Shown in pieces: positions 1 through 64,000 of a stretch of DNA of 64,000 nucleotides; position 1 is the first letter of the stretch; every line of letters starts with the position of its first letter. The stretch is taken from assembly GCF_046119375.1 (NCBI RefSeq), contig NW_027362761.1, positions 1,163,058,001 to 1,163,122,000 of the forward strand. The letters are read 5' to 3'. The notes below the pieces were generated by a model. It was not told where the DNA came from. It did not search any database and saw only the letters and a list, made by a program, of their open reading frames with translations. The translations under genes were made by a program, and so were the position numbers. This DNA is from Phyllobates terribilis (taxonomy: Eukaryota).

Positions 1-829
1 CCGGTCCGGATGCCAGCTGGATCTTTCCTGAAGAAGAGACCTGTAAAGACTGCCCAGTTCTGGTTAGCGCGGCAACGCTCTTAGTCAGTTCTTGGACCTG
101 ATGGTGCAGGTCTGTTGCCGGGTAATTGTTCAAAGCCTGCGCATCAGCTCCCACAGGCCCTGCAGACAAGGGCGCCGTCTCCTGGTGATAAGTGATAGTA
201 GGGCGCCTGTGGGTCACAGCGCCACCTGGTGCCAGTTCTCGGAGCACCCGGATGGCTCTGTCCTTGAACTGTGCAAAGTCCAGGTCAGGGTCCTGTAAGG
301 CCATTGCCCGCAACTGGGTTCGGTGGGCATTGCACAGTAGACCGTCTATAAATTGTTCGGTCAACAGCTTGTCTTCATTTCCCACGCTGTCAGGGTCTGC
401 CTGCTTAATGGCTCTCAGGGCCTCTTGTAGGTTTAGAGCATAGTCTCTTATACTTTCATGTGCCCGTTGTTTGCACCCATAAAATCTGAGCTTTATTTCG
501 GCTGAGGTGCGGGTATCAAATGTGTCTTTCAGCCGGGCTAGTATCTCTCTGACAGTCCTCTTCTTCCCAGGTGACCAGGACTTTACCTCCCTTTGGGCTG
601 CCCCGATTAACTGGGCCACCAGAATGCTCACTTTTTGCTCTTCTGTGAGGGGGTATATCTGGAAGAGGCTATCAAGTCTTTCCCTAAAGTCACTCAGGGT
701 ATGTGACTCCCCTGAGTACTGGGGTAGCCAGGTTGCCCCCGGGATATAGGGCATGGTGAATAGCATGACCGCTGCAGCGGTTGCGCTGGCGGTGGCTGTG
801 GCAGTGGAGCTCCCCTCGGTGTCCGACAT
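1..829 (-). CDS. Ty3/Gypsy retrotransposon Gag, N-terminal part, open to the window edge
   Basis: ATG at 829; hand translation gives 276 uninterrupted codons (MSDTEGSS...PYIPGATWLPQYSGESHTLSDFRERL...LLTEQFIDGL...). It lies just downstream of a PBS and LTR. It is absent from the ORF track because it has no stop inside the window. Confidence 0.8.
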   Translation of the reverse strand, partial: MSDTEGSSTATATASATAAAVMLFTMPYIPGATWLPQYSGESHTLSDFRERLDSLFQIYPLTEEQKVSILVAQLIGAAQREVKSWSPGKKRTVREILARLKDTFDTRTSAEIKLRFYGCKQRAHESIRDYALNLQEALRAIKQADPDSVGNEDKLLTEQFIDGLLCNAHRTQLRAMALQDPDLDFAQFKDRAIRVLRELAPGGAVTHRRPTITYHQETAPLSAGPVGADAQALNNYPATDLHHQVQELTKSVAALTRTGQSLQVSSSGKIQLASGP

Positions 830-1236
830 CCTTCTTCCCCCCTAGTGGACCGTGGCCTACCTTGCGATGCTCTTCTTCCGTAGGCCGCGGTTCCGCAGTC
901 AATCGTCGGGGTCGAGGACCTGGCGTCGCGCTCCGATGACGTCAGCGTCGCTCTTTCTCCCTTCCAGGACCTTGCGCAGCGTCGGTGCATGGGGCGGAGC
1001 TTCGGATCTCGCGCGCTTTCGGCGTCCACGCACCTCTTCTTCCCACGCGGCGTCCTGAAGATGGCGTCCGATGGCGGGAAGCAGCCGCGGATGGCGGGAA
1101 GACGGCAGAAGACGGCGGGAAACGGTCCAAGATGGCGTCCGATGGCGGGAAACGACTCCGGACAGCGGGAAACTTCACCACAGGTAAGTATAAAAGTCTT
1201 TTTCAGGCACGCAGTACCCGGTGGTTGCGGGCACGA

Positions 1237-1255
1237 AATCCTGCCGACTACGCCA
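1237..1255 (-). promoter_or_regulatory. Primer-binding site complementary to the tRNA-Ser 3' end
   Basis: Plus strand AATCCTGCCGACTACGCCA equals the 3' 19 nt of vertebrate tRNA-Ser (GTAGTCG...CCTGCCGACTACG+CCA). It sits 4 nt from the LTR end. Confidence 0.9.
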
Positions 1256-1259
1256 AAGT

Positions 1260-2320
1260 TGACGCGCTCCCTGGGTCTGTGTTGTGCAGGGGATACCCGG
1301 AGCTGGATCGCTGGGGGTTGTAGTCTCAGTGTGGCGGTGACCCGGTCCGTGCCCAGGGCGGTCAAACCAGTGGCAGTCTTAGGTAATAACAATGTCCGAC
1401 TACGCCACCCGTGGATTGCGGTCAGTGGGGACCGCCGCTGCGCTGCAGACCGCTGAGGCTGATGTTGTATGCGCAGCTAAGTATGGGATAACTCCCCACG
1501 GGAGAAGTATTGCCTCAGGGCAGCTAGTGTGGATGATGGGAGTGATGGTGTGAGCGTCCCAGTAGTAATGGTGCTGGTGCGGCGATGAAACACAGAGACG
1601 TGTGGTGCAGTTCAGGGTCTTTACTGATGGTATAAAACAGACCCTCCCGGGAGTACTGGTTAGCAGTAGGGGTCTGGTCAGTCTGTGAGCAAGCAGGATC
1701 TCCCCTGGCCAGGTGGAGTTGTAGGCCTCCCCGACTATCTGCACTCTTTCCTGGCTACCTTGCTCTATGCGGGTAGAAGTAGCCCACGTTCCTGAGTATA
1801 CCGTGTGGTGCTCACCCGTATGGCCGGTGACTTGGGGCCTTCCGTTAGCCTCCGCTTCACGATGGCGGTGCTGGTCCCTTGCTTGTGACCGTGCCTCCGG
1901 GCTTCTAAGGCCAGAGGACATGGAATCCCCTGCCGGTTGGATTCTGCTGCTGGACCTGGATGTCCTCACAGCCTCGGACTCCGTGTCCGGGTTTAGTGTC
2001 TTCAGCCAAGGCGAGCTATCTAGCTTCCAGCCTCTGGCACTCACTCCTGCTCCTACAGCGCTCCTGTTGTCACTTTCCCTGTGTCTGCTGTCCTCCAGAC
2101 CTGACTGCGTCTCTGTCTGGGACTTCACTCCTCTGCTTGTTCTGCAGGCCCTGTCTGTCTTAATCCCGCCCCAGACCCAGTTTATAAGGGCAGATTCCTC
2201 CCCTCCCAGGTCTGGGTGGGCCGTGTTGCATGCTTAGGGCTCCTGACCAGAGAAACCTCCCACTTGCTCTCAGACATAATATTTCTATTACTGTGGTAAC
2301 CAGACCCCTGGGGTGCCACA
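1260..2320 (-). repeat. 5' LTR of the Gypsy element (1061 bp)
   Basis: TG...CA termini (TGACGCGCTCCC...GGGGTGCCACA). About 300 bp at the left end and the last 29 bp align with the solo LTR at 26100-27290. Confidence 0.85.
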
Positions 2321-4013
2321 TTATCATCCCTAATCTTCATACATGGCTCGACAACAGAGAGAACCTGGATTAAACCCAACTGTTTAGCCATGGCAATTGC
2401 CACCAAGAAGACTGTTTTCAGAGTCAAGTTCTTTATTTTTAATTCATGAACTGGGCCGAAGGCAGGTTTGCAAGGGACTTTCAGGACAAGACTAAGTCTC
2501 TGGATTGCCGTGACAAATCTGATTATCCAGGGATGCGAGGACAATGATGTATCGAAGAAAGCACTTAGTGCCGCAATCTGTACCTTCAAGGTACTAGGTC
2601 TAAGACCTGTGTCAAATCCCGCCTGCAAGAAATCAAGGATCGCAGGGATGTCTGGTTGAAAGATGTCTACCATCCTGTTGAACTGACAAAAGGTCCTCCA
2701 GACTTTTTTATATATGGCTTGGGTTACAGGTTTTCTACTAGCCTGCATAATCTGGATCACTCTGGCGGATAAGCCTTTGGTCTGCAGGAGCCAGGCTGAA
2801 AGCTGGAGTTGTTGAAGATTCCAATGCAACAGTGGAACTTGCGCCAGAAGATCTTCCTGTAGTGGTAAAATGATTGGGTCTTCTAACACTACATGACATA
2901 GAAGGGAGAACCAACTCCTTCTTGGCCAGAATGGGACAATTGCTATGACTGTCGCCCGATCTTCCTGAATCTTCCGCAGCACTCTCGGAATTAGGGGAAC
3001 AGGTGGGAAGGCATATGCTAGACCCTCAATACTGTGAGAGAGCATCCACTGCCAGAGGATGATCTCCTGGGTCGCGAGAGAAGAAAGATGTCATCTTCGC
3101 ATTCGTTCTGGATGCAAACAGGTCTAGGTGAGGCTGACCCCATCTGCGAGTCAGTTGTTGGAACACCTCTTCGTTCAGTTCCCATTCCGAAGCCTTCATT
3201 TGACGCCTGCTGAGGTAGTCTGCCTCTTGATTGTCGGATCCCCGAAGGCAAACTGCTGAAATGGAGCTCACTATCTTCTCTATGCCTAAGATTATCCTGT
3301 TGGCCAGAGACTGGAGAAGTAGATGTCTTGGTCCGCCCTGAAGTCTGATGAAGGAGACTGCCATGATGTTGCCATGACAGATCTTCACATGTCTGTCTCT
3401 CAAGACAGCCCGGCTTCTCTGTAGGGCTTCCCAAATCGCCTGTAGTTCCCGAAAATTCGATTATCGGGTCCGAATCTCTGTGGACCATGTTCCTTAAAGA
3501 TAACAATCTCCCACTCGAGCTCTCCATCCTGAGAGACCTGCGTCTGTGGTCACTAAAAGACAAGGTTCCAGAATCCACTGCACTCCCTTCTGTAGATTCT
3601 TCTGGTCGAACCACCAGTGTAGATAGTCCTGGGTGTCTCTGAACAAAGACATCTTCATGTCTAGGTAATTCTGATGTCTGTCTGTCACTTCCAGGATGGA
3701 TTTCTGTAGAGGCCTGGAATGGAACTGGCTCCATCTGACGCAGGTGATGCATGACGTCATGATTCCCAAAATACAAATTTCCTTTCGAATCTAAGGTTTT
3801 TTCTCTCTTGCAAAATAACGAATCCTTTGTGGGATTGAGAGCATCCTGTCTTCCGGGAGATAAGACATTCGCATTCGGGAGTCGAGATAGACTCCCAGGA
3901 AGATGCGTGAAGTACTTGGGACAAGACTCGATTTTTCTTTGTTCACAATCAAACCCAGGCTGGTTAATGTCTGTAGGACAAATTCCAGATGTTGAGTCAT
4001 ACATAGAGGGCAT
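2321..4013 (-). pseudogene. DIRS ORF3: overlapping N-terminal frame plus tyrosine recombinase (frameshifted, truncated)
   Basis: ORF 3018-4013 overlaps RT in another frame. YR motifs (GLSARVIQIMQASRKPVT, ILDFLQAG, LRPSTLKVQIAALS, LKTVFLVAIA) occur in ORF 2182-3045. Confidence 0.75.
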
Positions 4014-4600
4014 CCAGCCACCAACAGAAAGTCGTCCAAGTACAGAATGATGGTAATATCCCTGAGTCGGATATAGGCTACCACCTCTGCCATGATCTTC
4101 TTAAAGATTCTGGGAGCAGATGACAGGACAAAGGGAAGACATTGGAATTGGTAGTGTAGAATCTGACTGCCTGATGGTAGTGCAAGCCTCAGATATGGCT
4201 GACTTGAGGAATGTATCGGCAGGTGGTAATATACATCCCTGAGGTCCAGGGTGCACATTACCGCATCTGTGTCTATTAGAGGAATGGCTGATCTCACTGA
4301 TTCCATGCGGAATTTTTTGTAGCGGACCCATAGGTTTAGGGGTTTCAGATTGATAATTGAACGGAACTCCCCTGATGGTTTTTTTTACTGAAAACAGAGA
4401 GGAGTAATGGCCCCAATGTTGGTCGTGTTCTGGAATTGGAACAATAACCTTCTGTTGTAGAAGCTTCTCTATGACTGCATGTAGGCGGGAAAGTGAGGTA
4501 GGGGAACCCTTTGTCAGGCGGAATTTTTGAGGGGGATTTTGAGAAAACTCTATCCTGTAACCCTGCGCTATAGTTGTTAATATCCAGGGATTTTGAGTGA
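2790..4600 (-). pseudogene. DIRS pol: reverse transcriptase, RNase H and methyltransferase-like domain
   Basis: ORFs 3791-4306 (LDLRDVYYH, LPFVLSSAPRIF, YLDD), 3494-3769 (TTDAGLSGW) and 3026-3403 (DNQEADYLSR, DLFAS) are all one frame broken by nonsense codons. YAFPP follows after a frameshift. Confidence 0.85.
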
Positions 4601-6020
4601 CCCGATGCCAACTGTTTTTGAAAAACCTTAATCGCCCCCCTACTCTGACATAGTCATTGCCGTTTTGAACGGGAGCTAGTACTGAGCTGGTATTTTTTAT
4701 CTTTGTTCCCCTTATTAAAACTCCAGCTCGTGGACCCCCCTTTTTTCTGAGTGTTATGTTTTCGGAAGGGGAAAGGTTTGCGAAAGGGCTGCTCCTTCTT
4801 TTTCTCCTCAGGGAAGCCCTTCTTTTTATCGGACGCTTTTTCTAGTATGTCATCTAACACTGGTCCGAATACTCTGAGCCCTGAAAATGGAATGTAGCAC
4901 AGCTTGTTCTTAGAAGCGGTATCCCCAGACCATGTCTTTAACCAAACAGCTCTTTGGGCTGAGTTGGAAAGCGCATTATTTATGGCAGCAAATCTGACCC
5001 ATTCTGCCGAAGCGTCGGCCATAAAATTCGTTGTAATTTTTAATAGGGGCAATGATTGAAGGAGAGATTCCCTCAGGGTGCCATCCCGTAGGTGACCCTC
5101 TAGCTCCTCTAGCCAGACTTTCATGGATCTGGCAATAGATGTAGCAGCGACATTAGACTTAATAACTGCCACCAAGGCTTCCCAGGCTTCCATCCACCTT
5201 TCGATCCATAGGATCTTTAAGTCCTGATGAATTCTCAAAGGGGATAGAGGTTTTCTTGACCACTGGGATGTCAATCTTAGGAATGGTGTCCCAAACATTG
5301 GTGTCTTCGGGATCAAAGGAGAGTCGGGTGCAGAAGTCTTGTGGAATAGAGAGCCTCTTCTCCGCATCCTCCCATTCCTCCAGTATCATGTCTTTCACAT
5401 GAGCATTAACAGGGAAAACCATGGAACTCTGGGTTCTAAGTCCACCAAACATCTCATCTTGAATGTTTCTGCTCTTCTCCGTCTCTTCTACCTGCATCGT
5501 GTTTCGGACGGCTCATAGAAGAATATCCATACCATCTGAGTGGAACATATACTTTTTCCGTTCCCCGCCCTGAGGTGGACTAATGGTCTCACGGTTGCCA
5601 GAGTCGCCAGATGGGTCGATTTCACCCTCAGAAGATGGTGCTATATCTTCTCTGGGTCTTTTGGGTCCCCGGACATCCAGGACCTCTGAACCTGGGGGCT
5701 GCAGAGACGTAAGAGAGGCCTGAACTTCTTCTTTGATTATATAACCCCTGGCAAAAATTATGGAATCACCGGGCTCGGAGGATGTTCATTCAGTTGTTTA
5801 AAAAAAGCAGATCACAGACATGGCACAAAACTAAAGTCATTTCAAATGGCAACTTTAGGGCTTTAAGAAACGCTAAAAGAAATCAAGATAAAAAATGTGG
5901 TACTCAGGGTAATTTTTTTCAGACCAAGCAGAGGGAAAAAATTATGGAATCACTCAATTCGGAGGAAAAAATTATGGAATCATGAAAAATAAACACACAA
6001 AAGAACACTCCAATACATCA

Positions 6021-7036
6021 CTAGTATTTTGTTGCACCACCTCTGGCTTTAATAACAGTCTCTGAGGCATGGACTTAATGAGTGACAAACAGTACTCTTC
6101 ATCAATCTGGCTCCAACTTTCTCTGATTGCTGTTGCCAGATCAGCATTGCAGGTTGGAGCCTTGTCATGGACCATTTTCTTCAACTTCCACCAAAGATTT
6201 TCAATTGGATTGAGATCCGAACTATTTGCAGGCCATGACATTGACCTTATGTGTCTTCTTTGAAGGAATGTTTTCACAGTTTTTTCTCTGTAGCAGGATG
6301 CATTATCATCTTGAAAAATGATGTCATCATCCCCAAACATCCTTTCAATTGATGGGATAAGAAAACTGTCCAAAATATCAATGTAAACTTGGGCATTTAT
6401 TGAAGATGTAATGACAGCTATCTCCCCAGTGCCTCTACCTGACATGCAGCCCCATATCATCAATGACTGTGGAAATTTGCATGTTCTCTTCATGTAGTCA
6501 TCTTTATAAATCTCATTGGAACGGCACCAAACAAAAGTTCCGGCATCATCACCTCGCCCAATGCAGATTCACGACTCATCACTGAATATGACTTTCATCC
6601 AGTCATCCACAGTCCACGACTGCTTTTCCTTAGCCCATTGTAACCTTGTTTTTTTCTGTTTAGGTGTTAATGATGGCTTATGTTTAGCTTTTCTGTACGT
6701 AAATCCCATTTCCTTTCGGCGGTTTCTTACAGTTCGGTCACAGACATGGACTCCAGTTTCCTACCATTCATTCCTCATTTGTTTTGTTGTGCATTTCCTG
6801 TTTTGGAGACATATTGCTTTAAGTTTCCGGTCTTGACGCTTTGATGTCTTCCTTGGTCTACCAGTATGTTTGCCTTTAACAACCTTCCCATGTTGTTTGT
6901 ATTTGGTCCAGATTTTAGACACAGCTGACTATGAACAACCAACATCTTTTGCAAAATTGCGTGATGATTTACCTTCTTTTAAGAGCTTGATAATCCTCTC
7001 CTTTGTTACAATTGACATCTCTCATGTTGGAGCCAT
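6021..7036 (-). pseudogene. Tc1 transposase pseudogene
   Basis: MAPT*EMSIVTKERIIKLL..GRPRKTS..IFSDES, then FQDDN..34 aa..NPIENLW; several in-frame stops. Confidence 0.9.
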
Positions 7037-7285
7037 GATTCATGTCAGTCCACTTGGTGCAACAACTCTCCAAGGTGTGATCACTCCTTTTTAGATGCAG
7101 ACTAACGAGCAGATCTAATTTGACACAGGTGTTAGTTTTGGAAATGAAAATTTACAGGGTGATTCCATAATTTTTTCCTCAGAATTGAGCGATTCCATAA
7201 TTTTTTTCCCTCTGCTTGGTCTGAAAAAAAATTACCCTTACGCAGTACCACATTTTTTATCTTGATTTCTTTTAGTGTTTCTTAA

Positions 7286-8769
7286 CCCCTTAACCCCCGA
7301 GGGTGGTTTGCACGTTAATGACCAGGCCAATTTTTACAATTCTGACCACTGTCATTTTATGAGGTAATTACTCTTCAACGCTTCAACGGATCCCCCTGAT
7401 TCTGAGATTGTTTTTTCGTGACATACTGTACTTCATGATTGTGGTAAAATTTCTTCGATATCACTTGCATTTATTTGTGAAAAAAACAGAAATTTGGCGA
7501 AAATGTTGAAAATTTTGCAATTTTCAAACTTTTAATTTTTATGCCCTTAAATCAGAGAGATATGTCACACAAAATAGTTAATAAATAACATTTCCCACAT
7601 GTCTACTTTACATCAGCACAATATTGGAACCAAAATTTTTTTTTGTTAGGGAGCTAAAAGGGTTAAAAGTTGACCAGCGATTTCTCATTTTTCCAACAAA
7701 ATTTACAAAACCATTTTTTTAGGGACCACATCACATTTGAAGTCACTTTGAGAGGTCTTTATGACAGAAAATATCCAAAAGTGACACCATTCTAAAAACT
7801 GCACCCCTCAAGGTGCTCAAAACCACATTCAAGAACTTTATTAACCCTTCAGGTGCTTCACAGGAATTTTTGGAATGTGGAAGAAAAAAAATGAACATTT
7901 AACTTTTTCACAAAAAAGTTACTTTAGACCCAATTTTTTTTACTTTCACAGGGGTAACAAGAAAAAAATGTACCCCAACATTTGTTGTGCAATTTCCCCT
8001 GGGCACGCAGATACCCCATATGTGGGGAAAAAACACTGTTTGGGCGCACGGCAGGGCTCGGAAGGGAAGGAGCGCCATTTGACTTTTTGATTGTAAAATT
8101 TGCTTGAATAATTAGTGGACACCATGTTGCGTTTGGAGAGCCCCTGATGTGCCTAAACATTGGAGCTCCCCCACAAGTGACCCTATTTTGGAAACTAGAC
8201 CCCCCAAGGCACCTATCTAGATGCATAGTGAGCACTTGGAACCCCCAGGTGCTTCACAAATTGAAAGTGTTTTTTTTTCACTTTTTCATTTTTACGAATC
8301 AATTTGTGAAGCACCTGGGGGTTCCAAGTGCCGTGCAGGCTGTCAGCGCTGGACAGGGAGAAGATAGTTTGGAGATGCACTGCAAATGTCCAAACAATCT
8401 TCCTGTTGTCTGGTGACCCGGATGTTGTCATGAAGACATCGGGTCATCATGGCAACATCCTGGAAGCCACGGCAGACAGCGCTGGAGGCCGGAAGAGGAG
8501 GTGAGTATCTGCGATCACCTCCCCTTGCCACAACAATGCTGCGATCGACTTTGATCGCAGCATTGCGGGGGTTAATGTGCTGGGAGCGGTGCGGGACCGC
8601 TCCCTGCACATAGTACCAGGTGTCAGCTGTGTCAATCAGCTGACACCCGGCGGCGATCGAGCCCGCACAGCCTGTGTGCACGCGCGATCGCGATGACGTA
8701 CTAATACAGGTCTGGCTCTTAAGTCCCAGGGCACAGACGCGTATTAGTAAGTCTAATGTTGTTAAGGGT
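7286..8769. mobile_element. Non-autonomous piggyBac-like TTAA element inserted in the Tc1 TIR
   Basis: TTAA duplicated (7282-85, 8770-73); CCCCTTAAC / GTTAAGGGT ends; the Tc1 TIR sequence resumes seamlessly. Related pieces occur at ~13500-15130 and ~24400-25590. Confidence 0.8.
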
Positions 8770-9439
8770 TTAAAGTCCTAAAGTTGCCATTTGAAATGAC
8801 TTTAGTTTTGTGCCATGTCTGTGATCTGCTTTTTTTCAACATTAAACAACTGAATGAACATCCTCCGAGCCCGGTGATTCCATAATTTTTGCCAGGGGTT
8901 GTAATAAGCATCTCGTTTAATAAAGCTCCGTGCGCCTCCTTTAACATGGAGGCTCTACATTCAGCACATAGACGCTTTGTATACAAGTCGGGAAGTCTGA
9001 TGTTACAATCCAGGCACCTCTTGGATTTCTATGTGGCCTTTTTCCCTGCATCCTCCTTTTTTTCAGAATGAGGTGGTAACTGCACAGAGATATCCTATAA
9101 AAAATATGGAAGGCCTGGTAAGGGCAAGTTCCATTAACCATATGAAAGGTAATGGTACACTTACATGACTGTGGGGCAATCCAGGGAGGGTATCAGGGTG
9201 TATCAGCCATTGTACTGCCAGGGGTGCCAAAGCTGTAAGCCTGCTTTTGATGCTCCCCAGCTCCCTTTTTATACATTGAGGTGGTTGGCGGTTTGAGGGC
9301 TTTTAACCTCTTGTGCTTCCTGTCCCTACAAAGGATATGGGATTACTCCTCCTATGGTGCTGTCATGGGGACGTACTGGAAAAACTTGTTGCATCATTCC
9401 CAAGAAGACTCATGGCTGTACTAGCTCAGAAGGGGGCTT

Positions 9440-9615
9440 CTACTCAATACTGAGCAAAGGGTCTGAATACTTATGACCATGTGATATTTCAGTTTTTCTT
9501 TTTTAATCAATTTGCAAAAATGTCTACATTTCTGTTTTTTTTTTCAGTCAGGATGGGGTGCAGAGTGTACTTTAATGAGAAAAAATGAACTTTTTAGAAT
9601 TTACAAAATGGCTGA
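9440..9615. mobile_element. Fragment of a second Tc1-like element (TIR-proximal)
   Basis: GAGCAAAGGGTCTGAATACTTATGACCATGTGATATTTCAG resembles fish/amphibian Tc1 ends as I recall them. Confidence 0.5.
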
Positions 9616-10375
9616 TATATATATATATATATCTCTTTACAAAATCCATTGCATGAACTTGTTATAGCAGTAAGTAATTGTTTTCTGCAAGCTCCTTTCA
9701 GATCCAGGGCCTTTTTACACAGTGGTGCAGTAAATGCTAGACGTCAAGGCAAATTTCTTTACTTAATTTTTCACAAAAGGCAAAAAAGGAGGCGATGAGC
9801 TGTGACATCACATATTGAGAATGGTGGATCCGGTGTTATCCATGTCTACTTGTCATTACAAACCTACATTTGATCACAATGAGAAGATTGCTCAAAAGTC
9901 ACCTCAACTGAAGAGCAGTCAGCACCCAGTGACTGCAAACGGCACAGTTTCAGGATATTTTTTATTCTTAGATTGGGATGGTAAGAATTATGCCGTTGCC
10001 TTACTTTCTTTTCCCATCGTTGTGTCCAGGGCTGTGGAGTCGGAGCCCATTTTGGTGGAGTCAGTATAAAATGGACCGCCTCAGACCATATATAATAAAT
10101 TGGGTACAGTAGTTCAATGTAGTTTGTGGGGAATATTTTGCTCTTAAGAATTTGGGAAAGTTATGAAATGTCCTATAAATGTCTGTCCTATTCCTGATCT
10201 AAGGGTCTAGACTTTTAGCGGAGATGATTCTGAGCTACAGTAAATTTATCACTTAAACATGAGCCGTGTATGAGGGAGTCGGAGTCATGGAAATGGAGGA
10301 GTCGGAGGTTTGGCTTACCGACTCCACAGCCCTGGTTGTGTCTGCACAGCAGTTCATGTCATCAGTAGTGAGGAC

Positions 10376-10660
10376 TAGTGTTGAGCAAGTATGTTTTGTT
10401 AACCCTTTCGCCGAGTACGCTTGGGCCGAGCTCCGAGTATTTATAGCTGCTCGGTGATATGGTTGAATCGCTCCCGTGTGCTTGATTTGCAACTGTTTGA
10501 CAGCTTTATTACATGTGAGGAATGTCTATTTCTTACACATTCCTCACATGTAATAAAGCTGTCAAACAGTCACAAATCATGCACACGGGAGCGATTCAAA
10601 TACATCACCGAGCAGCTGTAAATACTCGGAGCTCGGCCCGAGCATACTCGCGCATCACTA
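10376..10660. mobile_element. hAT-like foldback MITE
   Basis: TAGTG...CACTA ends; 8-bp flanks GTGAGGAC / GCGAGGAC (1 mismatch); interior is a long inverted repeat. Confidence 0.7.
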
Positions 10661-10902
10661 GCGAGGACTCTTCCACATGCTCAGCGAGCGTTAGGCGTTA
10701 GGAGTCCTCAGTTTTCACTGTGGCTGAAATACACTATAGAGGTAGCGAGTGACCTCTGAACAAACAATGGCTGTACAAGCTCCGGTGCAAGCGCAGTCCG
10801 GCTCCTACTGTATATACCGGCAAAGGCAGTCTGCGTTTTGGCTCAGTATGATGTACGGATTCACTGTTAAATCAAAGCTTAAAGGGTTAAATTAAAGTCA
10901 TA

Positions 10903-10908
10903 TTTATT
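10903..10908 (-). terminator. TACC3: TACC3 polyadenylation signal AATAAA
   Basis: First AATAAA on the minus strand, about 60 nt after the stop codon. Confidence 0.65.
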
Positions 10909-10968
10909 AGCACAAACATATAAAGAGACAAAACAGTGACAATTAAAAATATACAAGAGTGCTGCACA

Positions 10969-11034
10969 TCAGATCTTCTCCATCTTTAAGATTAGGTCGT
11001 CGCAGATTTTCGTCAGTTCATCGTTTTCTTTTGT
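10969..11034 (-). CDS. TACC3: TACC3 last coding exon
   Basis: [21 protein letters not shown], 66 nt. Confidence 0.95.
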   Translation of the reverse strand, partial: TKENDELTKICDDLILKMEKI

Positions 11035-14000
11035 CTGAAATAAAATATAATGATTTAATAAAACAGAAAAAAAAAAAAAAGTCACTAAAAATCAAGGGTT
11101 AATAGCAGTCACTCTACAGAACTTAGATCTGTGGGAGTCGCATCCAGACGTCTGCACCCCGCGGTCCGAGAACATAGCGCGATATTCCTGAGGTCCGTGC
11201 TCTGCCCGAATTCATGCGTCCATATGTCACAAAGCGGCAGATCATGCACTGAGAGCTGGTGTCCACCGTTATCAGCCACATGCAAGTCATGGCAGTTATA
11301 TCCATGCTTTTACATTGCACATTTGTTGTGCTTTACTATAAAGAGCAGTCAGGAGCCCACGCCAAGATGGGGGAAGAGGTCCAGCATGTGAAAGACAGCA
11401 CCGCCTTCAGTTAATGCCCCCAAGAAGTAGCCAGGACTATAATCAAAATCAGGAGGGCCGAAGGCGCTGCCCAGATGACCCTTATTAATTCCCAAGGTAT
11501 AGCTGAGAAAGTCTTCATTTTGCACTAGAACCTTAAGGTATGGTCATTTTCTTCAACATGTTGCTGTGACACTACAAGTCCCAGCAATGCATGGTAGAAC
11601 TTAGCCTTAATATCCAGCAACTTGAGCATAACGCTGCTGCAATGGATGGATTGGTCTAAGAAAATTTACACCATTAGAGGGCGCCATAACCAGCAGTCAT
11701 CAGAAGTACAATAAGGGGCTGTCCGGGGATAAGAAAACCTCGCCCGGGGGAGGATGGGGACGGACCGGACGTGTAAAACGTAATATTAATCCTTAACTAC
11801 CAGCGCCCACATGGTACCAGTACAGGCAGCTCAGATGTCTGTGCCGCCGCACGAAATGAAGACATTGTTAAACTAGGGTGCGGACTGTGATTGGCTGCAG
11901 TGGTCAGGTGAGTGAACAGCACTTCATTAATAGAAAGAAAAACATCCATTGACCACTGCACCTGATCACAGGCCTGGCAGCTTTCTGACCCGAGTGATCT
12001 CCACTTCCTGTGTCTGTGCAGACCTCAAGACAGCCTGCGCTGGATCCAGGTGGGTGCTGGTGAGCATAAAAGAGGTACTTATTACACACACACAGTCATA
12101 ACATTCCACAACATTCCACAACATTCCACAACATTCCACAACATTCCACAACATTCCACAACATTCCACAACATTCCACAACATTCCACAACATTCCACA
12201 ACATTCCACAACATTCCACAACATTCCACAACATTCCCACCCGGCAGGCATCATTAGTGAGCCCTCACCTTCTGCTCCAGGCTGCGTTCTAGGGACTGCG
12301 TCTTCATCTGCTCCTTGCGTAGTGTGGCCTGCAGAGCTGTCGCTTCAGCTTTGGCTTTGCTTCGTACTTGAGCAATTTCCTCATTAGCCCTATAAAAGAT
12401 TGAGACCATGGATACAATTCCAATATATCTGAATGTGTAGGATCTGGACTTTACAACCGTGAGACATTAAGACAAATCCATTAAAAAAAAAATAATGGAA
12501 GAGCCAAAATGTCCTTTAACCCCTTCCCGATGAGATGTAATCGTACATCATGAGTGGGATTAGGCATTCGGAAAGGAAAAAAATAAATAAATCTGACATG
12601 TGCATGGCCCCACAAACTAACATTGGTCCAGGTGCGATCTGATGTTTTTTTTGCACAGAAAATAGTCATCTGCACGAGCCCCAAACTGATCACTTACCGG
12701 TTCAGCTTCTCTTCTGCGTGGGCCTTAAGGGCCTGATAGCGCTGCTCCTCTTTCTTTATCCTTACAAGATAATCTTCAACACATTTCTTCAGGGCCTCTT
12801 CATTCTATTAAAAAAAAGTGGAATAAAACCAGATCAAAAAGACAAATGTACTGCTGAAAAAGTCATCGGGTCCCAAAATAAACAAAAAAAAAAAAACAAG
12901 CCGCCATAAAGCTCCGTCAGTGTAGAAATAGTTACAGCTCTCAGAATAAACCAATGCAAATATAATAGATTTTTTTAAATTATGTAAAAGCGCAAAAGTA
13001 AATAAAAAGATACCAGTGCGGCATCTATGCAATTACAGACCAAGAATAAAGTTGTCAGAACACTTACCACACAGCAAAAGGCATGTAATAAAAAATTCTG
13101 AGCTGCTGGTTCTTGTTCATTCTGTCTTCCAAAGAGCTCAGTAGCTCACATTTATCCTGTGCTCTGCGCTGAGCGCTTACACCGGGGTTTCCGTGAAATC
13201 TCTGAAATATGCGATTCAGATGGAACTACTGGCGGAAGATTCCCTATAATCAGGGAGATTGAGACACTGGACGATGTCTGCCCCATGATCCGGTGGTGTC
13301 AGTCTTTTTATTAGGTATGCATAAAAGTGCCGTCTGCCACAGTTTTGTGCACTTCTGAAAAGGACAATGCTGAACTGAGGCCAGATGGAGTCCAGAGTAA
13401 CTCTGCTGCCTCAGTGAATGGATCTGTCGGGGGTTTCATATGAATCACGTCACCAGGAAATTTCGATGGAAACCCAGATATCAGCGCAGAATAAATGTGA
13501 TCCAAAATGCTATGTAAAGTGTTACCAATAAAAGCTTCAACCCAATCATATCATCATATCTATATCTATGACAGACCACTCAGGTTTGTGATCTGTTAAT
13601 GGAAATCTAGGGGGCTTCCACATTACTGGTAGCACAAAGGCTCTGGAAATGCGAAATGGCTCCTTGCCCTCCAAAAGAAATTCAGCAAACTCTGCGCTCC
13701 CAAATCCAAATGCCCTCTCCCTTCTGATTCCCAGTGTGCCTAAACCACACTTAGTGTACACGTTTGGCATTTCTGTAGCGATGAGAGCCCGCCTAATTTA
13801 CAGGTGCATGTCTCCAGAAGCACGAGCTGGGCATAATGTACTGGGCACTACAATGGCAGATTTGCAATCTTCACTCCGCAACATCCGCTGCTGCTTGTTT
13901 CTGGAAAACACCCATGGAGTCAAAACAGTCACTACACCTGTAGATAAATTCACAAAGGAGTATAATTTCCAAAATGGGGTAATTTAAGGGGGGATTCTGC

Positions 14001-15009
14001 TCTTCTAGCACTTAGGGACTCTGTATATGAAGTCCGCAAACTAGTCTAGTAAAATGTGCTTCAAGAGTTCAATAGCGCTCCGTACCTCCCGAGTCTTGTC
14101 GTGTGGCTAAGCAGTACTGTACTGCCACATATGGGGTATTGCCACATTCAGTAAAAATTGGGGGACAAATCTGATCCATTTTCCTGAGCGAAAAATGTAA
14201 AATCTGGGGCCAAAGAAATATTTTGGTGGTAAAAATGAAATTCTCTCATCACTGCCCAATGGTATAAAATTCTGTGAAAACCTGTGGTGTCAATATGATC
14301 ACTGCACCCCTAGATGAATTCATTAAGACGTGTAGTTTGCAAAATGGGGTCGCCTATTCTGGCACCTCATGGGCTCTGCCAATGTGACATGGCACCCTCA
14401 AACCAGTCCAGCAAAATCTGACCACCAATATGGTGTTTCTTCCCTTTTGAGCTTTGCACTAAATTTTTTAATGACTCAGTTTACTGTTATACAATTCTGT
14501 GAATCGCCTGAGGCTCAAAAATGGCCACTACAAACCTAGATTAAATTCCTCCAGAGGTATAGTTTCCAAAATGGGGTCACTTGTGGGGGTTTCTGCCGTT
14601 TTGGCATGTCAGGGGCTCTTCTGCAAACTATTCCAGCCAAAATTGCATTCCAAAAATCAATGGGCTCTCCTTCCCTTCCGAGCCATGCGCCCAAACAGTA
14701 GTTTTCCCCCCCATATATGTGGCATCTGCGTGCTCTTGTATGGTTTGTTGGGGGGAAAAAAAAAAAAAAAAAAAAATCAGCAGTTTTCTCAAAAGTTAGG
14801 GTTAAAAGTTTAGGTTTCAAAAATGACGCTGATGTAAAGTAGACTTGTGGGAAATGTTAAGTATTTTGTGTGATCTTGCCCTCTGGTTTAAGGGCATAAA
14901 TACTGCAAATTTTTTTTAAAAATTTTGGCCAATATTTTCACACTAAAAAAAAAAAAAAAAAAAATTTAACTAAAATTTACCACTACCATAAAGTACAAGG
15001 TCACAAAAG

Positions 15010-15044
<35 letters not shown>

Positions 15045-18000
15045 AGAATCACCGGGATCCACTGAAACATTCCATAGTTATCACCACAAGTGACACTGGT
15101 CAGAAATGTAAAATTTGGCCAGGTCATGAATGTGAGAACAGACTTGGGGGTGAATGAATTCAGGATCTCTTAACCCACCGCTCCCTCCTTCATTAAGACT
15201 GGAGGGTCTTAATGAATTGGCCCCATTGTCTTTTAAGGGGAGGAGTGTATGGTGCCACGCAAGAATTGGGCCTTAATGCAAATTTATGGCGCATTATATC
15301 ATTGCGGGATATTACTGCTGACAGAGGAGGCTCAGGAGTTACCTTGCGATATCCTTCCAGAAAGTCCTTCTGCTTCTCAAATCTTTTGAAGAGCTCTGAG
15401 AAGGATTTCTCCATGGAGTTGAGGTCCATCTGCACCTGCTGCTTCTCCTCCACCACTTTGTGTAGTTCTTGTTTGCTCAGCTCCTTCTGTCTTTGTGAAT
15501 CCACTGTAGAACAGAAGACGTCATTTCCAAAAGTGGTTAAAATGTAAAGCCCTAAAGAAGGAGCAACTAATGTTGGAGGGAAAAAAAGTGGCATCAGAAG
15601 GGGCTGGCTGGAATTTTCTATACATGATTGCTTGGAGTTTGCAGGGTCCAGACTGCACCAATCAATACAACCAAGGGCCGAGTCACAGAACCAGGTACAG
15701 CTACATCTGTACATACACTGCATGGTCCGTCCTAACACAATGTTGTCATAAGAGGAATTATCTCTGACCATATGAAATCCACCATACATTCGTACGCACC
15801 CAGCATCTGTGTGATTGTGCTCTCAAACTCTGCAACAATTTTCCTAAAGAAAAAAAAAAAAAAAAGTGAAACAAAATTTAGATATAAAAAAATAAAAATA
15901 CAAAAAAAAAAACAAACAAAAAAGCACTGAATAATCTTGCTTGCTCCTAGGCTGGACTAAGATTTGTCCAAGCCTGGCTTAAAAGGGGTTGTCCAGTTTA
16001 GAAAAACTATTTTTATCTACTTCTATTAGAAGACAGTCCTAGTCTCTTGGCTAGAAATCCCCCCCTCTCTGGAGGACCTGTACTGTTTTACCATGCACAG
16101 ACCATCCATTAGTATGAATGGCCACAGTGTAATGTTTTATTTCCCCTGTGATGGCACTGCAGGGAAAAATGAAAAAATAAATAAAATAAAAACATTTTGG
16201 CCTCTAGCTAGTGATTACATGTTGGAAAAAGCTAGTGGCGTATACTATAGGTAAACTGCAGCAGTGGAGCTCTGGCTGTCAACCATTTAGCTGCTGCTGT
16301 CAACCATTTAGCTGCTGCTGTCAACTGCTGACTGCAACATTTACATAGAATGCTGGAAGGTGAGAGCAGCGTCTCACAATCGTGCCTGTCCCTTGAGATG
16401 CACTTACAGGGCACCAACGGGTTATCATGGCGGCTGGGGGATCATGGTGAAGACCCTCGTAGTTGCCATCTTGGTATTCCTGTAAGGCCAAGCCACAGGC
16501 TGAGCTTTATAAATAGACCATGATTTCCTCTATCTCTAGATTAGATTTTTTTTTTTTTGATTTCCATAAGGGGTTTGAACCAGATTGCTTGCATCAATTA
16601 TGTATTTCATGCAGTGGTGCACGGAATCTGGAAGTGCGTATAAAGCGCCAATCTTGATGAATTGGGGGACCTTCGGCTTCTTCTCCTGAAAACGTACCCC
16701 ATTTCTAAATATTCCAAGTAGAGTTTCTCATGTTTATTCTTCCACTCCAAAACTTCTAAATCTTTTTCTTTAACCTAAATCCATGAAATGACAGAAAGAA
16801 AAAATATATTATAAAAAGAGATAGAAATACACAAATCTACAGCAGTTTACACTGTAGTGTATAGTCACAGTGCATCCTGGTTACCCGAATTGAAGGGTCT
16901 CTGCCAGATCCAGTCACACGAGTCTGCAGCAGAAATTTAAGAAAAAAAAAAAAAACCCTATCATATGATAATATACTCAAAACATTGATGCCTGGTACAT
17001 TCCAAGAGCAATAAAAAATGTGTGGGAAAAAAGTTAAGATTTGATATCTTTCCATTTACAGAGTAGTGTCGGGGATGGAATTGTGTGGTCACATGTAGGT
17101 TACTACAACAAATTTGGAGGTACACGTCATTTTAATCATTCACTGCATTTTTTTTTTTTTTTCCTACATATATATATTTTTTTAAATAAAGTGTATGCAT
17201 ATATCATCATTTTATGTGAAATTCCTTTAATCTGGGATTCTATAATAAACAGCTCATAGTCCAGCAAAAGACCGCAATAAAATGTGCAGTTTTCTGCTGG
17301 ATTGCATCTGGCACTGTGGTATGTACTATGCATTTTGATGCATAGGTCTGCGCTATAAAATACCAGAAAATCTATGGACAAGAAATATATATTATAATGT
17401 ACAGCTACATGGGACTGAAAAAAACCAAAAACAAAACAAAAAAAAAAACTTGCAGCGAGCAATCACCGAAATCTGAATATTCAGTAAAAATCGCGATTTT
17501 TGATCTGCACGCATTTCAGGTCAGTAGGACACAGGTGTCTGATCCAGACATGGGACCTGGCCACCGCCTCCTCCATAAATCAGGCACAGTCACTCACCTC
17601 CAGCCTGACTTGCTCTATAGCGGCGTCCATGTCTATCTGGCTGTATTTCAGCACTTCCACGATGGCCCCCACATCAGACGGCAGCAGGAAAGGGTCAGGA
17701 GCCGGCACGATGTTTGTGGGGTCTGGAATTAAGGGAGCGTTGTCCTGTGGAGTAAGAAGACTATTGAGCCGGCTGTGGAGTGTAACCGGATACCATGGTG
17801 CGGTGACTGCTGCTATAGTGACAGGAGGAGACGGCTGCACCCAGGAGGGAAGCTGCAGGTACACGGACGCTGAAGACATGGGCAGTGTCACTGCTTCCTT
17901 CCTGTGCAGGCAGTGTGCAGGACACTGGAGCTCCAGCAAGCGTACAGGAACAGCTTTCATGGGCTGTTCTGTGAGCGGTGACTGTAGCAGCTCTGTGCAC

Positions 18001-21000
18001 GCCTCTAGGACTGAAAGCCGGCGGCTCCTGGGAGGAAAGAAATTAATTTTCTACCAGTAGCTGCACTTTCAGTATAGAGGCCAGGAAGAGTTGTAAGGCT
18101 ATATACCTGCAGGTTAGAGTTGTCCCAAGGTGACAGGTCCCATTAAGATATAGAGGACCTACCCTTAGGATATCAGATTGGGTACAAACACCCAGCACCT
18201 CCACCGATCAGCTCTGGATTAAAAGTAAACGGGGGCCATACAGCACAGCCATGTATTGTAGTCATTCCCAGGTACCGCTCAGATCATGTTCACTTCAATG
18301 GGAGCTGAGCCACAGTACGCAGGAGTGACCACATCATAATTTATGGAGATGTGGTGGGATGCCAGACCCTATTCCGATGGATATCGATATGTCCCATGGA
18401 CAGATCAATGGCAAACCTAGAAATACATTTAAAAAGGGGTATACCCATCTCCAAGATCCTATCCCAATATGTAGTAGGCTTAATATTAGCAAATACCTCC
18501 AATTAGAAATGTAGTATAATAGTTCTGTTTCGCTATGTCGCTTACCCTATGTGCAGGGCATTGCAGGACCTTAGATATCCATGGTTATGGCCATTAACAA
18601 CTAAAGGTCACTGTATGAGTGGTCGTAACCATGGATACCCAAGCTACTGCAATGTCCTGCACAAGGGGTAAGCAACGTAGCCAATCAGAAGAACTATCCT
18701 ACATTTCTAATTAGACGTATTTAATAATGTTACTACTACACCTACTACATATTGGGATAGGATCTTAGAGATGGGAATACCCCTATAATGTCTGAGAAGA
18801 GAACACTTTAAAGTCTGCAATAAACTTGTTTAACAGGACTGACGCTGGCATAACTTACTTGCAGGCACAAAAAAAAAAAAAAAGTGTTACTTACAGAGAT
18901 GGTAAAAGTCCCCAGGAGATCGAGTCCTTTAGGCTTTTCCTCGTTTTCAAGGCACAGAGTCAAAGGAAACGATGATTCAGGAAAAGATCCGAAGAGCTCT
19001 GTCCTGAAAGGGTTGAGTAACGTTACGTGTCGGCCTCACCTTAGACGTCTGCCACCACCTGGCGCCGTGCCCCTTACCCGCTCCGTAGCGGCACATCGCA
19101 CACTATGGCTGTGCTGGGAGCCGCAGACTTCTTGGGTGACTCTCTGAGCAGGGGGTCGAATTTCAGGTACAGGGACTGCTTTCGGAGAGCAGATTCTTTG
19201 AACTACAAAAGACCAGAAAGGGCGAAGGATTTTTTTTTTTGTAAATTCCATGTCAGGACGGACAGACAGACAATAGCCGGGACAGGTCATAAATAATTCA
19301 CTGACAATGGGAACAGAGATGTGAAAGTGGAGGAGACTTACTGAAGTGGAGCCGAAGTTCTCCAAATAGTCAATTTCAATTGGTTGGCCAAAGCCTTCCA
19401 CTGTAAGAAAGGAAGACAACAACGGTTACCCCGAGAAGTAAAATAAGCAGAAAGCGTTCATCTCGATGGACCAACCGCCACTCCTTACATTCAGTCGCGG
19501 GCTTGAAGTCAAACTCCTCTGCAGGCCTGAAGTCAGTCTGAAGGGCGGCACCGAAATCTGTGTCCACTAATCCCACGTTAGCGGGTAGCGCAGTATATTC
19601 TGGGGTCATAAGGGTCTTAGAGGATTGGTCTTCAGTCTGTGCAGCAGCAATTTCTTCAGTTGCCATCTTCACATCATCATCAACCTGAGGAGGTAACACA
19701 GGAACATGTCAGGACGCTGTTATAAGGTGATTAGCAGACAATCCCACCAGAGCATTACTCCACATCAAGATCTCTGGAGATGACTTGTTACCTTGAGATT
19801 GTTGATTATTGTTCAACAATTTTGGTTCTCAAGTCCTCAGACAGTTCTCTTCTCCTCTTTCTGTTCTCCATGCTTAGTGTGGCACGCACAGACACACAAT
19901 GCAAAGATTGAGTCAACTTCTCCCCTTTTTATCTGGCTTCAGGTTTTTATATTTCCCACACCTGTTACTTGCCACAGGCGAGTTTGAACGAGCATGACAT
20001 GCTTGAAACAGTTTACCCACAATTTTGGAAAGGTGCCAACAAATTGTCTGACTCATTTTTCAGGTTTTGTGAGATTATGTCCAAGTTGCCTGTTTTTTTC
20101 TTTTTTAGATGCGTTGTTCCAATACACAGAGGAGATGAATATGTAAGCAGAGCACCAGATGGTGTGCCCCCCCCCCCTTCCTCAGGCTGACACGAAGCAC
20201 GGGCATATCATTATCTCCAAATTGAAAGTAAAGATTACACAAGAACCACAGGACAGATTTCATCAACCAAGATATCATTTTAATCAGTGTAATGTCACCC
20301 ACCTCACAGTATATGTGGTTTACTGAGCACAATCCTACTGACAGGTGCGCTTTATATGGGTAAAATTGCAAAGTGCTTGTAAAGAACAAGAAACTTTTCA
20401 ATATTCTTATTAAAAGAAAAAAAATCCCTCAATTATTGAGCATACAGTAGTTTTATTTTTGCAGTTACTGCTAGTTATTTAGGTTACAGGCCACCTCTGC
20501 GGTCCATCAGCAGAGGCCGGTCTCTGTGGCAAGGAGCGCTCAGCTGCAAGCTCTTTGCATTACAATTTAGAAGTGCAGCTAGCCAGATGGCTGGTATCTG
20601 ACTGGCCTCAGTGCCCCTGCACTCCTCCCATTCTGCTGATCTGAACTGTCAATCATTAGGAGCGCACTGCCCCCTGACAAGCAGCAAGCCAGCAGACAAT
20701 GGAGCGATGCACTCCTGAAGAAAGGAGCCTAGACAATCACTTGGATATTAGTCCTCCTCCCAGGCAACCAACTAATCAAGCGCCTCAGCGGTCAAGTGTT
20801 GTACAGAAGTCACAGTAGAGTGCAGCGATTGGCTGCAGCGGTCACAAACAAATTAGGAGATCTTGTTACTTCCAGGACACGCATGGGCCACGAGCGACAG
20901 CAATGAAGCAGTAGGGATTAAGTCATTCTTAGATAAATGAAGACTTCTCACCTTGTTCTCCTGTGTGACATCTCCAGTCTTGTCTTCAGCTGCACCGGGC

Positions 21001-23155
21001 TGCTCGACAGTTCTACAATACAGAAGCAAGGCTTAGGCTGCACTGTAAAGTCACAACTAGATTTCATGCAGAAACTACTTGAGATATTTTCATAACATCT
21101 TCTGCTTAAACCCTGAAGACCAGAGTCAGACCTCTGCCCCCTGAGCCGTGGTAGTGGCTGACTTATTGGTCTGACTTTTTGCCCTCCAGCCCCCATACAT
21201 AGTCTAATTCACAAAGGTCTTACATCTCAGTGTTTCCCGATGTATCACCATCAGCCTTCTTACTCGACTCCAAGTCTTCACCAGCGTCTGCTTTAGGTGG
21301 ACTGTCCTCCATCTTCACGCATAGGGCATTGCCGGCCACTTTCATCGCTTCGGGGGAACCGGTAATCTTTGTCCCTCCGCTTCCGAACGGATTGAAGTTG
21401 GGATCGTCAAACTTGTCCCAGTCAAAGTTATAAGAAGCTTTGGGAACAATGATGTCTTCTTCAGGTTCTGACAGCTGAGGAGGAGCTTGTTCCTTAGGTT
21501 TCTCTGGCACGGTTACCTTGGGTGCAGCTTTTTTCTTGGGCAACGATTTGACACCAAGACGCTTTCCCAACAATTTGGGTGGTGGCTTTTTGACAGCAGC
21601 ATCACCTCCTTCTGCAAAGTCAAACTCCAGTTTTAACGGCTCACCTTTAGGATCGTCCGTATTTGCAGAAACTGGTTTCTTAGGGGAATTTTGCAGCTTT
21701 GACCCACCAGTATTAAAGGGATCAATACAATCAGTTTGGTCAGGGTCAAATTTGTAGGCAGCTTTTGGGAGTGGGGGAGAACTTGGCACATCTGGTGGTG
21801 ATGTATAGTCATCCACACCATTAGGGTTTTGTACCACTCCTGCAGCAATGGTGTCCACACTAACACCTTCTGCCTCTTTTAGAGGACTACTCTTATCTAC
21901 AGTGTCACCTGCTGCCATATGTGATGGCTCCTCTGGGGCAGGGTTAGACTCCTCAGTTAGAGGAACTGTATCATCTAGAGAAGCTTTACTGGACACCTCA
22001 TCACTTCCAGGGCAGAGCTGTACCGTGACTGGAGAATCTGGATTTAATTGGGTAGCCCGCAATACAGACATCGTTTGATCAACGAGAGTAGCGTCAACAG
22101 GAGCCTCTGACACGCTCTTCACCTCCAAGTGTGGGGGAGGCTCGGCCAGGAGACCGGCAGCAGGCTCGGCCAGGAGACCGGCAGCAGGCTCGGCCAGGAG
22201 ACCGGCAGCAGGCTCGGCCAGGAGACCGGCAGCAGGCTCGGCCAGGAGACCGGCAGCAGGCTCGGCCAGGAGACCGGCAGCAGGCTCGGCCAGGAGACCG
22301 GCAGCAGGCTCGGCCAGGAGACCGGCAGCAGGCTCGGCCAGGAGACCGGCAGCAGGCTCGGCTTTCGCAGGCGAATCCATCATTTTATTCCCGCTTTTGA
22401 AAGGATTGATATCACCTAGGTTGTCAAAATCAATTGTGTACGCTCCCATGCTCATCAACTGAATCTCATCTTCAGGAAGGGTGGTGAGCTCACTTGTAAT
22501 ATTGGGGTCTCCTGAATTCAAACTGGGAAGGGAATGGAAATAAAAAATAGTAAGTCAGTAATTAGTAATACATGAAAATCTTGTCTTTTAAAAAAAAACA
22601 CACAACTACGCACACCGTAATTTACCATCTTTAAAGGGTTTGCTCACTATATTGAAAATCGGTGGCCAATTCTTAGGATGTCCTCAATATCAGATCATTG
22701 AGGGAGGGGGGGGGGGGGGGATGGGTGGTGGGATCTGACACCCAGCATCCCCACCGATCAAGTCTTACAAGCTCCAGTACTTGACAATGACCACCAGAGT
22801 GTCCTGGCTCTGTACAATGTATTTTCAGCCGCCACTGGACCCGTTATCAGCTGATCGGTCATCCTGGACCCCCCCCCCCCTTTAAAAACCTGACTGTAAA
22901 TACTGCCGTGACTAAGTGTTCGCTCTTCTCTTTATGCCAGCAGTTTGACAGCCTCCTAGTTAGGGCACATTAATCGGATGACAGGAAGTGTTATGTGAGT
23001 CACTTTAGCATTTTTTAGTGAATTAGGACTCAAAAACTTGGGCAAAAAAAACAACCAGAACCCATATACTGTCCAAGTAAAATATCATGGGGGAGGCACT
23101 TGTGCCCAGAGCATTGCCGGCATCACTGATCTTACTGCCGCCTAAAATTAACCCC

Positions 23156-23186
<31 letters not shown>

Positions 23187-23763
23187 ATTGTCCAAACCAT
23201 TTAAAACAAAAAACTTTGAAAACTGAGAAACACTTCACTGATCGCCTTTCTATTTAAAAGGGTGCTCTGATCTTTATTACATCTTGACAGGAAGTGAAGA
23301 AGCCTTAGAAGAGCAGGACTGCTAATGTTCTAGAGGAAACTCACCGGGTGGAGGAGAGCTGCAGCTTCTCCAGCGCCTGAGCGCAGTCGTCCAGCGTGAA
23401 GACGCCGTCCTGCTTGTTGGCCACGCTGGGAGTTACAATCCTGTGAGTCTGTGGATCCCTCATCGGCGTCTGAAACGTCACCTAGAAAATCACAAAACAC
23501 GCGGTGACTACCGGAAACATGTGGCCATAGATAACGCTTCCTGTGCTCGCCGGCCAGGCTCCGCAGCACAGCTGGGATCAGAGCGGCCGCGCACAGCGTA
23601 CCTTCATGCCTTTCACCGCACTCTTCGGAGGCAGATTGTCCCTCTGTGAAGGACGCAAGATGGAGGGGCGGCCGGTGCCCTGAGGAGGGGTGAACAGGAA
23701 GTCGCACGACTCTGCCACTATGTCGCACCCAAAATTCTCATCATTTAATATCGGCAGACTCAT
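10969..23763 (-). CDS. TACC3: Transforming acidic coiled-coil protein 3 (maskin), 15 coding exons, 956 aa
   Basis: N-terminus [25 protein letters not shown]; SDP-type repeats; Aurora-A site [13 protein letters not shown]; TACC coiled coil ending [19 protein letters not shown]. All introns GT-AG with consistent phases; total 2871 nt. Confidence 0.97.
12100..12236. repeat. (ACATTCCACA)n 10-bp tandem repeat, about 13.5 copies
   Basis: Perfect tandem array directly visible. Confidence 0.97.
12269..12389 (-). CDS. TACC3: TACC3 coding exon 14
   Basis: [40 protein letters not shown], 121 nt. Confidence 0.95.
12698..12804 (-). CDS. TACC3: TACC3 coding exon 13
   Basis: [35 protein letters not shown], 107 nt. 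Confidence 0.95.
13500..15135. mobile_element. Fragmented copy of the abundant piggyBac-like non-autonomous family
   Basis: Shares blocks (TTTCCAAAATGGGGTCACTTGTGGGG, CCTTCCCTTCCGAGCC, CCCCATATGTGG) with 7286-8769 in the opposite orientation. Boundaries are approximate. Confidence 0.6.
15343..15503 (-). CDS. TACC3: TACC3 coding exon 12
   Basis: [29 protein letters not shown], 161 nt. Confidence 0.95.
15800..15843 (-). CDS. TACC3: TACC3 coding exon 11
   Basis: [14 protein letters not shown], 44 nt, phase 2 to 1. Confidence 0.92.
16698..16774 (-). CDS. TACC3: TACC3 coding exon 10
   Basis: [26 protein letters not shown], 77 nt. Confidence 0.93.
17598..17744 (-). CDS. TACC3: TACC3 coding exon 9
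   Basis: [31 protein letters not shown], 147 nt. Confidence 0.92.
18435..18784. mobile_element. T2/Kolobok-type foldback MITE (family A)
   Basis: AGGGGTAT(A/T)CCCATCTC..AAGATCCTATCCCAATATGTAGTAGG ends; palindromic along most of its length. Confidence 0.8.
18895..19003 (-). CDS. TACC3: TACC3 coding exon 8
   Basis: [36 protein letters not shown], 109 nt. Confidence 0.88.
19078..19202 (-). CDS. TACC3: TACC3 coding exon 7 (Aurora-A site and clathrin-binding dileucine)
   Basis: [25 protein letters not shown].., 125 nt. Confidence 0.96.
19342..19400 (-). CDS. TACC3: TACC3 coding exon 6
   Basis: [19 protein letters not shown], 59 nt. Confidence 0.93.
19489..19684 (-). CDS. TACC3: TACC3 coding exon 5
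   Basis: [24 protein letters not shown], 196 nt. Confidence 0.88.
20952..21012 (-). CDS. TACC3: TACC3 coding exon 4
   Basis: [20 protein letters not shown], 61 nt. Called from splice sites and the required phase 2 to 0 switch rather than from homology. Confidence 0.72.
21224..22522 (-). CDS. TACC3: TACC3 large coding exon 3
   Basis: 1299 nt open frame with [28 protein letters not shown] and [16 protein letters not shown] motifs. Confidence 0.95.
22139..22362 (-). repeat. TACC3: Coding 24-bp tandem repeat, 9 perfect copies (AEPAAGLL)
   Basis: GGCTCGGCCAGGAGACCGGCAGCA x9 (22139-22354) plus a partial unit. Confidence 0.98.
23345..23481 (-). CDS. TACC3: TACC3 coding exon 2
   Basis: [19 protein letters not shown].., 137 nt. 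Confidence 0.95.
23602..23763 (-). CDS. TACC3: TACC3 coding exon 1 (start codon)
   Basis: [40 protein letters not shown], 162 nt; acceptor AG lies 1 nt before the ATG. Confidence 0.95.
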
Positions 23764-24402
23764 CCTACAGGGAAACAAAGGACGGAGTGAGAAGGCAGAC
23801 AGCAAAGCAGTCACCTACAGGACCCCCGTCACAGCTCTGTGCTGCTGCCCATGTCCCCCGGCTTCATCTAACTGAGGAGACGGAACATGACCGATGCAGA
23901 CAATCAGTGGCTGCAGCGGTCCACCAGAAGAGGAAGCTTGTGGATAAACTGGAGAAGTGGCGGGGGTCCCATAGGTATGTGTGACCCATTTTTAAATCAC
24001 ACTAATACCCGGCATTCCTGCTGGATTTGTCCACTGGGTGGCACTGTATATTAACGTATTCTGTTGGTCAGATGGGAGAAGCCGCGAGCCCACATTTCCC
24101 CTGCAGCTCCATGACTTGGGTCACCATGATGGCATTGCCTCCATTTAGACAGAGGAAAGTAAGAAGCACCGGAGCGCAGCATCCCGACGCCTCCACAACA
24201 AGCTGCGCAATTTAAAGGGGCCCTTCCATCTCAGCGTGTGATAAATCTCTAGGATATGCGGTCACTTTGAAGGGGTTATAATTATTATTGCAGCGTTTTC
24301 CATGATAAGTGGGGCACCAATTTTTATGTCATTAGCAAAATAAAAGAATGAAAATAATAACAGTGGAAAAATAAAGGAAATACTGTACATGACTGATTTT
24401 AA

Positions 24403-25590
24403 CCCCTTAACCACCTTAATGCATGTTCACAGGGGCAGTAAGGGTACTTTGCCTCAGCGCAGTGAATATGCGAAGCTGAGGAATAAGGCTGTAGTGCCCC
24501 CCAGAGTCAAACTCTCCGAGGTCTCAGCTATTAGGAGTAGCTGAGACCCTGGAGAATATGATCAGGGCCGGTTTTTACGGTCCCCTGTCACGTGATCGGC
24601 GATTACAAAAAAAAAAAAAAGTGAGCCTCTGACAAGATAGACATGTCAGAGGAGAGAAATGAAGTCCCCACCTGCATGTTTCACGGTTGTCAGCCACAAA
24701 AAAAACACACGGGGATTGCCTGCCATGCACGACGATCCCCGTATGTTTTTCTTGGGTGTCTCGAGCACCCGCAATACTTAGAGCATACCCGAGTACTTGA
24801 TGCAAACTCCAGTAGCGAGCACTTGCATTCAAGACAAATGACAACTTATTCAATATGATGACCTAATGTTATCAAATTCAGTGTCGTACCTCTGGGTTCA
24901 AAATGTTCATTATACACCTTGATAAAATCATTGAGGGGTGTAGTTTCCAAAATGGTGTCACTTGTACGGGGTTTCCACTGTTTAGGCACATCAGGGGCTC
25001 TCCAAACGCGACATGGGGCCGCTAATTATTCAAGCAAATTTTACATTTAAAAAGTCAAATGGAGCTCCTTCCCCTCAGCGCTTTGCCGTGCGCCCAAACA
25101 GTGGTTTTCCCCCCACATATGAGGTATCAGCTTAATCAGGAGGAATTGTACAACAAATTTAGTGGACCATTTTCTGTTACTATTGAGAAAATTAAAAAAA
25201 TATCTAAAAGTAAAAAAAATCGGGGCTTGAAGTAAAAATGTGTGAAAAAAGGTGAAAATGTTTATTTTTCCTTCCACGTTTCTTCAGTTAATGTGAAGGG
25301 TTAATAAACTTCTTGAATGTGGTTTTGAGCACCTTGAGGGGTTCAGTTTTTAGAATGGTGTCACTTTTGGGTATTTTCTGTCATAAAGGCCCCTCAAAGT
25401 CAAGTCAAATGTGATGTGGTCTAAAAAAAATTGTTTTGTAAAAATGAGAAATCGCCGGTCAACTTTAAACCCTTATAACTTCCTAACAAAAAAAACTTTT
25501 TTTTTTTGCAAAAATGGTGCTGATGTAAAGTAGACGTGTGGGAAATGTTATTTATTAACTAACTATTTTGTGTGACATTTCTCTGAGTTA
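24403..25590. mobile_element. piggyBac-like non-autonomous element, partial
   Basis: TTAA|CCCCTTAACC start; the body matches the 7286-8769 family; right end is interrupted by another MITE containing (ATGCAGATTGTAC)n. Confidence 0.6.
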
Positions 25591-25971
25591 GGCTATGTGC
25601 CCACGATGCAGAAATTTTCCGGATTTTTCCTGAGCGTTTCCGCATCTCCCTGGCAGAAAAAACACATGCAGATTGTACATGCAGATTGTACATGCAGATT
25701 GTACATGCAGATTGTACATGCAGATTGTACATGCAGATTGTACATGCATTTTCCTGCCAGGGACATGCGGATGTGAAGGGTTCTTCACATGCATTTTCGC
25801 ATGTGGGTTGACAAGTTCTTTCCAAGCAATTTTAGCATCACTTGGAAAAGTGCTTGACAACTTGGTCACACTATATAAATCCCTGCAACCGGCATGGATT
25901 TATATTAGTGTGACCAAGTTAATCGTTAAAAAAAAAAAAAAAATGGTAAAAAAAAAAATATATAAAAACAA

Positions 25972-28262
25972 ACAGGATGTAACTCAAGATCAGCACAGGA
26001 TCAGTAATGTAATGTATGTACACAGTGACTGCACCAGCAGAATAGTGAGTGCAGCTCTGGGGTATAATACAGGTTGTAACTCAGGATCTGTAATGTATGT
26101 GATGCGTCCCCTGGGCCGTGTGTGTTGGGGAATACCCGGAGCCGGGTCTCCATTTGATGCTGGGGGTTGTAGTCTCCGTGGCGGCGACCCGGTCCGTGCC
26201 CAGGGCGGTCAAACCAAAGGGATAGTTTATATGTTGAATGTCCGACTACGCCACCCGTGGATTGCGGTCACTGGGAACCGCCGCTGCGGGCAGACCGCTG
26301 AGGCTGATGTTGTGTTTGCAGCAGAGGGGTAGGATAACTCCCCACGGGAGGAGTATAGCCTCAGGGCAGTGAGTACAGATGATGGGGGTGATGGTGCGCG
26401 GGAGCAACAGTAATGACTCAGAGTCCAGTGATGCAGTCCAGGGTCTTTACTCAGTTTTACACTCCAAGCCACTTCTGCAGGTAATGGCTGCCCACGTCGT
26501 ACTGTGCTCACCAGGTGAGGGGCTCGGCCAACTCCCAGCTACATTTGGAATGCTTTTCAGGACCCACTTCGTGTGTCCTTTCTCTGACCTGTCGTACCCC
26601 ACAAGTGACCACGTTTCTGTCCAGCTGCCTCGGGCCTTGGCGGGCAAACGTATGTTCCGTTTCCCTGGGTCCTATGTGGTGCCTTCCTAACGGGTGTAGT
26701 GAGGGGAAGTAACACGTGCAGTGCCACGGCTTCCGGTTACTAGCTGAGGGTAGTTGCTCTCCTCCACTAGATGAGGGATCCGGTTCCCTTTCTTGGCCTG
26801 ACCCTCCTACTCTGGTAGCGGCGGGCGTACGGTGGCAACTGGCCGGTCCGCACCCCTGGGGTCCCTTCACTCCACTCCTGGAGCCTTTCCTGCTCTCCTT
26901 CTCCTCCAGGCTCAGGCCTCCTTACTGGGCACACCTCTGGAGCAGAGCTCATGCAGAGCCCCTGCTCTCCGTCACTTCTCCTCAGACTGACCACCGAACC
27001 TAAGATGGCTCCTCCCTTTTATATGCTCCTACTCAGTGCACCCAGGATCTACTCTCCCCACCCACACACTACCAGGTTCCCCCTTTCTAGGTGTTGCCTC
27101 CCCCCACTCCAGCCAGGGACAGTTGTGCTCACTCTTGGGAGCATTGTTGCCCTGTCCCCCCGGAAATGTGGTGTAATGCATGTGGGTGTTAGGGTCCTGA
27201 GCCAGTCTCCGTCCTTACCTGGAAGTGAGATATCACACCTCTGGGTGAGATGCAATACCTCTGTAGCGACCGAACCCTCGGGGCGCTACATATGTACACA
27301 GTGACTGCACCAGTAGAATAGTGAGTACAGCTCTGGAGTATAATACAGGATGTAACTCAGGATCCGTACAGGATCAGTAATGTAATATATGTACACAGTG
27401 ACTGCACAAGTAGAATAGTGAGTGCAGCTCTGGAGTATAATACAGGATGTAACTCAGGATCCGTACAGGATCAGTAATGTAATATATGTACACAGTGACT
27501 GCACAAGCAGAATAGTGAGTGCAGCTCTGGAGTATAATACAGGATGTAACTCAGGATCCGTACAGGATCAGTAATGTAATATATGTACACAGTGACTGCA
27601 CCAGCAGAATAGTGAGTGCAGCTCTGGAGTATAATACAGGATGTAACTCAGGATCAGTAATGTAATGTATGTACACAGTGACTGCACAAGCAGAATAGTG
27701 AGTGCAGCTCTGGAGTATAATACAGGATGTAACTCAGGATCAGTAATGTAATGTATGTACACAGTGACTGCACAAGCAGAATAGTGAGTGCAGCTCTGGA
27801 GTATAATACAGGATGTAACTCAGGATCAGTAATGTAATGTATGTACACAGTGACTGCACAAGCAGAATAGTGAGTGCAGCTCTGGAGTATAATACAGGAT
27901 GTAACTCAGGATCAGTAATGTAATGTATGTACACAGTGACTGCACCAGCAGAATAGTGAGTGCAGCTCTGGAGTATATTGCAGGATGTAACTCAGGATCA
28001 GTAATGTAATATATGTACACAGTGACTGCGCAAGCAGAATAGTGAGTGCAGCTCTGGAGTATAATACAGGATGTAACTCAGGATCCATACAGGATCAGTA
28101 ATGTAATGTATGTACACAGTGACTGCACCAGCAGAATAGTGAGTGCAGCTCTGGAGTATAATACAGGATGTAACTCAGGATCAGTAATGTAATGTATGTA
28201 CACAGTGACTGCACAAGCAGAATAGTGAGTGCAGCTCTGGAGTAGAATACATGATGTAACTC
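25972..28262. repeat. 86-bp satellite (some 99-bp variants), about 13 units, split by a solo LTR
   Basis: Unit TGTACACAGTGACTGCAC(C/A)AGCAGAATAGTGAGTGCAGCTCTGGAGTATAATACAGGATGTAACTCAGGATCAGTAATGTAATGTA. Confidence 0.95.
26100..27290 (-). mobile_element. Gypsy solo LTR (1191 bp) with 4-bp TSD TATG
   Basis: TG...CA ends; TATG at 26096-99 and 27291-94; homologous to LTR 1260-2320, which gives the orientation. Confidence 0.9.
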
Positions 28263-28416
28263 CTCCATAGTAGTGATGCAGGGAGATCCCCGAACCCCGC
28301 ATAACTACTACATAACGCTGCCACACATTCACTTCCATGTTCCGCTCACACAACGCCCACCCTGCCCCAGTACCAGCGGCCACTCACAGCACCACGTCCT
28401 CTCCGCCGCACGTTAC

Positions 28417-28490
28417 CTGCTGCGCTGCTCGGTGCCGCTATTTAACCCCACGCTTCGCTTTCCTCTGCCGTACACCGACCTGCTGCAGAG
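28417..28490 (-). other. TACC3: Probable non-coding first exon of TACC3
   Basis: Donor GCAG|GTAAC at 28417/28416 in a CpG-rich patch next to the promoter motifs. The 5' boundary is a guess. Confidence 0.6.
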
Positions 28491-28494
28491 TCTG

Positions 28495-28694
28495 TTTGAA
28501 TTTCGGCAGTTCGTGAGATATGACCAATCAGAAGCCAGGGAGGGTGACAGCGTCATGACGCAAATACGAACCCACCAATCAGAGGCCCGGAAAGCGCTTC
28601 AGCCGACGTAGGCGCGGCCAATGGACTCGGGAGCGAGAGTAGTATTCAGCGCATGCGTGCTTCGTCAGAGGGCTGTAGCTCTGTAATGACGTCA
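28495..28694 (-). promoter_or_regulatory. TACC3: G2/M-type promoter: CHR, three CCAAT boxes and a CRE
   Basis: TTTGAA 28495-500; CCAAT at 28524, 28575, 28618; TGACGTCA 28687-94; CpG-rich. Confidence 0.7.
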
Positions 28695-29189
28695 GTCCTT
28701 GACAACAGGGCAGATATTTACAGCTGAGGCAGAAAGCGCTTTACGGTCACAGAACTGCGCTATAGCGATATAATCACTGTGATGTAATTAGGGTGAAATT
28801 GCCGAAAAAATGAGCAATATCTATCTTATTGTTAGGTTTACTTGTGAATTATTCATCTACGTCCCCAATCCATTGCGATGGGACTGAACAGGAGACTAGT
28901 TTCGTCAACTATTATATATATTATACCTAACTGGGCTGGTCATCCTCATATATGACTTGCTGAGCTTCTATTTATGTAACTATAGGGGAAATCAATTGAT
29001 GTCACCATAAGAAAGAGCAGCTATATATATGTTGGAATCTATAGTATAACAAAAAATACCCCTCCCCCTCTTCTCACTCCCCACTATTCCCTTTCCTCTC
29101 CCCTTTTAACATTTATTTTTATTCACTTTTTATATTTATATTCATTATATATTACATTCACGATTGCATTTATATTTATTATATTATAC

Positions 29190-29955
29190 ATTATACCAGG
29201 GTGGGGGACATTATGCTAATAAAGGACCCAGGATGGAGGACATTGTACCAGGGTGGGGGACATTATTACTGGAAGGGGCCCAGGATGGAGGACATTGTTA
29301 TTACTGGAAGGGGCTCAGGATGGAGGACATTATTCCAGGATGGAGGACATTATGCTAAGATAGGGCCCGGGATGAAGGACATTGTACCAAGGTGGGAGAC
29401 ATTATTACTGGAAGGCGCCCAGGATGGAGGATATTATACAAGGGGCCCAGGATGAAGGACATTGTACCAGGGTGGGGGACATTATTACTGGAAGGGGCCC
29501 AGGATGGAGGACATTGTTATTACTGGAAGGGGCTCAGGATGGAGGACATTATTCCAGGATTGAGGACATTATGCTAAGATAGGGCCCGGGATGAAGGACA
29601 TTGTACCAAGGTGGGAGACATTATTACTGGAAGGCGCCCAGGATGGAGGACATTATACAAGGGGCCCAGGATGAAGGACATTATACCTGGAAGGGGCCCA
29701 GCATAGAGGACATTGTACCAGGGTGGGGACATTATTACTGGAAGGCGCCCAGGATGGAGGACATTATACAAGGAAGGGACCCAAGATGAAGGACATTATA
29801 CTTGGAAGGTGCTCAGGATGGTGGACATTATACTAGGAAGGTGAACATTATACTAGGAAGGGGCCCAGGATAGAGGACACTATACCAGGATGGGGGAAAT
29901 TAGAACTAAAAGGGGAACAGGATGGGGAACATTATTACAGGAAGGGGCCAGGATT
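29190..29955. repeat. Degenerate ~30-bp minisatellite with higher-order duplication
   Basis: AGGGGCCCAGGATGGAGGACATT(A/G)T(T)AC variants. Confidence 0.9.
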
Positions 29956-31065
29956 GGGGACATTATGTGGGGGGGGTGGGGGCAACATGTATGTCTACAC
30001 AGTATCTAGAATGCTACAAGGGCCAAAACATCTGATCAACATGCAGGTGAGAGACCCGATCCAAATTTGCACTGGGGCCCATTTGACTCTAGTTATGCCA
30101 CTGATTGAGTCTTCGCATGAACTTGATGCATTTGTCAATAAAAGTTTTAAAAAAGTTATGAAATGCTTCTAATTGTACATCAGTAACCAGAGAAACATCC
30201 GACCAAAAGATCTAAGAAGAGTGAAGCAGCAAAATGTGTAAAAGCCAAAATGTGTGTCATTCTCAAAACTTTTGGCCACGATTGTAAATTTAGGCTGGAG
30301 GCAGCAAAACTAAGAAGGGGCCCGCATGGGAAACAAACCTGGCTGTGATCAGAGTATAAGGGGGTTCTCTGAGGTGTCTCAGGTGTAACACATGCTCTGG
30401 CTTGTTTCACATGTTTCTTTACACTTTGTTTCCTTTGTAGTTTTGCTGCCTTCCGCCTGAATCTATAATGTGCACATTCCAATAAGAATGAGGCCTGAGT
30501 GGTTCCGGCCGCCGGTCAGACTGATGCCCTATCCTGGGAACAGATGATGGGTGGGGGTGCCGGGTGTCGCACCCCACCGGTCAGACTGATGCCCTATCCT
30601 AAGGGTGGGATATCAATGTAAAGTCCTAGACAACCCCGGGACTTTAACAGCGAAGCTGCTGGAGAAATAACCAACGAAGAGGAGGAAAATAAAGATGGAG
30701 ATGACTGGCGGCTTCTCCAGACGGCGTCACTGGAATTCTGGTAAAGAAACAAATGATAACTTTATTTCTGTATTTAGTGTTTTCTGGGTCAGGTTCTTCC
30801 CACCCAGGACTTATAGTAGGGTCTGTTGGGTGTCACTATAGCGTCACCACCGATGGTGTGAACAGGCTGTATAAAGAAGACATCTGTCATCTCAGATGTA
30901 GGGGAACAACAGGCCAGTGCGCAGCTGTGGAGACCCAAAGTACACGAGGGGCTGGGGTCTGATAACGCCTCAGCTGCACACAGCTGCAGGTCCGTTACAC
31001 TGGATTGTGACAGCGCAGCCGCCAGTGTCTGATCCACTACACAATGCGCAGCACAGCTGGCCCAC

Positions 31066-31165
31066 GTCACGTGACTCTGAGCACCGCCATATAACTACAC
31101 TTCCCGGCATTCCATGCGATCTGTTTGGCCGGAAGTGTGCCCTGTTCTTGTGGTGGCCGGAAGTG
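31066..31165 (+). promoter_or_regulatory. TMEM129: TMEM129 housekeeping-type promoter
   Basis: GTCACGTGAC E-box at 31066-75; ZNF143-like ACTACACTTCCCGGCATTCC near 31095; two CCGGAAGTG ETS/GABP sites at 31129 and 31157. Confidence 0.7.
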
Positions 31166-31202
31166 TCCGCTGTTCTCCGGGTTCCCGCCTCTCCTCGGTG
31201 TA

Positions 31203-31407
31203 ATGGATAGTCCGGCTGTCACGTTTACTTTGGCTTACGTGGTGTTCTCCGTGTGTTTTGTGTTCACCCCCAATGAGTTCCACTCGGCCGGTATCACCGT
31301 GCAGAACCTGCTGTCCGGCTGGCTGGGGAGTGAGGACGTGGCCTTCATCCAGTACCATGTGCGGAGAACCACGGCCACTGCGGTGGTGCACTCCCTGCTG
31401 CCCCTGG
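31203..31407 (+). CDS. TMEM129: TMEM129 exon 1
   Basis: MDSPAV..HSLLPLG|gtgagt. Confidence 0.96.
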
Positions 31408-34400
31408 GTGAGTGGCTGCCTCCTCCCGACTGCACCTCCTTGATCTGCCGCCTGTGCCTCCTCTGCCTGTGCCCCCCCCTCCCATACGCCGCCTGCGCCT
31501 CCTTTGCCTGTGCCCCCCCTCCCATACGCCGCCTGCGCCTCCTCTGCCTGTGCCCCCCCTCCCATACGCCGCCTGCGCCTCCTCTGCCTGTGCCCCCCCC
31601 CCTCCCATACGCCGCCTGCGCCTCCTCTGCCTGTGCCCCCCCTCCCATACGCCGCCTGCGCCTCCTCTGCCTGTGCCCCCCCCCCCTCCCATACGCCGCC
31701 TGCGCCTCCTCTGCCTGTGCCCCCCCCCCTCCCATACACCGCCTGCGCCTCCTCTGCCTCTGCCTGTGGGCCCCCCTCCCATACGCCGCCTGCGCCTCCT
31801 CTGCCTGTGGGCCCCCCCCCCCATACGCCGCCTGCGCCTCCTCTGCCTGTGCCCCCCCCCCTCCCATACGCCGCCTGCGCCTCCTCTGCCTGTGCCCCCC
31901 CCCTCCCATACGCCGCCTGCGCCTCCTCTGCCTGTGCCCCCCCCTCCCATACGCCGCCTGCGCCTCCTCTGCCTGTGCCCCCCCCCTCCCATACGCCGCC
32001 TGCGCCTCCTCTGCCTGTGCCCCCCCCCCCATACGCCGCCTGCGCCTCCTCTGCCTGTGCCCCCCCCCTCCCATACGCCGCCTGCGCCTCCTCTGCCTGT
32101 GCCCCCCCCCCTCCCATACGCCGCCTGCGCCTCCTCTGCCTGTGCCCCCCCCCCCCTCCCATACGCCGCCTGCGCCTCCTCTGCCTGTGGGGCCCCCCCC
32201 TCCCATACGCCGCCTGCGCCTCCTCTGCCTGTGGCCCCCCCCCTCCCATACGCCGCCTGCGCCTCCTCTGCCTGTGGCCCCCCCCCCTCCCATACGCTGC
32301 CTGCGCCTCCTCTGCCTGTGGCCCCCCCCCTCCCATACGCCGCCTGCGCCTCCTCTGCCTGTGCCCCCCCCCTCCCATACGCCGCCTGCGCCTCCTCTGC
32401 CTGTGCCCCCCCCCTCCCATACGCCGCCTGCGCCTCCTCTGCCTGTGCCCCCCCCCCTCCCATAGACCGCCTGCGCCTCCTCTGCCTGTGGGGGCCCCCC
32501 ATACGCCGCCTGTGCCTCCTCTGCCTGTGCCCCCCCTCCCATAGACCGCCTGCGCCTCCTCTGCCTGTGGGGGCCCCCCATACGCCTCTGCCCGTCAGGA
32601 TTGTGACTTCTCCCTCTTCTCATTCTCAGGTTATTATATAGGAATGTGCTTCGCTGCCCCGGAGAAGCAGCTGTATTACTTCTCCTCTGCCAGTGAAGGC
32701 TGGAGGATCTTTGCTGTATTTGTGGTCATCCTCCCGACCATCACCGGCTGCCTCGCCCTCTACTGGTCTCAGAAGAAGTGGCAGAACCACCCTCTGGCGC
32801 AGATCCTGTCCCACCACGCGCTGCCTCAGTCTGACTGGAGGATTGTTGCTTCCTCCATCAACAGGGAGTTTAGAAGAATTGACAAGTTTGCAACTGGGGC
32901 GACGGGTGCCCGGGTCATCGTCACAGACACGTGGGTGATGAAGGTCACCACCTACAAGATTTACGTGGCACAGCAGCAAGACATTCATCTGACAGTGACA
33001 GAGTCCAGGCAGCACGAGCTCTCCCCAGACTCCAACACGCCCGTGCAGTTCATCACCATACTGGTCGCCAGCGTCAACCCCAACGTCAAGTCTTTCGATA
33101 TCAGGTAGTGTATGAGCTTCTGGTAAGTCTCCCATACACAGTACATGTCCAGCTGACTCTTGTACTGTATATGGGGGCTCTTCTAGTCACTGATAATGGA
33201 TGATGTCATCTCTGATGTTTTGGAGACTCCTTCATGTAAATTGTGCCTCCAGCAAAAAAGACATTCAGGCGTCTGATTTAAAGGGCTATTTGTGTGAATA
33301 TAAACCCCTTTAAAAGAATAGAATTTTTAATTCAGATATATAAAAAAAAAACACCAACACATCCCAGGTGTATAGGGAGGAAAGGCCACCATGTAAATGG
33401 TGTTATCAGGGCACATAAACATCGCATAGACAGGGAGGTATATATAGATCCTGCCAATGGGAATTGTCCTTACAACAGCCAATTATTGTGGTTGGAAAGA
33501 TAATAAACTCCACAGTATGAATGTCTGATCAGAATACACATAAACAGCGAAGTGTATATAAATCCGAACCATGGGAATTGCCCTTGGATCATCCAATTGC
33601 AGTTAGATATATCATAACGACCAAACTGTGAATGTCTGATCGAACGCTCAAAGCCAAGGAATGATGTGATCAGAACAAGGATCTCTATCGATAGAGATCT
33701 TTGTTTGGATAGACCATGATACAATAATATCCTTATTACATCCCAGGTCATAACACACATTAGGCCTGTGTCTCCCTAGGGTGGACACTAGGCTGTATGT
33801 GCCTAGCAGTGGAGGTTGGCACCCTAGTAATGCGGGAGTTGGCTCCTCGGCTGCTCGCCCTAATCGTCCCTGCTAGATACACCAGTATACTAGTCTAGAC
33901 AACATGGTTCCTATACTAGAAGATATGTAAGCACGCCAGAAAATAATAGAAAATGAAGACTTATGTCAGTAGATAGTTATACATGATATGCTGCGCCTCT
34001 ACGCGTTTTACCATATGCTGGATCATCAGGAGGCTTTTTCATGATATTGGTATGACACCAGAGTGGTGTGACAAGACAGTCGCTCTGGATCCGGCTGTAG
34101 AAGGTCACTGCTCATGGCATTGCAGATGCCTTCTTGATCCCCTTCCCCCCTCATATCTGTAGTATAGTTATATCTTTCTCCCTTTAGGACCCAGCAATGA
34201 CCTCTACGTTCTGCTACTAATTGACACACCCTTGCTAGGTAGTTAAAAACTCAGTGTCTCCAGAGAGTCGCTGGTGATGGCTGTATGTTCCTCTGTCCAT
34301 GCGTGGAGTAATAGTAGTCAGCTAGTTTCTTCTTGTGGACTTCCCTTGGAGGACAGTTGACGTTATCTCTCTGGTGTCTTCTCAAGCTAAGTGTATCCCC

Positions 34401-35223
34401 TCTGTTTGTTTACCTTGTCTTTAGTTACAGTGGGGCCTGACTAGTGTTCACCCCGTCCCCTCCCTACCTAGGGCCTAGCTCTAGGGACATTCGGGGCTTA
34501 GGTTCCTGCTTGGCAATAGGTGTGGAACCTCTATAGGGATGATAGGATAGTCAGGGTCATATTAGATCTGCCTAGGGGTCTCAACTGCCCCTTTCCCCTC
34601 TTCCCGTTGTTGTACACTTATGCCTTCCCTCACGTCGTGTGACGTGGGGTAGTCAAAGGCCCATTGTGGTATTTGTCTTATGACCTGTGATGTTATAAGA
34701 ATATTATCAGTCTATCCAAACCACAATAATTGGCTGCTGTAGGGACAATTCCCTATGGAAGGATCTATATACGCCCCCCTGTCTATCCGATGTTTGTGCT
34801 CTGATCACACCATTTTCTGCCTCTGAGCATTTGATCAGACATTTACATAGTGGCCTTTTTCTTCATTGTACACCTGAGATGTGTTGGTGTGTGTTTTTTT
34901 TTTTTTTTTTCTTTTCTTTTCTTTTTAATGTATCTAAATAAAATTGTATTCAAGGGTTTATATTCACACATACTCTATTCCCCTTTTTTGGTAAATCAAA
35001 CTTTACTCTGATATTAAAGTGGTATTCACATCGTATGTATTCATTCTCAAAACCTACTAAATCAAAGTGTGTCTCACATATAGACATCAGACATCGTACA
35101 TCAAATGAATTTACAACATGCCTCCCAGAGTGTTCTACACGTGGTCACCACACTGAGGCCGTCCCTAACGCGCGTTTCGGCGCTCTGCCTTTCTCAAGGG
35201 GCAGTACCACTTGTCACACACCT

Positions 35224-35266
<43 letters not shown>

Positions 35267-38200
35267 ATATATAGGGGGGCCAATTGCCTCCTAATCACCA
35301 CCTCTTTATACATGTCTACACCTCCCCCCTACACACGTGACCACGCCAACCCTACCCCACCGCCAATTATACACAGACCGACGCGCCTTGCGTCCCCAAA
35401 GAGGGGCGGAATTGACCACAGACGTTTCCCCGGTATAGCGGAAGTGACGTTCCTTATGTGACGAGTTTGGGCGGAACCTACGTCATACGTGTCATCATTA
35501 AGGGCGGAAGTGACGTTGTTCACATAGCGTGGTTGGGCGGAACTTGCATCATACACAGCGTCGTTAAGGGCTTAAATGCACCCAAGTACATTCACCATGC
35601 CCATAGATGACGCAGAGAAGTCACCGTTACCAGGATACACGGCAGCCACGTCCAGGACGTTTGAGGACTCCGTAAGCCAGCGTATACACCAGGACCGCGA
35701 CCCCACTGCGTTCAGGCATAGCCCATTTGACCAAAGGTTCACTGTAAATCACATCGGACTCGCACACAAGTGAAAACAGCAAGAGATCCTATACACAACT
35801 ATGGGACCTCATTATCACAAAACAATGATAGATACAGACATAGCTTTCTTATTTTCTTTTATATTTATAAAGAGGTACCCAGAATACATACTAAGATATA
35901 GTAAATAAGTATAGGGTCACATTATATATGGGACCAATAACACGATAGATATGAAATACTCTATATCATGTCATGTGCACATTAACCCATATCTCTCCCC
36001 AAATTATCTCTTATAATACCAAATACTTTGAAAAAAATATTGCAATACTTTCGTCATATATAAATAAAAATTCACAATCATTAGCATTACAATAATATCA
36101 TGGTATAATTGGCGCATATGTACACAGATGCAAAAAAAAAAAGGGAAATATCGGGTATTTTCCTCCACTGTACATAATACACTTAAGAACGAATGGGTCA
36201 GGGAAGAGGAGTCTTTCATCCACATATATGGGGGACACCACAGAGCTCCATAGCCTCTCACTATTCTCCATTATGGTATCTGTGGTACGGTGTGAAGAGA
36301 ACCTTCACGTTGCATCAATGGGTGGATGTATATTGCCGTAATTATCCACAACAGGTAAGCGACAAACAGACACATAAAAACCTAGAAATTAAAACAACAA
36401 TTAGATATACAAACATAAAAGGGATTCTTTTCATTTAGATTTGTTGGTTATACAGAGGACAGCAGACTATAAAAATGGGGCGAAACTGATATTTTCATTG
36501 AGTCCAGTAGGATGTAGAGTGTTTAAGGTCCACATCCACCTAGACTCCAGTCGAGCTAATCGTTGAGAAATCGGACCACCACGTATCCCTGCCTCGATAG
36601 TATCGATACCCCGAACCCTCAATAGGCTTGGGTTACTTTGATGGTAACGTTTAAAATGTCGGGGAGTGGTTTTCAGCGTGGATGCGTCCACGTGGTCCGC
36701 TGAGGCTGCAATCCCCAGTATCAGTCCTCTCTTTTGAGCAGCAACATATATATTTATAAATATAATATCATTCACCAATGTACTATATTTGGTTGCTGTG
36801 GTGTTCTTTCAGTCATATTGCAGTTAAAAACTTAGTATAGTCTTTCTGATTCGCTATGTCTTTCTTCATGTGCAGGGCATTGCTGTAGCTTAGGTATCCA
36901 TGGTTACGACCACCAGCAACTAGCTAACTGTCACTATATCAATGGTCACAACCATGGATACCTAAGGTCCTGCACATGAGGAAAGACATAGCAAATCAGA
37001 AGAACTATACTACATTTCTAATTGGAGGGATTTACTATTACACTTACTACATATTAGGATCTTGGAGATGGGAATACCCCTTAAGGGCTGTAGGGCATGG
37101 AAGAGAAATGAAGGATCTGTCATTTATTCCTTGTTTATATATTTGCAGATTGAACTCTACAGAATACGGCGACCTGAAGGAGAAGCTTCGCGCCCCCATA
37201 CGAAACGCAGCCAACGTGGTGATACATCAGACGCTGAGCGACATGTTCCTGGATACGTTCCGCTCCCTGGTGGAAGCCAATCAGGTGTACGAGCTGCAGA
37301 GCAACCGGGTAATTCCTGCAGGGCAAGGGGCTGACGTCCATTACCACAGTACACTGTGTCCATGTGTCAGGGATAGAAAAGCTGGGCTCGCGTGTCTGCC
37401 CATATCCTACTTGTATCAGATGGTTGGGACATTTGGAGTATCTTCCCATATCTGTTTTATCCCCCTCCTCCACCATTTTACTCCCCTTTTTTGCTAATTC
37501 TCCACTTTTCCTAGGCCTGTACCTTTTGGTCAGGAAGAGCAATCACTTTATGAATGGTGGATCTGGAAAAAAAATAATTCTTGTTTTGTTAAATCTGAAT
37601 TTTTATATATTTTTTTTTTAAAACCAGTTTTGACTTTTTTGAGACTTTAGAGGGTATTCCCATCTCTAAGATCCTGTCCAAATGTGAAGTAATTGCAAGT
37701 ATCTCCAATTAGAAATGTAGTGTAGTTCTTCTGATTCACTATGCCTCTTTGCAGGGCATTGCAGTAGCTTGGGTATCCATGGTTACCACTACTAATAATG
37801 ACTGTTAGTTAACTAATGGTCATAACCATAACTAGCTAAGCTATGGTTATGACCAGTAGCTAACTGTCATTATTAGTGGTTGTAACCATGGATACCCAAG
37901 CTACTGCAATGCCCTGCAAAGAGGCATAGTGAATCAGAAGAACTATACTATGCTTCTAATTGGAGGTATTTGCTGTCATTATTAAACTTGCTACATATTG
38001 GGATATGGGAATAGCCCTGTACCTTTTTAATGAGGGGGCTCACTTTTAGTAGTACATACAACAATTTGGGGGGACGTGCAGTAACTGAGCAACTTTAATT
38101 CTGGTGAAGTCAGTGGGGACCCCACGATTGTCTGCAGCAGAACCATTTAAATGCTGCTGTCAGATTGTTAGCGGCATGTAAATGGTTAAATGGCAGCAAG

Positions 38201-38678
38201 CTTCCATAGTGGTGGCTGCCAACAGCCTTTGCGGATATGTGGTTGGGTTTTCTAGGGGTCTTCTTAAGGAGACTCATGGGTAATACATTGCTTCCTGCTT
38301 GCCACCTGCAGACGTGGCACCTACTATCTCCGGGGGGCTATAATGGCGGCCATGTTGGTTGTCCTTCAGCTTTTCCTAGGGACAGATCTGAGTCTAGAGT
38401 AAGACTGGACCTATTTCCTCTCTTTTCAGGAGCTGGAGCCCTGCATTGGCTGCATGCAGACTATTGCCAACATCAAGCTGGTGAAGTATTGCCACGAGGC
38501 AATCGAAGGAGAGTGTCGGCAGTGTTACTGCCGGCCCATGTGGTGCCTAACCTGTATGGGCAAGTGGTTCGCAAGCCGCCAGGACCAGCAGCATCCGGAG
38601 ACCTGGCTGTCCAGCCAAGTGCCTTGCCCCACCTGCCGAGCCAAGTTCTGTATAGTGGACGTGTGCCTAATCCGGTGA
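31203..38678 (+). CDS. TMEM129: E3 ubiquitin-protein ligase TM129, 4 exons, 362 aa
   Basis: MDSPAVTFTLAYVVF..; exons of 205/475/160/249 nt with GT-AG sites; C-terminal Cys-rich RING-like domain (CIGC..CYCRPMWCLTC..CPTCR). Confidence 0.97.
31446..32590. repeat. C-rich ~39-45 bp minisatellite (about 27 copies) filling TMEM129 intron 1
   Basis: (C)6-12 TCCCATACGCCGCCTGCGCCTCCTCTGCCTGTG. Confidence 0.96.
32630..33104 (+). CDS. TMEM129: TMEM129 exon 2
   Basis: YYIGMCFAAPEK..INREFRRIDKFATGATGARVIVTDTWVMKVTTY..FDIR. Confidence 0.96.
34200..34645. mobile_element. Probable LTR remnant of another Gypsy family
   Basis: Resembles frog LTRs as I recall them and ends ..CGTGTGAC; no TSD found. Confidence 0.4.
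35040..36780 (-). mobile_element. 5'-truncated Penelope-like retroelement (GIY-YIG C-terminus plus pseudo-LTR)
   Basis: ORF 36467-36778 ends RHFK..H..LRVRGID..RGG..LESRWMWTLNTLHPTGLNE..PFL*; a hammerhead-like motif lies downstream. Confidence 0.8.
35163..35201 (-). ncRNA. Minimal type-I hammerhead ribozyme variant
   Basis: Minus strand CCCC-UUGAGAA-A-GGC agagc GCC-GAAA-C GCGC G-UU-A-GGG. Confidence 0.65.
36830..37084. mobile_element. Family A foldback MITE, left end missing
   Basis: Right TIR GGATCTTGGAGATGGGAATACCCC followed by TTAA. Confidence 0.75.
37149..37308 (+). CDS. TMEM129: TMEM129 exon 3
   Basis: LNSTEYGDLKEKLRAPIRNAANVVIHQTLSDMF.. Confidence 0.96.
37650..38018. mobile_element. 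Family A foldback MITE
   Basis: Same TIR and internal palindrome as 18435-18784. Confidence 0.75.
38430..38678 (+). CDS. TMEM129: TMEM129 exon 4 (RING-like domain)
   Basis: ELEPCIGCMQ..CPTCRAKFCIVDVCLIR*. Confidence 0.97.
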   Translation, partial: ELEPCIGCMQTIANIKLVKYCHEAIEGECRQCYCRPMWCLTCMGKWFASRQDQQHPETWLSSQVPCPTCRAKFCIVDVCLIR

Positions 38679-39073
38679 CCGCGCCTTCAGGCTGTGCATA
38701 CGGTTTTGTATCTTGGACCTTTTTTCTACAATCCAGACTTTCTTTTTCTATGGAAATGTAGCAGGAGCGGATCCCGTTCAGTCGGGGCTGCTGCTCGTCC
38801 ATGTGGCTAGATGGAAGGAGCATAATGCAAATGCTTCTGTCCAGACTCCTCGCAGTGCGGCGGTCGCCATTATCTTGTACCGGTGTGTGACCTCTCCCAT
38901 CGCCATCAGGGCAGCATTACAGGTATGGTATACACTACTGACCACTCCGGGAGTGAAGGCATTTCTTTATTTTAATTTTTATAATTATTTTTACTTTTAT
39001 TTCCGAAGTAAAGTGTAAAAATCAACAAGTCAGCACTATTTACCCTGTGCTGCTCCTCTGCTCCTGCCCCGAC

Positions 39074-39110
<37 letters not shown>

Positions 39111-40314
39111 AGTGGTGATGGCACAACAGTTTTTGACCGCTGCTGACCATCACTGGGCTCAGCAGCTCTGTCCACATAGACCACTGAGCCTAGCAATTAG
39201 CCAACCTCGCCGCTGCACCCATGTCAACAAAGAGCGGGGGCAGAGAGGCGGTGCAGGAGCCATGGTGGAGAGGAGGCATGACAAAGTGCGGCCTACAAAT
39301 TCATCCTAATGTATACACTTTAAAATTATTATAATCCACGACCGACATGTATACCGGTCCCTGGCTGTAATGTTTCTTACTCTGATGCACAGCAGCTGAA
39401 AGAGGCCATGGTCATTAAGATGTACATCTCTTACCTGATGTTAGTGCACCTTAGTCCGGTGCATGTCTCATCAAGACTGGTGGGAAAAGTGCCCCCTATA
39501 TTTTTCTTTTTTTTTTAAGAATAATATTGAACATGTTACTGCTTATAGAAACTCTTTAAAAAAAAAAAAATAACCTTTTTGAAGAATTTAGTGCAAAAAC
39601 TCAAATTAATAATGCCATTTATAAATCAAAGGCTTGTTTATTTTTACTGTATTCTCATTTTTACAGAAGTGTGTGCTTTTATATTGTTTTTTTTCTTTCC
39701 CCCTACTGCTGTCTCACACTACGGCCCTTTGGATGTGTTTTGTGATGTACACACTAAATTTGGAGCAGAAATGTAATATGAAGACGGCCATCTCCTTATG
39801 TAAAGCATCCATTGCTTACATGTTAGTATTTGGGAAGAGGGCAGTGAGGACCTCCTTTGGGGGGCGCTGTTCATACAAGCAGTCTTCAGGCCTCTTAATA
39901 TCTACTATATGCCTATACGGATGTGAAGGCCCATACCTGCTTATCTTGGTGCGATGCTCTGCCGCTGCTGCAGGGAGGACGTCCTCTCTTCTACGTTCCA
40001 CTTATTGCTTTTGTATGAAGTATTTCCTCCAGTGATTTACATTCGTGCCAAATGGGGCTTTTCCTGGTTTGTTATGGAACTACAAGTCCCAGCATGCCAC
40101 GGTAAAGTACAGCTTATGTGGCAGGCCGGGACGAGCAGTTTCACAGCAGATGGAGGGTCACAGGTAGCAGATGACGGGTTTACAGTGTTTTTTGTTTTAT
40201 TGGATCTTATGTAGCAAATCTATAGATCGGGGTGACAGATTCTGTATTCAGGGTGTGATCGAGCATTACTGATCCAAAGTGTTACTGAAGGTTTTATTAC
40301 AGTGTGTAAATTTT

Positions 40315-40320
40315 AATAAA
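40315..40320 (+). terminator. TMEM129: Candidate TMEM129 polyadenylation signal
   Basis: AATAAA followed about 20 nt later by GT/T-rich sequence. Confidence 0.55.
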
Positions 40321-41194
40321 ATGACTTCCATACATTATTGTTGTGGCTTTTTTTTTTATATATATCTACCTTCTCCCAGTCGTCTGTTGGTATTAATATG
40401 GAGTTGTCCCCTGCTGCAGGTATAATGACCCCCCTGATCTTTGGGGAAGGATTTTTGAGGGGTCTGTGGGAATTGCTGCCCCCTCATTCAGAAGAGCATT
40501 TGTGTGGTTGAGCTCAAACCTCCATTATAGGTGTTGGGGATCTGTGCAACCGGTCATGTTCTTCTACAAAACTCCCCCAGCTTTGTTTGTATGGAGCTTG
40601 TGCACTGGACAGAAAAGCCCCCACCCCCCCAAAGTCTGAAGAATTAAGATGTCCATTCATTGAACCCAGTATTCTCCTCCACAAAACTGTACATTGCAGT
40701 CAAGCAGGAAACGTTCTCCTTCAACAACCCCAGACTCGTCCATCAAACACCAGATAGAGAAGTGAGATCCATCACTGAACAGAACACTTTTCCTCCAGAG
40801 TCCAGTGGTGACTGCTTTACACCACTGCATCCGACGCTCGGCATTGTGCTTGGTGATATAAGGCTGAAGGAAGCTCCCTGCTTGGGTGCAGTGTTTGTGC
40901 TGATGTTATACCAGAGGAGGTCTGGACTCTGCAGTTATGGAGGCAGCAAACTGAGAGGTGGGGACTTTTCTGCCCTCTGCTCCTCAGCACTCAGCCCCAC
41001 CACTCTGTAATGTTTCTGGGTCTCCACTTCGTGTGGTTCCTTCCACTTCTCAATAATATCACTAACTGGTGATGGGGGAAGATTTAAGAGGAAGAAATGA
41101 CAAGAATAAACTTGTTACACAGGGGCCGCGCTGGTATCAGTGAGCTCTGCACCACCACCTGTTCTGCCACATGTTAGTAAAGGCAGCTGGCATA

Positions 41195-41405
41195 GCAAGG
41201 GGGGCCGATGTTATCCACAGAGGGTGAGGGGCTTGATGTTATCCACAGGGGGGCGAGGTTATATACAGAGGGCGAGGGGCTTGATGTTATACACCAGGGA
41301 GGGGATAGGGGGGCTAAGGTTAGACACGGTGGGGGCTTGATGTTATACACCGAGGGGGTGGCTTTTATTCGCCGGGAGGCGAGGGGCCAGATGTTATACG
41401 CCAAG
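41195..41405. repeat. Degenerate ~28-bp minisatellite
   Basis: GATGTTAT(A/C)CAC(A/C)GAGGG(G/T/C)GAGGGGCTT variants. Confidence 0.75.
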
Positions 41406-44029
41406 GGGCTGGTAAAAGAAACCAAAATTCAGTGTTTAAGATCTATGTACGATACTTTGGACGAAAGATGTGTATGGTAGAAATTTACACTATAAAGACT
41501 CAAGGCAAAAAAACAGAGGTCTAATTCTACATTGTCGCTGGATTATTTAGAAATTGGTGCGAGACGTCTGCCTCCCGCCCTCTCAGGGCCATGATCACGT
41601 CATGGTCCAGTTCAGACCTGCATATCCTTACATGGCCTTTAGCCACCTCACACATGGTTTGGAAGCAGATGCCCCCAGGGTCTTGTCCTGATTTTCCGCC
41701 ACCTCCTATTATACGGACTTCCTAATCTCCATTTCATGGTCCTTCTCTAGGCTGGGAAAATTACAAAGCCCCTCATTTAAGGAGTACCGCCGCTCCTGTG
41801 TGTATATACATTTGACCGTACAATAGGCATAGACTCTCCCCTCCATGTTTCTTATCTGTGTACAGCGGTTTCCTATTCAGGTTGATGTTTAGTGACAAAC
41901 AAGTTGGTAAAATGTCCCCCGCATGGGGTAAAGATGGCCATTCACATGCGCTGGTTTGGCCCTCAGCCATTTCTCCCTGCCCCACCATATATATGAGCCC
42001 TCAACTTGGGAAAGAGGAGGAGAAAATGATTGCTAGACCACTTTGGCGACCGACCGTTATCTCCCCTGACAGCTGAGTTGGGAGAGACCCCCATACATAG
42101 TAGATTGGCAGCTTTATAAGAGGACTATGCTGATGTGAGACACCTCTGGTGGAAATCCAACATGGCCACTACTGTATTTCCCATAAGGGGAAAGTTTGGA
42201 CACCCCAAAACATATTAAAACATGCTAAAATCATCAAACTGTGTATGCCGCAGTCTATGTCTGTGAATCTGTGCTCAGCTTGCAATACTCGGCCCTGTTG
42301 TCGGGTCGCCTGCCCCCATCTAACCATGCCCATGTCTGGAGAACAGGCCGGGTGTTGTGATCTGATCACGGTCAGGGTTTCCCGGATGGGTGAAAACGAC
42401 CTTATTAGTCAGCAAAAATATCTGATGGAACTTAATACTTTTGTAGCTGTACAGTGTCTACAGCTCCAATGTAGATCTATAAGTTTCCATGGTAACAGAC
42501 TACAAACAAACCCTGCGTAGTCTGATCCTGTGGTCACATTCTCATCCACCTTCTCCCCCTAACTGCTGATATATCGAATACAATGATTGTCCAAGACCTA
42601 CGGGACGGACTGAAGGGCGGTTATACAACCGCAGGATCAGACTTCACACCATTTGTTATCATGGAGACAGACAGGTCTGAATAGAAGCCATAGATACCGG
42701 ACGGTCGGATGTTATCGATCGTTGCTTAATTTATTTATTTTAGAAGCATTGAGTGAAAATGGACGTAACCTTGAAGCTTGCTATAGGTTAATGTTGGCTG
42801 GACCTGAGTGATTTCAACATGCCTGATCTCGTGTGTCGGGATCCTGTTGGCTTTAGGCCTCGTTCAGACATCAGTGATTTTTCTTTTTTTTTTTCGGTCT
42901 GGGTTTCATTTTGTTTTTCTCGGATTAGAAAGAATAAAAAAAAAAGTTTCTTTCTCTTTTTCTATCTAGCAGCCCATGAAAAATGTATTTGTTCTTGGAC
43001 CCCTACACTTGCTTTGATGATTTTGATGGATCAACGTTGGACGTTTCTCTGTGAAAAATCACGGCCTGATCCACGATCATGGACACAAGTACTGTCCATG
43101 AAAAACAAGAATAGCACTCGTATGCAAAAAAAAAAACTGAGGTGTGAATGAGCCCTTATTCCAGAGACAAAGCAATGTGCTTAGAAGCTGATGGATTGAG
43201 GAATATCTGTATGTGCAATTCCCTAATATTCATGTTATGGGTCCTCCTATTACTTGCCAAACAAGTAAAATCTCTCACCCCACCTTGCAAACATCATTTA
43301 CATGTCTAAGGATTCTTTGTAAATCACGTTACCCCCCCAAGGGTGAGAACCTCCTGGGTTTTTAGTTTGCATTTGTTTTGTCAGGGGAAGTTGTTTTTTT
43401 TTTAATAGGACAATGGATCCTTCATATATCTCAAAAATAAGCTTTAAAGGGTTATTCCCATCTGCATTGATGGCTATTGTCAGATAGAGCTCCTACTTAT
43501 AAGCACTTTTGCAATTTACTGCTTATTAAAATTTGCAACCGTTCTTGAGATATTAGCATTTTTCTTTTGTTTACAGCTTGTTTCCTAGGAGACCGACCAC
43601 TGCTGCGATCTGGCTTGTAAACGCTGAGATGACGCTGTCTGGGATTAGGAGATAACTGTGCACTTTAGCGATTCTGGACAGCTTAAAAAAATACTGCTTA
43701 CAAGTTTAATAGAAAAGAATAATCAATGCGCATGTTTTGCTCCTGCTGTCTAGCGGCAGTGGTCGGTCTCCAAGGCAACGAGGTGAAAACAAAAAAGGAA
43801 AATGTTATTAATATCTCAAGAATGGATGGAAATTTTACTAAGAAGTAAATTACAAAATTGCTTGTTTTTTTTTTTTTCACCAGCACGATCTGACAAAACC
43901 CATTTCAGAAGATGGGAATGAGACTTATCTGCACACAGTCGCTGCTAACGGCAGGGGGTCCTCGCATACAATAGTGGCCCCTTTTTATGCCGAAAATAGA
44001 TTATACAGATCCAATTTACAAACCATTTT

Positions 44030-45165
44030 TCATCAGTGTACTTGGTCTAACTTACAGACTGTTTTCAGTGAATGCCCTAGATCCGATTTATAGACCGTTT
44101 TTCATCAGAGCGCTGAATCTGATTTATAGACTGTTTTTTCATCAGTGTGCTTAATCTGAATTACAGAACGTTTTTCATCATTATGCTGGATCTGATTTAT
44201 GGACCGGCTTCCATCAATGTATAGGATCTGATTTATGGACTGTTTTTCATCCATGCACTTATTTTCATCCATATTTGGGTCTCTGTGTCCATTTTCACCA
44301 TCAGTGTCGCATCTGGTTTTCTTGAGTGCAATTAAAAAAAAATCATTAAGCACATCAGTGTGCTTAATCCGAATTACAGACCATTTTTAATTAGTGCGCT
44401 GGATCCGATTAACAGACCATTTTATATTAGTGCGCTGGATCCTATTTACAGACCATTTTACATCACTGCTCTGGATCTGATTCATGGACCGTTTTCCATC
44501 AGTGCGCTGGATCCAATTTATGGACTGTTTTTCATTAGTATGCTGGATCTGATTTACAGACCATTTTATAGCAGTGCGCTGGATCCGATTTAGAGACCAT
44601 TTTATATCAGTGCGCTTAATCCGAATTACGGACCGTTTTTCATCAGTGCTTAATCCAAATTACGGACTGTTTTTCATCAGTGTGCTTAATCCAAATTACG
44701 GACCGTTTTTCATCAGTGTGCTTAATCCAAATTACGGACCGTTTTTCATCAGTGTGCTTAATCCAAATTACGGACCGTTTTTCATCAGTGTGCTTAATCC
44801 AAATTACAGACCGTTTTTCATCAGTGTGCTTAATCCAAATTACGGACCGTTTTTCATCAGTGTGCTTAATCCAAATTACGGACCGTTTTTCATCAGTGTG
44901 CTGGATCTGATTCATGGATCGGTTTCCATCAATGCATTGGATCTGATTCATGGATCGGTTTCCATCAATGCATTGGATCTGATTCATGGATCGGTTTCCA
45001 TCAATGCATTGGATCTGATTCATGGATCGGTTTCCATCAATGCATTGGATCTGATTTACAGACTGTTTTTCATCGGTGCACTGAATCTGATTTTCATCCA
45101 TCTTTGGTCTCTGTGTCCATTTTCACCATCAGTGTGACATCTGGTTTTCTGGTGTTCAATTAAAA
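44030..45165. repeat. ~36-bp minisatellite, probably internal to a MITE
   Basis: ATCAGTGTGCTTAATCCAAATTACGGACCGTTTTTC and variants; the block ending CCATCAGTGT..CATCTGGTTTTCT..CAATTAAAAA is duplicated (~44280 and ~45110). Confidence 0.9.
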
Positions 45166-46074
45166 AAAAAAAAAAAAACTTCCAAGCTTCTCCTATCCAT
45201 CACACAACAAAAAATGGATGACATCCATCTGCTGTCCATTTTTTTCACACATCCATTGATATGAATTGGGCGAGTGTGATCAGAGACTTGGATCAAAACC
45301 GGACATGTCTCTGTTTATATTTGTAGACAGTCGGCCCTCAAAAATAACATGGACATGTGAACAGCCCCCTAGGCTATAATGGGTATGTGTACTGTCCATG
45401 AAAAAAAATCCCATGTGAATGAGGCCTTAGGGAGCAGGATAGCAGCAGCTGGGCCTCCACCTATCCATGACATGTCATCCATTACTTCAGGAAATGTGGA
45501 TGGTGTGGATTTCCTGTGTTAGGGGCAGGAGGAGGTGGGGGACACACAGCTGCCATTGTGTGAAGCCGGTTTCACACACCCAGCAGTACAGTCTGTGATG
45601 GGTCGGACCGGCTGAGGGTCTCTTGACCCAAACTCAACTGTTGAGTTTAGGTCCGGAGATCCGTGGCTGCCGGTGTGGACAATGTGGTCTCGGACCGTGA
45701 AGGTCAGATGGAGGGATTTACGTTCAGTATATTGGCGAGATACGTTAACATGGCTGCCGTATCCCTCTGTTCTACTGGCGCTCACCACTTTAGTAGCGCC
45801 ATCGACAAGTGTCCCAGTCATAGGCCCCAATTGGCATTGACTCTATTTCTCTAGGCTCGACACAACATGACTGCCCGCAGGAAAGACCTCGTACAGCATC
45901 ATTAATGTACCGTCAAGCGTTGGCAAGATATCCATAGTGCCACGTGGCAACTGACTGAAATTCATCTCTCTTTCCAATACAACGCCGTATCAAAAATACG
46001 GAAATGCGCAATCCAATATGGCCGCCATTACAATTCACACGGGGGGTCGCTATTTCCTTAGCTTTTATAAACAC

Positions 46075-47372
46075 ATTACAAGCAGAAGGTAGCCATTTTG
46101 TGCGTTCTATTGTATACATTACAAGCACGAGGTAGCCATTTTGTGAGCTTCTCCACGCACATTACAAGCACAAGGTAGCCATTTTGTGCACTCTATTGCA
46201 CACATTACAAGCACGAGGTAGCCATTATGTGAGCTCCACCACACACATTATAAGCATGAGGTAGCCATTTTGTGATCTTTTAAATTCATTGCTAGCACAA
46301 GGTAGGCATTTTGTGAGCTCTACTACATATATTAAAATCACAAGGGAGCCATTTTGTGAGCTCCACACACATTACAAGCACGAGGTAGCCATTTTATGAG
46401 ATCCACCACACACATTACAAGCACGAGGTAGAAATTATGTGAGCTCAACCACACACATTACAAGCACGAGGTAGCCATTTTGTGATCTTTTACACTCATT
46501 GCTAGCACGAGGTAGCCATTTTGTGAGCTCCATCACATATATTAGAAGCACGAGGTAGCCATTTTGTGCACTCTATTGCACACATTACAAGCACGATGTA
46601 GCCATTATGTGAGCTTCACCACACACATTATAAGCACGAGGTAGCCATTTTGTGATCTTTTAAATTCATTGCTAGCACGAGGTAGCCATTTTGTGAGCTC
46701 TACTGCATATATTACAATCACAGGCTAGCCATTTTGTTAGCTCCACACACATTACAAGCACGAGGTAGCCATTTTGTGAGATCCACCACACACATTACAA
46801 GCACGAGGTAGTCATTTTGTGATGTTTTACACTCCTTGCTAGCACGAAGTAACCATTTTGTGAGCTTGTACGCTCATTGCTAGCACGAGGTAGCCATTTT
46901 GTGAGCTTCTCCATACACATTACAAGCACGAGGTACCTATTTAGTGATATCCACCGCACACATTACAAGCACGAGGTAGCTATTTTGTGAGCTCCACCAC
47001 ATATATTAGAAGCACGAGGTAGCCATTTTGTGCACTCTATTGCACACATTACAAGCACGAGGTAGCCATTATGTGAGATCCATCACACACATTATAAGCA
47101 TGAGGTAGCCATTTTGTGAGCTTTTCCACACACATTACAAGCATGAGGTAGCCATTTTGTGAGCTCTACTACATATATTACAATCACAGGGTAACCATTT
47201 TGTGAGCTCCACACACATTACAAGCACGAGGTAGCCATTATGTGAGCTCCACACACATTACAAGCACGAGGTAGCCATTATGTGAGCTCCACACACATTA
47301 CAAGCATGAGGTAGCCATTATGTGAGCTCCACATACATAACAAGCACGAGGTAGCCATTTTGTGAGCTCTGC
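46075..47372. repeat. ~43-bp minisatellite, about 30 units
   Basis: CACATTACAAGCACGAGGTAGCCATTTTGTGAGCTCCAC(CA). Confidence 0.93.
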
Positions 47373-48059
47373 CAGAATTCATTGCATTCTGGCAAATAAT
47401 TGGAGACATTGTCCCTGAAAAACATAGACAGTGAGGTGATTGGCTCCTGGAAAAATGAGAGGCTTAAATCACAAAATGGCTGCTGTCAAAGGAATTTCAT
47501 TCAAAAGCGGTATTCTAATAGAAGTGAATGGGGACCAAGAGATTTGGAAAAAAATGTTGCATGGCGTTTACCATTCACTTCGATTTAATGGGTTGTTCGG
47601 ACAAATGATATTGATCCTTAAAAATGGTCATCAATATCATGTCTACAGGGGTCCGACACCCAACACCCGGCCCCACAGATCAGCCGTTGTCAGCTAACTT
47701 GCAATGGAGCCATCCGCAGATCTTTGCAGCAGCTACTACACAGTTTTCGGACTGTTTCGGCTCTGTTCACTGTCTACATCCTGCCGTAGCTGGTGATGGC
47801 TGATCAGTGGAGGTGCCAGGTGTTGGACTACCACCAATCTTATATTAATCACATATCCAAAAGATGGATCATCAATATAATGAGGTTGGTCAACCCCTTT
47901 AAATGGCTCAATACACATTGAAGCCAATGGGTGCAGTCCAGCTGTCCCCAAAAATGTCTGTCAGGGAACACGTAGAGTAAAAAGAAAGTTCAATTCTAAT
48001 ATTGTCAAGGCTACCAACTGTCCTGGGTCCAGAAAGACAGTCCCGGATTTGGGGAGCTG

Positions 48060-49520
48060 TGTGTGGAGGATATCATAATGAGTGACGAGGCACTATAATA
48101 TGGAGGAGGCACTGCGGGGCATCATTTTTGGGGAGTGCTATGGGGAATACACTATGGGGGCATCATTCACTGTGAGGAGATCACACTGTGTGGGGGGCTC
48201 TGTGGGGCATCATACTGTATGGTGGGTACTGTCGGGGCATCATACTGTGTAGAAGGAAACTATAAAATGGAGGAGGCATAATTTATGGAGAGTACCATGG
48301 GGTACATGCAGGGGCATTATACAGTGAGTGTGAGGGGTATCATACTGTATGGTGGGCCTTATAATGTGTGGCAGTTACCATAATATGGGGTAGGCACAGC
48401 AGAAGCATCATTTATGGTGAGTACTATGGAGGAGCACTGCAGAAGCTTCATACTATGGGGGGGAGCATTGCGGGGGCATCATACTGTATGTAGGGCACTG
48501 GAGGCATCTTAATGTGTGGAGAGGCACCATAATATGGAAGAGGCAGAGTGGAGCATTATTTATGGGAAACACTGTGGGGGAGCATACTATGTGGATGGTA
48601 CTGTGGGGGGCATCATACTGTCTGGGGGGAATATACTGTGGGTACATCATACTGTATTTGGGGAGCACTGTGGAAGCACCATACTGAGTGAGGGGCATAA
48701 CACTGTGTGTGGGGGGGGGGGGTGCATCACACTGTGTAGATAGAACTGCAGCACGGTGGCTCAGTGGTTAGCACTGCAGCCTTGCAGCGCTGGGGTCCTC
48801 GGTTAACAATCCCACCAAGGACAACATCTACAAGGAGTTTGTATTTTCTCCCCATATTTGCGTGGGTTTCCTCCGGGTTCTCCGGTTTCCTCCCACACTC
48901 CAAAGACATACTGATAGGGAATCTAGGTTTTGAGCCCCAATGGGGACAGTGCTCATAATGTCAGTAAAGCGCTGTGGAATTAATGGCGCTATATAAGGAA
49001 GTAAAATAAATAAATAAAATAAATAAACTGTGGGGGCATCATACAGTGTGAGGAGCACTGTGGAGCCACCATAATATGGAGGAGGCACTGTGGGGGCATT
49101 ATTTGTGGGGAGTACCATGAGGGACACACTGTGGGGGCATCCTACTGTGTGTGAGGGAATGTACTATGTGAGGGAATCATACCGTATAGCATGCACTGTG
49201 GGGGCATCATACTGTGTGAGGAGCACCATACTGTGTGGGGGGAATGGCACCATAATATGGAGGAGGCACTGTGGGGGGAATTATTTATGGGGAGTACCAT
49301 GAGGGATACACTGTGGGGGTGTCATACTGTTTGGGGGAATGAGCACCATAATATGGAGGAGGCACAGTGGGGGCATTGTTCTGTGTAAGGGAATGTACTA
49401 TGTGGGGGCATCATACTGTGTGGGGGGAAGGGCACCATAATATGGAGGAGGCACTGTGGGCGCATTATTTGTGAGGGATCATACTGTGTGAGGGAGTCAC
49501 TATTGGAGCCGGGTACCGTG
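48060..49520. repeat. Degenerate CACTGTGGGGGCATCATACTGT repeat field with an embedded dispersed repeat (~48745-48995)
   Basis: Recurrent motif; CACCATAATATGGAGGAGGCACTG also recurs. Confidence 0.8.
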
Positions 49521-49999
49521 TGGACATCTTTTGGAGGCCATACTGATGGGGCCACATATGGACTTCCACCAGGGGCACTATTTCTGTGAGGGGACACAAA
49601 TTACTGGGCGAGTTTCGTCTATGTGTGGTTTAGCTGAAAACAACATTTGTGACCCTCTTACAAACTTGGGAGGTACAATATTGTCCAATCAGAAGCGACC
49701 CCGTGGGTGCGTGAAAGCCGATAATGACGCCATGTACATTTATTAACTTTACAATGGGGTCCTATGAGCGATGCAAGGCTTCTATTGGAGGGGCAGGTGA
49801 GGACCCCCAGGACATAAATCTGCGAGAGCAGCTAAAACTTAATGTGAACAATGCCTGATACCATGGACAGACGCCATCATAAACCACAATAATAAAGATC
49901 CAGATGACACATAGCCAGTATGACACCACTATTGCAGTCAGTAAATCATGGCTTCCATCCCTTTATTAACTACTTGTCTCTTTCCTTCCTTTTATTTTA

Positions 50000-50145
50000 G
50001 CGCCAAAAAAACTCCTCGTATTATGGCGCGGAATCGCTTCAAAACTCTACACAACCACAAAGCCTCAACAACCAATCAGATGAGAGAACCAGCAACTTCC
50101 GTTCCCGCCCACCAGTTAACTGGCAGCGAGATCCAACCAATAGTC
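50000..50145 (+). promoter_or_regulatory. SLBP: SLBP promoter: E2F sites and CCAAT boxes
   Basis: GCGCCAAA (reverse complement TTTGGCGC) at 50000; GGCGCGGAA near 50025; CCAAT near 50071 and 50136. Consistent with a G1/S gene. Confidence 0.55.
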
Positions 50146-50500
50146 TTTCACTTTTCCCGGAATACTGCGTAGCGTGTGGAACGTTCCAAAAGCATTGTTT
50201 TGGAGGGGTGGCATATTTGTTTTCCACCCTAAAATATATTTTTTTAGTGCAGATAAATCTTAAAATTCATCACAAAACTCTAGTTATTTAACATATTTTT
50301 ACATTTTTCTAAAAGTAAGTGAAATTTTTTTTTAAAAAAAGGGATAAATGGATTGTGTCTTGATTTGTACCTCCCCTCCTATTGTCCTGCAGTGGTATAT
50401 TCCGGCTTGGTCAGTTAAAGGTGTCTGTTTCTGGCGCGCTTCGCTCAGTAGGTGGAGAGCGGAGCGTTGTGAAGCTGGTGCTGTAGGAAGTATCGCAGTC

Positions 50501-50538
50501 ATGTACAGCCACAGGGAAAACCGCACTGAAGACCGCCG
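50501..50538 (+). CDS. SLBP: SLBP coding exon 1
   Basis: [12 protein letters not shown](R)|gtaagt; phase matches exon 2. Confidence 0.8.
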
Positions 50539-53500
50539 GTAAGTTGTGCTCTCTGGAGGGGATCGTGCTTGGTCTGTAACGGTTCTTAGAATTCTGTGGT
50601 CCTGTCTGTTGCTTTCCTGTTTTTTTTTTTTTTTTTTTATTCAATAACTTTATTAGCAATGTTCATTTACAGTAAATTTTAATAAAGGGTAAACAATATA
50701 TATTTTTTCTGTTGCACCAAAGTAAAGTCTGTAAATGTAGGTGCTTAGGAGTTGTTAGTGTCCCCACCAGCAACCAACACCGCTCTCCTTTATGATATCC
50801 ACATTGGTATGCTGTGATCTTCTCCCTATTACCTGATTCTGTGCCCAATTCATTTTTTATAACCTGTAAATCACTTTTTGTTACTTAAAAGCAATGGTTT
50901 TCCAAGATGGACCCTCCCTTTAAGAGTGGCTATGCATGGCTGTAAGTGTGCCTTTAAGGCGCCGTCCATTGTTGTGTATCTGAGGGGCAGGCAGGTGTCC
51001 TCTATAGGCTTCTGTGGTAAAATAGTGAAGTAAGAAACTATTAGTACACTATTGATGGGTTCATTTATATATTTCCTTCAAAGAGCCATAACTTTCTCTG
51101 TAGCCATGGGTGTTTTTTTAAAGGACTAGGTATGTATGTATGTTTTGTACAATTGCACACAAAGCAATTCAAAATTGTGTATAGAACATTTTTCTATTTT
51201 CATATATTTATATTTTTTCATATATATTGTATTTTGAGGAGGAAAACCCAAACACTTTTTTTTTTAAATAAAATGTTGGTGAGTCTTATGCGCTTTTACG
51301 GTAGCTTACCTGGGGTGAGGGGGTGCGGTGGAGCAGGGTCGCTGCTGTAGGAAGCTGGTGGAGACAAAAGATGCTGTGGGATTCGGGTTGGTAGGAGGTG
51401 GTCTGTGGAGGCAGGAGATGCTGCGGGCCCCGTGCTGGGAGAGGGTGTCCCGGCGGTGCGAAGCTGCGGGCCCCGTGCTGGGAGAGGGTGTCCCGGCGGT
51501 GCGAAGCTGCGGGCCCCGTGCTGGGAGAGGGTGTCCCGGCGGTGCGAAGCTGCGGGCCCCGTGCTGGGAGAGGGTGTCCCGGCGGTGCGAAGCTGCGGGC
51601 CCCGTGCTGGGAGAGGGTGTCCCGGCGGTGCGAAGCTGCGGGCCCCGTGCTGGGAGAGGGTGTCCCGGCGGTGCGAAGCTGCGGGCCCCGTGCTTCCATA
51701 AAATTTCGGTGGTGAGTGGAGCCCCCTTCCCATTAACTTTCCTGCGGTGGGCTTCGGGAAAATGGTGGCCGGAGGAGATGTGTGCGCAAATTGAGATCTC
51801 AAGACCTGACTCCCAAGATCTCAATTTGCGCATGCGCCGCCTCTTTTATGAAAGCCCAGGTCCAGCAGCATCACTGTTATAGGGGAAATAATTTATACTT
51901 TTTTTTCCTTATTCCCTTTATAGGAATAAATCCTGCAATCTCTTGCTCACTTATTCGGTGTACTGCTATACCACAATACTGTAGCACAGTGTTAAATTGA
52001 GGATCTTTTAGGAAGTCCAGCCAAGTTCTAACATGGGAAACACTGAGGACCTCCAGTAGGTCCTCAGCTGCCATGGCAGCCCTTGCTTTAGATCAGGGGT
52101 CTCAAACACGCGGGCCGCATGCGGCCCCTGAGGCTGCTTTATGCGGCCCGCAGGCACAGACCCCTTGACGATCCCGACCTGGTCCAGGAGGAGCCGCCGA
52201 CAGCAGCGCTGAATTGCCGCACAGAGACGGTCTCCCAGCACTGCATTTCCAATGCCAGCCGCTGGCCAATCAGAGGCCAGCAGCTGATATCTGCGTGTCG
52301 GCGCAGCGAGTATGACGTCATTGCCATATGCAGATGTCAGCTGCTGGCCTCTGATTGGCCGGCGGCTGACATTGAAAATGCTGTGCTGGGAGACAGTCTC
52401 TGTGCGGCAATGCAGCGCTGCTGTCGGCGGCTCCTCCTGGACCAGGTCGGGATCGTCAAGGGGTCGGACTCTGTGGTGCCTGCGGGCCACATCTGCAGGA
52501 AGGCTGCCGAGGGAACGGAGGACAGGTGAGAATCATCTTTTTTTTTTTCTATTTTGTGTGTGAAGAACAACACAGGGGGCACATAGCCACAGGATGGGGA
52601 CCTGGATGGGGCACATAGCCACAAGAGGGGACCTGGATGGGGCACATAGCCACAAGAGGGGACCTGGATGGGGCACATAGCCACAAGAGGGGACCTGGAT
52701 GGGGCACAGAGCCACAAGAGGGGACCTGGATGGGGCACAGAGCCACAAGAGGGGACCTGGATGGGGCACATAGCCACAAGAGGGGACCTGGATGGGGCAC
52801 ATAGCCACAAGAGGGGACCTGGATGGGGCACAGAGCCACAAGAGGGGACCTGGATGGGGCACATAGCCACAGGATGGGGACCTGGATGGGGCACATTAGT
52901 ACAAGATGGGGACTTGGATGGGGAACATTACTACAAGATGTTTTCCATTATTACTATATGATGCTAATTGTAAGACAATATTACTGTATGTGGCCAATTG
53001 GGGGAAATAAAATTGTAAAAAAAATAAAAAATAAAATAAAGCATGAAAAAATATTGGGCACTAAAAATGCTGTTTTATATGTAAACTAAAGTAAACACAA
53101 AAAAGTGCACGTTTATTATCGCCACATCCATAACGACCCAAGCCATAAAAAAATAAACACGGCAAAAATGTTCAAAAGGTGTATACAAAAAAAAATGGTA
53201 TCACTAAAAATGTCACATTGAACAAAGAATGCGGCCCCCCAAATTCAAATTTTTTCCATGTGCGGCCCATATACCCAGCCGAGTTTGAGACCCCTGCTTT
53301 AGATAGTGTGGTCAATGGATGCCATGTTGATGTCTCACTTTTTTTTTTTTTTAAATGCCCCTGACATGCTTTCCTGTAGCATTTAAGAGGTTAAACTTGC
53401 TATCTGTGAGGGTCTCGCTGCTTTGCCCCCTCTAGCGATACATTTTATCACCTGCCTTTATCTTTGTGTAGATAAATTCATTGGTTAATTTTCTGTAAAA

Positions 53501-56500
53501 AAAATAATTTGTTTGTTTCCCCCTTGTAGATCTGAAGCGCCCGCCCGCTGGTCGCAGGGACGAAAGCGCCGATTAGGTGGTGATTTTAGGCGCCATAATG
53601 ATGAAGAGCAGACGATATTCGACGAAGAGAAGCCGTCCAGCAGCTGTGACCAACGTCCTGACAGGTGCGATGGGTTTACATTCATCGTTACAGAATTCCC
53701 CTTTGTTTAAATTTAATCTATATTAAAGGGGTATTCCACTTAACCCTAGAACGCATGACCATAAAAATCTACACTTTCACATACCTGGGGCCTTTTAGAC
53801 CAGTGTGCAAATAACATGGAATAACTCAAACAACAATGACAAACAACTATATACCTGAGGAATACCTAGAGTTTAAAAATTCTAACTAAAGTAATCTTGC
53901 AGAAAATAGAAAACAATTAACAGGGCGGGCCTGCGAGGCCCCAGGTATGCCTTCTAGGGTTGAAAATAATTCCACATGCTGTAAAATGCCAAAAATAACA
54001 GTATAGTTGCCTTCCTTGAGTCCAATGCCAGCTCCCCGCCGCAGCTGCTCTGTTCTCATTCATGTTGCCAATCACTGAGCTTAGATGGTCTACCATGGTC
54101 ACTGCTGACCTCAGTGATTGGCTGCAGAGGTGACGCACTGTTTATGTGAAAATCTAGCAGTGGAGGAGAGCAGGTGCCGGACATGGCAAATGAGTACAGT
54201 CTACATGTTTAGGTTTTTTTTAGAGCTTTGAGTCAATTTTTCTGAATGCAAGAATCCCCTTTAAGATGGAAAATGTAAGAAAGCAGTGTCTTAAAGGGGC
54301 TGTCCAGTCCTTGTATATTGAACTATTTAAAGCTCCATACACCCCCCCCCCAGTGGCTGTTCTTAGGTACTGCAGCTGTGATCATGCACCACAATGGGAG
54401 CTGAGCTGCTGTTCCTGAGAACAGACCCTAAAGCGTAAGGAGCCAGTGTTTTGGCCTCAAACAAAACCTGCATATAGCTGATTGATGTCGGACCCCCCCT
54501 TCATAATTGGGAACAGGAATGATTTGGTGGGGCTGATCATGGACTCGTCTAAATGTGCCTTTGATTAGTTTATTTTCCCCAGAAGCTTTTTATCTCTGGG
54601 CGTTTGCAGCTTGTACTATTAAGCTAAATATATTTGTAAACTTATTTTTTGTTTTTTTGCAACTTACCGACTTGCTGTTAGCTGTCTGTAGACAATGTAA
54701 TATTGCAGTATTGTATTCCTGGCGCTGACGGGGATGCCATTACTCAATCTGTGATTGATTTATTAGGCTGATCTCTCGGCCTTCCTTTCCTATCAGCTTC
54801 ACCACACCAGAGAGCCACAAGCCGGTGTCCAGATGTAAGGACTGGGGCTCAGCCGTGGAAGAGGAAGAACTCCTGATGGAAACCGTGGAGAAAGACTTGG
54901 CAAAGTAAGAGCGAAAAATCCAATATCTCATTTCTATCTGCATGGGGTTTCTGTTCTGTTCCCTTCGGGTTTAAAATCCACTTACATCCTTGCTCAATGC
55001 GGGCACGAGTCTGCAGGATGCTCCTTCTCAGATTATGCATCCTCTGCAATGGTAAAAAGCATTTTTGCAGCAGATTTATTGGAAAAAATCTCTTTAATCT
55101 GAACCCTCAACTCTTGAAGGATCGGGAACATTTTTGTTCACTTTCCTTTCCTTCCCCTTTGTAAGTGTTTTGTCTCATCGATTGAAGTGCGAGAGCTTGT
55201 TTTTTTGCAGGACGAGTTGTAGTTTTGAATGGCACCTATCATTTTACCTTAAAACATACTGAATTGTGAGCAAAAAAAATCCAAGTGGGAGGAAATGATG
55301 CCAGTTCTGGCATTGATTTTTTTTTTTTCTTTTTGTTTTTACGGTTTTCACTTGCAGTAAGTGAGCTGGAAACATGATTGTCCCCATCAGTCCAATTATG
55401 GCGATGCTGAACATGCTTCACTTTATTTTTTTGTGACTTTAAAGAAATTCACAATGTTGTATTTTTCGTTGTGGAGTTTATTTTTTCCAAGTGGCGATTN
55501 NNNNNNNNNNNNNNNNNNNNNNNNNNNNNNNNNNNNNNNNNNNNNNNNNNNNNNNNNNNNNNNNNNNNNNNNNNNNNNNNNNNNNNNNNNNNNNNNNNNN
55601 NNNNNNNNNNNNNNNNNNNNNNNNNNNNNNNNNNNNNNNNNNNNNNNNNNNNNNNNNNNNNNNNNNNNNNNNNNNNNNNNNNNNNNNNNNNNNNNNNNNN
55701 NNNNNNNNNNNNTTTTTAGGGAGTTGACAATGTAATAAATTCCATATTTTACTAGATCGGACTTTAACCAATGCTGCAGAGCTAAATGTTGATATTTTTC
55801 CTTTGTCTTGGGGGTTAACCTGGGCTAAATTAAAAATTTTGATATTTTTAATTTTCTATATTTTACTTTTTTTTTTGTCCCCTAATGAAACTTGTACCTG
55901 TTTGGTCGCGTATACTATATACCGTACTTTGCGGATAAGACGCACCCCAAATTTTGGGGTGTAAAATAAAAAAATAATTTTTTTAAAGTGGTGCACCTCA
56001 TAATCCTTTTTACCAGGGGGGCAGTTGTGGAAAGGGAGGTCATATATACTGGAGATTAACGATGTTGTGGCCCTGGCAGAGGTGAGGTTCCCTAACCTGT
56101 CTATAGCCCTGCGCTGTGCTTCGGCAAAATGGCCGCCGGAGCATGCATAGATTGAGTTCTCTATAGACTAGATCCTAATCTGCGTATGCTTCGGCGGGCA
56201 TTTTGCAGAAGTGCAGGGCTATGGACGGGTTAGGGAGCCTCGCTGCAGCCACCACCAACCTACTTTATCTGGGACCCCAATCCAACGCCCCCCCAAGGTG
56301 AAATCTGTAAGTTCGCATTATAAAACGCACTCCCTTTTTCCTCCAAAATTTGGGGTAAGAAAGTGCAACTTATAATCTCCAAAATACGGTAATTTAATAT
56401 CTGCATTGAATTATATAATAAAAATCTGTTCCGTATGGAGCGGAGCTTCACAGTACAGCAGAATTAACAGTGAAAGGGATCTTGAGCAGATCCCCAGTTA

Positions 56501-59500
56501 ATAGTAATCGGTCCCCCACAAAGTGAAAGTACAGAAACTTTAATGTGGATTTTTTTTAATTTGTATATAAAATGTTTTTTTTCTTTGTATGACAGGTACA
56601 GGAGAAAACTGCTCGTTAATGAGCCGGGTGCAAGAGAGCGGAGATTGTCGTCTGGGAGGTACGCTGCTTCCTTCTATGTTCTGTCCTAGGATAGAAGTGT
56701 TGTATGGGCTTTTTTGGATGTTCTTGAAATAAGAGAAACTCTTACTTATCCATGATATTGCCATTCGGTCCTGCAGTCACATAAATCACCCACATGATTG
56801 ATGCAGCTACTTGCTGGCCTCAGCGTTCATGTAGTAGACGTGTCAATGTTTGGCTGCAGTGGTCAGTCATCGTGGCCGTGATAGAAGCGGGTCCGGACCC
56901 AATTAGTGGTGACTCACGTGTAGGACATAGTTCGGAACACCTTTTGGATGTGCTGTACGTGTATAAGATGGGAAGACCCCATTAAGTCATTCTGTACTGT
57001 TTATCCTTTGGCTATTAACCCCTTTACTCCTGGGCCAGTTTCCAAATTTTGCTCCCCTTCTAAGAGCCATTATTTTTGTAGTGAAAAAAAAAACGTAAAA
57101 AAAAATTTTTGAAGATTTTTTTTTATTTGTCACAATTTTCCGAGACCCATAATGTTTTAATTTTTTGGGAACTGGGGCCGGGTGAGGGCGCTTTTGCACC
57201 CTAAGCTGACATTTTTATTTATACGGTTTTATGGTAGATAAAAACATTGTATCCGCCTTATTGGATTTTATTGCAATGTTGCGGCGGCCCCAAAAAAATA
57301 ATTTTGGCTTTTTGATTTATTTTTTTTTTATTTTCTCGTTACTCCGTTTTCCGGTTACATATGTTTTTATTGTTTCAGTGTTTCTGAACTCAGCGATTCC
57401 AAATGTTAATTTTTAATTTGATTATCAATGGGGCAAAAAACTTTTCTGTTTTCATAAATTTCCCTTTACTGTATTTTAAAGTCCCCTTTTTAAAGGAATT
57501 GACGCTGCGATCGTCCGATCGCTTGTTCTGTACATAGCAGCCCGCTTGAAAGTCAGGGACACTACATTTGACAAAATATACGTCATGTATCATAAAAGGG
57601 GTTATTGCCGGGTGGCGATATTACTGGTTTTCAATTTTCCAAGCTTTTTTTTTAAGTCTTAAAATATTTTTTTTTTTTTTTTTACTAAAGCTCTGATTCA
57701 AAGGAATCAAAGGATTCTTCAAACCCAGGAGAAATGGAAACCGATCCGGCGATTCTCGCCAGGAGACAAAAGCAAATAAACTACGGAAAGAACACAATCG
57801 CATATGACAGATACATACAAGCTGTGCCGAGGTAATAACTTTATCTTTTAAGTAATTTATCTGATCACTTTTTATAATGGTCGTGGCTCTTTGGTGGGTT
57901 AAACATGTCAAGTGCACCAAACTTTGCTATATTAGCCCCTTTCCAACAATAAATCCATGCTATTTTAGATGTGGCTGTATGCGGCATGAACCAAAGGGCC
58001 TTATGGCCTCCATCTGTGTATTCCCTTGGTCAGACTGCGGCCACGCTTCATGAGAGATGGTCATGGCAATACTGAATCCTTACACTGTATAGTAAAGTTC
58101 AAGGGAACGAAAGTGAGTTGGCTATAAAAGTAAAAAAAACTTACATGGGAAAAATGCTGTAAACCTGCAAGTATGGTGTCAATAGTCTAAAGCCATGTGG
58201 CCGTTGCACTGAAGGAAAACCTTTGTTTTAATGGTGAAAAAAGTAATTGAAGTTTTTTTTTTGGAACCCATAAGTTGTTTTTCTTCAATGCTTGAGTGGA
58301 CTGAAATCACAAATTTAGATTTTAATTTTTTTTTAACCATGCTGTGAAGACGAGGCACAACTTAATCCCCCTTCCCCATAATTTAACCTTGCATTATATG
58401 GTAAAACGGAGTTGTTTAAACCTAACTTTTCCTGCAAAATAGAAAAAAAGCAGTCCTACTATTTTTTGCAGAAGCAAGTTTTCTTTGTAAGTTACTGGAG
58501 GAACAAGGCAAAGCTCAAATATTTGCCCAGTCTGGGAAAGGTTAGCCATTTATTTAGATGGCTGGAATTATGCATTTTTGCTTTTTAAAGAACTGTTATG
58601 CCTGTTACTTTGCTGTATATGTAAACTGATTTGTGCTATTTTTTTTTTCTCTTGCTAGACAATCGCGACAGCAAAAAGTTCATCCACGGACCCCAAATAA
58701 ATTTAAGAAATACAGCCGCAGATCTTGGGACCAACAGATTAAACTTTGGCGTATTCAGCTACATGCGTGGGATCCTCCAAAACAGGATGTGGATGATCTG
58801 CAACCATTGTAAGGAGCTTTATTGCTTCTCTTATACTTTCTACAATAGATGCCGGTGGGAATTCTGTGACTACAGCTGCCACTATTCAGTCATTTTGCCT
58901 GGCGTTATTATACATTCATGCTCATGTGTACTGAAATCTGACATGAAATAATGTTGGGGTTCAGCTGCTGGAGACCATGTTGCAACTCTTAAAAAGGATG
59001 TGGTGGGTTGGTGATCATATATGATTAATGGACCTTTCACCTCAAACAATCAGTCCATTTTCCTTTCCTGGAGAACATGTTGGCATCCCCTAAAGAAAAA
59101 AATGAAAATAGACGGTCTTCCTCTGTCCTATCTTTCATAGTAGGGGGACAGCATTTACCGGTGGTTCTTGTCCTGTTACTGGAATATCTAACTGCCCAAT
59201 GATTGCCCCATACTTAAAGGGGTATTCCCGTCTCCAAGATCCTATCCCAATATGTAGTAGGTGTAATAATATTAGCAAATACCTCCAATTAGAAATGTAG
59301 TATAGTTTTTCTGATTTGCTGTCTTTCCTCATGTGCAGACATCGCAGGACCTTAGGTATCCATGGTTACGACCACTGATGGTCAGTTAGTTGCTAATGGT
59401 CATAACCCTAAGGTCCTGCGATGCCTGCACATGAGCTAAGAGAGATAGCGAATCAAAAATACTATACTATATTTCTAATTGGAGACAATATCTAATATTA

Positions 59501-60916
59501 CACCTACTACATATTGGGATAGGATCTTGGAGATGGGAATACCCCTTTAACAATTTATTTTTCTTTTAGTCCTATCCTTTTTATTAACATTATTGCTATA
59601 CATAGCCGCTACTTGGTTAACAGCAGCAGCGCTGAGCTCCAATCGTTGCTGTTAATAAATTTGACAGTGGCACTTAAAATACCTTTCACCAGTTTGAGCT
59701 TTTTTAAGCTAGCCACATAATGGGAAGAGTGGCAGCTGAGCTCAGTAAAAAAAATTAATTTATTTTTGATATTTCCGCAACGGACAGGAGAAATTAACTT
59801 GTAAAATTAAATAATCTGGGCGTTACCAGAGATTTGATGCTGGGGGGGGCGTGTGCTTCTTCCTCTGCATGAGTTGTCCAATCATAAGGTGTCATGCAGA
59901 GGAGAAAAGGACACGCCTCCTCGCTGATCTCTGGAGCTACTGTGTAGATACACCAGTCAACCTTAAAACCTCATAACATCCATCTTTAAGTTGCCAGATT
60001 TGGAGAATTTTTAGCCTGAAAATATGCGTTGTCTGCTTTAACTAAACACCTGCAATTTTTTTTTTCAGTTCTGAAGAGATGATTTGCTCAACCTCTGACA
60101 ATGAAACTGAAGAGAATCTTGTAAGTAAAATACTATATTTTGAATTATGTTTCCATGATGAGATTTTTTGGACTCCTCATATCTTTTATATATTTTTAAA
60201 ACCTTTTTTTAATGTTTACTTGCTTCAATAGTCTCCTTAGGAGACTTGAAGTCGTGATCATCTGAACGTTTGTGCTATACGTAGCAGCTGCTATGTGTAG
60301 CAGAAATCCTCTTTGAATTCCATCCACACGCCGGCTTTCATAAGAGATTCACAATGCAAGTACGGGGGTTTCTTGCAGACCCTCATCTGTCATGCCAACA
60401 CATCTGCGCACCATGATCACATGACAGGGGCACTGATGAGTCTGTCTTATGGCGGTGCTAGAGTTAAATGTTGCGGTCAGTGACTGCAGCGTTTAGCACG
60501 TTAACAGCTGCGGGTGGATCTTGATTCCACCCTCGGCGGTTAAAGGCATGACTGCTGATCAAGGAAAGATGCTGGCTTGGCACCTGAGCCTGCATCAAAA
60601 GGAGGTAGACTAACTTGGATATACCTATACATCCAAGCTCGTAAAGCTGTTAACCTTTCTAGTCCTTTCCTGCATTGGATACGTTCACATGCAGATTTCA
60701 ACAGCAGCCTATTGATTACTTTTCAGTGGCAGAAATGTGTACAGTAAATATCCCAGAGCTGTCTATAGTCTCCTGTACACTAATCTTTGCTGTTCTTTTT
60801 AGTTTTCAGGCACTCCAACCAAAGTCAGAAAAGTGGATGCGGAGGGAGGATTTGATTTAAATGCCTGCCTAAATGATGGCGCTGACGATGACTTTGCTCA
60901 GTTAAGTGTCAGCTGA
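50501..60916 (+). CDS. SLBP: Histone RNA stem-loop binding protein (SLBP1 type), 8 exons, 266 aa
   Basis: [16 protein letters not shown] degron, [57 protein letters not shown]; total 801 nt with consistent phases; syntenic with TMEM129. Confidence 0.97.
51423..51693. repeat. 43-bp GC-rich tandem repeat, 6 perfect copies plus a partial
   Basis: GCGGGCCCCGTGCTGGGAGAGGGTGTCCCGGCGGTGCGAAGCT. Confidence 0.97.
52094..53296. mobile_element. Non-autonomous hAT (Charlie-like) transposon
   Basis: 14-bp TIR CAGGGGTCTCAAAC; perfect 8-bp TSD CTTTAGAT; internal 136-bp inverted repeat and a 31-bp minisatellite (52575-52930). Confidence 0.93.
53530..53664 (+). CDS. SLBP: SLBP exon 2
   Basis: [19 protein letters not shown], 135 nt. 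Confidence 0.93.
53727..54260. mobile_element. T2/Kolobok-type MITE containing a 216-bp piggyBac MITE (53744-53959)
   Basis: Outer TTAA|AGGGG..CCCCT|TTAA; inner TTAA|CCCTAGAA..TTCTAGGG|TTGA. Confidence 0.7.
54797..54904 (+). CDS. SLBP: SLBP exon 3
   Basis: [24 protein letters not shown].., 108 nt. Confidence 0.96.
55500..55711. other. Assembly gap (212 N) in SLBP intron 3
   Basis: Run of N. Confidence 1.
55922..56389. mobile_element. Tc2/pogo-like MITE
   Basis: TA|CCGTA..TACGG|TA; subterminal CCAAA(A)TTT(T)GGGG palindromes. Confidence 0.7.
56596..56658 (+). CDS. SLBP: SLBP exon 4
   Basis: [20 protein letters not shown], 63 nt. Confidence 0.93.
57019..57601. mobile_element. piggyBac-like MITE
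   Basis: TTAA|CCCCTTT..AAAGGGG|TTAT. Confidence 0.65.
57691..57831 (+). CDS. SLBP: SLBP exon 5 (RNA-binding domain, part 1)
   Basis: [37 protein letters not shown], 141 nt. Confidence 0.97.
58659..58808 (+). CDS. SLBP: SLBP exon 6 (RNA-binding domain, part 2)
   Basis: [33 protein letters not shown], 150 nt. Confidence 0.97.
59218..59546. mobile_element. Family A foldback MITE, complete
   Basis: TTAA on both sides; AGGGGTATTCCC..GGGAATACCCCT. Confidence 0.88.
60069..60120 (+). CDS. SLBP: SLBP exon 7
   Basis: [17 protein letters not shown], 52 nt, phase 2 to 0. Confidence 0.85.
60803..60916 (+). CDS. SLBP: SLBP exon 8 (stop codon)
   Basis: [25 protein letters not shown]. Confidence 0.93.
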   Translation, partial: FSGTPTKVRKVDAEGGFDLNACLNDGADDDFAQLSVS

Positions 60917-61787
60917 TGGAGTTTCGCTCTCATACGTGTGCAGTACATGGATTTTTTTTTTATGCCTGTATATGTATATAGGGCTCCCTGAGGATGGAGC
61001 TCGTGTTCGCTGCTTGTTGTGCAGCCCTTATGTAGAACTTTATGCCAATCAAGTCCTGTGTGATGTTGGTGCCGGCAGCTATATATTTTCAGTGGAGCAC
61101 TTCATACTGGAACAGCCATGCCGTCAATGCTCTATCTACTGCTCGGCGTGGATGCGTCTGGTGACCGTTGCTGGGAATAATCCATTTCTAATTCTTCCTT
61201 TTTTTTTTTTTGTTATATAACTGGTGTACTGATGTTAATTATTGTCCGATATTAAAGATACGGGGGGGGGGCGGGGGCGAGCACATGCCCCAAGAAAAGT
61301 CTTTGCTGGGTTGCCTGTTCAGAAAGATTACCAGAGTATTTTTAATAAGTAAATGGCTTGTTTTTACATTTTTCACCATTGGTGATTAGGCTAACCCTTT
61401 TCTGCTTGTATGTGGCTTTCAATAAGAAACTAAACTGATTTTTTTTTTGGGTCGCCTCAAAAATCTAGTGCAACTGATATAATTGCTCCTCTGCTCTGCA
61501 GCGCCGGTCCCACGCACAGCAAGTGATTGGTGCGGTGTTGTGCTGCTTTCTCATGTAAGGGCTCGTGCAGATGTCTGTGCACAGAGCGTGATGGATGGGC
61601 TGCCTGTCTCCTGACCTGATCTTGACAGCCCGATTTATATCCCTCAGGCTGTCAAGGTTGGATTGGAAAATTCGCAGGCTGTCCATGCTAAGACCGCGTT
61701 GTGTGGATGTCTACATGAGCCCCTAGTCTGAGACTTAAAGGACCAGAATAAAACTATAGTGTTGCCAGAAACTATTTTAATACTTAA

Positions 61788-62303
61788 AGAAGTTGTCCAT
61801 TACTTTATATGAACTTTCCCAATGTATCCCCCTTGCAGCCCAGAAGTTTTTGTAAATACCTAGCGGTACCTTTTCTGCCCCTGAGCGGTGCGATCGTGAG
61901 CCGCTCAGAGGTATCATGTGACATGTCGCGTCAAGTAAGGTGTGACAGTGACGCGCTCCCCGCGGTGGGTGGGCTTACCCAGTGCATCACACCCAGCATC
62001 CGCTGTGCGCTTTCCCAGTGAATGAGGAGAGGGAGAGTGCGCGGTGGATGCTGGGTGTGACGTGCTGGGTAACTACACCCACAGCCCAGTGTCCACTGTG
62101 GAACACAGAAGTGAGTACCCCCTGCTGCAGCCGGAATTGACACGACGTCAGCCGACTGCAGCCGGGGGGGTCACGTGATGCCTGTGAGCTGCCAGCGATA
62201 GTGCTGCTCACAGGCAGAAAAAGCACCACAAGGCATTTAGAGAAACACTTATGGGCCCTGGGGGAATACATTGGGGGATCATATAAAGTAGTGGACAACC
62301 CCT
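61788..62303. mobile_element. T2/Kolobok-type MITE
   Basis: TTAA|AGAAGTTGTCCATTACTTTATATG..ATATAAAGTAGTGGACAACCCCT|TTAA. Confidence 0.78.
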
Positions 62304-64000
62304 TTAAATTGTTAAAGCGATGAGACTTAATTGATCAGCCTTTGTAAAGTTATGAAACTTTGTAACTTAATTAGCTCATTTTGCTTCCTTCCATCCATGC
62401 TGGCAGTGCTGTTTTATCCGCCTAGTTCATGCCATCTTAGTTGCTGATTTGCGAAGATCCGTATGCCTTCTCTGCTCCCATGCTTGGACTTCATTTACAA
62501 GCTCTGTCCCTGTCTGAGCATGCGAATATGAAGCCGAGAAATCCACAGGAGGATGGATCAAATCAGCTACCAAGACTGCATGAACAAAGGAGATAAATCA
62601 GCACTTTCTACATAAGATTAAAGAAAAATAGAAGCAAAATAAGGTACTGAACTATGTTACAAATACTACACTTTTTTTATTTTACAGAAGCTGATCAATA
62701 AAGTAAAAAAAAGTTTAGTTATGGTTTAAGAAGTAATTTGTATTGAAAAGCCAGGTGCCTAGTTGGGTAGGGCCGAAGGTGAATTACACTAGTTTGATGC
62801 AGGCTCCAGTCCTTTGCCTCATGAGTCTGCTCTGGTAATATGACAATGCATGTTAAAAAAACGAAGGTCTGTGACCCTTCTCCACATCGCCCTCATATTC
62901 ACATTTACACCAGCATGCGAAACGTCCATTAAGAAAATAAAAACAAAAGTTTATCTTGATTCTTTACTGTTAAACTTTAAATTTATAATTTGAGTTACTA
63001 ACTTGCCAGTTCCTGCTTTTAGAAATTGCTTGTGTGCATGTTACTTGCCTCGCATATTAAAAAAAACAAAACCAAAAATTTGTAAATTGCTTGGATACAT
63101 AAGAGCTGGAGGTGTGTTGACTGATGGTGGCCTCGGCAGCCGTTCACTGTGCTCCCTCCCTTGTGTCACCTCTGCCGTTTGCAGCTGGGAACTGAGATCT
63201 GCTTGAGTACGGGCTGCACAGCAGTGACCCCTGCTGGCAGGAGGAGGGGCAGTGTTGGCAATTCAACATTAAAGATGTCATCAGAAAGTGACCTTTTTTT
63301 GTACTTTCATGGAAAAATTATATAGATATCTCTATCTCTGTTCACACTGAGCTTCTGCAGTGCATCCTAGGCTTCTATATGAATCCACCTAAAAACAGGA
63401 TTCAGAAGGGGCGATGGATTGCAGTAACGCGAACAGCATTTAAATGAACCTTCTTGTTTGTGGTTTTCTTCTGGAAGTGTCTGATTCTTCAGCCGGGCAG
63501 ACGTGGTCTTGTTACCTTTCTTTGCCCTTCTAAAGAGACACTTTCAGATGAGAAAATGGGGTTTATTTGATTTCTGTTCATGTCACTGCTCTTTATGGTC
63601 CCATTGGGGGTTCTTCTGATTCCCCTTTTTAGGAGGGATTTGGGTGGAAACCTTGGGCACGTTTTTAAAAACATTAGTGTGAACAGGGCCTAATGAGAAA
63701 ATAAAAAAATCTTCCAAGTTTCACACAGACCATTGGGGCTATTTTAGACTTTCAAAAAGGATTACAACCACTCCTCTATATATACACTGACACCAGCCAC
63801 AACAGGAGAGGTCACAGCTCACCTCTGCCCCCTACCTTCACAATGACTTGCACATGCTCCTAAGATGCTTTAATGCAATAGTTAGGGGCACACTGTTCAT
63901 TGTGGGTTTCCTAAAACAAGCATGGACTCTGAAATGTTTCCCATGTAATTTAAAAAAAAAAAAAATGACTTTAAACAACCTTTTTGGTGATATTCCCTTT

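Follow-up and report, generated by a model that had tools for sequence, protein, structure and literature searches.

The first 29 nt of U3 in a clade of Gypsy retrotransposons of Phyllobates terribilis form a hairpin, HP1, and a second hairpin, HP2, begins at the base right after it. The two together are probably (about 85%) a selected RNA structure. They are placed at the PPT/U3 junction, where in the model proposed here they might aid plus-strand priming, a role that is put forward tentatively and at a little below even odds. The original prediction concerned HP1; it overlooked HP2 and the fact that the two LTRs carrying HP1 belong to two different element types.

Two LTRs in the window and their elements

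The window, which is the whole stretch of 64,000 nucleotides analysed, carries both LTRs on the minus strand, with HP1 as U3 nucleotides 1-29. The features are as follows.

1260..2320, minus strand: LTR1, the 5' LTR of an autonomous Gypsy element of family A (from sequence)
2292..2320, minus strand: HP1 of LTR1, the first 29 nt of U3 (folding, PPT-adjacent copies, covariation)
2276..2291, minus strand: HP2 of LTR1, short form, a 6-bp stem with a GAAA (GNRA) loop and no spacer to HP1
1238..1255, minus strand: PBS of the family A element, 4 nt past the LTR end, presumably for tRNA-Ser
2..829, minus strand: gag with a PNMA domain (PF14893, E 2e-6), cut by the window edge
1396..1407, minus strand: second copy of the first 12 nt of the PBS, in the 3' part of LTR1
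26100..27290, minus strand: solo LTR of the pol-less partner type, with a TATG target-site duplication, sitting in a tandem repeat
27262..27290, minus strand: HP1 of the solo LTR, all pairs Watson-Crick (folding)
27227..27261, minus strand: HP2 of the solo LTR, long form, a 15-bp stem with four sense-strand G.U pairs and a 5-nt loop
27214..27225, minus strand: segment predicted, on related copies only, to pair with the PPT region (helix P0) in full-length pol-less elements
26242..26253, minus strand: PBS-like 12-mer within the solo LTR

In the 3' LTRs of genome copies HP1 directly follows the PPT, and these PPT-adjacent copies bear out the expected position of the hairpin at the U3 end. The LTR at the PPT end of the window's autonomous element (L034:4165-5225) lies just outside the window on its upstream side, 7.1 kb away, and is 98.7% identical to LTR1. 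The flanks of this LTR pair (L034:4161-4164 and window 2321-2324) form no matching TSD, and given these flanks the copy may have recombined. A second related element starts about 480 nt further on from the pair. LTR1 adjoins a decayed element (window 2321-5400, minus strand) with RT- and tyrosine-recombinase-like frames, which from its motifs we take to be DIRS-like; two of its frames were scanned and gave no Pfam match. BLAST aligns LTR1 and the solo LTR only over the LTR 3' part, and their inner U3 is near the shuffled level.

Family A has the Ty3/Gypsy (Metaviridae) order, gag followed by PR-RT-RH-IN, as judged from ORFs and motifs in L031/L032 and from Pfam domains of homologues. It also has TG...CA LTRs, a PBS, a PPT and a short TSD, with 4-bp TSDs in most complete copies. 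The closest named Pol matches are anuran (96-97% in Phyllobates terribilis, 69-75% in other frogs). Full copies of the solo-LTR type have two LTRs, a PBS and a PPT around an internal region of 2.0-3.2 kb, and gave no tblastn match to Gag or Pol.

The HP1 motif with most paired positions left free has 72,665 matches in the genome and a wider, generalised motif 187,008; the reversed controls of the narrow and wide patterns gave 0 and 1 matches. The PBS pattern has 50,930 matches, of which the first 91 served as a sample independent of the hairpin. The LTR start could be placed in 87 of them: 26 autonomous elements of family A (the LTR1 type), 19 autonomous elements of family G and 42 elements of the solo-LTR type, the pol-less elements being about half of this PBS-anchored sample. 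Pol is about 80% identical to that of family A both in family G and in further autonomous families including K, and families at 55-65% Pol identity fall outside the sampling.

A tree of the LTR 3' part places pol-less copies several times among autonomous ones (L212, L213, L244, L041, L250, L194); for five copies that were cut without a found LTR end the placement in the R/U5 tree was ignored. This nesting suggests recombination or exchange at strand transfer between co-packaged RNAs of pol-less and autonomous elements. The 12-nt repeat of the PBS start sits roughly 145-175 nt short of the LTR end, matches at 10 or more of 12 bases in all scored LTRs but one, and is possibly a second tRNA-binding site.

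The pair of hairpins in the window

The 29-mers at 2292-2320 and 27262-27290 both fold as predicted, with 7 bp, a 1x2 internal loop, 4 bp and a 4-nt loop. The letters originally given for the hairpin are those of the antisense strand; in the element RNA the loop is GGGU and the internal loop CC/U. It was confirmed that all nine differing bases lie in stems, as four full compensatory swaps and one T.G versus C-G. All nine are transitions. The chance of at least four complete pairs among nine differences is 0.0007 over all 29 positions, 0.009 for stems only and 0.049 under the strictest of the nulls, stems without their three terminal pairs. The T.G wobble of LTR1 is a C.A mismatch on the RNA strand (pair 6-24), and was probably copied through retrotransposition because the 98.7% identical LTR outside the window has the same mismatch. 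As RNA, HP1 of the solo LTR has a strong fold (z -4.0 on the plus and -2.6 on the minus strand) and that of LTR1 a weak one (z -1.9 and +0.1, respectively). The unpaired bases are identical between the two window copies, as had been noted, but not across families, where the loop is GGGT, GGAT, GGAC or GGGC and the bulge T, C or A. Fixed bases are limited to C8-C10 and G14-G15.

Covariation and constraint in HP1

The HP1 alignment consisted of PPT-adjacent copies and the two window copies, and left out seven 30-nt rows (indels), family G and copies selected for breaks. Across 22 natural 29-nt types 93% of the cells are paired and 6 of 11 pairs have changed on both sides. None of 500 shuffles gave a covariation score as high and slid structures gave 21-42%; for HP1 as for HP2 shuffle and slide were the controls, the rows are related and the shuffle ignores phylogeny. 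The 30-nt family L185 adds a seventh HP1 pair, 11-20 (T-A). Between 25-nt and 30-nt versions of HP1 the base of the stem does not move from U3 nucleotide 1. The independent events in HP1 are few, since every original swap is a transition, the rows share descent, U3 ends recombine and the shuffle takes no account of phylogeny.

The proposal of a structure under selection held in so far as pairing is kept by compensation; tight selection at each single pair was not supported. Of the first 100 matches of the 72,665-match pattern just 24 are fully Watson-Crick (hand tally), and full pairing on the RNA strand is found in 5/22 family A 29-mers versus 37/41 pol-less ones. Family G, which is active (19/87), lacks HP2, and its HP1 has a degenerate inner stem and one mismatch in the outer stem. 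Of the 87 placed elements of the PBS-anchored sample (91 examined), 82 retain all four terminal pairs. Mismatched types often occur in both LTRs of one element. Selection on HP1 is soft, and its benefit is modest because copies with one or two mismatches keep transposing.

Identity among pol-less families is 76-86% in HP1 and 64-94% in HP2 versus 54-76% in the inner U3 (shuffled control 52-61%), and both hairpins stay similar while synonymous sites of the pol-less ORF are near saturation. They are retained by the pol-less elements although the inner U3 no longer aligns with that of the autonomous family.

Transversions at C28 (internal) number 2,189, and one sequence makes up 81 of the first 100. 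Each of the eight copies checked is a solo LTR carried as a passenger by another repeat; this LTR is also broken in HP2. The remaining C28 transversions are about 400 by extrapolation, which is comparable to the 268 at att position 4. The C28A expansion was rejected as a counter-example to constraint, being made up of such passenger copies, and the double-mismatch HP1 type likewise shares its flanks.

Passenger solo LTRs within another high-copy repeat were seen at L299, L301, L316-L320 and L323-L330, with shared flanks and a 4-bp TSD, and account for many motif matches.

The all-transition swaps, the abundance of mismatched subfamilies and the small number of independent events would fit a history without structural selection, in which template switching keeps an inverted repeat or the swaps come from transition bias and shared descent. 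This reading is largely disfavoured. One-step repair by template switching is unsupported, since a matching partner was found by eye in 1 of the first 100 of the 268 position-4 transversion copies. On the U3 tree the compensated HP1 types sit among mismatched relatives, so that change looks stepwise. Copying would moreover give perfect repeats, not the 88 G.U cells of HP2 described below, and HP1 copies with broken terminal pairs have multiplied as passengers.

The integrase att site sets the sequence of HP1's 5' arm, which the 3' arm follows. In each of the four groups, positions 1-2, 5-6 and 8-10 have their mirror at the U5 end, and position 4 is without any expanded transversion. The mirroring of the fixed C8-C10 is what one expects of an att site. 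Integrase recognition, one of the roles originally suggested, thus explains the 5' arm as a sequence, its 'unpaired' CC included, but leaves the pairing unexplained. That the whole structure is an integrase recognition element in double-stranded DNA (a cruciform or an internal att-like site) is very unlikely. Integrase acts on duplex ends, in which a short internal repeat would not extrude and G.U and GNRA features would be senseless. No free-standing 29-bp units were seen either, all 30 loci inspected running on into U3.

HP2 and the folded strand

In pol-less copies, where HP2 has its long form, 99% of the cells in its 15 pairs are paired; 88 of 315 cells are sense-strand G.U and 3 are unpaired. 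Five K rows in a different register were left out of this alignment. The short form is 97% paired with 3 of 6 pairs compensated. Its loops are GAAA, GAGA, GCAA or GTAA in 11/11 chosen 16-nt rows, the non-GNRA GCAG and the 5-nt loops of family A having been left out. A GNRA tetraloop is a loop with the motif G-N-R-A, and in the short form such a loop closes a covarying stem. A search of Rfam gave no family at gathering score, the four weak matches in 3 loci all being far below it.

The sense strand gives the better HP2 fold in 41 of 51 types and the antisense strand in 1. HP1 folds better on the antisense strand in 37 of 42 types, about 1 kcal being the loop baseline. Counted by full pairing, HP1 of family A favours antisense (14/22 versus 5/22 on sense) and that of pol-less copies sense (37/41 versus 10/41 on antisense); family A mismatches lean to antisense G.T and the commonest pol-less variant is a sense-strand U.G. 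HP1 alone is ambiguous on strand, and the G.U pairs and GNRA loops of HP2 make the sense RNA the likely folded molecule. HP2 is the strongest sign that the pair of hairpins acts as RNA.

It is very unlikely that HP1 is instead a single-stranded DNA hairpin on the minus strand, acting in plus-strand initiation or at the end of minus-strand synthesis, with HP2 as a separate RNA feature. The non-Watson-Crick cells in the 22 HP1 types are 10 A.C (antisense G.T), 4 G.U and 7 others (hand count), on a background without G>A versus C>T bias (48 versus 49). This excess would fit a DNA hairpin, but reduced to independent events it is about 7 versus 3-4 and falls short of significance. The sense U.G of the pol-less copies and the weak DNA fold of HP1 in LTR1 (z -1.2) also speak against it.

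Folding of the sense strand gave z -5.5 for the first 66 nt (27 pol-less types) versus -1.0 for the first 46 nt of family A. In TGTAG-type copies (25 unselected rows) the G-tract of the PPT is predicted to pair with U3 +67 to +78 as a helix, P0, that closes a three-way junction. P0 is a prediction only, shows little two-sided change and is inconsistent in autonomous families. In a 210-nt context the terminal pairs of HP1 have a predicted probability of about 0 in many family A variants. The motif GGTAAG is kept just past HP2 in pol-less families, within the predicted P0 helix; at 27214-27219 (minus strand), where it overlaps the P0 segment, we take it to be splice-donor-like.

Distribution of HP1

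HP1 belongs to one clade, as seen in one genome, because relatives at 30-60% Pol identity from metagenomes and the more distant families of the same genome are without it. An HP1 covariance model run over 78 metagenome loci found none, its only matches being the two window copies and a nested family-H LTR in L192. Among 24 PPT-defined U3 starts of distant relatives, picked by eye, 2 have a z below -2 and the mean is +0.2. In three outgroup families of this genome any U3 hairpin is weak at best and begins 7-10 nt in (sense z of -1.9 or higher). Viral contigs contained no relatives, and four contig sets from sequencing runs yielded no information on strand, ends or expression. The LTR starts of two distant Gypsy families of this genome (L144, L149, L158, L161) have small hairpins, again 7-10 nt into U3, with some G.U variation and z-scores that are not significant.

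The pol-less partner and its cold-shock ORF

The pol-less elements have one long sense ORF of 550-700 aa, Pro-rich and with a C-terminal cold-shock domain (for example L206:2463-4568, minus strand, and L244:1568-3232, plus strand). PF00313 was matched above the cut-off of 27 bits, at 34.9 and 31.2 bits. The cold-shock ORF was found in 29 of 30 pol-less copies, 22 of which have a sense ORF of at least 450 aa, and is absent from the six autonomous copies tested. The median dN/dS of about 0.10 (284/351 pairs) indicates purifying selection. One database homologue was found, an uncharacterised frog protein. The closest solved structures are those of YBX1 and YBX2, with YBX1 nearest; the likeness is the PF00313 domain, and the difference is that the pol-less domain lies in a Pro-rich ORF inside an LTR element. 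This partner, with a conserved cold-shock gene that is absent from the papers and protein databases searched, may be the more surprising result.

The main rival to a role in priming places HP1 and HP2 in RNA handling: within the 3' untranslated end they would serve packaging, export, stability or translational masking, and would be recognised by Gag or the YB-1-like protein. It is rather unlikely. The structure is strongest in the pol-less elements, which must compete in trans and encode the conserved cold-shock ORF. The GNRA loops and the invariant loop GG resemble contact points, and the PNMA-type Gag has a predicted RNA-binding domain (PMC11011659). Such a signal would not, however, require the exact start at the first base of U3; its loop sequences vary, and there is no covarying kissing interaction, the HP1 and HP2 loops being complementary in one family only.

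A more specific version makes HP1-HP2 the response element for the partner's own YB-1-like protein, in a Rev/RRE-like switch in which the Gypsy element gives Gag and Pol and the partner a captured RNA-binding factor. This is quite unlikely. If true, it would mean a two-component retrotransposon system behind one of this genome's largest LTR expansions. YB-1 is reported to raise HIV-1 production (PMC6033064).

A possible role in plus-strand priming

In the reading preferred here, HP1 and the adjoining HP2 would fold in the genomic RNA of the element and help RT to begin plus-strand DNA at the PPT/U3 junction. The helices could pause RT just before the PPT and so favour RNase H cuts there. Structure at the PPT is proposed to pause RT (PMC2829016, PMC4439019) and to direct RNase H cuts (PMC4439019). 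The cut U3 RNA fragment might then refold and leave the minus-strand DNA, by which the template would be cleared and a mis-primer removed. Refolding would help because RNA left downstream of the PPT can misprime, and such mispriming is described as important (PMC2665208).

Other ways of acting were considered and rejected. HP1 does not appear to keep the PPT unpaired, the predicted PPT accessibility with the 3' arm held open being 0.38 versus 0.37. Pairing of the att arm with upstream sequence, as in Sirevirus elements, has a median probability of 0.01. Kissing between the HP1 and HP2 loops was dismissed on the loop complementarity given above.

Comparison with known systems

Full-text literature was searched, with subscription journals, Repbase entries and supplementary files outside its scope, and contained no description of the HP1-HP2 hairpins or of the cold-shock ORF. 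The PNMA gag and the PR-RT-RH-IN order are shared with the PNMA-gag Metaviridae known from amphibians, fish and reptiles (PMC11011659, PMC4131045); PMC4131045 uses no hairpin or stem-loop term. The short inverted repeats and att sites of LTRs (PMC3601003) are comparable in that HP1's 5' arm serves as the att end of U3 and has a partial mirror at U5. Those repeats match the two LTR ends, whereas HP1 has a second, better complement 22 nt inside U3.

Among described features two come closest: the repeat that surrounds the PPT in Sirevirus/copia elements, and the PPT helix of lentiviruses. The former (PMC2829016) is also a stem-loop with a precise place at the PPT/U3 junction, and it is proposed to help the PPT primer form correctly. 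It occurs in a different superfamily from the Gypsy hairpins and has its left arm upstream of the PPT, its right arm inside the LTR and the PPT in the loop. HP1 and HP2 have both arms inside U3, from base 1, and lack that defining geometry. The junction is spanned only by the P0 helix predicted for pol-less elements, in which the G-tract is paired instead of exposed.

The PPT/cPPT structure of HIV-1, SIVcpz and SIVmac, in the passages seen of PMC4439019, is likewise a conserved RNA helix at an RNase H site for which structure-induced pausing of RT is proposed, with the G-rich 3' end in the helix as in the predicted P0. It is SHAPE-supported and overlaps a coding region, whereas HP1-HP2 are known here from sequence and predicted folds, and the same passages describe no terminal hairpin built from att sequence. 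PPT selection and the role of adjacent RNA structure are described there as unknown even for HIV. With about 190,000 natural copies, among them fully paired, mismatched, degenerate and passenger ones, the elements described here make the PPT question testable with natural variants alone.

Follow-up and report, generated by a model that had tools for sequence, protein, structure and literature searches.

A selected, primer-matched copy of the start of the primer binding site inside the LTRs of a Ty3/Gypsy group in Phyllobates terribilis

The DNA analysed here is a stretch of 64,000 nucleotides of the Phyllobates terribilis genome (contig NW_027362761.1, positions 1,163,058,001 to 1,163,122,000), which we call the window. 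At its start lies the 5' part of an LTR retrotransposon on the minus strand (Table 1): the 5' LTR reads from 2320 to 1260, and is followed by a 4-nt spacer, an 18-nt primer binding site (PBS, 1255 to 1238) and a PNMA-like gag. Beyond the window the pol domains follow in the order RT, RNase H, integrase. The neighbouring genome stretch holds this pol and a 3' LTR that is 98.7% identical to the 5' LTR; hence the window copy is a young Ty3/Gypsy element. The group has the features of Ty3/Gypsy elements: LTRs that begin with TG and end with CA, a short target duplication, a PBS after the 5' LTR, and gag followed by RT-RNase H-integrase. Target duplications of 4 bp are present at the solo LTR in the window and at another copy (L153). 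The window copy itself is flanked by ATAA and ATTG, which do not make up a target duplication. The closest gag relatives with a name come from entries labelled as dendrobatid frogs.

The AGTAAA motif is conserved and lies about 215 nt upstream of the module described below, which therefore probably belongs to U5. Tailed genomic copies, looked for as evidence of the poly(A) site, were not found. The surroundings of the element are rich in other repeats. The solo LTR sits within an 86/97-nt tandem repeat (25972-28277), and the window is full of further satellites and MITE-like inverted repeats. Next to the Gypsy copy, at 2321-5385 on the minus strand, are disrupted reading frames in which LAP2alpha and RT domains occur together, a combination characteristic of DIRS-type elements. 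A second copy, from another subfamily, begins about 480 nt past the 3' LTR (L152, C1:1163049001-1163059000).

Table 1. Features of the window and their positions (all on the minus strand)
Feature	Position	Strand	Remark
Full-length Ty3/Gypsy copy, 5' LTR (TG...CA)	1260..2320	-	Copy runs off the window start
True PBS, 18 nt, for tRNA-Ser(AGA/TGA)	1238..1255	-	4 nt after the LTR end
gag (PNMA-like)	2..829	-	Extends past the window into pol
Box complementary to the primer tRNA 5' end (nt 1-11)	1320..1335	-	5-nt bulge in the window copy
Subfamily-specific partial complement GACTGCCAC	1370..1378	-	Could mask the internal site; variable; absent in group B
Internal site, complementary to the tRNA-Ser(AGA/TGA) 3' end	1396..1407	-	12-nt match in the window copy
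Predicted double-pseudoknot domain	1408..1520	-	Covariation, 55 distinct of 58 copies
Helix a	1520-1512/1459-1450	-	
Hairpin H1	1508-1491	-	Loop 1502-1496 pairs with 1414-1408
Helix b	1477-1473/1441-1437	-	
Hairpin P4	1435-1418	-	
AGTAAA, likely poly(A) signal	1620..1625	-	Position probably puts the internal site in U5
TATAAA, likely TATA box in U3	2181..2186	-	Putative
Solo LTR, different subfamily	26100..27290	-	Target duplication TATG (4 bp)
tRNA 5'-end box, solo LTR	26169..26182	-	
Internal site, solo LTR	26242..26253	-	
Pseudoknot domain, solo LTR	26254..26366	-	

A first-pass annotation had reported a second tRNA-Ser-complementary 12-mer inside the LTR and at the matching position of the solo LTR. 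The repeat is real: CCGACTACGCCA has just three exact occurrences in the window, at 1244-1255 (inside the PBS), at 1396-1407 and at 26242-26253. That account captured the internal site and overlooked the pseudoknot and the tRNA 5'-end box. The conservation of the 12-mer between the two LTRs, which had been offered as evidence, does not bear the weight placed on it, because the surrounding U5 is equally well kept in both. The last 341 aligned columns, downstream of AGTAAA, are 82% identical (279/341; upstream it is 319/670, 48%) and contain eight identical runs of at least 12 nt. The 12-mer lies within one of these, a run of 34 nt.

The evidence for conservation comes instead from the rest of the 10.6-Gb genome. 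The internal 15-nt block occurs there in 220,811 exact copies, compared to 5 for a reversed control, and the PBS 16-mer of the window's type (A type) in 70,165. Among 68 PBS-anchored loci (a non-random draw from the first 100 listed on one contig), the site is present in 66, between -143 and -178; the remaining two have other DNA in place of the upstream LTR. Agreement with the PBS is 97-100% at nt 1-10, 86% at nt 11 and 31% at nt 12 (64 anchored of 68 copies). If a column counts as variant-free when no variant is shared by more than two of the 66 copies (36% of columns qualify), then the longest variant-free run in 300 nt of U5 measures 15 nt and the next best 6. This run consists of five bases before the site plus PBS nt 1-10, where it ends. 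Decay at the neutral rate and restriction to two copies, the outcome that the first-pass annotation had named as fatal to its idea, is thus not what the genome holds. The 12-mer that it proposed is indeed complementary to tRNA-Ser, family-wide and selected; the core conserved across the group is PBS nt 1-10 rather than 12 nt.

The site is not restricted to LTRs that adjoin a PBS. In the first 30 of 4,272 copies anchored on a flanking motif, the 12-mer is present in 26 and the exact 10-mer in 28, and 20 of the 30 have no PBS, being 3' or solo LTRs. The expectation that solo LTRs would carry the motif is therefore borne out. No subfamily has a G-U variant in nt 1-10 of the site, whereas the 5'-end box does. 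Copies of group B, introduced below, often show CpG decay in the site. From these comparisons and those that follow we conclude that the LTR contains a second, primer-specific version of the initial 10-13 nt of the PBS, and that it is under selection.

The site also changes with the primer. A search with a more distant gag sequence uncovered a second PBS type (group B; 8,281 exact 16-mers). Judged by the tRNA genes of the same genome, the primer of group A is tRNA-Ser(AGA/TGA) and that of group B is tRNA-Ser(CGA). Copies with an A-type PBS (n=69) have the A site in 67 cases, the B site in none and no site in two. For copies with a B-type PBS (n=30), 27 have the B site, at the same place in the LTR, none has the A site and three have no site. 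Exact B sites number 26,279 genome-wide, and in B the match is retained to nt 13 (100, 96 and 84% at nt 11, 12 and 13; 25 anchored of 30 copies). In a further A-primed family, A2 (1,158 junctions), 30 of 30 copies contain the A site. At the level of sequence, then, the internal site tracks the primer tRNA of each family.

It is inherited with the element, and not templated by the primer in each cycle: a PBS of a third type occurs in 11 copies, all scattered singles, and 10 of them keep the B-type internal site. The 18-nt complement of a canonical PBS is copied anew from the tRNA; the internal site spans 10-13 nt and stayed unchanged in those 10 of 11 copies. Two more distant families with a Ser(CGA) PBS, D1 and D2, lack the site in 4 of 4 and 16 of 16 copies (0/20, all old and decayed). 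Hence the site is dispensable in the wider clade. Both families retain the 5'-end box despite the absent site. A third primer family was considered and dropped: among 243 junctions that differ at the sixth PBS base, the 30 viewed proved to be point mutants or local duplications, except for one without a PBS. A metagenome scan for other species gave two loci (L417, L418), which matched at the zinc knuckle only.

How often the primer switched can be read from several trees. In a tree of the LTR upstream of the site plus the LTR end (60 rows), families A1 and A2 nest separately in B. Monophyly of A1 and A2 is rejected upstream of the site (p-AU 0.0006, 60 rows) but not between site and PBS (p-AU 0.43, 59 rows), so A2 may be a recombinant that acquired the whole block. 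Two independent switches, as read from a first gag tree, were not upheld: with 45 of 78 gag rows, monophyly of A is not rejected (p-AU 0.60), and the tree is compatible with one origin of A1. Considering the three data sets together, one primer switch is certain and a second is possible.

Several other features of these families were noted along the way. A strong splice-donor-like CAG|GTAAGT lies at about 1179-1189 on the plus strand, antisense to the leader, and its core is seen in 34 of 68 A1 and 7 of 30 B copies. Many copies measure only about 3-4 kb from LTR to LTR (L407-L416; L034-L036, L102-L103). The ten A2 copies fetched (L407-L416) gave no gag match and a single RT hit beyond the second LTR. 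These short copies are likely non-autonomous families that retain the whole U5 module. One and the same variant LTR turns up at intervals of 0.1-0.4 Mb on contigs C32, C53 and C501 and at C1:1075.6-1078.2 Mb, a spacing that suggests large repeats, segmental or tandem, with an element inside.

The first-pass annotation had listed a secondary priming site among its explanations and had suggested a search for shorter LTR variants ending near 1410. A productive site of this kind is not supported. Candidates for such variants were the 46 places at which the two bases following the internal CA-N are atypical; of the 30 viewed none is a short end, all being point mutants or internal deletions. Hence the internal site appears not to be a working alternative primer site. 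A canonical PBS lies just outside the LTR end and defines it, and the internal site lies 136-148 nt inside that end. Genome-wide, the internal context is fused to a full PBS only three times (two in A, one in B), against 220,811 and 26,279 sites. The partner LTRs of L153 and L346 were found and are both full length; the 3' LTR of L193 was not found over about 19.5 kb. Read-through tRNA copies also join at LTR-end-type junctions in 24 of 24 cases and at the internal site in none. Such copies, in which the PBS continues into the tRNA beyond 18 nt and past the usual stop, make up 24 of 30 loci in one set (L266-L295), some extending for at least 40 nt.

Rare footprints of another kind do touch the site. 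In four events (L271; L421; L425; L422-424) a full LTR end and exactly 18 nt of tRNA complement are followed by U5 resuming after the site, as would be left by plus-strand strong-stop DNA mistakenly landing there; one subfamily-restricted search gave 5 loci with such strand-landing footprints. In L153, 18 nt were written into the internal site of the 5' LTR only, perhaps by one priming event at the site. Overall, productive priming at the internal site appears to be very rare at most. Self-priming of the Tf1 kind was discarded, since site and PBS share one orientation.

Directly before the internal site the LTR is predicted to fold into a domain in which two helices cross a third, that is, a double pseudoknot. 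Its last segment, 1414-1408, comprises the 7 nt immediately before the TGG of the site, so that the site starts flush against a pseudoknot helix (helix c, formed with the loop of H1). In an alignment of 58 copies (55 distinct), 19 of 31 pairs are compensatory and 95.5% of cells pair. On four of five measures none of 500 shuffles reaches the observed values, and 104 of 500 do so for further pair types; slid controls give 37-60%. These figures lean towards the model, because the structure was derived from the same, related sequences. Helix c has compensatory changes in 6 of 7 pairs, with 98% of cells paired. It pairs 7/7 in 26 of 30 A2 copies, none of which was used in defining the structure. 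A few copies (L196-L200) have a wholly different helix c sequence that still ends at TGG. An Rfam search returned no family at the gathering score and three weak matches far below threshold, none of them on the domain. Folding of the whole region gave z = 0.10, in a model that excludes pseudoknots. A long-range pairing of the CCACGGGT stretch with the leader was abandoned: the leader motif is absent in many subfamilies and the upstream loop covaries.

The third element of the module is the box complementary to the tRNA 5' end, which lies between the internal site and the PBS. The 5' end of the cognate tRNA pairs better with this box than that of the other tRNA-Ser in 65 of 69 A1, 28 of 30 B, 23 of 23 A2, 15 of 16 D2 and 4 of 4 D1 copies. 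In three copies (L214, L161, L375) the box reads GTGACTAC or close to it and is complementary to both tRNA-Ser 5' ends; a box of this type is possibly an intermediate of the primer switch.

Duplex energies were calculated with a nearest-neighbour model for copies with an intact 9-nt core (59 A1, 23 A2, 18 B). The internal site with its cognate tRNA gives -20 to -23 kcal/mol; the best in-cis partner reaches -13 to -14, and the other tRNA-Ser -9 to -12. The PBS duplex, at -34 to -36 kcal/mol, is about 12-15 kcal/mol stronger in the model than that of the internal site. The best in-cis partner differs from copy to copy, and in B it covers nt 11-13 in only 2 of 18 copies. Nested folding ensembles likewise reveal no consistent in-cis partner across copies, pseudoknots being outside that model. 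In nested folds the site is predicted to be mostly paired (mean unpaired 0.23 in A and 0.32 in B) and opening it costs about 7 kcal/mol; opening the end of the tRNA would cost a further 7-13 kcal/mol.

To explain why the site persists, we propose that it is a non-priming dock for the acceptor end of the primer tRNA on the genomic RNA, a reading to which we assign a probability of about 0.55. It is based on four observations: the site matches each family's own primer, it is inherited, it lies flush with a covarying helix, and there are no shortened LTRs among the candidates viewed. In such a scenario the NCCA end and the acceptor 3' strand of the tRNA would pair at the internal site and stack on the pseudoknot helix, and this stacking would block extension. 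The freed tRNA 5' strand could then pair with the box some 60-80 nt downstream. Subsequently the tRNA 3' end would be passed to the 18-nt PBS, or a second tRNA would be held at the site. The element might gain more efficient capture, packaging or unwinding of its primer. Counting against a dock are the mostly paired state of the site in nested folds, the cost of opening the tRNA end, the fact that D1 and D2 do without the site, the limit of one certain primer switch, the missing G-U variants in nt 1-10 and the frequent CpG decay of the site in group B.

A more specific version is tentative and we consider it the less probable form of the proposal. Here the whole stretch would be a U5 tRNA-capture module, in which the double pseudoknot presents UGGC and the acceptor-strand complement. 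An uncharged tRNA-Ser would dock end-on, in the manner of a T-box, and would be unzipped, held by the box and passed to the PBS.

Among the alternatives to a dock, a role at the DNA stage of strand transfer is unlikely, though less so than the others. The minus-strand copy of the site would mimic the tRNA 3' end and re-pair with the tRNA 5' strand or the PBS of the partner RNA, or the plus-strand copy would transiently dock the minus-strand copy of the PBS. Co-variation with the primer is expected here as well, and the strict Watson-Crick conservation fits: the lack of G-U variants in nt 1-10 could point to a role at the DNA level. The landing events and L153 are also evidence that plus-strand strong-stop DNA can place its 18-nt copy of the tRNA on the site. 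However, these footprints are very rare and look like errors, and the flush junction with an RNA pseudoknot is left unexplained. Somewhat less plausible again is an intramolecular RNA switch with no tRNA bound: by pairing with the 5'-end box, or with other parts of U5 that complement the PBS, the site would leave the true PBS open. The box is necessarily partly complementary to PBS nt 5-11 and co-varies with the PBS, and in folding ensembles the local partial complements of A1 subfamilies pair with either site. Yet the order of box and site is permuted, which limits simultaneous pairing to 5-6 bp. Such a switch also fits poorly with the inconsistent in-cis partners, with nt 11-13 being kept in B where a partner is mostly missing, and with D1 and D2, which have the box without the site.

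The remaining explanations fare worse. That the site really primes, yielding DNA that is abortive or acts as a helper strong-stop product and seldom integrates, we regard as improbable. The CA-N4-TGG spacing does resemble the real junction in the window's subfamily, the 18-nt tRNA copy in L153 is most simply read as one priming event, and a short end without the normal U5 terminus might fail to integrate. Against this stand the lack of short ends among the 30 candidates viewed, the mere three fused junctions, the 24 read-through copies and a GC-rich helix that begins at the first template base. A decoy or target for 3' tRNA fragments, also suggested by the first-pass annotation, is still more doubtful. 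The site is complementary to the 3' half of tRF-3 and every LTR carries it; moreover, repression by 3' tRNA fragments at 5' UTR sites can be seed-independent, according to the part of the source available (PMC12853362), so a missing seed alone does not exclude targeting. But the pairing covers only the 3' 10-13 nt, compared to 18 nt at the PBS of the same RNA, the site adds a target rather than removing one, and there is no clear gain for the element. Pseudoknot and box would also be unexplained. A tRNA fragment decoy is therefore unlikely to be the reason for conservation. Least credible is the third idea of that annotation, a neutral fossil of an older LTR/PBS junction: it is ruled out as a neutral relic because the site co-switches with the primer. 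A junction-like context (CA or TCAAC before TGG) and the absence from more distant families speak for it, but the site is the most conserved U5 stretch while its flanks diverge, it matches the current primer in each family, and rewriting events are far too rare to maintain it. The fossil account is thus contradicted for maintenance and may hold for origin, for which duplication of the LTR/PBS junction is possible.

The geometry of the proposed dock recalls the bacterial T-box antiterminator, where a UGGN directly after a helix pairs with the NCCA end of the tRNA. The T-box forms four base pairs without invading the acceptor stem and serves transcriptional control. The likeness appears to be one of geometry only, an analogy and not kinship, and no T-box match was found in the Rfam search of the domain.

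Closer comparisons come from other retroelements, for which we draw on parts of the cited papers. Drosophila gypsy has two tRNA-Lys2 binding sites, of which the second, about 11 nt long, is not needed for priming (PMC1635307). Like gypsy, the element described here belongs to Ty3/Gypsy and would have a second site for its primer tRNA at which priming need not start. In gypsy, however, that site lies near the 3' end of the genome and pairs with the anticodon and TPsiC stems (PMC1635307), whereas here the second site is inside the LTR, some 150 nt upstream of the PBS, and duplicates the complement of the acceptor end. Since both complement the acceptor end, internal site and PBS would compete for the same tRNA end. 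In Ty1 and Ty3 the PBS is bipartite or multipartite: because the core PBS is short, extra segments pair with the TPsiC and D arms, and a 5' pseudoknot is needed for efficient reverse transcription of Ty1 (PMC5371799, PMC4974528). Shared with these elements are potential tRNA-RNA pairing beyond the PBS (which serves primer packaging and initiation there) and, with Ty1, a pseudoknot, here a predicted one. Unlike them, the present group combines a full 18-nt PBS with a tRNA 5'-end box, a duplicate acceptor-end site and a pseudoknot abutting that site. Extra segments complementary to the cognate tRNA are present, as in a multipartite PBS, since internal site and box are both cognate-specific. In such a PBS the segments pair separate tRNA regions, so that a single tRNA occupies all of them together. 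The box would pair a different region of the tRNA, but the internal site needs the same 3' end as the PBS. The arrangement would therefore seem to work like an extended PBS and not like a standard multipartite one. The HIV-1 PAS, 8 nt that pair with the TPsiC arm, and the avian U5-TPsiC interaction are further contacts outside the PBS (PMC3185550). Like the PAS, the internal site is a motif outside the PBS that is complementary to the primer tRNA; unlike it, it is a copy of the PBS. The same review links contacts beyond the PBS to restricted primer switching, and reports that even for HIV-1 it is disputed whether such contacts select and load the primer tRNA (PMC3185550, in the parts available).

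Within the open-access literature we found no repeated acceptor-end site inside an LTR, though subscription papers, Repbase and Dfam notes or supplements may mention one. The poison-frog genome paper describes about 1 Gb of Gypsy elements, and the term 'primer binding' is absent from the part of it available (PMC6278860).

These elements offer a natural experiment: where the primer has switched between two tRNA-Ser species, three separate motifs reflect the change in tens of thousands of copies, and one of the three is missing from sister families. They also provide short, defined RNAs for testing tRNA contact of a new type, namely an additional acceptor-end site that abuts a pseudoknot. For the genome as a whole, this means a partial complement to tRNA-Ser in more than 200,000 LTRs, among them solo LTRs, and annotation based on the PBS can misplace LTR ends in this group. 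If the tentative tRNA-capture module is true, then the clade would possess a staged device for primer loading, with three places to rewrite at each change of primer. Such a device may have contributed to the expansion of the clade to more than 200,000 LTRs.

Follow-up and report, generated by a model that had tools for sequence, protein, structure and literature searches.

Does the hammerhead-like motif that lies antisense within an intron of TMEM129 still cut RNA, and does its variant core cut in the retroelement lineage to which it belongs? The motif occupies positions 35163..35201 (minus strand) of the window, the 64-kb stretch of Phyllobates terribilis DNA that was analysed. From the sequence and an alignment of sister loci it reads as a minimal type I hammerhead motif with a U3-A8 core. 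Sisters were picked by similarity to the element stretch in the window; 29 were compared, and 28 of them are aligned at position 35166. The 5' strand of stem I is CCCC (2.4-2.1, 35198..35201), each position being C in all 28 or 29 aligned sisters. The core follows as U3 U4 G5 A6 G7 A8 A9 (UUGAGAA, 35191..35197), and its conservation is borne out by the scan for family copies, in which U3 and A8 are both kept in 29 of 29 sisters. The alignment then places an unpaired A (35190) and a stem II of GGC/GCC (35189-35187 and 35181-35179) with a 5-nt loop, together spanning 35179..35190. Within this loop, base 35185 is G in the window copy and A in all 29 sisters. G12-A13-A14 (GAA, 35178-35176) and the 8-nt palindrome of stem III, ACGCGCGU (35175-35168), are read directly and cover 35168..35178; the palindrome is predicted to mediate pairing between two copies. 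The predicted scissile bond, also from the sister alignment, joins U17 (35167) and N1.1 (35166), and the 3' strand of stem I in the window copy is AGGG (35166-35163).

The defining features of such hammerheads are largely present. The window copy has the NUH triplet GUU, a palindromic stem III, a core of the form N3-UGA-N-N8-A with a paired 3-8 position plus GAAA, and an unpaired base (A35190) 5' of a stem II that starts with G10.1-C11.1, a pair found in 28 of 30 U3-A8 loci. The initial annotation had listed the core UUGAGAA, stem II GGC/GCC, GAAA, a self-complementary stem III and GUU, and all are found on the minus strand. Its reading of stem I needs correction at two points. The "extra A" after the triplet is not an insertion, since A35166 occupies position 1.1, where 25 of 28 aligned sisters have G. 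Stem I is "extendable" solely in a register shifted by one base that is private to the window copy; the family stem I is CCCC/GGGG, and the window copy has it with a C2.1·A1.1 mismatch. A stem I longer than 4 bp finds no support in the U3-A8 families, as a fifth pair occurs in 11 of 20 distinct U3-A8 loops, no more commonly than in shuffled sequence (p=0.21). A relaxed scan of the 64-kb window gave six matches to the core plus stem II, and GAAACGCG (a CG palindrome) is present in only the one at 35163..35201. Rfam covariance models found no hammerhead among their 21 window matches at E<=5. The motif is a real, minimal type I hammerhead of an already published variant.

The surrounding DNA identifies its carrier as a Penelope-like element (PLE). 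A DNA search of the 10.6-Gb assembly with the window element gave 42 matches, with the best 40 of 204 candidates scored, and 12 wider loci were compared. These sister loci delimit the body of a 5'-truncated Neptune-type PLE (EN C-terminus, 3' region and pLTR) at 35048..36717 (minus strand), which is 81-89% identical to its closest sisters; family homology ends at 35048, before the usual 3' ends. The last 82-86 codons of the PLE ORF, from the GIY-YIG endonuclease domain, lie at 36467..36717 (minus strand) and are 91% identical to those of sister L033 over 82 columns. A second, 104-bp piece (36717..36820, plus strand) repeats the 3' tail of the family in inverted orientation and adjoins the 5' truncation point. 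The pLTR and the tandem or inverted, 5'-truncated structure are those of PLEs. Sisters encode a YIDD RT motif, a cysteine linker (CX2-5CXXC) and a GIY-YIG-like motif, with Pfam matches to RVT_1 (E=1.8e-4) and GIY-YIG (E=0.012) that both lie under the curated cut-offs; in the 1044-aa frame of L043 the linker reads CGCAPCGRC. The single ORF of EN+ PLEs, RT followed by a C-terminal GIY-YIG, is therefore found in the sisters, and the window copy retains the EN tail only. Such a CX2-5CxxC linker, placed between RT and EN, is a mark of both Neptune and Nematis (PMC8557442), and the putative Neptune assignment is based on this motif and on host range. Among the best 150 of 51,552 candidates, the eight closest EN matches (at least 79% identity) are limited to open frames of 190-466 aa, and more distant PLE families have frames of 1029-1063 aa. 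With such short frames in its close EN relatives, the family of the window copy looks decayed. A non-LTR retrozyme, which is a short non-coding tandem repeat whose units each contain a hammerhead, was rejected as the source because the motif is single and joined to an ORF remnant. The ORF remnant, the sister motifs and the inverted tail confirm the earlier placement of the hammerhead in a Penelope pseudo-LTR, and we regard its identity as a PLE hammerhead as practically certain.

The core variant is widespread in this genome. We counted four exact patterns that differ at positions 3 and 8 alone, and found C3-G8 2010 times, U3-A8 1025 times, U3·G8 150 times and C3·A8 74 times, with expectations under independence of 1381, 396, 779 and 703, respectively. 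Reversed controls gave 0, so the U3-A8 pattern exceeds chance. Paired 3-8 cores make up 93% of the 3259 exact matches, counts that represent related copies and not independent events. By hand count, CUGACAA accounts for about 62 of the 74 C3·A8 matches, the sequence expected if CUGACGA underwent CpG decay, and the U3·G8 class includes a replicated subfamily with at least 14 identical loops among the matches listed. The distribution agrees with the proposal that U3-A8 arose as a compensatory swap. The variant is present behind intact frames of 1044 and 1063 aa (L043 and L050). The first 30 U3-A8 loci contain 20 distinct stem II/loop sequences, and the second pair of stem II swaps between GC and CG (18/10). 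Trees were built from the C-terminal 620 columns with 47 rows, 29 loci being left out for a missing motif or ORF, and again with 40 rows after removal of seven short ones, including the window copy. Both contain two U3 groups with C3-G8 lineages between them, and U3·G8 is nested in one of the two. Two independent origins of U3-A8 are not claimed, as a single clade is not rejected by the AU test (p=0.128). U3-A8 is a lineage trait, and its retention by selection is very probable.

Several further observations concern the 3-8 position. Replicated U3·G8 PLE subfamilies (for example L136, L137, L139, L142 and L326-L350) are nested among U3-A8 families, and the wobble core is a possible intermediate or reversion step between paired cores. 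In the interval G000:C9:322-329 Mb, numerous PLE copies with 1029-aa frames, identical to one another and in their U3·G8 motifs, recur about every 100 kb, which probably reflects a large segmental or tandem duplication. Close to a family copy, at L034:341 (plus strand), there is a further C3-G8 hammerhead-like motif, which is unrelated and has a shorter palindrome.

The window copy departs from its sisters at the cut site itself. At position 35166, 25 of the aligned sisters have G and three have A, and the A of the window copy is a G1.1→A substitution that disrupts the stem I pair beside the cut (1.1-2.1), which is intact in 25 of 28 sisters. Mismatches in innermost stem I are described as the most harmful to cleavage (PMC8495972), and candidates with such a mispair beside the cut were discarded by Perreault 2011 (PMC3088659). 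The predicted probability of stem I pairs is at most 0.04 in the window copy versus 0.76-0.89 in sister L004, and the target dimer energies are -27.1 versus -34.1 kcal/mol. The cofold minimum of L004 is near a double hammerhead, and that of the window copy is a different structure (-43.5). The loop change in the window copy is modelled to favour a competing hairpin. Folding is weak evidence here. The stem I of L004 disappears with other sequence boundaries, and none of the monomers outscores its shuffles (z 0.2-0.75), for which reasons single-strand folding was dropped as support. The copy has also changed outside the motif. A (CA)n expansion at about 35227-35262 puts its TATA-like box ~35 nt farther from the ribozyme than in sisters, and its predicted splice donor is GC, not GT.

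The suggestion in the initial annotation that this ribozyme is possibly active is therefore not supported for the window copy, given the substitution at 1.1, the loop change and the lack of a partner hammerhead within the 64-kb window. At the level of the family, activity of the variant is probable, as judged from copies that begin at the cut point in a sister family. From its sequence, the window copy is probably a decayed and inactive descendant, not a working ribozyme. We consider it rather unlikely that it is still weakly active through a stem I shifted by one base and trans pairing with another family transcript, the A being left unpaired or serving as N17 (cut after UUA). Its core, stem II and palindrome are intact, its CCAAT and TATA boxes persist, and the shifted stem I makes six of seven pairs in a dimer of -32.7 kcal/mol, near that of the sister dimer. 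However, the shifted register leaves either an unpaired base at the cut or a stem III bulge (-25.7), and the cofold minimum is another structure altogether. The window holds no second hammerhead, and the family is a small one (24 probe matches) whose eight closest EN matches have short frames.

In the wider lineage the ribozyme sits between candidate transcription and splicing signals. Motifs in the window copy predict a pLTR promoter at 35265..35284 (minus strand), with a CCAAT box at 35280-35284 and a TATA-like box from 35273, and a splice donor at 35120..35123 (minus strand) for the 5' intron of the element, which is GC here and GT in L033, L035 and L036. With motif patterns that were chosen after viewing the flanks of the same elements, 38 of 47 elements have a TATA-like box 33-42 nt above the core, versus 4 of 47 in a control window, CCAAT is present in 24 of 47, and a donor-like motif is predicted 20-75 nt below the cut in 30 of 47 versus 2 of 47 in the control. 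The flanks of the 47 elements are otherwise divergent, and the order of promoter, ribozyme and donor appears to be conserved in the PLE lineage. One C3-G8 clade (L044-L053, L150, L156, L159 and L160) has neither a CCAAT box nor a nearby donor motif, unlike most of the other families.

The 5' ends of short genomic copies carry a possible record of cutting. Copies were sampled with probes 3' of the cut site, so that presence of the ribozyme was not required. The 163 matches fall into four families, with 24 in the window family, 56 in U3-A8 family A, 43 in U3-A8 family B and 40 in C3-G8 family C. After removal of eight duplicates, 84 copies that reach >400 nt upstream were set aside, leaving 71 short copies. 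With N1.1 as 0, their 5' ends number 10 in -400..-51, 43 in -50..-26, two in -25..-3, 13 in -2..+3 and three from +4 to the probe (n=71). Each arm of an inverted pair contributed an end of its own, so that chiefly the -50..-26 count is inflated. The ends in -50..-26 fall about 30 nt downstream of the TATA box and likely mark the transcript start, the copies being cDNA of uncut RNA. The starts in -2..+3 are unevenly spread, with seven in family A, five in the window family, one of 12 in family C and none of 16 in family B. Family A ends lie at 0, 0, 0, 0, 0, +2 and +2, with none from -25 to -1, and window-family ends at -2, -1, +1, +3 and +3. All five exact-start copies of family A retain the four G and lack C17. 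Two of them, L188 and L196, are flanked by TSDs of 15 and 16 bp, and L290 has a 12-bp TSD. There is no clear TSD in three of the five exact-start copies or in the five window-family copies, and L277 and L171 are possible internal deletions. The chance of five of seven ends falling at one predefined base is about 2e-7, or 5e-6 without the doubtful L277. Pooled over families, 18 ends lie between -25 and the probe, and 13 of them are in -2..+3, bounds that were fixed after viewing the window family (p=1e-7, or 1e-5 minus three doubtful copies). The cut-site starts of family A suggest partial cleavage in vivo by the U3-A8 variant. No report of copies that start at the cut site was found in the part of the literature surveyed, and the portions consulted of PMC7229834, PMC6431247 and bioRxiv 10.64898/2026.07.22.740005 contain nothing on copy ends.

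Two other sources of shared ends were rejected. Splicing would not explain shared 5' ends near stem I, as the upstream flanks vary among copies, and later insertions that split the ribozyme are at odds with the absence of its 5' half upstream in the 37 copies checked (0.5-1.5 kb). Two side observations concern copy structure and transcripts. In head-to-head inverted insertions, both arms often stop inside the hammerhead or immediately 5' of it, where transcripts likely start (L172/L173, L177, L180/L181, L189/L190, L200/L291, L202/L203, L205/L206, L229/L230 and L261/L262). A 390-nt contig with a related hammerhead at its end occurs in runs X10 and X11, guessed to be RNA, at a depth of 245-367 (748 nt in X13), and could be an abundant short or circular transcript. 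A retrozyme behind this contig was rejected, since the 25 copies matched by one pattern are dispersed and form no short tandem array.

The pile-up at the cut site could also come from stalling or template switching of the reverse transcriptase at the GC-rich stem I and palindromic helix. The U3-A8 motif would then have a structural role, in dimerisation or protein binding, and would seldom cut in vivo. The low in vitro activity of minimal hammerheads (PMC4209133) and the anole PLE, whose hammerhead is dispensable for insertion and yields no cut-site reads (PMC11167929), both point this way, as do the ends at +1 to +4, the lack of a peak in family B and the clustering of inversions in the ribozyme region. 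The position of the family A ends speaks against it. If synthesis stalled at stem I, copies should stop 3' of the G run, yet the four G are kept, and a stall at stem III should often leave the unpaired N17, yet C17 is in none of the five. Exact starts at 0 without C17 would thus be better explained by scission 3' of N17 than by stalling of the polymerase. A purely structural role also leaves the covariation of the catalytic 3-8 pair unexplained, and we judge stalling to be an improbable source of these ends.

Cleavage is the reading that we prefer, and it can be set out as a sequence of steps. In tandem elements, the CCAAT/TATA promoter in the pLTR would start transcription just 5' of stem I, so that the ribozyme takes up the first 40-50 nt of the RNA, before the splice donor and the ORF. 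Two ribozymes, from the 5' and 3' pLTR or from two RNAs, would pair via the ACGCGCGU palindrome and cut after N17, possibly aided by the element's protein, and the cut would strip the capped leader from the RNA. Uncut RNA would be reverse-transcribed and inserted (43 of 71 short copies), as would cut RNA (13 of 71), and cutting would therefore be partial and not required for transposition. As far as copy ends and motifs allow a judgement, hammerheads of this PLE lineage probably cut in vivo. The explanation as a whole, in which the window copy is likely inactive and a fraction of the transcripts of intact relatives likely undergoes self-cleavage, is one that we hold to be fairly probable. We lean more narrowly toward its most specific form, in which a Neptune hammerhead behind the transcription start removes the cap, the U3-A8 variant cuts in the germ line, and 5'-OH RNA is retrotransposed to give copies within TSDs that start at the scissile bond.

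The motif itself adds little, as the variant has been published and the window copy is probably dead. The family data touch on the open question of whether PLE hammerheads cut in living cells. If the cleavage reading is true, genomes hold a record of PLE-ribozyme cleavage in vivo, which would serve as a per-family readout for C3-G8, U3-A8 and replicating U3·G8 cores. Cleavage is directly testable in this one genome, where both U3-A8 and C3-G8 are represented by young, intact families with defined start and cut sites.

The host gene remains to be considered. Matches to PF10272 (TMEM129) mark exons at 31251-31409, 32626-33108, 37138-37308 and 38427-38672, all on the plus strand, and with the junctions read place the PLE insertion in intron 2 (GT...AG, 33105..37148). 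The motif is indeed antisense to TMEM129, as first described. The accompanying idea that this orientation explains its tolerance is not needed, since the copy is probably inactive; with no 1.1-2.1 pair, no cis partner and an antisense position, it would have no effect on TMEM129 pre-mRNA. Retention or co-option of the motif for a TMEM129 host function, tolerated thanks to its antisense orientation in intron 2, is scarcely credible in view of the private changes at 1.1, in loop II and at the donor and of a sister identity (81-89%) that looks like neutral decay. As far as is testable, the antisense position is incidental.

The rest of the window contains other genes and repeats. TACC3 exons (TACC_C, Aurora-A binding) lie at 15193-15822 and 19036-19425 (minus strand), upstream of TMEM129 and opposite to it. 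A LAP2alpha-like domain, frequent in DIRS-type retrotransposons, and a DDE_3 transposase fragment are found at 4654-5385 and 5972-6568 (minus strand). MITE-like inverted repeats occur at 10412-10650, 18421-18788, 36821-37082, 37695-37973, 52148-52476 and 59214-59560, and account for the sub-threshold Rfam miRNA matches in the window; the repeat at 36821 adjoins the PLE's inverted tail. Minisatellite arrays are present at 27248-28277 (86-97 nt), 31095-32625 (40-45 nt), 44026-45151 (36 nt) and 46055-47378 (43 nt), the second occupying most of TMEM129 intron 1.

The closest known systems are the PLE hammerheads of Cervera and De la Pena 2014 (PMC4209133), which describes about 1,300 U3-A8 matches in Schistosoma PLEs; the U3-A8 variant is therefore not new. 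Minimal PLE hammerheads are described there as having an unpaired base ahead of stem II and a palindrome, and as being weakly active in vitro, where dimers are required. The motifs here share with them the type I form, a short stem I, the unpaired base between 9 and 10.1, G10.1-C11.1, a palindromic stem III, the pLTR site, mostly single truncated copies and the U3-A8 core. Unlike in the Schistosoma PLEs, the palindrome is longer (8 nt), stem II is 3 bp instead of 7-8, the host is a vertebrate Neptune element, and the window copy has a C·A mismatch at 2.1-1.1. The supplementary alignment of that work includes a U3·G8 core from a Saccoglossus PLE, and by the machine-read text of its Fig. S4C the Xenopus Xen_7 and Xen_8 may be U3-A8 too. 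Natural U3-A8 hammerheads were also reported by Perreault 2011 (PMC3088659), which cites their in vitro activity as earlier work. The same 3-8 covariation is seen in that set, where U3-A8 is rare, whereas here it makes up about a third of the exact matches of a single genome and extends across whole retroelement lineages. The C-terminal GIY-YIG, the CX2-5CxxC linker, 5' truncation, the inverted 5' piece and the pLTR hammerhead are all shared with the Neptune EN+ PLEs of Craig 2021 (PMC8557442). Drosophila Penelope likewise has its promoter and intron in the same region (PMC2377424), but that promoter is internal and TATA-less, unlike the CCAAT/TATA-like boxes of the window family. In the anole Poseidon element PAc, a C3-G8 hammerhead overlaps the start codon, cleavage needs protein and is dispensable, and no RNA-seq reads end at the cut site (PMC11167929). 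Unlike PAc, two of the four families here have genomic copies that start at the cut site.
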